Origin: Nannocystales bacterium
GTDB taxonomy: Bacteria; Myxococcota_A; Polyangia; Nannocystales; Nannocystaceae
DNA length: 24,163 nt
Reading direction: 5' to 3'
NCBI GenBank assembly: GCA_050633305.1
Contig: JBOEGF010000009.1
Coordinates: 6,149-30,311, forward strand
Shown: one piece after another, positions 1-24,163 of the stretch
Layout: the number at the start of each line of letters is the position of its first letter
Numbering within the stretch: the first letter of the stretch is position 1
The notes under the pieces: generated by a model
Told to the model about the DNA's origin: nothing
Databases searched by the model: none
What the model saw: the letters and a program-made list of their open reading frames with translations, nothing else
Translations under genes and position numbers: made by a program

Positions 1-130
1 CCGCAGGTACCCCTCCGGGCGAAACAAACCACGAACAGCCTACCTTGTGGCGAATGTGCTGTTGTTGGTCCAAGGCGGCGCAACGCCGCCCATCAGGCTA
101 ACAAACTCTGTCCCCGCCCCCTTCTCGAAA
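1..130 (-). ncRNA. Putative retron msr-msd ncRNA, Mx162-like, truncated by the window edge
   Basis: The minus strand reads tAGCctgatg-GGCGGCG-TTG-CGCCGCC-ttggaccaacaacagcacattcgccaCAAGGTAGGCTGTTCgtgg. The perfect 7-bp hairpin is at 74-90, the candidate branching G at 98 and the CAAGGTAGGCTGTTC block at 33-47. The order and identity of these motifs match my recollection of the Myxococcus xanthus Mx162 msr/msd. It lies directly downstream of the HEAT/SWIM/WGR operon. The 5' boundary is approximate, and the a1 repeat and RT gene are not in the window. Confidence 0.75.
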
Positions 131-209
131 CATGTTCCAGCAGGTCGAGTGAACAATCACCCGAGGCACTTGCAGAAGTATCAAATTTGTCCGGTGCGGT
201 CACGATCAT

Positions 210-2021
210 TCACATCGATTCCGACGCACTCGCATCAACAAATCCCTTGTCGCCCAAGGTGTCCAAGCGTGAGAAGTACTCGGTCTTCGCGCCATCGGCA
301 TCGGTGAAGAACAGCTTCTGCACCCGCATGCGTTCGGGGTGTTCCCCCCACCGCACCACCACACGTCGGTCGTCTAACGAAAGCCGGTAGGTCATCACAC
401 CGCCGCGGCGACGACGGGTCATGATCCGCGTCTCTGCGACGATGAGTTTTCGTCCCTGCGGGGTGTTTCGTGCCGCTTCTAGCTCTGTTTGCGCCCGGGC
501 GTGCGCCAGCCGCAACGCGATCATCGGCACCGTCGGCCCTTCTCGTAGACCCGCTCTCCGGAATTGCGGACTGGTGCAATCCGCGTCGACGGTGCGGCCT
601 TCTCGGTCGAGTGTGAAGGACGTCTTGTAGGTCCTGTGGGCGACCGTATCGTTGACCTCGCCTTCGATGCGCGTGCCTTCCTGCGGCAGGTTGTGTACGC
701 GGGTGATGTTCACAGCCCCGTCTTGCGCCAGAAGCCGGTGGGCCTCGCGCTCGTTGTCGTCGCGGTACCGCAACTCCTCGGTCGACGGGGGATCTTCCAT
801 GAGCGCGCGTCGCACCAAGGCGCCGCTGGCCATGTCCTTCAGGAGCATGCCCCGTTGCATCTCGTGGAGTACCGCCCGGCGCACGTCGCCCACGGGTCGG
901 TCCACCGAGGTCGCCAACGCAGCCAACGTCTGGGGACCTTCGTCAAGAACCTCCATCACGCGCCGAGAGAGCACTTCATCCACCCCGGTCGCGGACAACA
1001 GGTCGAACGTAGCGATCCCCGCCCAGCCGCTGTCGGTCCACCCCGAAAGCGCAAGCGTGAGCGTGGCGTCGCCCAAGTCGATCACGTAGTACGCAGGCAA
1101 GCCCGCACCCACGAGGTGCACGGTGACCGACTTCGCGTGTGGCAACAGAGGCGCCAGAGCACCCAGGCGCCGACGCCCCCAGGTTCGAACGACGGTGGGA
1201 GCGGAACCGCCGTAGGCATCCCCCGTGGCTTCGAGCACGGTTTCCCACGGCTCGAGCACCAGCCGTGGACGCTCGCCGGGCACCAACTCGTAGCGAAGTG
1301 CCCGCGGAGAGGTCTTCGCGCGGTGCAGCCGTAGCGACAGCAGCAGGTTGTAGAGGTCGATAGGGTTGAGGGAGAAGGAGGTGCTGGGCAGCGTGGATGC
1401 GGCTTGCACCTGACCGAAGGCCCTCAGCCAGCGGTGCGGAACGTGGAAGTCTCGCGACTCCCCGCCGTGGGCAGGCCGCAACTCCAGCGATGTGCTCCGG
1501 TACGACCGCACCCGCCCCACCGCGCGCTGCAAGGGCTCCGCGGTGAGATCGAGGTGCGACGTGCCCGGCGTGGACTGCTTCACATCGAGCGAGGCACCGG
1601 CCTTGAGGTGCAACCGAGCGTAGGCGGACTCGTCAGCCGAGAACACCTCCAGCGACAGCCCGGTATCGTCCACGTGCACGATGGGATCGAGTGGCGCTTC
1701 GTCGTGCTCGCTCTCGCCAAACTTCTGCGCGAGGTACGCCTTTTGGGCGTTCCACACCTCTTGGCTTACCCGCTTCCCCTTGGACAGCAGGTACGCCAGG
1801 TAGTCCTCGCGACTGGTCGCCTTGCGACGCAGGTCCGAGGTGAGGATGTCGTGCATGGTTCGAAGCGCATCCCGAACAACGCCTGGGCGCTGCAACGCGG
1901 CCTGCAACGACGCGCCGGACCGAAGCCCGTCGGTGGACAGCGTGAGGGTGAAACGATCTCCGTCCGGCCGGGTTTCGGGCTGCGACTCGTAACGAACGGC
2001 GGTGGCGGTGCTCTGCGACAT
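210..2021 (-). CDS. SWIM-zinc-finger-family protein (degenerate ligands) with a winged-helix-like segment and C-terminal WGR-like domain; putative retron-associated protein
   Basis: 603-aa ORF from ATG 2021 (or 604 aa from GTG 2024), overlapping the upstream stop (GTGATG) with AGGA upstream. It has a family-like block LDPIVHVDDTGLSLEVFSADESAYARL, a SWIM-position segment DCTSPQFRRAGLREGPTVPMIALR, and a C-terminal YRLSLDDRRVVVRWG...FFTDADGAKTEYFSRLDTLGDKGF that fits the WGR pattern. Confidence 0.8.
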   Translation of the reverse strand: MSQSTATAVRYESQPETRPDGDRFTLTLSTDGLRSGASLQAALQRPGVVRDALRTMHDILTSDLRRKATSREDYLAYLLSKGKRVSQEVWNAQKAYLAQKFGESEHDEAPLDPIVHVDDTGLSLEVFSADESAYARLHLKAGASLDVKQSTPGTSHLDLTAEPLQRAVGRVRSYRSTSLELRPAHGGESRDFHVPHRWLRAFGQVQAASTLPSTSFSLNPIDLYNLLLSLRLHRAKTSPRALRYELVPGERPRLVLEPWETVLEATGDAYGGSAPTVVRTWGRRRLGALAPLLPHAKSVTVHLVGAGLPAYYVIDLGDATLTLALSGWTDSGWAGIATFDLLSATGVDEVLSRRVMEVLDEGPQTLAALATSVDRPVGDVRRAVLHEMQRGMLLKDMASGALVRRALMEDPPSTEELRYRDDNEREAHRLLAQDGAVNITRVHNLPQEGTRIEGEVNDTVAHRTYKTSFTLDREGRTVDADCTSPQFRRAGLREGPTVPMIALRLAHARAQTELEAARNTPQGRKLIVAETRIMTRRRRGGVMTYRLSLDDRRVVVRWGEHPERMRVQKLFFTDADGAKTEYFSRLDTLGDKGFVDASASESM

Positions 2022-5000
2022 CACGCGTGTTCCTGGCGTTGGGTGGTGGTGGTGCGACGTTGCGCGCGTCGCAGCGCTCGGAAGATGGCTTTGCGGAGCG
2101 ACTCATCAGCGCCATCGCTGTCGAGCAAGCCTTGCAACGTCGAAACGGATTCGTTCCCGCCCAGGCGCCCCAATGCCGCAATCGCGGTGAGCCTTGCCGT
2201 GCCATCGCCTTCGGTGGCGAGCGAACGCAGCGCATCCGTACGCGAGGACTGTAGGGCCCGCGGCAACAACGTCGGCCGCGACGCATCCGAGGAAAGCGCG
2301 GCCTCGGCGTTCTTGTCGAGTGCCGCATGAGCCAGCGCCGCTGCGACCCGGCCGTCGGTGACCTCCGAGGACAGGGCGACAGCGCCCGCTTGCCCAGGGT
2401 CCATGGAGGCGATCGCACGCGCAGCCGCAACGCGAACCCGCGAGTCGTGGTGCCGCAACAAGCCGCGTACCACGGGAAGCCCAGCCGTCTCGCCCGCGGC
2501 TTCCAGCAGCCGAATGGCTTCGGCCAACACCGCAGGCGGAGCTTTGTCGTGCCCCAAGACCTCCTGAGCCACTGCGCCATCGGCCTTGCCGCGCCGCACT
2601 GCCCATAGACACGCGCGCCATGCTTCGGCCTCGGCCTCCCGGTGCGCGGCATCGGTGCCCACGGTCAGCGCATCCCACCGGGCTGCGCTCTTCTTGGCCG
2701 CCGCCGCCGCAGCCCCGGCGAGGTCTGCCGACTCCGCCGCACCTGCAAGCCACGCCGCGTCGGCGCGAACACCGGGAGCATCGTGCCCGAGGAGTTCTGC
2801 GATGGCTGCAGCGGGCAGCGCCCCACGTCGGACCAAGCCGCGACGCAAGCGAGCTCGGACCGGTGCGCTCTCGATGTGAGGCAGGCGTTCCAACAGGGAC
2901 GACGGGTCACCGTTGCGGGCCAAGAACCCGGCCGCAGGCTCGGCGACGTCGTTGTGCGGACTACGAATGCGAGCCATGTTTACCCGGGTGGTGTCCTCGG
3001 GAAACACCAACGCCAGGGCCTTGGACGCCACCGACCGCAGTCCGCGGTCATCATCGGACAGGGCTTCGGCCAGGACCGCCTCCGAGGAGGTGTTGCCCAG
3101 CTCGCCCAGCAACGTCGCTGCGTGACGTCGGACGGTGGCGTCTTCGAACGCATCGGCCACCGCCGCTTCGAGCAGGCCTCGGCTTCGCTCGTCGCCCGCC
3201 CATCGCAGTCCCGTCAGTGCCCGCGTCCGAACCTGGCTCTCGCCCTCGGCCGCCGCGGTCTCCACTGTTTTCCGGATCCTCGCTTGGGTGTCCGCGTCAT
3301 CGAATCGACCGAGCATTCGGCCCAGCGCCTCGATGGCAACAGGCGCCAATGCCTGGTCCTCATCGGACAGCTCGGCATCGGGGTCGAGCAACGCCTCGAT
3401 GTCCGGCAAGCATCGCGGGTCGGCGAGATGACCCAAGGCCAACAGCGCCCGCTCGCGCTCGGGTTGCTCTCCCGCGCCAAGCACCAAGAGCAGCGGCTGC
3501 AGCGCTTCGGGGCGCTGACGCTTGGCCATCCCCGCGGCGGCAGGCAACACAAGGTCTCGACGACCCCGGCGCAGCGCAGCGCCCAACGCGTCGAGTCCAG
3601 CGCCGTCGACGGCCTCGGCTCGGAACGCCACCGCTTCGGCGGCTGCGACCCGAACCGTCTCGTCACGGTCGTCGAGCAGTCGCGCCAAGACAGCTTCGGC
3701 CTTGGCATCGTCGACGTCGCGGCACGCTGCGACCGCCTGGGCCCGCATCTGCGGGTCGGCGTGGTGCGCTGACGCGTCGATGTAGCGCAGCGCCCGCGCA
3801 TCGTCGAAGCGTCGGCGAGTCCGACCGTCGGGAAGGGTCCGGGAAGGCTCGCTGCGGTGACGCGCCAAGCTGAGCAAGGCATCGAACGCCCGTGTTCCGG
3901 TCCCCACGTCGTCGGCCCGGACCATCCGCAGCAGCGGCGCTTCGCCGTCCGGATGTCCGACCTGTGCGATCGCCTGCACCACAGACGGAACATCCGCGGT
4001 CTGGTCGGGGTCGTCTTCCAATCGCGAGGCCAAGATGCGCGCGACCGCACCGGCCGTCTCTTCGACCTCCCGTGCCCGCACCAGCGTCACCAAGCCGTCG
4101 AGTGCCCGACGGACCACCCGCGATTCGTCGTGCCGCAAGAACCCTGCCAGCACATCGCCGGCTCGTACGTCACCACGCTTGGCCAGCGCACTCGCGGCCC
4201 GCTCGCGTAGGTCCTCGTGGTCGCTCTCCAGAGCTCGAGCCAACGCTTCGTCGACTCGAGCGTCCTGGGCATCGACCAGACGGGTGACCACCGAGAGCCG
4301 GACGTCCGCGAAGCGGCTGCCCAGCGCAACCAGCCACGGCTCCAAGCTCCCCGCCTCGAACAGCTGCTGGATCTTCTGGACCCCGTGACTGCGTACGTCC
4401 TTGGCGGCGGCGTTGACAGAGTCGAGTGCCAGCACCCGGGCGGAGTCGTCACCGTGCAATGCGCGAGCGACCAGCGTATCGACGGCCCCACGCCCCACAT
4501 CGGCGTAGCTTGCCTGCAACGCGAGCGACGCGGGAGTGGTGTCTCCCTCGCTGTACAGGGAGGACAGGGTGGTGCTGGCCGCCTTGCGCACCAGGTGATT
4601 CGGGTCGGACAGGGCCCGGCGCACCGCGGGCAACACCGCTGCACGCCCCACGTGGGGCGACTGGGCCAACGCACCGAGCCGTGCCAGCGCGTCGCGTCGT
4701 ACCCGGTGCGTCTCGTCCGCCGCCCCTGCAACCGGAGCTTGTCGCACCAGACCCACATAGGTCCCAAACACCACCTGGTCCAGGTCTTCGGTGCCGGACG
4801 GCGACGAGGGCACCGTTCGCGGGTTGGGTCCGCCCGCGTAACGGATCACTTCGAGCACTCGGCGGCTGAGGTCTTCAGGGCGTTTGCCTGTCGTCAGCGT
4901 GGCTGTCAAACGGCGAATCCAGCTGCGCTTGCGAGACTGCGGTGCTTCGCGTTCGGGCGCGGTCGCGGGCGCATCCGAGACGCCGCTGGGTTTGGGCCCC

Positions 5001-8000
5001 TGCAAGCGCTTGGCCTCCCGCCAGAACGCCTCGGGCTGCGGCCGCAGCGACAACACCCGCGCGGCCGCGTAACGCGTGGCCGGCTCATCGCTGGCCAGCA
5101 CCGAGATTAGGATCCCAAGCATTGCCCGGCGCTCGGCCTCGGGTGGCCACTTGGCGAGTTCAGACGCCCGGTCGGGCTTGCGTGGGCCGACCAACTCTTC
5201 GAGCAACGGACCGAGCGCACCGGGATCTTCGCTGCGCACCTCCAACACCCGGGCCGCCGCGAAGCGCAACTCGGGGCTGGAGGCTGCCAATGCAGCGGCG
5301 AGCAGGTCGGGTGCCAAGCCGGAGCGGGCCAGCGCCACATCACGCGCCACCACGATCGAGAACACCAGGTCCTGAATCTCGCGGTCGGTGTCTTCGAGTC
5401 CCTGCAGCACTCCGCGGAGGCCCTCGTGGCCCAGCGCAACGAAGCTGAGGATCGCGCCGAGACGGATCGGCTTGTGGTCGTGGGCCAAGGTCCCGGCGAG
5501 AACCGGTACAGCGCGCACATCCCCAAGCCGGGCCAAGCCTTCGGCCACCCAGCTGCGGACCGGTAGGTCGTCGTGGGAAAGCGCGGCCACCAGGGGGCGC
5601 TCGAGCCCGGGCTTGACCGCTCCCGCCAACCCGCGGCCACCCATCTCCCGCACGTGCCCGTCACCATCGTCGAGCAGCGTCACGTAGGCCGCCATCGAGG
5701 CAGCGTCGGCGACATCGGCCATCGCTGCAGACGCTCGGCGACGAATGTCGTCCGACGGCCGATTGATATCCCCGCTGGGCAACGCCAAGAGGGCAGCCAT
5801 CGGTGCGACCGCGTCCGTAATGCGGCGCTTTCCGTGCAGCTCGGCCGCACGAACCCGTAGCGTCCAGAATTTGCTGCTGTACGCGGTGGCGAACGCGTTT
5901 TGGTCCTTGGGGAACAAGGCATCGAGCGCTTCGATCGCGGCCTCGTGGACGGGCACCGACAGATCGTCGAGCAAGTCGGTGAGGTGTACGCGTAGCGCCT
6001 CGAGTCCCTCGCCCTTTGCATTTTTTGCGCCGCGACAGCCCGCAGCTCGTACCGCAGCGCGAGGCGATTGCGTCGCGGCGAGGTGCACCTGTGCTCGGGC
6101 TTTCCCCGCCTTCTTCCGGGCCTTGTTCTTCTTGCTGTCGGTCAGCGCCGCGTAGGCTGCCAGCCCCACAGACTCGTTGCCGTCGCCAACCATGGTCAGC
6201 AGCAGCGAAGTCGCCCAGTCGCCATCGGTGCGATCGAGCTCGGCGACCACCTGCTGGCGGGTGTCCGCATGTCGGGACGCCGAGGCACGCTCCAACATCG
6301 GCTGGGGCGTGTCGCTGTGCCATGCCCACAACGTCTTGTAAGCCGTGGCGCGCACCTTGCCGCTCTCATCATCGAGCGCGGCCGACAGCAACCCGTCCGC
6401 CGTGGCGTGGTTGGCGGGGGCAGCCTTGGGCCCATGTCCGACGATGATCGCCAGCGCCTTGGCGCGCATGTCGTCCTGACCGCTCTGCATCGCGACGGCA
6501 GCGACCTCGAGCGCGCCCACATCCCCACGGGGTTGCGCCAGCGCGGCAAGGGCATCGAATGCATCGGTGCGCACGCCAGGGTCGGAGTCGTCGAGCAGCC
6601 ACTGCAGCCGGGTGCGGATGCGGTCGTCGGCCGGCATCGCCTCACCTGCGAGATGCAGGGTGTCCACCACAGCACGCCGCAAGCCATGGTCAGCTTCGCG
6701 GCTGAGCTGCAACAGCGCCCCGGTTGCCCGCGGGTCCTGCAGCAGCGCCAGCCCACGGGCGCCCCGCAACGCAGTGTCGGGGTGGCGGCAGTTGAGCGCT
6801 GCAAACAACGATGCCCGGTCATCTTCGTTGGGCGTGCTGTCCTTGGCGGCCGCCAGGAGTAGTGGCCCCTGTTTGTGCGCGAGGTCGATGGCTGCGCGGA
6901 ACTCCCCATCGAGGCGGTACAAGGTGCGGCCGAGCACCACCCGTGCCGATGCGGCCACGATGAACGCCATCTGGCGGACGCGGGAGTCATCATCATCCAG
7001 AGCGGCCTCGACCAATGCCGCGCCCTCGGGGGTCTCGGACGCCCGCGTACGACCCAACCAGAACAGCCCGGACGCGCGAACGTCTTGGGGGCCCCGTGCC
7101 AACGCAACCCGAGCCGGCTCGACCGAACCTTTCGGTTCCAAGGCCACCAAGGCCTCGAACGCGGCGTGCCGCACCTTGGACTCTCGGTCACTCAAGCGTT
7201 CGGCAACCAAGCCGGGCACCAACGCGGACTGCTTGCGAAGCGGCGGAAGGGCGCCCAGCGCCCGAACCCGGAGGTCGGTATGTGAGCCGCTGACGGCCGC
7301 GCGCAGAGTGGAGATCGGATCGTCCTTGTCGATCCGCAGCAGCAAACCTTCGAAGGCCGTGCCGCGGACCTTCTTGTCGTCATCACCCAGGGCGCTGCGC
7401 AGAGCGGCACGAACCCGTCGATTGCCCGACCGCCCCAGCACGTCGGCGGCGAGGAGCCTCACCTCTGGCTTGTTGTCGCGTTCCAGTGCGCGCTCGATGA
7501 GCAACCGTGCGTCATCCTCGGGATGCTCTGCCAGGGCTTTGATCGCAGCGATACGAACCTTGGTGCCCGAGGCACCGAGCTGTTCGGTTCGCTCGGCCAG
7601 CTCCCCGTGCACCCGCTCGGTCTCGTCTGCGATGGTGCCTTGCTCATCGAGCGTGAGCGCAACCAAGGAACGCTTGGCATCGATGGCGACCAGCGAACCG
7701 CCGCGCTTGTCCTGCTTGGCGCGGGCGCTCGAGGGCAGCCACACCAGCCCCGTGAGCGCAGCGCTCCCAAGCTCGACCGTCTTGGGCTTGCGCCGGGTCT
7801 CCAGCGGCCACGACTTGACCACCCCGTCAGCACCCGCAGAGAACAAACGCCGAGGAATATCCCGACCGGCCTCGTCTCGCAGCACCGGGCCGAGCACCAG
7901 GCTCACCACCGCCCGCTCGTGGGCGGCATCTTTGGAGCGGTCCTCTTCATCAGCCGCACCGTCGAGGTAGCTGATCCGCAGCGAGCCGTCGCCGCACCCC

Positions 8001-8626
8001 GCCACCACCCGACCGTCGTCGGTCACGACCAGGGCCCGGACACCACCTTCGCCCGTGGGCATCTCCCGCACCGGTGCATTCTCCAGGTCGTCTAACTCGA
8101 CCACTCGCACGACGCCATCGTCCCCGCCGGTCACCACGCGGGCGCGCACGGGGTCGAAGCCCACGGTGCGGAGAGGCCGGGGGCTGAGCCCACGCTGACC
8201 GATCCGATCGAGTCGCGGCTTTCCATCCTGGACCACCAACCGATAGGCGCCCACCCGGCCGCTCTCGGTGACCACCGCCAGCGACGTCCCTGCGGCGTCG
8301 CTGGCCATCCCCAGCACACCACCACTGGGACCGTCGTGGGACCCCAACGCAGCGGGCTCGGCCGCTTCCGCATCCACCAACCGTAGGGACCCATCGGTCC
8401 CGCCCACGACCAGCAGGTCGTTGGAAAGAAACACCATCGCCCCAACGGCCGTCGGGATGGAAAGCGATGCAGCATGGCTGCGTTTGCCCGTGGCGAACAG
8501 ATGAATCGACGAGCTTTCCACGTCGGCATCCCGCGCACCTGCGATGGCAAACCGACGAGCCGAGCCCGCGACGGCGCGGAGCTGCTCGAGGAACGGGGCG
8601 AACTTTTTCTTCGCGTTGCTGCTCAC
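2021..8626 (-). CDS. Giant N-terminal WD40 beta-propeller + HEAT/PBS-lyase repeat protein (2201 aa)
   Basis: 6.6-kb ORF with a GTG start, GGAGG RBS and GTGA overlap with the upstream gene. The first ~340 aa have WD40-like blades (VGGTDGSLRLVD, TGGDDGVVRVVE, AGCGDGSLRISY, SAGADGVVKSW). The rest has many HEAT-like units (ALGDDDKKVRGTAFEGL, LSDRESKVRHAAFEAL, LLDDRDETVRVAAAEAV). Confidence 0.92.
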   Translation of the reverse strand: MSSNAKKKFAPFLEQLRAVAGSARRFAIAGARDADVESSSIHLFATGKRSHAASLSIPTAVGAMVFLSNDLLVVGGTDGSLRLVDAEAAEPAALGSHDGPSGGVLGMASDAAGTSLAVVTESGRVGAYRLVVQDGKPRLDRIGQRGLSPRPLRTVGFDPVRARVVTGGDDGVVRVVELDDLENAPVREMPTGEGGVRALVVTDDGRVVAGCGDGSLRISYLDGAADEEDRSKDAAHERAVVSLVLGPVLRDEAGRDIPRRLFSAGADGVVKSWPLETRRKPKTVELGSAALTGLVWLPSSARAKQDKRGGSLVAIDAKRSLVALTLDEQGTIADETERVHGELAERTEQLGASGTKVRIAAIKALAEHPEDDARLLIERALERDNKPEVRLLAADVLGRSGNRRVRAALRSALGDDDKKVRGTAFEGLLLRIDKDDPISTLRAAVSGSHTDLRVRALGALPPLRKQSALVPGLVAERLSDRESKVRHAAFEALVALEPKGSVEPARVALARGPQDVRASGLFWLGRTRASETPEGAALVEAALDDDDSRVRQMAFIVAASARVVLGRTLYRLDGEFRAAIDLAHKQGPLLLAAAKDSTPNEDDRASLFAALNCRHPDTALRGARGLALLQDPRATGALLQLSREADHGLRRAVVDTLHLAGEAMPADDRIRTRLQWLLDDSDPGVRTDAFDALAALAQPRGDVGALEVAAVAMQSGQDDMRAKALAIIVGHGPKAAPANHATADGLLSAALDDESGKVRATAYKTLWAWHSDTPQPMLERASASRHADTRQQVVAELDRTDGDWATSLLLTMVGDGNESVGLAAYAALTDSKKNKARKKAGKARAQVHLAATQSPRAAVRAAGCRGAKNAKGEGLEALRVHLTDLLDDLSVPVHEAAIEALDALFPKDQNAFATAYSSKFWTLRVRAAELHGKRRITDAVAPMAALLALPSGDINRPSDDIRRRASAAMADVADAASMAAYVTLLDDGDGHVREMGGRGLAGAVKPGLERPLVAALSHDDLPVRSWVAEGLARLGDVRAVPVLAGTLAHDHKPIRLGAILSFVALGHEGLRGVLQGLEDTDREIQDLVFSIVVARDVALARSGLAPDLLAAALAASSPELRFAAARVLEVRSEDPGALGPLLEELVGPRKPDRASELAKWPPEAERRAMLGILISVLASDEPATRYAAARVLSLRPQPEAFWREAKRLQGPKPSGVSDAPATAPEREAPQSRKRSWIRRLTATLTTGKRPEDLSRRVLEVIRYAGGPNPRTVPSSPSGTEDLDQVVFGTYVGLVRQAPVAGAADETHRVRRDALARLGALAQSPHVGRAAVLPAVRRALSDPNHLVRKAASTTLSSLYSEGDTTPASLALQASYADVGRGAVDTLVARALHGDDSARVLALDSVNAAAKDVRSHGVQKIQQLFEAGSLEPWLVALGSRFADVRLSVVTRLVDAQDARVDEALARALESDHEDLRERAASALAKRGDVRAGDVLAGFLRHDESRVVRRALDGLVTLVRAREVEETAGAVARILASRLEDDPDQTADVPSVVQAIAQVGHPDGEAPLLRMVRADDVGTGTRAFDALLSLARHRSEPSRTLPDGRTRRRFDDARALRYIDASAHHADPQMRAQAVAACRDVDDAKAEAVLARLLDDRDETVRVAAAEAVAFRAEAVDGAGLDALGAALRRGRRDLVLPAAAGMAKRQRPEALQPLLLVLGAGEQPERERALLALGHLADPRCLPDIEALLDPDAELSDEDQALAPVAIEALGRMLGRFDDADTQARIRKTVETAAAEGESQVRTRALTGLRWAGDERSRGLLEAAVADAFEDATVRRHAATLLGELGNTSSEAVLAEALSDDDRGLRSVASKALALVFPEDTTRVNMARIRSPHNDVAEPAAGFLARNGDPSSLLERLPHIESAPVRARLRRGLVRRGALPAAAIAELLGHDAPGVRADAAWLAGAAESADLAGAAAAAAKKSAARWDALTVGTDAAHREAEAEAWRACLWAVRRGKADGAVAQEVLGHDKAPPAVLAEAIRLLEAAGETAGLPVVRGLLRHHDSRVRVAAARAIASMDPGQAGAVALSSEVTDGRVAAALAHAALDKNAEAALSSDASRPTLLPRALQSSRTDALRSLATEGDGTARLTAIAALGRLGGNESVSTLQGLLDSDGADESLRKAIFRALRRAQRRTTTTQRQEHA

Positions 8627-11409
8627 GCGCGACCTCCCTCGACCGACTGTGCAAACCGTCTACGACGCGGCTCCCGGACCTCGATGCTCTGGCTGGCCAA
8701 CGCGACGCCCAGCTGCGGATGCGCCGCACGTAGGGCCACCAGCGCAGACAGGCACGCATCCCGTTCTCCGCGCGCGCTCGAATGAGCGAACGCCTCCAAG
8801 ATGGGCAGCACCGCTGCGGCAAAGCCCGCGTCTTCGAGTGCGAAGTCCCGCAAGACGCCCACGAGGCGTTGCTTGGCCACCGAGGCGGGCAACGAACGAT
8901 CAGGCGCGACACCGTTGGTGGGCGCTCGCCTCTCCATCCGACCCGGTGGAAGCCCGAACAACACCGTGCGCAAGAACTCGCGCAACGCTTCCGAGGTGTC
9001 GAACGCCTGCTGGGCCGTGGGCGCGGCTGTCCGTGTGGCAACGGGGCTCAGCCCGCGCGGCCGATGCTTCTCCCACAGCAGACGCACCGCGAACAACCGG
9101 ACCTCCCGGTCGGGGCTCTCCATCAGCCACGCCAAGCGGTCGGCACCCCCGAGCCGGTCGTAGTGGCGGCGCACCAACGTGAGCGCAACCTCGCGGGTGG
9201 ACTTGTAAGGGCTCTCAGCCAGCGAGAAGACGGCGTCGACCGAAAGCCAGGCGACGGGCAGCATGCGCTCGGGCGGAAGCTCATCGTCGCCAAGCAACAG
9301 CAGCCCCGACCCGGCAGCGTTACGGGTCTCGGAGAATGGTGACTCGGCCAACCGATACAGCAGCGTTGCGTCGTCCCAACGGCGGATCTCGGCATCGATC
9401 AACTCGGCCGCAAACCGCCGCACATCGGGTCGGGGGTCGTCGGTCAGCGGAACCACGGTGGCCTGCGCGTAGTCGGCGGGGATCAGCCGTGGCTCGATGC
9501 CCAGGTCGCGCGCTTCGGATTGCGTCGGGCCAATGTCGGGGTGATGCAGACGCAGGTACGTGGCCGCGAACTCCCGCACCGCCTCGGGTTGGGCCTCGCC
9601 CAACAGTGCCCAGCAGCCCCCGCCGCCGAGTTGGTCGGGCGTGAAGTGCTCCAACAGGTGGCGTCGCGCAAAGGTTCGCAGCGCGGCATCGGCGTGGCGC
9701 AGCAGTCCCAACAGCCACGGGACGCCCAGCTTGGCGGGGCCCACCCACGTGGGCTCGCCCAGCACCGCCAGCGCGGTGGAGCGCAGCTTGGGCTTGGCGA
9801 TGAGCCCTTGGAACCAGGCCACATCAACGTCGTCGCCCTTGAGCTTTCCACGCGACAGCCACGTGGAGACTTCGCTCGTGAACTTGCGATCGAGCAGCGT
9901 GTCTTGGATCCAGCCCACCCCGATCTCGGACGCCTTGCGCTCGCCGATCCGGGACAATACCCGGCGCTCGCGATAGTTCAGCCGGGTGGAGTTCGATGCC
10001 AAGCGGTCGTCGACGAGCAACGCCTGCAAGTGAGACACCGGCGGCTTGCGCTTGGCCTCGGAGAACCATCCGTCGACAAAGCGCTCGCCGTCACGACCCT
10101 CCACCATCAGGGTGACAAACTCCGCCTCCCCGAGTGCATCGACCGTGAATCCGTCACGGATCGCCTTGCTCGCCATCTGCGCGGTGGCCCGCGCCAACAC
10201 CAAACGCACCAACATCGGCAACCCGATGTCTTTGGGGGATATCTTTTCCAGCCGCTCGAGGGCGAACTTTGCTCCGTCGCTGTGGCCCAGCTCGGCCAGC
10301 TGCACCAAGCGCTCTACCGGGACCTGCGCCGACTGCCCGCGGACATACTCGAGCGCCAGGGTGCGTGCCGTTGAACTGGGGCTGCCGAGGAACGCCAGCA
10401 TCAGCGGTTCGAGGCCCAAGCCCGCCAGCTTCGACGGATGGAACTTGGGATTGGCCTGCAGCAGTCGAGCGACGAAGTCGTGCACCGACGGCAGCGACTT
10501 CTTCCCCAAACGCAGCAGCCACGCGGGCTCGACATCACGCAGTGCGTCCGCAAAGGCCTTCTCCAAACCGGTGATGGCAAATGCGCATACCTCGTCGGCC
10601 TCGGCGTGCTCCAACAGCCGCAGCAACGGCTCCTTGCGGGCTTTCCAGGCGTCGGGAAATGCCCAGTCCTTCATTTTTTCGGAGGGACCCGACGAACCAC
10701 TGGTGCCCCACATCATCTCGTGGGACCAGATGTGCGAAGCCACCCAGGTCCCCCAGAAGTTGGTGCCCGGCTCGTAGTGGCGCAGCACCTCCACCGCAAA
10801 CTCGGGATAAGCCTCGGGCACCGCGGTTCCCAGCTGACGGAGAAACCGCCACGCACGACGCCGCATGTAGATCAGCGTGCCGCGCCCGACCTCACCGCTG
10901 GCCATCTTGGATTGAGCAAAGGTGTCCAGCCTCCACGCGAGCAGCCCCAACATCGGCGCATCATGCTGCGCCTCGGCCAGCTTGAAGATACGCTTGAACC
11001 CCCGCCAGAACCCCCAGCCGATCCTCGCACGCCGCAGTATGTCCCTTAGGGACGCAAGCCCCGGTTCGTCCCCCGCCTCGTACAGCTCGACCATCAGCTG
11101 GCCCAGCTTCAACCGCGGCGGAGGATGAGCGGCCGCCTCGAGGGCCGACCATGCGGCGTTGCGGGCAGCTTGCTGCTCCTCAGCGGACTTGTGAGCCAAC
11201 TGGCCGGGATTCACCGCCTGGCGCAGCCGCCGAAGCGTCCACGCACCGTCGGGCAAAGCCACCACGGTCTCTGCGGGGTCGGCTTCTTCCCCGCGATCTT
11301 CAGGGGGGTCGCCTGAATCCATGTAGCGGACCACCAGGTCTGCCAGCTGTGGGTCGCGCGCTTTCGCGGCCGCGACAATGTCTGCCCAAACAACCTCCCG
11401 AACGCGCAC
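8623..11409 (-). CDS. HEAT/ARM-like alpha-solenoid protein (928 aa), first gene of the operon
   Basis: Long ORF whose stop overlaps the next start. It has HEAT-like units (TDDPRPDVRRFAAELI, MESPDREVRLFAVRLL, AESPYKSTREVALTLV) and an aromatic/basic N-terminal block (WRGFKRIFKLAE, YMRRRAWRFLRQLG). GTG 11409 is the first in-frame start after a stop. Confidence 0.88.
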   Translation of the reverse strand: MRVREVVWADIVAAAKARDPQLADLVVRYMDSGDPPEDRGEEADPAETVVALPDGAWTLRRLRQAVNPGQLAHKSAEEQQAARNAAWSALEAAAHPPPRLKLGQLMVELYEAGDEPGLASLRDILRRARIGWGFWRGFKRIFKLAEAQHDAPMLGLLAWRLDTFAQSKMASGEVGRGTLIYMRRRAWRFLRQLGTAVPEAYPEFAVEVLRHYEPGTNFWGTWVASHIWSHEMMWGTSGSSGPSEKMKDWAFPDAWKARKEPLLRLLEHAEADEVCAFAITGLEKAFADALRDVEPAWLLRLGKKSLPSVHDFVARLLQANPKFHPSKLAGLGLEPLMLAFLGSPSSTARTLALEYVRGQSAQVPVERLVQLAELGHSDGAKFALERLEKISPKDIGLPMLVRLVLARATAQMASKAIRDGFTVDALGEAEFVTLMVEGRDGERFVDGWFSEAKRKPPVSHLQALLVDDRLASNSTRLNYRERRVLSRIGERKASEIGVGWIQDTLLDRKFTSEVSTWLSRGKLKGDDVDVAWFQGLIAKPKLRSTALAVLGEPTWVGPAKLGVPWLLGLLRHADAALRTFARRHLLEHFTPDQLGGGGCWALLGEAQPEAVREFAATYLRLHHPDIGPTQSEARDLGIEPRLIPADYAQATVVPLTDDPRPDVRRFAAELIDAEIRRWDDATLLYRLAESPFSETRNAAGSGLLLLGDDELPPERMLPVAWLSVDAVFSLAESPYKSTREVALTLVRRHYDRLGGADRLAWLMESPDREVRLFAVRLLWEKHRPRGLSPVATRTAAPTAQQAFDTSEALREFLRTVLFGLPPGRMERRAPTNGVAPDRSLPASVAKQRLVGVLRDFALEDAGFAAAVLPILEAFAHSSARGERDACLSALVALRAAHPQLGVALASQSIEVREPRRRRFAQSVEGGRA

Positions 11410-11416
11410 CGCGGCG

Positions 11417-11443
11417 AGGCTATCAAGACTTGGACCTCGTCAA
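11417..11443 (-). promoter_or_regulatory. Putative sigma70-type promoter of the operon (extended -10, probably leaderless)
   Basis: Minus strand TTGACG-N15-TAGCCT with a TGn extension (TGaTAGCCT). The -10 ends 7 nt before GTG 11409 and no SD is present. The 15-nt spacer is shorter than optimal. Confidence 0.5.
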
Positions 11444-11999
11444 CGATGCATCTGGCCTCAAACCCCGACGCCCGCTTACACCATTTGCCCTATTCACCTC
11501 GCACGCGGACCGGGGCACTTCCTGAGGTATTGCCGGTTCGATCGATCGCGCCTACCAAGTCGCCTTCCGCTCCCACGCTTCACAGATCTCGCCCGCGCAA
11601 CCAACGCGTCCAAGTCTGTACATCACCGAGGCCGATCCTTGAACCACCGAGAAGCCTCCTGCCCACGAGCCGATCTTGTTCACAGCGGGCGCGGTGCTCA
11701 GCGGAGCCAGGCTGCGCTCGGCAGAGTCCCCCCTCTAGAGGCCGGTTTCCGGCTCTACCAGACTCGTCTCCATCTCGTTCGAGATTTGAGCGTCAGAAGC
11801 CGAAGGTTCGGCGGAGAAGACTCGATGTCAAAGGGCGAAGGCCCGCCGTCGAGCGCCCGAGATCCACGTACGACCACGCGGCCGATCGATAGAGTTTGCG
11901 TCTTCGTAGACCGACCGATTCGTTCTCTCGCATTGACGGACACCGGGCCATGGCCAGTTGCTCATGGCTCGACGGCGCACGCACAGATCGAGAACCGGC

Positions 12000-13085
12000 A
12001 TGAAACACCATCGAACCAAATCCCATCCTGCTCGCCGCATCAGCTCGGTGCTCCTGTTTGCGCTTGCCGCGCCCGCGATTGGAATCGGCCCGCTTGCGTG
12101 CGACGACGGCCAGGACCCGCACGACATGCAGATGCGCTCTTTGGATCCGGTGATGGAGCGAGTGCCTGTGTCCGACCCCGACCTCGATCCGATCGATGCC
12201 AGCGAGCTGGTGGGACTGACGATTGAAGACCTGCACGCGATGTCGTTCAATTACGACACCTACGTCATGAGCGAGCGGCCGACGTCCATCACGTATACCG
12301 CCCCTCAGATCGCGAGCGTGCGAAATGGAGGCTGGCCCCTCCACGCTCTGCAATGGAAGGACTATCTCACCAGCACTCCTCAGACGAGCACCTTCGACAT
12401 TCCCGCAGCCACCGCAGCCATCTCGGCCAGCCAGGACTTCCACAGCGTCGAAGTCGACAGTGCGCCGGCGCTCAATGCTCTCGAGGCGGGTGTTGCCTTC
12501 ACGGGCCCGGACCCGGCAGGTGATTGGATGTACATCAACATCTCGAGCCCCGCGGTGGCGTTCGCCTATGCCGCCCTCGTCATGCATCACTGGGGTAGCC
12601 CGGTCTATGTCGCTGGGTGGCTTCAGCACCCCGCGGGCAGCCCGAACCGGGTCTCCAGGATTGCCTTGCAGGAGCTCACGTTCCAGCTCCCGCCGAGCGT
12701 CGTGGATCTCTTCGATTCGTGCGGCTTGCTGTCTACCGATCCCCCGAGCGTTGCCCTCGCTGCCCCACCCATCTGCGCCAATGCCATGGTGCTTCACCAC
12801 GACGAGGTCACGACCTGGCAGGAGAGTCAGTGGGGGACGGGGGCTTACACGCCTTTTCTCCCGAACTACTTCCTCGACCCCGTGGTGCTCGCTTCCGCGA
12901 TGACCACGGTCGGTCCGGTGTTGCAAGGCAACGTGGTCTTCGATCCGCCCGACGAAGTGACGGAGGAAGAGCTCGAAGGCGTCCTGGTGTTGGCCGAGGC
13001 GCTCTCCGAACAGCTTCTCATCGAAGGCGAGGATGGCAGGTTGGTGCTCTTGAAGGAACTGGCCTTCGAATCCATGGAAGGCTGA
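12000..13085 (+). CDS. Hypothetical lipoprotein (361 aa)
   Basis: From ATG 12000: basic N-terminus, hydrophobic stretch and lipobox-like PLAC (MKHHRTKSHPARRISSVLLFALAAPAIGIGPLAC). The composition is globular and acidic, with no recognisable domain. Confidence 0.75.
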   Translation: MKHHRTKSHPARRISSVLLFALAAPAIGIGPLACDDGQDPHDMQMRSLDPVMERVPVSDPDLDPIDASELVGLTIEDLHAMSFNYDTYVMSERPTSITYTAPQIASVRNGGWPLHALQWKDYLTSTPQTSTFDIPAATAAISASQDFHSVEVDSAPALNALEAGVAFTGPDPAGDWMYINISSPAVAFAYAALVMHHWGSPVYVAGWLQHPAGSPNRVSRIALQELTFQLPPSVVDLFDSCGLLSTDPPSVALAAPPICANAMVLHHDEVTTWQESQWGTGAYTPFLPNYFLDPVVLASAMTTVGPVLQGNVVFDPPDEVTEEELEGVLVLAEALSEQLLIEGEDGRLVLLKELAFESMEG

Positions 13086-13099
13086 CCGTTGTCGCGGCA

Positions 13100-13115
13100 G
13101 GCCCGAAACCGGGCC
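13100..13115 (+). terminator. Possible terminator-like hairpin without a U-tract
   Basis: GGCCCG-AAAC-CGGGCC, 14 nt after the stop at 13085. Confidence 0.3.
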
Positions 13116-13186
13116 CGACTGACTCGCGTCCCCTCCACCGGCGTATTGTCCGTATGCAGGTAGGACATCGTTCGGAGTGTTTGAGG

Positions 13187-13262
13187 GAAAGGAAGTGGGA
13201 AAGAGCCGATCCGGAGGAGTACGGCTTCACGCCGTCGAGGGCGGTTATGGCGTAGCGGGCCA
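13187..13262 (+). repeat. Dispersed 76-bp repeat, copy 1
   Basis: Ungapped match to 22286-22361; 64/76 identical by manual count (53/59 in the 5' part). Confidence 0.85.
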
Positions 13263-13366
13263 TTGGCCGGGTGTGACAGACGACGCTGGCAAGCGCACCC
13301 GCACCGACTCTGACCCCCTCGCGAAGCATGGTCGCGTGACCGAGCGAGCCGCGGTATCGTCGAGGT

Positions 13367-14098
13367 GTGGCGCGCATCGGGCCCGCGATCGTAGCGACCT
13401 TACTCAGCGCACTCGTCTGGGTGTTCACCCAGGTGATCGTGCACGAACAGGCGCGGGCACACGACATGGAAGGGATTTGCGGCTCGCTCACGACGGCGGT
13501 GATGGTCGCGGAGTCGGCCCCCGGAGCGTTCTCCGAGCTCGAGCGTCCGTTGTCGAACGCGCGCACGACCGCGTACCTGTTGCCCGGCGGCGATGCGCGA
13601 CAGGTCCCCAGCTGGGCACTTGGCCGTGATGTTCTGGCCCTGCTGCCAGGGGGGTCGACGCGGACACAGCCTCTGTACGGTACGACGAGATGGGATCGTC
13701 CAGTGCAGGAGACTGGGAACAGCTGGGTCGCCGAGTTCCCCCATGCCCTCACCACGCCCAGCACCGACAGCTGGGCGACACAGCGGTTGGCATCGGGCGA
13801 CGTCGTCCTCGTGACGCGATACGAAGGTTCCCATGGGTACGTTGCGGATTGGCGGCTCTCCCTGGGCCTTGCAGGAGTGGGAGGACTCCTGGTGGGCCTC
13901 GCGTGGTCGCGCAAGCCCACCGCCGTGGCACTCGGCCTCGCCGTGTTGTGCCTGGAGTTCGCGGTGCAGTGGACGGCTCTGCCCGACGCAGCGGTCAAAG
14001 AGCTCGGCGATGAAGTTCGCGCGAAACACCTCGCGCAAATGCGCGAGCTCAGCGGAGACCCCGAGCGCTGGGCCGTCCGCCGATGCGGCAAACGTTGA
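13367..14098 (+). CDS. Hypothetical membrane protein (243 aa)
   Basis: N-terminal hydrophobic helix (IGPAIVATLLSALVWVFTQVIV) and two C-terminal hydrophobic segments (LSLGLAGVGGLLVGLAW, AVALGLAVLCLEFAV). TATCGT lies 6 nt before the GTG. Confidence 0.65.
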   Translation: MARIGPAIVATLLSALVWVFTQVIVHEQARAHDMEGICGSLTTAVMVAESAPGAFSELERPLSNARTTAYLLPGGDARQVPSWALGRDVLALLPGGSTRTQPLYGTTRWDRPVQETGNSWVAEFPHALTTPSTDSWATQRLASGDVVLVTRYEGSHGYVADWRLSLGLAGVGGLLVGLAWSRKPTAVALGLAVLCLEFAVQWTALPDAAVKELGDEVRAKHLAQMRELSGDPERWAVRRCGKR

Positions 14099-14322
14099 GT
14101 CTGGCGCTCCTCGCTTTCGCGGCCAAATTCGGTCTCTGAGTTGCGGCCCGGCCCGACTTCCGGAGCAGCACCCGTCCGGCCGAAATGCGATGACGCCGAC
14201 ACAGCTCTCCACCTGCACTCTCCCCCTGCGGCCAACTTCTCGATCGTTCCATACGCGAGGTCGGGCGTGGAGCCGAGAGGTGGGCCCCCTACGAAGCCGC
14301 GCCCACGCACAGTCTATGGCGC

Positions 14323-14490
14323 TCAGGACGTTGTGGAGAGCAGCAGGAGTTGTGCGGACGCAGGGGCGCGTCTTGGTGGCGGAGCACCGTGAAGCTCGGC
14401 GGCGATGTCCTCGGGCGTGGTGACAAACGAGTGACCTGCATGGCCCCGCGACAGCGGGCGCACACGGAAATATCGATGCGAAGACCTCCC
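14323..14490 (-). mobile_element. Decayed 3' end of an IS91-like transposase gene, copy 1
   Basis: Reading across frameshifts gives EVF/IDISVCARCRGAMQV/FVTTPEDIAAELHGAPPPRRAPASAQLLLL. This resembles the VFxxDxxxCxxCGGxM...(I/L)..L C-terminus of IS91-family transposases. There is no start codon or catalytic region. Confidence 0.6.
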
Positions 14491-14662
14491 CTCACACGGC
14501 TGAGCCTGCCCGACCCACAGCGAGAGGAGAGGGGAGCGAGCGAACCCGGCCGAGGAGTTTTTTTGGGCGTTCGCGGTTGTCGGGAACCAGCGAGGGGGTC
14601 GCGGCAGCAAGGGAAGCACCGACGCCATGGGCGGTGCAACGCCGAGGCTGAGACGCACAGAA

Positions 14663-15196
14663 ATGACGAACATGAAGAACAGACTGAAGAAGAAACTCCT
14701 CGCTGGCCTGACCCTCGCGCTGTGGCTGCCGACCGCCTGCGGTGATGTGGAACCCGTCACTGATACCTCGGACGCACGGAAAGCCGAGCTCTATGGCGAA
14801 GCGATCGACGCAGTGGTCCACGATGACCACGAGGTGGTGTCAATGGTCGCGCTGGAACGCGCTGCCCAAGAACTCGACGTGCCCCACTTGAGGGAGCTGC
14901 AGGTTCAAATCATCGAGCGCGTGGGTTGGGATCCCACGCCCAAGCAGGTCGAGGAGGCTTTGCAGGCCGTCACGGCCACGTACTCCGAATCGCAGCTTCA
15001 CGCCCTGCGAGAAGAGATGCAGGCGATGAGCGAGCTCGCGATCGAGATGGTGGAGTCTGGCGAGTACGCCGATGATGACCTCGACTCTCCGCGCCTGGCC
15101 GTGCTCTGCGGCGTCATCGCGCTGGGTTTCATCGCCGGCGTCGGCTGGTGTTACCTCTTCGCCAACGGCATCACCTGCTACGCCGACCCGCTGTAG
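14663..15196 (+). CDS. Hypothetical lipoprotein with a hydrophobic Cys-containing C-terminal tail (177 aa)
   Basis: MTNMKNRLKKKLLAGLTLALWLPTAC lipoprotein signal (alternative ATG at 14672), an acidic helical middle, and C-terminal LAVLCGVIALGFIAGVGWCYLFANGITCYADPL. Confidence 0.8.
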   Translation: MTNMKNRLKKKLLAGLTLALWLPTACGDVEPVTDTSDARKAELYGEAIDAVVHDDHEVVSMVALERAAQELDVPHLRELQVQIIERVGWDPTPKQVEEALQAVTATYSESQLHALREEMQAMSELAIEMVESGEYADDDLDSPRLAVLCGVIALGFIAGVGWCYLFANGITCYADPL

Positions 15197-15238
15197 GCCG
15201 CTTGCTGTCGGGTCGAACTCCTCGTCCCGCTTGCGGCG

Positions 15239-15266
15239 CAGGGCCCCGAACGCGTTCGGGGCCCTG
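15239..15266. repeat. Perfect 28-bp palindrome between convergent genes (terminator-like or REP-like)
   Basis: CAGGGCCCCGAACGCGTTCGGGGCCCTG equals its own reverse complement. Confidence 0.8.
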
Positions 15267-15544
15267 GAAGGTCTCAGCCCAGTCTTGCCGCCACGTGTCC
15301 TCCGGGGACGCCACGGCGATCCTCCGTTGGATATCCGGGGACCGGGGGTTGGTTGAAATGATGCGGAAGAACCGGCGGTGGGGCGGGGTCGTCGAGGTGC
15401 GGAGGATGGGATACGAGGACCCGCTCGCGACTGTACACCGCTAGCTGGCCGAACACCGGCCCTACAACCCCGGGCCTCAGGCGTTTTCGAGCACGACAGC
15501 GGTGCCCTGGCCGCCCCCAATGCACGCTTGGTGGGGCCGCGTCC

Positions 15545-17047
15545 TCAGAACACGTGAACTTCGCGACCGGGCAAGACGAGCATCTCGCCGGACTCGGGGT
15601 CCAGGAGCGTGGCCTGAGTCTCGTCGCTGAAGAACGCACACGTACCCGCGGCGTTCACACCGAGGCCGTAGGTTCCGTCCGGGAGCGACGCATAGTCTCC
15701 CCCGTCGTAGGAGACCTGCAGTTGCTGGCCCATCGCCGTCCCCGCGGCGGGTTCGAAGAGCTGGGGCGGGCAGAAACTCTGCCCCTCCGGGACCGTCTGC
15801 ACAACGGTCACAAGGCCGACCGTGTGAACATCCATCATGTCGATGCCTGCGACTGGGCTTCCGACGACGGTCCATGTTCCGCGATCGACGTCGAGCCGCT
15901 GTGGCTGGGCTGCCGCGGCGTCGCGAAGCGCCATCACGACCGCGCCATCCGCCTCGATTGCGGGGACGCGTCCGTAGCACTCCATTGCCTCGAAACCGGG
16001 GGGAGGTGTGATCTCAATTGTTTCCGCGGCCTGCTCGGCGAGGGACACGCGAACCCAGACAGAGTCCTCAGGCTGCTCGGCCTGGGCCTCGAGGAGAATC
16101 CAGTCCGGGCTGGCCGAAACCCACGTCAGCGCGTTGGGCCCAGGGTTGAACGCCGCAACGTCGACTGCGGTCGTCGTGCCATCGGGATCCGCCAATACGA
16201 TCTGACCGTCGGCTTGGTAGACGAGTCGCCCTTGGTAGAGGAGCGTTCGGGACCCCAAAGGACTGGGGCTGATCTGTGCCACGGCGCCGGTGGATAGGGT
16301 GGTCCAGGCCAGCGGGTTCGGGGACGACTCCGTTGGGAGCCGACCGGGAATCACATCGGAGGGCACACTCCCGTGCCGTGGCCGGAACCCAGGGTACACG
16401 GCGGGAGGCTCTCCGGGGATCAGGTAGAGCCCCTCGTAGCCCGTATCGGTCGTCTGTCGGTAGCCCAACAAGTCACCCTGCGGGCCCACCCCGGTGAGCT
16501 CGAATGTCGCGCTCGTCAGCGACTCTTCGTGCGCCACCAAGCCCTCGATGTCGAACGTGCGGAGCGTGTAGCCGCTGTCGACGGACCCGCCATTGAAGTG
16601 GCTCCAATCGGAAACGACTGCCGCCCAGGACCCGTCCGTGGAGCCGCGGGCCTGCCTGCCGAGGTTGGATTCCGCGGGTGCCCCGACGGCGGGTGCTTCG
16701 ATGGCGACCAGGGATCCATCTCCGCGAATGAGGTGGCTGTCTACACCATCGAAGACCATTGCGACAAAGGCGTCGGCGCTGCGGCCACAAAGGCCTGCAG
16801 GCTCCGGCTCCGTCGTGTCGGACGTTCCGCCTTCGCTGTCACCGTCGCCCGTCGTCTCGGTCCCCGTGGCGTCGCTGACCATCCCTGTGGTTTGCGGTCC
16901 CGATGTGCCGGGCGCGCTGGTCTCAGTCAATGACACGTCTGCCCCCTCTGCTTCGCCCTGCGCGGTTGTCCCGGCTTCGGCGTCGAGACCGACGGCTGGA
17001 CCGCAGGCAACCAGGAGGAGCGGAAAGCCGTACGGAGTCCAGCGCAT
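15545..17047 (-). CDS. Hypothetical lipoprotein with Thr/Gly/Ser linker and beta-rich domain (500 aa)
   Basis: MRWTPYGFPLLLVAC lipobox, a low-complexity T/G/S/E/D linker, then a beta-strand-rich, possibly propeller-like region with a few Cys residues. Confidence 0.8.
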   Translation of the reverse strand: MRWTPYGFPLLLVACGPAVGLDAEAGTTAQGEAEGADVSLTETSAPGTSGPQTTGMVSDATGTETTGDGDSEGGTSDTTEPEPAGLCGRSADAFVAMVFDGVDSHLIRGDGSLVAIEAPAVGAPAESNLGRQARGSTDGSWAAVVSDWSHFNGGSVDSGYTLRTFDIEGLVAHEESLTSATFELTGVGPQGDLLGYRQTTDTGYEGLYLIPGEPPAVYPGFRPRHGSVPSDVIPGRLPTESSPNPLAWTTLSTGAVAQISPSPLGSRTLLYQGRLVYQADGQIVLADPDGTTTAVDVAAFNPGPNALTWVSASPDWILLEAQAEQPEDSVWVRVSLAEQAAETIEITPPPGFEAMECYGRVPAIEADGAVVMALRDAAAAQPQRLDVDRGTWTVVGSPVAGIDMMDVHTVGLVTVVQTVPEGQSFCPPQLFEPAAGTAMGQQLQVSYDGGDYASLPDGTYGLGVNAAGTCAFFSDETQATLLDPESGEMLVLPGREVHVF

Positions 17048-17404
17048 CCCTGAAGGGTTCGACCGAGCCGGTCAGAAGTCCATCCGTGATTGGTGCACGC
17101 CAGGATGAAGCCTGTCTTCACGTCGGAGGAGGTCGCGACCACGGACTCCGTCTTTGCCGCTTTCCCACCACGAAGAAGGGTGGGAAAGCGGCTTCGGGGA
17201 CGCGGCTTCGTCGGCGCGCAGCTCGGAGTCGGAGAGCTCCCGCTCGCGCGCAGTTCACGGGCCGCAGCGCACCACGATGAGAGCGCCGTTGCATCTGCTG
17301 TCTTCGATGTGGAGCGTGCTGCCTCGCGCGGCGCAAACATCCGCTCTCGCAAGCTTCGGGCTGCGGCAAACACTCCTGGTCCACGATGCCATCGAGGCAG
17401 TCGG

Positions 17405-17660
17405 AAGAACCCTTCAACGCTCGAGAGGTCAAAGCCATCGAAGTACTCCGCGCTGGGCAAGGGTCGCGCCCCGAGCCACTCCGCACCGCCGTCGTCGAAC
17501 GAGGCACGAGGAAGCACCTGCACGGTGATGTCCGCGAAGGACAGGTTCTCGGTGTGCAGCCCGTCGGGCCCGGTGTCACAGTCGAGGAACTCGAACATCG
17601 CGGCGGGTGCCACTTCGAAGCGCGTCCACGACACGTGCAGCGGCCGCGGAGTCGTAGTCG
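17405..17660 (-). pseudogene. Possible degraded gene fragment of unknown family
   Basis: A protein-like stretch (FEFLDCDTGPDGLHTENLSFADITVQVLPRASFDDGGAEWLG...EYFDGFDLSSVEGFF) is flanked by implausible sequence within the 290-aa ORF. Boundaries are approximate. Confidence 0.3.
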
Positions 17661-17955
17661 AGGGGCTCGAGGCACTGCTGGGTTGTCGCCATACTCGACC
17701 CTGCGTCCGCCTTTCTCCGGCTCCCCCAAACAGTGACAACGCCGAGAGAAAAGCGCGGTCCTCGTCCACGATCTTTGATCCACGGCCGCGCGTTTCCAAC
17801 CGCGTTTGGGGCGGGTGATGGTCAGCCGGTCGACCGCTTGCCAGACACGGCCCTCCCCGTCCGATGAGGGCCGTGTCTTGTGGGTGATGACCGCGCGACG
17901 GATTCAGGGCACTTGGACCACTCTAGCCACCAGCCGCGGACGGTATGCTCCCCGC

Positions 17956-18495
17956 ATGGGACATCGTGTCGGGCCGGTGACGGAGCGACTCATCCTCCGC
18001 GCAATGACGCCGGGCGATGCTGAGGCCTTCTTCCGCCTCAACAGCCACCCCGAGGTGATGCGCTACACGGGTGAGCCACCAATGCCCAGCGTGCAGGAGG
18101 CACGCGAGGCGATCGCGAACTATCCGGACTGGGATGATCCCGGCTACGGGCGCTGGGCTTGTGTGTTGAAGTCCGAGGGCGAGGACGCGGAGCTGATCGG
18201 GTTCTGCGGCCTGAAACGTCTGCGCGAGACGGGCGAGGTCGACATCGGGTACCGGCTCCTTCCAGAGTACTGGGGGCGCGGCTTGGCGACCGAGGCGGCT
18301 CGGGCGACGTTGGCATTCGGCTTCGGGACGCTCGGGTTGAGCGAGATCGTGGCCATGGTCTTGCCCGGGAACGAGCCCTCGATTCGTGTGTTGACCAAGC
18401 TCGGCTTGGTCCGGGCCGAGGACATCGAGTATTGCGGCGAGCGCGTGCAGCGGTGGGTCATCACCGCCGACCAGCAGGAACCCCTGCTGAGCTGA
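17956..18495 (+). CDS. GNAT family N-acetyltransferase, RimJ/RimL-like (179 aa)
   Basis: Characteristic motifs TERLILR, LIGFCGL, VDIGYRLLPEYWGRGLATEAA and NEPSIRVLTKLG. ATG 17956 has TATGCT 6 nt upstream. Confidence 0.93.
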   Translation: MGHRVGPVTERLILRAMTPGDAEAFFRLNSHPEVMRYTGEPPMPSVQEAREAIANYPDWDDPGYGRWACVLKSEGEDAELIGFCGLKRLRETGEVDIGYRLLPEYWGRGLATEAARATLAFGFGTLGLSEIVAMVLPGNEPSIRVLTKLGLVRAEDIEYCGERVQRWVITADQQEPLLS

Positions 18496-18577
18496 TCCGT
18501 TCGGGCTGTAGCCGAGACCACTCCCGGGCCATGGGCCGACACGAGCGGCGGAGGCTCGAGGACCGACGGCTACGGAG

Positions 18578-19042
18578 CGAGTCCTCGATGACCCCGTGCC
18601 GATGGAAGAGGAGCTTCGTCTCGCCTACGTGGCGCTCACCCGAGCCAAGCGTCACCTGATACTCAGCATCGCCGCGCGTCGCCATATCTTCGGCCAAACA
18701 CAGGTCGGCACCCCCCTCGCGCTTCCTCGGCGACCTTCCTCGCGAGCACACGCACCGCGTCGGGGACGAGCCGTCCTCCGGCGGCTCCGGGCGATGCTCT
18801 GCCCATCGCCAGCAGCCGAGTCGTGGTAGGACGACATCGATCCCGACATCGCGTTCGACGAGCCCGAGGACGTGTCGATCTACGTCGGCATGATGGTACG
18901 GACGCCGACGTTTGGCGACGCCGAAAAGATCGGCTGGTCCGGCTCGGGCACGAAGATGAAGCTTCAGCTCCGCCTACTAAGTCGCGAGGCCAAGACCATG
19001 CTGGCGACATTCGTCGAGCCGCTGCGAGCGACGCGACCGTGA
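18578..19042 (+). pseudogene. Frameshifted 3' fragment of a UvrD/PcrA SF1 helicase gene
   Basis: Motif VI-like MEEELRLAYVALTRAKRHLILS. A frameshift at the C-run near 18710-18716 separates GTP from SRFLGDLP, and there is an in-frame TAG at 18827-18829. A Tudor-like CTD follows (YVGMMVRTPTFG...GSGTKMKLQLR...KTMLATFVEP). Walker motifs are absent. Confidence 0.85.
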
Positions 19043-19057
19043 CGGCGTCGCCGCGGG

Positions 19058-21295
19058 CTACCAACGCGCAGCCACCGACGTCGTGAACGGAACCGCCTTC
19101 GGCTTGCCCTTCACCTTCGTCGAGACGACGATGTCGAGCATGCGATAGCGGGTATGCTCGTGCGAGTTCTGCGAGGCAAGGGTAAGCACGACGCGTGCAC
19201 CCTTGATGGTCTCCTCGTTGTCCTTCTTCTCTTTGACCTGCTCGAATGTGATCTTCGCTGCATCGCCATTGATGAGTGCCTCCTTGACGCCCTCGATCGC
19301 TCCGCTGAGCTCAAGCACCGCGGTGACTTTGTCCTTGTGCAGGTAGGCTTGAACTTTCGTCACGCCACTGGGAGGGGACTTCTTTGCGGGTACGCGGTTG
19401 ACGAGCTTGACTGGGTGCCATTCGACGTCGTTGGGCCAGGTGTTCCCGCACGGAGCTTCGCCTGACTCCGCGAGGCTGACGTACAGAAGTTTGTCGGTGG
19501 CCGCCGTCGACAGAGACACCATTCTCGATTGCTGTCCTTTCTTTCTGGCGTCGAAGTGGACGTTCTGTCCGCCGGTTGCATCGCGGACACACAGCCAACC
19601 GTTGTTCGAACCGAGCGTCGTCGCCTGGACCCGGATGAGATTCGCGCTGATGCGGCTGATCTCCTGCACTTCGATCCTCGGCGGCCTTGGATATGAGGCC
19701 ATGATCTCTCGTTGAGGAAAATGAGTCGAGGCGGCTCGACGGCGCTGCCGAAGGTTGCGTGTGGACGAGCGCTCGTACGTGGGGAGAAAACGCGTTTCGA
19801 CGTCGACGTCGATGAGCTGCTCGATCGTCGGAGACGAGGCGGGGCCGATCGCAGATCGGGTGGCAACGCCGAGGTCGGCAGGCGCCCTTGTCGTCGGCTC
19901 TTTCTTCGCTTCGTCTTCTTCCGCCTCGGTCTTCGCGAGCACCAGCAGTTCTCCGACGAAGTTAGAGTCCAGCAGGCGTCTCTGGTATCCGCGGCCGTTC
20001 CTACGAGGGAGGCTCTCCTTGCCGTTGTAAGTGATACGCACGGATGCCGGGCCCGTAACCTCGGCATGGAACTCGGGGTTGCGGGCCACCGCAGAGAACC
20101 GCCGCAGCTTCTCCCGCGTTCCGCCTGCCTCGGCGAGAAGGAGAAGTGATTGGATGGGGAGGGCTCCCCCGACTGCGCCTGACAACTGGCTGAGCTTGGT
20201 CGAACTGTCGGAGATGAACGAGGAGAACCCGCCCGGGGCGATGGCGACGACACGCAGGTCGTCGTTGGCAAACGTCGATCTGTAGGTCTCGAGTCCTCTC
20301 TTGGACACGGGACTCCTCTCGGAGCAGCCGGTCACGAGCGGATCGATTGGTCCGCCGCGGTCGTAAAACGCGTCGATGTCGTCCAGGAGCGTGAGGGCGT
20401 CGTTCTGCTTCCCGGGCAACTGGTCGTCGCCGGAGGTGCGATCGTACGCCTCCTGCTCACAGTACTGGAGTGCCTGGTATGCCGCGAAACACTCATCTAC
20501 ACAGGTCTTCGTGTTCAGCAAGCGGATCGTGGCCGCGGCGGTGTAGTCGAACTGCGTCGTAGCCCCTGGGGTGAAGGCGACGGTGAAAGGGACGGAGAGA
20601 AGGCGGTATCCAGCCGGGACGGCGCCCACGTTGTAGAGCTGCATGAGCGCCCGACCTCCGAGGATCGCGTCGGCGGTTGCGTACAGCACTTCATGAAACG
20701 GTGCTGTCAATCCTTCGGAGGGCAGCGGAGTCGCGGTCAACCCCGTTCCAGGCACGGTCGCGCTCCCGACGAGAGAACTTTCCGAGTTGGCGGTCTGCCC
20801 GGAGGTCGACCCCGCGTTTTCACTCGAGGCTACGATCTCGGAGGAGTCCGCGGTCGACCCGGGCTGTCCATTCTCGTCGACACCAACCGAGACATCGTAG
20901 GACTGACTCGTATTGGAGTTGGACCCTTGCGTGGCGCCCGATGTGGACTCGACCGAACTCGACGTGGGCGTCAGCGACTGGATCGTCACCTTTCCCGTGC
21001 CCGAACGTTTGACCGTGAATCCACGGTCGGCGTTTCGGCTGGACTTGATCTCGTTGTAGACGGTCTGGGCGTTGAGCAAAGGGCTGAGGTTGAGCCGCGT
21101 GGACTTCTCCGAGATCTCCCGCGCTACGCCGAAGTGCACGTTGATCTGCCCGCGTTCGTCCTCCATCCGGGGACACGACAACACGTGCTTTCCGCACCAT
21201 TGTCGTGGTCGAAGGGGCTTGGACTTCGTTGCGCAGCCTCCAAGCGCAAGCAAGCCGAGGGCGAGGAGCAGAGGAGGGTTGATCAATGGACGCAT
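19058..21295 (-). CDS. Large hypothetical lipoprotein (745 aa)
   Basis: Probable start at ATG 21295 (MRPLINPPLLLALGLLALGGC, lipobox LGGC). It has a Ser/Thr-rich segment, a small Cys-rich insert and a Lys-rich beta-like C-terminus, with no recognisable catalytic motif. Confidence 0.75.
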   Translation of the reverse strand: MRPLINPPLLLALGLLALGGCATKSKPLRPRQWCGKHVLSCPRMEDERGQINVHFGVAREISEKSTRLNLSPLLNAQTVYNEIKSSRNADRGFTVKRSGTGKVTIQSLTPTSSSVESTSGATQGSNSNTSQSYDVSVGVDENGQPGSTADSSEIVASSENAGSTSGQTANSESSLVGSATVPGTGLTATPLPSEGLTAPFHEVLYATADAILGGRALMQLYNVGAVPAGYRLLSVPFTVAFTPGATTQFDYTAAATIRLLNTKTCVDECFAAYQALQYCEQEAYDRTSGDDQLPGKQNDALTLLDDIDAFYDRGGPIDPLVTGCSERSPVSKRGLETYRSTFANDDLRVVAIAPGGFSSFISDSSTKLSQLSGAVGGALPIQSLLLLAEAGGTREKLRRFSAVARNPEFHAEVTGPASVRITYNGKESLPRRNGRGYQRRLLDSNFVGELLVLAKTEAEEDEAKKEPTTRAPADLGVATRSAIGPASSPTIEQLIDVDVETRFLPTYERSSTRNLRQRRRAASTHFPQREIMASYPRPPRIEVQEISRISANLIRVQATTLGSNNGWLCVRDATGGQNVHFDARKKGQQSRMVSLSTAATDKLLYVSLAESGEAPCGNTWPNDVEWHPVKLVNRVPAKKSPPSGVTKVQAYLHKDKVTAVLELSGAIEGVKEALINGDAAKITFEQVKEKKDNEETIKGARVVLTLASQNSHEHTRYRMLDIVVSTKVKGKPKAVPFTTSVAARW

Positions 21296-21441
21296 CGGAC
21301 TTCTCGTTTGCTTCTTTCGTGCGCACATCGGGTGCGCGCGACTCGTAGTGCGTCTCGACGTCCGTTCCGTCACTTCGACCGTCGGTTTCTTGGGTAGCAG
21401 GCGGCCGGAGGGCCGCGATACCGACCCGCGACAACCACCAC

Positions 21442-21504
21442 TTTTCTTCGTTTCGATGTGATCCGTTGGTGCCTTTTTCTTCGTTTCGATGTGATCCGTT
21501 GGTG
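21442..21504. repeat. Tandem duplication: two identical 30-bp units with 33-bp period
   Basis: TTTTCTTCGTTTCGATGTGATCCGTTGGTG at 21442-21471 and 21475-21504. Confidence 0.92.
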
Positions 21505-21732
21505 TCTTCCCGGACTCTCGAGAAGCATGCAACAACGACGAAAAACCGTCCTGTAGCTCGGTGGCTTCGGTTCTTCGCTGCTTCTGTACGGCCTCGAAGA
21601 CGACGACGTGGTGTTTAGTCCCGACGCGTACGTGTCCGACGAGGGTTTCGAACTCACCGCCGCTCGACTCACTACGCGTTTCGACCGCGCGCGGTTCGAT
21701 CACCTCTGCGAGCAAAGTCGGCCGCGAGGGCG

Positions 21733-22008
21733 GTGATCGAGTTCGCGGCGGAGCTCGCCGACCTGGCCCTCTACGGGGCGTCGGTCGAAGAGGTCGACGC
21801 GTTCAACGACCAGCTCCTCATGGCTGCGACGGACGCGCACGAGCCGGACGACGACGGCATCACGCCGCGTGCGTCCGGTTCGTGGGAGACCTGCGTCCGC
21901 GAAGGTGCGAGCGCGGGCTCGCAACGGCATCACCACGCGGTTCATCGGATCGCGGTACGGCGCAAGTCTCAGCGAGAAGGTCTCGTTCTACAGCGAAGTC
22001 GCTACTAG
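21733..22008 (+). pseudogene. Possible gene fragment (acidic helical region ending DDDGITPR)
   Basis: The first ~55 codons are protein-like (IEFAAELADLALYGASVEEVDAFNDQLLMAATDAHEPDDDGITPRASGSWETC). The tail looks out of frame and there is no signal peptide. Confidence 0.35.
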
Positions 22009-22285
22009 GCACCCGGCCGGGCGCACGAATCCCTCCGCTCGTTCGGGTCCCTCACTCGCGCACGGCGACCGCCTCCGTGGCGTCGTCCAGCCGATCCACG
22101 TTCCGTCGTCGAGCTCGACGTCCATCAGGCCGCCGGCGTTGCGGTCGTCAAGGTTCAGCTCGCTGCCGAAGCTCGACCCGCGGTGGCCGAGCGTGGGCCC
22201 GGCGCGCATGAGGGGTGGGCGTCCGCCGAGTCGCGCGCCCTCTGAGAGACGAACAGACCTTCCTCGAGCATGTATGCGTCCAAGT

Positions 22286-22361
22286 GAAACGAAGTGGGAA
22301 AAATCCGATGCGGAGGAGTGCGGCTTCGCGCCGTCGAGGGCGGTGGCCGCGGAGCGGACCA
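22286..22361 (+). repeat. Dispersed 76-bp repeat, copy 2
   Basis: Direct-orientation ungapped match to 13187-13262. Confidence 0.85.
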
Positions 22362-22420
22362 GGGGGGAGACGAGCCTCTTGGTCTCGGCCGTCTTGGACG
22401 ACGGTGCTGGCTCGCGCCTC

Positions 22421-22499
22421 TCGCATGGACATCTCCGTGTGCGGTCGATGGAGCGGGTCCGTGGCGGTCATTCGCTTCACGACTCCGAGGACATCGCCG
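22421..22499 (+). mobile_element. Decayed 3' end of an IS91-like transposase gene, copy 2
   Basis: tcgcatggacatctccgtgtgcg...ggtcattcgctt...ccgaggacatcgccg aligns with the reverse complement of 14400-14481 (DISVC...EDIA). Confidence 0.55.
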
Positions 22500-23083
22500 G
22501 CCCTCAACCCCGCCGGCACCCACAACAGCTCGAAGGCCTCCCGTCACGAAGGAGACTCGGGATCGCCCGGAGCGGCCCGGACGGAGAGTGCAGGGTTGCG
22601 TTGGGCGGACGAGCCTGTGGATACTTCCAACCATGTTCCGGCGTCGGTCGGACGATCGCGACAGCCTATCGCGTGCGCCTCTCGGCGCCTCGTGTGCCTG
22701 TACCTGGTTGCGTGCGAGCGCCACCCCACGACGGCCCCGACGAGCGACGACCGCCCCCATCCGAAACAAGCGCCCGGGAGGGAGACGCCCCAGGACCCAC
22801 AAGAGACCGCGCCGCAGAAGACGACCAGCACGCAGTTGTCCGCGCGGCCTTCTGCGCCGCCCGAGGACCCAGCTCCGGCGCGCGTGCCCAAGGTGCCCAC
22901 GCTGTGGCGGACCTCGACGGATTGATCAGGGGCACAGGATCGTCGAAGCCTGACCTCTGCCTTTGTGTTGTTCGGCCGCGGCCTCGTCCGTACCACAGTG
23001 TCGATGCGATGCAGACGCGGTTGAACCCAGCACAGCGGCCGGGAGGTACGGCTTGGGCCGACCCGGCGGTGTAGTCTCGATCC

Positions 23084-23914
23084 GTGCGCAGCGTTTTCGT
23101 GGCCTGTGTCCTCGTCGTGAGGGCGTGCGGAGTCGGCGGAAGAACGGACACGCTTGGAACGGGCTCGGGCGGGGTCGGGCCGGAGGCGACGGGAGTCGGG
23201 GGCGGCTCAACAGGTGTCCCGATGGGCCCCGACACGGAGCCGGATACAGAGACCGAGACCGAGACCGGAGGGGATGACGAGGCGTGGAAAGAGCCGCCGT
23301 CGTGTGACGGGCTCGAGCTTCCTGGGACGGCCGCCGAACTCGCATCGACCCCGCGCCCGAATCGTTCAGCGGAGCTGTTGGCGTTGAGCACCGACGCGTC
23401 CGCGCTGGTGGCCCCGGACGAAGCCTACTCGCTCATTGCGGCCGCCCTCGAAGCTATCGTCGAGCTCGACCCGGGCCTGGAGGACATCACGCCAGAGTGC
23501 TCCCAGCGTGGCCGGCTTCAGTTCTGGTGGGAGGACTCTCCGCTTCCGGATGTGATCTGGCGCGGTGAGTACCGAGCGTGGGAGTGCCACAACGACTGGT
23601 TTGGAGTCTCCACCACCTATCGCCTCGACGGCAAGGCATACGGGCTCGAACTCGACAAGGTGGTCGGCAGTGCTCTGGTGGACGCCTACCAAACCCTTCC
23701 TGGGTTTGAGGACGCCGACGTCTCGCAATGCTGGTACCGCGAAGGGCTTTGCGATCCGGACTGCGAGCAGACTGCGTTTCGGAACATCGAGCTGCAGGTC
23801 TTCAGCGGAGCATCGTCTGCTCGCGAGTACCGGTTCGTGGGGCGGACTAAGGAAAATCCGGTGGACGTGCGGTACCGGGTGGAGCCCGGACAGGCGCCGC
23901 AGTTGGTTCCGTGA
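23084..23914 (+). CDS. Hypothetical secreted/lipoprotein with Gly/Thr linker and Cys-containing domain (276 aa)
   Basis: MRSVFVACVLVVRAC signal-like N-terminus, a G/T/E linker including TETETET, and a globular domain with several Cys and Trp. TAGTCT lies 6 nt before the GTG. Confidence 0.75.
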   Translation: MRSVFVACVLVVRACGVGGRTDTLGTGSGGVGPEATGVGGGSTGVPMGPDTEPDTETETETGGDDEAWKEPPSCDGLELPGTAAELASTPRPNRSAELLALSTDASALVAPDEAYSLIAAALEAIVELDPGLEDITPECSQRGRLQFWWEDSPLPDVIWRGEYRAWECHNDWFGVSTTYRLDGKAYGLELDKVVGSALVDAYQTLPGFEDADVSQCWYREGLCDPDCEQTAFRNIELQVFSGASSAREYRFVGRTKENPVDVRYRVEPGQAPQLVP

Positions 23915-23924
23915 CCGCCGCGCT

Positions 23925-24121
23925 GAGGAGGAGTTCAATGCCGTCGTCGCTCGCGAGCTGAACGCGATTCGTGGCACCGGCGAGAAGTTCTTCGCCGATG
24001 GCCCGGTATCCAGACCGTGCTCGGCGAGGAGAAGGTCTTCGACCACTGCATCTACACCCTCGCCAACGCCGTCGCCGCGGACATCGTTCATCAGACCGCC
24101 CATACGGTGGAACGCCGGTGA
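23925..24121 (+). mobile_element. Internal fragment of a Y1 HUH transposase (RAYT/IS200-like), frameshifted
   Basis: FNAVVARELNAIRGTGEKFF / QTVLGEEKVFDHCIYTLANAVAADIV resembles the ARxLN...G..(W/F)...YxxxNPVxAGLV region of REP-associated tyrosine transposases. There is a frameshift near 24000 and the HUH motif is missing. Confidence 0.6.
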
Positions 24122-24163
24122 GAGGGACGTTGTGTTCCCGGCGGGCACGGTTCGGATGCGGCT

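Follow-up and report, generated by a model that had tools for sequence, protein, structure and literature searches.

The closest described relatives of the locus reported here are the type XIII retrons, whose reverse transcriptases (RTs) form clade 10 and which include Retron-Mxa1 (Mx162), Sau1 (Sa163), Mxa2 (Mx65) and Nex2 (Ne144) (Mestre et al. 2020, PMC7736814). Type XIII was the third most common retron group in one survey, with 143 of 1,286 candidates, and covariance models XIII-A, B, C and Mx65 exist (PMC13712802). In the published range a retron has one to three msr hairpins, TAGC is the most frequent context of the branching G, CAGC is the form given for Mx162 and Sa163, and Retron-Nex1 (Ne160) of Nannocystis exedens is described as duplicated msr-msd repeats (PMC6868368). 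Clade 10 RTs rank among the best producers of RT-DNA in E. coli (PMC10849725). No phage protection by a type XIII retron is reported in the portions of the literature covered, and the term XIII is absent from the available main-text portions of PMC12548924 and bioRxiv 2024.07.21.604473.

The window analysed here is a stretch of 24,163 nucleotides (G000:C9:6149-30311) from a Nannocystaceae-like myxobacterium; positions with the prefix C9 follow contig numbering, and all others count from the first base of the window. The host genome holds 45 MYXO-CTERM matches, and its RpoB is 89% identical to that of Paraliomyxa and 70-72% to those of Kofleriaceae, Sandaracinus and Byssovorax. At the left edge, sequence and pairing mark positions 1-126 of the minus strand as almost certainly the 5′ half of a retron msr-msd RNA, with both pairing partners to the left of the window edge, and very probably as part of a working retron of type XIII (the Mx162 family, to which the first retron ever discovered belongs). 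The RNA is laid out as follows.

99-126, minus strand: 5′ closing repeat; 104-126 pairs with C9:6048-6070, and 99-103 adds G-U pairs and one U-U mismatch
98, minus strand: predicted branching G (2′-OH primer) in TAGC; GTTAGC is invariant in 13 of 13 rows of alignment A1
91-97, minus strand: 7-nt spacer of a compact msr; most relatives have a small extra hairpin here
74-90, minus strand: single msr hairpin of 7-8 bp with a 3-nt loop; in 12 relatives every cell is paired (100%) and 2 of 8 pairs show two-sided changes
51-73, minus strand: A/C-rich linker, poorly conserved in A1; by analogy, the predicted end of the msr and of the reverse transcript (RNA-DNA overlap)
1-50, minus strand: 5′ arm of the msd hairpin, with a conserved base (33-50) and a variable stem (1-30); inverted match at C9:6090-6133, 30 of 35 stem pairs with two-sided changes in relatives
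C9:6090-6133, minus strand: 3′ msd arm, outside the window past a 15-N gap
C9:6048-6076, minus strand: 3′ closing repeat, outside the window, ending at the G that faces G98

The first-pass annotation had placed on the minus strand a branch G at 98, a 7-bp hairpin at 74-90 separated from it by 7 nt, and a conserved element at 33-47, and had read these as Mx162-like. Inspection finds each of them there: the TAGC with its G at 98, the 7-bp stem closed by a 3-nt loop, the 7 nt that separate this stem from G98, and the 15-mer at 33-47. Seeds of 7-bp hairpins are common enough (22 in the window, 0.9 per kb) that the motifs carry little weight by themselves, and the evidence lies in their combination and in the pairing partners. 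The annotation had predicted both partners, one for an msd arm and one for the repeat that it called a2 (99-126; a1 in PMC7736814), and had proposed a search of the left flank for the reverse complements, with their absence counting against a retron. Both are present just past an assembly gap of 15 Ns (C9:6134-6148). The inverted counterpart of window 1-48 is at C9:6090-6133 (83%, E 4.7e-5), with perfect pairing over the 22 bp adjoining the gap, and 104-126 pairs over 23 nt with C9:6048-6070 (83%). By inspection the closing pairing extends via G-U pairs to G98, opposite the G at C9:6076, with a single U-U mismatch two pairs from G98 that is common to L004 and L116. The parts expected of a retron are all found: complementary 5′ and 3′ ends of 8-30 nt (here 23 nt at 83%, covarying in relatives), a priming G in (T)AGC at the inner end of the closing stem (G98), one to three short msr hairpins (one, 74-90), a long msd hairpin (arms 1-48 and C9:6090-6133) and an adjacent RT with NAxxH, YADD and VTG in its translation. 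A search of Rfam matched no retron family; its one hit, a viral stem-loop scoring 24 bits where 63 are required, is a chance match caused by the long hairpin. No promoter was found in a scan for the sigma-70 consensus only.

The 15-N gap lies over the msd tip, and the tip sequence of the present copy is unseen; the equivalent distance is 44 nt in L004 and in one RNA contig. Among the 32 N runs of the genome this is the only one flanked by a long inverted repeat. The contigs of L108, L117, L151, L201, L211 and L219 also end inside the hairpin. Because the assembly breaks exactly in the msd tip here and the contigs of relatives end there too, such RNAs are likely under-recovered in short-read assemblies. 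Models built from relatives, one of them in effect sequence-only, find exactly one such RNA in this genome.

Relatives support the predicted structure. The same RNA lies directly upstream of the RT in 12 of 28 related loci, and in these 12 relatives 97.9% of cells are paired and 36 of 68 pairs show two-sided changes. None of 500 shuffles scored as high, and slid controls pair at 41-49%, a comparison in which the structure is favoured because it was derived from the same alignment. The RNA of the closest relative, L004, folds with a z of -11, and the R2 model, built here from relatives, scores CAGC-type loci at 41-59 bits. Together with the pairing partners and the adjoining RT_XIII gene, this covariation bears out the assignment to the Mx162 family that had been made from the motifs.

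The idea that RTs with no adjacent ncRNA have none at all was ruled out, as all five such genomes tested hold the RNA elsewhere, in two cases ahead of a HEAT gene. Two layouts are seen. In one the ncRNA lies between the SWIM gene and the RT; in the other the RT stands directly behind SWIM, and the ncRNA precedes the HEAT genes or lies at a separate site in the genome, also in Planctomycetota (e.g. L193 in G292, L197 in G407, L194 and L195). In several relatives a locus holds two to four complete msr-msd copies, either in tandem 300-410 bp apart or flanking the RT, with mostly different stem sequences and the same base and tip (L113 at 398-1090, L114, L087, L147; G425:C235:8072-10405, G428:C50, G414:C24, G427:C222 and G435:C1). 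One RT could make several msDNAs in such multi-copy relatives.

Two viral contigs matched the pattern and neither fitted the RNA profile, and 85 of 120 metagenome stretches had no RNA profile match. Three marine RNA runs yielded contigs that match window 1-108/110, with 0, 0 and 2 differences; these come from relatives and may be DNA, and we take them to indicate presence only (4 of 24 runs were used; coverage is absent at 121-570 in the RNA runs and at 1-240 in the DNA run).

The RNA is embedded in a same-strand run of genes in the order HEAT/ARM - HEAT/ARM - SWIM - ncRNA - RT - WGR, of which the three upstream of the RNA overlap successively by 4 nt.

8623-11409, minus strand: HEAT/ARM partner, 928 aa, first gene of the run; PADLOC HEAT-ARM_XIII E 3.2e-238
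2021-8626, minus strand: HEAT/ARM partner, 2201 aa, with an N-terminal beta-propeller; PADLOC HEAT-ARM_XIII E 0, Pfam HEAT_2 and WD40
210-2024, minus strand: SWIM_XIII partner, 604 aa; PADLOC E 4.8e-140
C9:4703-6019, minus strand: retron RT, 438 aa, with NAQVH, YADD and VTG; PADLOC RT_XIII E 8.3e-149, best of 54 models, and RVT_1
C9:4260-4706, minus strand: WGR gene, 148 aa, overlapping the RT stop by 4 nt; Pfam E 2.1e-17

All five ORFs are open and full length, and 28 nt separate the closing repeat from the start of the RT ORF (C9:6019). The RT scores 494.6 bits against RT_XIII (next PADLOC model, 309.3), i.e. it is a clade 10 enzyme, and N203, A204, H207, Y311-D314 and G362 are invariant in 30 homologs. 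The linked SWIM gene is cluster-114-like, with 4-505 of 509 SWIM_XIII model positions aligned, and both upstream HEAT/ARM genes match HEAT-ARM_XIII. In 27 of 28 related loci the SWIM gene stands immediately before the RT or its ncRNA. Pfam, PADLOC and NCBIfam recognised no effector domain, enzymatic or toxic, in any of the partners. The genome holds only one match to this RT; two other RVT_1 genes, L066 (G000:C36:106332-107027) and L068 (G000:C24:165062-165505), have no such RNA nearby.

Elsewhere in the window, an ORF of 885 aa at 19058-21715 (minus strand) has a lower GC of 0.62 and no Pfam, PADLOC or NCBIfam match, and its true start is probably about 140 codons in, near a lipoprotein-like signal. 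Three probable secreted proteins or lipoproteins with no family match are encoded at 11958-13085 (plus), 15545-17047 (minus) and 23084-23914 (plus), and a GNAT acetyltransferase at 17806-18495 (plus).

The locus thus shares with type XIII an RT_XIII with a long N-terminus, a cluster-114-like SWIM gene, two HEAT/ARM genes and the canonical msr-msd anatomy. It differs in having one msr hairpin where most relatives have two, a degenerate SWIM zinc motif, and the extra 148-aa WGR gene after the RT, which is absent from the rows of Table 1 of PMC7736814 that were covered; compared by description, it also has TAGC where Mx162 and Sa163 have CAGC. With the zinc motif failing, one msr hairpin missing and a WGR gene added, we regard it as a variant and not a canonical type XIII member, i.e. 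a minor variant of a known system whose class is ordinary. No paper describing these three departures was found. The nearest counterpart is the retron of Paraliomyxa miuraensis SMH-27-4 (L006), which has an RT 68% identical, the same gene order, msd base and msd length, and the same degenerate SWIM and WGR gene, but retains the small extra msr hairpin, with a 20-nt spacer rather than the 7 nt seen here. No study of the SMH-27-4 retron was found in the literature. Ne160 comes from the same host group and is likewise compared by description; its duplicated repeats resemble the tandem copies in relatives, whereas this genome has a single copy beside the RT.

Absence of the small hairpin is not peculiar to this genome. 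The first-pass annotation had proposed a compact msr variant, and the comparison upholds this: 38 of 53 distinct RNAs from genomes and metagenomes have 15-21 nt between the G and the main hairpin, folding into a small 3-4-bp hairpin, and the other 15 have 6-7 nt there with no fold, as here. (The spacer script counts one nt more than that annotation did; one row, anchored wrongly at 29, is in fact long-form, and the pattern missed L127 and L115.) Loci with CAGC and a 21-nt spacer (L036, L081, L087, L149 and L175) are the nearest stand-ins for Mx162, and the occurrence of this longest spacer among CAGC loci fits the longer Mx162 spacer to which the annotation had pointed. Near-copies of one lineage make up 7 of the 15 compact RNAs, and compact RNAs adjoin full-length RT matches in L004, L010, L011, L012 and L014. 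In the RT tree, which has 25 of 56 rows (20 with a scored RNA form and 5 outgroups) and a midpoint root only, the present locus and L004 are sister to three long-form loci (97/91), and the compact group of Kofleriaceae is separate. A single compact clade is rejected (p-AU 0.0015), forcing at least two changes. From these sequences the first small msr hairpin appears to have been lost (or gained) at least twice; the outer branches carry long forms, so repeated loss is the simpler reading, and the missing hairpin would seem to be dispensable. More compact RNAs occur in L084, L117, L127, L138, L151, L170, L184, L187, L105, L116 and L203 (metagenomes, G449); their closing repeats are mostly unlike the present one, and they probably reflect more independent losses. 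No paper on a compact type XIII msr was found, and the supplementary RNA alignments of PMC7736814 and the myxobacterial papers of the 1990s may show it.

The msd, by comparison, is nearly constant in size. In 47 of 53 RNAs, 149-152 nt lie between the conserved base and the G opposite the branch point, the other six being five that are cut off and the gapped copy described here. All 67 RNAs compared have an msd core of 104-109 nt and a tip motif 41-43 nt away from the base. Column conservation averages 0.80 around the tip, where the search pattern itself fixes some positions, against 0.52 in the stem. The fixed length and the conserved tip, base and pairing indicate that these are under selection, and the stem sequence much less so.

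In the SWIM partner the zinc motif CxCx12CxH has lost three of its four ligands, only C483 being kept. Over 58 loci the motif is degenerate in 15 (one of four ligands kept), intact in 31 and unreadable in 12. The replacements (S, T and P, within residues 483-500) are themselves conserved across 14 myxobacterial loci with 52-82% identity, and a metal-free fold thus seems to be under selection. The small WGR gene is present in 15 of the 58 loci, namely 14 of the 15 with a degenerate SWIM and one with an intact SWIM, many loci having only 1.5 kb of flank; the degenerate loci are kin, so this co-occurrence is one event and not a correlation. In the motif Dx7[D]x4Ex30-32Dx37E, D113 and E126 are invariant, D159 is present here and unconserved, and the last E is unaligned.

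An AlphaFold (AF2) model of the SWIM partner (pLDDT 82.9, 23 sequences) predicts that its N-terminal half has the two-domain fold of PCNA and DNA sliding clamps. Residues 36-333 match PCNA-like clamps (Foldseek E 5e-7; Z 15.5, rmsd 2.8, 213 aligned), a likeness of fold that alone shows no function. The protein is unlike PCNA in its sequence (8-16% identity) and in being fused to a winged helix (346-414 in the model), the SWIM remnant and a C-terminal domain at 531-604 (Z 12.2, rmsd 1.7, 74 aligned) that on our own reading of the match is WGR-type. A trimer prediction for the clamp domain scored 0.00, which speaks neither for nor against. No transposase or RNase H fold appears among the best 50 matches of the structure comparison or the Foldseek matches listed, which does not exclude one, and no paper on a clamp-fold partner of a retron was found among the matches listed.

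The sequence allows the RNA a fold in which the two ends pair as far as G98 and enclose one msr hairpin and a long msd hairpin, and by analogy with other retrons it is highly likely that this RT and RNA produce msDNA. Following established retron chemistry (PMC6868368, PMC7736814), the RT would bind the 74-90 hairpin via its region Y, for which this hairpin is likely the recognition element by analogy with Ec86 and Ec73 (PMC6868368). Synthesis would be primed from the 2′-OH of G98 through a 2′-5′ linkage, copy from about C9:6077 through the msd and stop in the 51-73 linker, RNase H would remove the template, and the resulting branched msDNA would be 151 nt long or more. With an end roughly a dozen nt inside the linker, as in Mx162, it would presumably measure ~160-165 nt. 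More tentatively, the msDNA may act as a shape rather than a message, i.e. a duplex rod whose length is fixed and whose tip and base are conserved; the RT and its partners (clamp fold, winged helix and WGR domains on HEAT scaffolds) might hold this rod, and the held rod might be a decoy that reports tampering by foreign DNA-handling proteins.

Other readings of the RNA itself fare poorly. Solitary Ne160 copies have been described in N. exedens (PMC6868368) and relatives can carry extra ones, and the hairpin might by the same token be a solitary msDNA-like repeat, or an unrelated palindrome, that is not the template of this RT; yet it is a single copy with both closing repeats complete, just upstream of the genome's sole match to this RT, and such an origin is extremely improbable. 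A retron on its way out, with the compact msr as a decaying copy, could account for three departures in one locus (absence of the first hairpin, a mismatch close to the branch G, and missing zinc ligands). We consider this very unlikely, as all five ORFs are intact, the 22-bp stem is fully paired and differs from that of L004 by a two-sided change, the compact form recurs in separate lineages, and the residues that replace the zinc ligands are held in common by those 14 loci.

A different alternative accepts the same RNA and msDNA and places them in a domesticated, vertically kept complex that binds DNA structure in a housekeeping or developmental role and not in phage defence. The GC of the operon (0.63-0.70) is near that of the genome (0.66), of five genomes compared, the two with the most similar RpoB (96% and 89%) also have the most similar RT (85% and 68%), type XIII correlates moderately with 16S (PMC7736814), and the partners resemble scaffolds and nucleic-acid binders with no recognisable toxin. 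Presence is patchy, however, the RNA model matching one of 6 further members of the genus and 12 of 35 family genomes (limited to 73 scored candidates per genome, with several genomes incomplete), and the subfamily is also found in Planctomycetota, which implies transfer; we hold domestication to be somewhat unlikely. The patchy presence, together with what is seen for other retron types, fits a defence role, and for a working retron of this type the case for phage sensing is evenly balanced.

The value of the locus lies in detail, type XIII being already catalogued and common. The compact msr is a natural minimal primer that tells which part of the RNA the RT can spare, and since clade 10 enzymes are good producers of ssDNA it matters for retron engineering. 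A fixed msd length and a conserved tip beside a clamp-fold partner also offer a concrete test of what Mx162-family retrons do. In a speculative model, which we think unlikely, type XIII msDNA would be a molecular ruler: its duplex rod would have a fixed length, an unconstrained sequence and a conserved tip, and the PCNA-like domain of the SWIM protein would hold it in the way that a clamp holds DNA; the present lineage would have remodelled this system by losing the first msr hairpin more than once, replacing the zinc finger and gaining a WGR protein, and some relatives would feed one RT two to four rods. If true, the ruler model would be the first mechanism for the Mx162 family and would show a clamp repurposed for a retron.

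Follow-up and report, generated by a model that had tools for sequence, protein, structure and literature searches.

The locus at the left end of the window, a 24,163-nucleotide stretch from a Nannocystales bacterium, is almost certainly a complete type XIII retron with five genes, of the two-HEAT kind. The system had already been classified, as both Mestre et al., 2020 (PMC7736814) and the PADLOC models cover type XIII, and the locus itself is no surprise. What is added beyond known type XIII is a predicted sliding-clamp fold in the 604-aa SWIM-type protein, the loss of its zinc ligands, a distantly related gene pair lacking a reverse transcriptase (RT) and detached RNA genes in a sister clade. 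A guard model, in which msDNA would hold a DNA-gripping clamp-fold effector, was given a probability of about 0.45.

Gene content and classification

An RT gene had been predicted just left of the window and was found there (Table 1). It encodes the NAxxH, YADD and VTG motifs and is closest to clade 10 / RT_XIII. Each of the three window proteins matched its own PADLOC type XIII model (SWIM_XIII and two HEAT-ARM_XIII models), which with RT_XIII supports the type XIII assignment. The three coupled minus-strand genes of the original prediction (928, 2201 and about 603 aa) were present as open reading frames. The pairs 928/2201 and 2201/604 are each joined through a 4-nt GTGA overlap. Third-position GC of the three frames is 0.79-0.81, host-like and as in real genes here. 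The last protein has 604 aa counted from the GTG start and 603 from the next ATG. A gene for a 148-aa WGR protein is coupled to the RT stop via an ATGA overlap. The first reading had overlooked this fifth gene, as well as the sliding-clamp fold and the RT-free distant homologues.

Table 1. Features of the retron locus (window positions unless marked C9).
Feature	Position	Strand	Basis
WGR gene, 148 aa	C9 4260-4706, left of window	-	Pfam WGR 2e-17
RT, 438 aa, type XIII	C9 4703-6019, left of window	-	PADLOC RT_XIII 8e-149, motifs
Left arm of long msd hairpin	1..49	-	sequence; right msd arm and a2 left of window
Conserved msr hairpin	about 74..91	-	sequence; kept in aligned relatives
msr 5' arm a1 (126-101) and TAGC (100-97)	97..126	-	sequence; a1 pairs with a2 left of window
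604-aa core partner	210..2024	-	PADLOC SWIM_XIII 5e-140
2201-aa protein with a WD40-type propeller at the N-terminus followed by long HEAT repeats	2021..8626	-	PADLOC HEAT-ARM_XIII PDLC02919 E=0
928-aa HEAT-like solenoid, first operon gene	8623..11409	-	PADLOC HEAT-ARM_XIII PDLC02921 3e-238

Type XIII is the retron family of the original msDNA discovery. The first msDNA was found in 1984, in myxobacteria (Simon et al., 2019; PMC6868368). Type XIII, RT clade 10, includes Retron-Mxa1/Mx162, Mxa2/Mx65, Sau1/Sa163 and Nex2/Ne144 (Mestre et al., 2020). The locus has in common with these the RT class, a contiguous msr-msd and a cluster-114-type winged-helix/SWIM protein. Upstream lie two HEAT/ARM genes (PDLC02919 and PDLC02921), where type XIII has one or two. 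Loci with two such genes were already known (Mestre et al., 2020; clusters 259_1 and 1688_1 are putative counterparts), and the locus looks like the two-HEAT variant given there. It differs from type XIII as set out in the available part of that paper in several respects. The SWIM zinc ligands are lost and the DEDE motif is incomplete, the WGR-like domain sits C-terminally in the SWIM protein and not on a HEAT protein, and an extra WGR gene follows the RT.

The msr-msd RNA

A structured msr-like RNA had been proposed behind the last gene, and the msr-msd RNA is real. It begins 84 nt past the stop of the 604-aa gene. Once the sequence left of the window is included, both the a1/a2 stem and the long msd hairpin form, giving a contiguous msr-msd upstream of the RT. 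The predicted branching G is at 98, in the TAGC context described for the priming G (Simon et al., 2019). Folded by itself, the window half of the RNA did not beat shuffled sequences (z -0.9), since the arms it pairs with are to the left of position 1. In a relative (L002, 82% identical) the whole RNA had a z of -7.95, and 35 of the 55 consensus pairs showed a compensatory change among relatives. Part of the RNA gene is N in the assembly and its full length is therefore unreadable. Rfam gave nothing at gathering score within the window.

A sister clade has the RT directly next to the SWIM gene, with the RNA at another place in the genome (11/11 genomes). Close coupling of RT and SWIM gene persists even where the RNA is no longer beside them (12 loci). 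Among relatives there is free variation in gene order and in the position of the RNA, and both detached and multiplied msr-msd genes were seen. Retron-Nex1 (Ne160), with repeated msr-msd copies and no nearby RT (Simon et al., 2019), is a precedent for these relatives; unlike it, the retron of the window is contiguous and single-copy. Sister-clade loci were considered as loci without RNA and this was rejected, as a genome-wide motif search located the RNA elsewhere. Two motif matches with one mismatch, from genomes whose only retron is of the single-HEAT form, were unstructured (z -0.2 and -1.0) and were discarded.

Structure of the partner proteins

The 604-aa protein is predicted to have a two-domain PCNA-like clamp fold. 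Its AlphaFold2 model (pLDDT 92.3, pTM 0.92) is laid out as a clamp at residues ~40-330, a winged helix at 347-413, a SWIM region at ~436-510 and a WGR-like C-terminal domain at 531-604. The model aligned to PCNA with Z 16.2 (rmsd 2.7, 212 residues; Foldseek E 5.6e-8), to 9-1-1 subunits with Z about 14 and to the viral polymerase accessory clamp UL44 with Z 11.9. The WGR-like domain aligned to 2ra8_A 1-75 with Z 11.2 (rmsd 1.8, 74 aligned). The modelled two-domain subunit fold, over about 212 residues, resembles that of PCNA, 9-1-1 and beta clamps (3aix_A, 6j0j_A, 3ggr_A, 8dt6_A). Unlike these, the protein has a helical insertion at ~65-110 and three extra C-terminal domains; identity is 9-14% and there is no Pfam clamp match. 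No clamp family was matched by sequence in Pfam or NCBIfam at E 0.01. Run against PDB sequences, the family profile returned only weak matches, nearly all to the winged helix (best E 0.003). The ESM Atlas clusters were mostly unnamed; one lead, at 0.81, pointed to 'SWIM zinc finger family'. The available part of Mestre et al., 2020 makes no mention of a clamp fold. The shared fold by itself says nothing on function.

Four arginines are near-invariant: R173 (130/136), R284 (135/140), R286 (130/140) and R51 (116/133). In the AlphaFold2 model they are placed in or beside clamp helices. The corresponding helices face DNA in PCNA. Complex prediction for the 604-aa protein (residues 3-520) with the RT (residues 8-434) scored 0.02, uninformative either way.

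The SWIM label stood at the level of the profile and failed at the zinc site, where three of the four ligands are missing. In place of CxCx12CxH the protein reads C-T-S ... T-V-P. The zinc motif was found in 0/120 close relatives compared to 85/94 distant rows with a readable segment. Judged by sequence, the ligand loss is a sub-clade loss, and the profile still puts the protein in the family.

The HEAT and WD40 content proposed for the 2201-aa protein was supported by Pfam (HEAT_2 2e-78, WD40 2e-6), and propeller chains also match. The 928-aa protein was modelled as a pure helical solenoid (AlphaFold2 pLDDT 92.3, helices only). Generic HEAT solenoids, and no small enzyme fold, were among the Foldseek matches listed for it. 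Family searches identified no toxic or catalytic domain in the four partner proteins (the 2201-aa protein by sequence only), and no ATPase family was matched among the five proteins of the locus in Pfam.

Linkage and distribution

Among the metagenome loci, of which the best 80 of 481 were kept, 49 had a flank of 1.5 kb or more, and an RT comes after the SWIM-type gene in 48 of these. In a sample of 151 genomes of the phylum, 19/23 SWIM_XIII loci had a same-strand RT_XIII no more than about 3 kb away. Two of the four exceptions are at a contig edge and two are in an RT-free family. RT clades match architecture, and co-evolution has been published (Mestre et al., 2020). RT_XIII-like matches without a SWIM_XIII match were present in four genomes of one genus.

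Of the 151 phylum genomes searched, 134 had no match. Ten of 40 related genomes had a match and 30 had none, and the close form was present in only one of six congeners. Homologues were named from Competibacteraceae and one Pirellulaceae genome. Such a patchy distribution would suit mobile defence. Mestre et al., 2020 reported a moderate correlation with host 16S and suggested that some retrons are domesticated. A clear defence gene was found in the downstream flank of only 2/20 related loci (Septu and SoFic; one side, no control). Viral contigs gave three pattern matches with a single-protein query, none of them a relative.

Co-occurrence of the window genes with RTs had been expected; close homologues do travel with RTs, but distant homologues occur without any. 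Distant homologues of the 604-aa protein, annotated 'SWIM zinc finger family protein', form a gene pair with DUF6493/DUF7824/DUF7825 on plasmids of Streptomyces, Asticcacaulis, Diaphorobacter and Chondrinema. Of 16 matched records four were opened, and for all four the PLSDB gene table, which is incomplete, lists no RT within 8 kb. In the pair, as in the window, the SWIM gene has a long gene as its coupled partner, and the homology of the SWIM proteins extends from end to end (family profile E 3e-47). DUF6493 gave no match to the 928-aa profile and no mention of it was found in the open-access literature searched. The existence of these RT-free pairs indicates that the proteins serve a purpose where msDNA is absent.

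Proposed mechanism

Many types of retron act as anti-phage toxin-antitoxin systems. No paper on the mechanism of type XIII partner proteins was found in the open-access literature searched. In the guard model the RT would use the RNA as template for a branched msDNA, roughly 150-160 nt in size and with a long duplex stem. The accessory proteins and RT-msDNA may form one complex, as originally proposed, with the solenoids and propeller scaffolding RT-msDNA together with the 604-aa protein. The clamp-like half of that protein would grip duplex DNA through its conserved arginines, and the msDNA stem would fill the grip and keep the protein idle. The trigger could be a phage protein disturbing msDNA or RT, or DNA ends, with WGR domains as sensors. 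The released protein would then load on DNA and stop growth or replication, with no classical toxin domain needed. The retron would have been added later as a guard onto an older two-gene module of clamp-SWIM and helical repeat proteins. Host-like codon use and a single copy in the genome were counted against the guard mechanism, as were the negative searches for a toxic or catalytic domain, the few defence neighbours and the host 16S correlation and domestication put forward by Mestre et al., 2020. In a tentative extension, type XIII retrons in general would control a machine in which a bacterial clamp-fold protein, unrelated in sequence to DnaN, encircles or grips DNA together with giant HEAT solenoids, and which comes from a widespread, undescribed SWIM + DUF6493 system. 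The msDNA stem would be a decoy substrate, and in the sister clade the msDNA gene would act in trans, frequently as several copies whose stems differ.

A rather unlikely alternative is a domesticated 9-1-1-like surveillance of DNA ends or damage, not phage defence, in which WGR would sense breaks, the clamp mark them, the solenoids recruit and msDNA act as buffer or signal. WGR domains of PARPs bind DNA breaks. The two WGR domains of the locus, the 9-1-1 subunit matches, the few defence neighbours and host-like GC3 agree with this, as does the vertical inheritance described by Mestre et al., 2020 and Simon et al., 2019. The many related and phylum genomes with no match argue against it, as does the free variation of gene order and RNA position.

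It is improbable that the 604-aa protein is a metal-dependent nuclease that works through conserved acidic residues and is the toxin held by the retron. The original prediction saw no toxin motif, and no toxin domain was identified. That prediction had overlooked the putative nuclease DEDE motif proposed in the SWIM protein by Mestre et al., 2020. Of this motif, Dx7[D]x4Ex30-32Dx37E, the 604-aa protein has D113, E126 and D159, while T121 replaces the second D, which may be absent according to that paper, and S190 the last E. E126 is invariant (135/135) and D131 (131/135) and D113 (126/135) are nearly so, in favor of a nuclease, whereas D159 (94/136) and E190 (103/136) vary. Against a nuclease, in the model the motif residues fall on clamp-fold strands; among the matches listed this region aligns to clamp folds, and no RNase H-like or other nuclease fold was present.

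That the clamp-fold protein helps the RT with processivity or folding on its long, GC-rich hairpin template, as the accessory clamps of herpesvirus polymerases do, is very unlikely. The UL44 match and the coupling of RT and SWIM gene where the RNA has moved away would fit, but homologues exist without RT, RT_XIII-like matches exist without SWIM_XIII, and 3,100 aa of solenoid are left unexplained. That retron and operon are chance neighbors, as distant SWIM-gene homologues without RT might suggest, is negligible given the linkage in both samples, the match of RT clades to architecture and the published co-evolution.

The predicted clamp fold offers a concrete handle on the purpose of msDNA. With the residues found to be conserved, the relatives that lack an RT and the RNA genes that lie detached, it takes the family from 'function unknown' to specific experiments. 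Retron outputs known so far include nucleases, NADases and membrane toxins. A clamp-fold effector, if indeed held by msDNA, would be an output unlike any of these.

Gene content and classification

The source genome is 11.0 Mb with a GC content of 65.9%. The three coupled minus-strand genes of the original prediction are real ORFs of 928, 2201 and 604 aa, joined by GTGA overlaps (sum 3,733 aa), and the RT predicted just left of the window was found there with NAxxH, YADD and VTG motifs. PADLOC models identified the RT as RT_XIII (8e-149; runner-up model 1.5e-92) and the window proteins as SWIM_XIII (5e-140) and two HEAT-ARM_XIII (E = 0 and 3e-238). Ten other window ORFs, some probably not real genes, gave no PADLOC match. 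Each of the five genes occurs once in the source genome, as do the RNA motifs, and codon use at the locus is host-like. Named homologues of the window proteins were chiefly from Myxococcota (for example Paraliomyxa, Enhygromyxa, Haliangium and Plesiocystis).

Passages of Mestre 2020 (PMC7736814) define type XIII as this RT clade with a winged-helix/SWIM protein, report two HEAT/ARM genes at some loci and note signs of vertical inheritance. A 2026 survey (PMC13712802) gives 143 type XIII candidates, termed a known-type expansion. With the PADLOC assignments, these place the locus in a known kind. Its identification as a retron system was correct, and it is a further example of the already classified type XIII.

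Nothing in the right half of the window (11937-23914) pointed to a connection with the retron. In the closest relative, the end of the gene that precedes the operon (L002:1-470) looks like a putative type I-G/I-U Cas8.

Features at and around the retron locus (window coordinates unless marked C9, contig JBOEGF010000009.1, on which the window is 6149-30311)
Feature	Position	Strand	Remarks
WGR gene	C9 4260-4706		148 aa; overlaps RT stop, left of window
RT	C9 4703-6019		438 aa; left of window
a1 arm	126-101	minus	between SWIM stop and RT
TAGC, predicted branching G	98		after a1 arm
GC-rich msr hairpin, then long msd hairpin, then a2			between TAGC and RT
Secreted/lipoprotein-like ORF	about 11937-13085	+	no Pfam match
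Secreted/lipoprotein-like ORF	about 14504-15196	+	
Secreted/lipoprotein-like ORF	about 15545-17047	-	no Pfam match
GNAT acetyltransferase	17806-18495	+	right half of window
Secreted/lipoprotein-like ORF	about 19058-21715	-	no Pfam match
Secreted/lipoprotein-like ORF	about 23084-23914	+	no Pfam match

The msr-msd RNA

A structured msr-like RNA had been proposed behind the last gene, and a1, TAGC, both hairpins and a2 were all located there. The RNA gene is partly N in the source sequence and its full length is not readable there. Its msr motifs are presumably like those of Mx162 in sequence. The whole RNA of the closest relative folds at z -7.95. Changes on both sides were seen in 35 of 55 consensus pairs among eight related copies, which are kin, so that the count is not a probability. 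The msd span was 152-153 nt in three of four relatives measured (the fourth gave no value), near the 162 nt stated for Mx162 in Simon 2019 (PMC6868368). The msd tip motif is conserved across relatives (RNA alignment A2, columns ~160-188; L044-L063) while the stem below varies freely, and is a candidate protein-recognition element. Two to four msr-msd copies occur at single loci (L026:1410-3935, L135:1162-3517, L088, L106 and L137). At L026 two copies lie downstream of the RT; their msd stems differ and the conserved base and loop motifs are the same.

The window retron is contiguous, in contrast to a sister clade with its RNA elsewhere in the genome. In 11 sister-clade genomes, with 12 such loci, only a few bases separate the SWIM stop from the RT start (about 97 nt in one case), leaving no space for an RNA between them. 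All 11 genomes carry one to three copies of the same RNA family elsewhere, solely on other contigs in 10 of them. Detached copies (at least one per genome, 25 shuffles each) fold at z -5.5 to -15.5, with one contig-edge fragment at -3.6, and the msr hairpin is kept in those examined. No structured copy was found in five genomes with a single-HEAT retron alone, and no motif in six genomes without a SWIM match or in one more two-HEAT genome, G107. A reversed control pattern matched nowhere. We infer that the sister clade uses its RNA in trans, the 11 genomes being kin and not independent. On orphan or in-trans msr-msd, only Simon 2019 (PMC6868368) and Mestre 2020 (PMC7736814) were found in chiefly open-access literature.

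Linkage across relatives

Co-occurrence with RTs, on which the original prediction turned, was borne out. SWIM_XIII matched in 17 of 151 phylum genomes, at 23 loci, and 19 of these carried RT_XIII on the same strand within ~3 kb. Of the other four, two run into a contig edge and two are members of a family without RT. An RT was seen at 52 of the best 80 of 481 metagenome loci; where the sequence extended at least 1.5 kb downstream, this held for 48 of 49 loci. Of the 52 loci with an RT, 37 had the RNA motif in the interval from SWIM gene to RT and the remaining 15 had spacers of ~300 nt or more there; a WGR homologue followed the RT in 27.

In an RT tree of 34 rows the two-HEAT loci form one clade (100/100) apart from single-HEAT loci. 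Both kinds occur in several genomes, and at L008:5950-18581 with L009 they stand tail to tail, RT facing RT. Gene order is changed at L075 and L079-L083 (SWIM gene, RNA, RT, WGR, then the 928-aa homologue), and the SWIM gene-RT distance is 1.2-2.5 kb at L081 and L082. Four genomes of one genus (G006, G018, G030 and G053; L042, L043) have RT_XIII-like matches and no SWIM_XIII match; the two of their RTs placed in the tree fall outside both main clades. Single-HEAT loci L006:9853-11298 and L034:689-2140 carry a ~480-aa gene that combines WGR with a beta-propeller; both architectures thus share WGR, propeller and helical parts in different fusions. A retron-type HEAT and SWIM pair at L141:7353-11617 has no RT over 10 kb downstream and a duplicated inverted repeat behind it. 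Near-identical, heavily frameshifted operon copies on separate contigs of G159 (L027, L037) are probably an assembly error.

Full-length homologues of the 604-aa protein (E 3e-47) are coupled to DUF6493/DUF7824/DUF7825 genes. No RT was annotated within 8 kb of the SWIM and DUF6493-type pair in the four plasmid records examined, of 16 matched, whose gene tables are incomplete. The retron appears to have been added to an older clamp-SWIM and DUF6493-type module.

Protein structures

The 604-aa protein was folded by AlphaFold2 on 141 sequences (pLDDT 92.3, pTM 0.92). Residues 40-330 of the model match PCNA (Foldseek E 5.6e-8; Z 16.2, rmsd 2.7, 212 aligned, 9% identity); 9-1-1 comes next at Z about 14 and beta clamps after it at Z about 12, and viral matches were also mostly clamps. 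Conserved arginines R51, R173, R284 and R286 lie in or beside the helices of the clamp fold; in PCNA such helices line the DNA channel. A winged helix spans residues 347-413. The C-terminal domain (531-604) aligns at Z 11.2 with the first 75 residues of 2ra8, which we take to be a WGR domain; with its RWG motif it is read as WGR-like. The SWIM zinc motif CxC...CxH is kept in none of the best 120 of 1,137 homologues and in 85 of 94 readable rows among the query and 102 representatives of 440-680 aa (48 of 150 listed fell outside this range). Judged from these alignments, the zinc site is lost in the sub-clade that includes the 604-aa protein. The 928-aa model consists of helices only (pLDDT 92.3), and the 2201-aa protein by sequence has a propeller and HEAT repeats.

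Proposed function

The favored reading, tentative at a probability of roughly 45%, is a guard system. The solenoids would scaffold RT-msDNA, which would keep in check a clamp-fold effector able to grip DNA; interference by a phage, or DNA ends, would set the effector free. The clamp fold, the conserved basic residues, the near-obligate linkage and the patchy spread (a match in 10 of 40 relatives) argue for it. Against it stand the fact that no toxin domain was identified in the partner proteins, the host-like codon use, the absence of other PADLOC matches in the window and the few defense neighbors: a clear one at two of 20 related loci, one side scanned, with kinase, WYL, sigma-54-type activator and cyclase matches left out of the count. 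Septu (PtuA, PtuB) directly follows the RT at L073:13528-15590 and SoFic does so at L103:13616-14827.

Domesticated DNA-damage surveillance is an unlikely alternative, though the best placed of the rivals. A cryptic nuclease is less probable still: near-invariant E126, D131 and D113 could form a catalytic pocket, but the DEDE nuclease-like motif proposed in a passage of Mestre 2020 (PMC7736814) is incomplete in the 604-aa protein. A role as an RT processivity aid is improbable.

In chiefly open-access literature no paper was found on retrons with SWIM/HEAT/Myxococcus partners since 2021, on the SWIM/WGR/HEAT/RT/clamp combination, on DUF6493 or on Mxa1/Nex2 in phage defense. One retron paper (PMC8632793) mentions a clamp in its reference list alone, and the available part of the Millman preprint names Mx162 in the methods alone. 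The value of the finding lies in a testable mechanism rather than in the locus itself.
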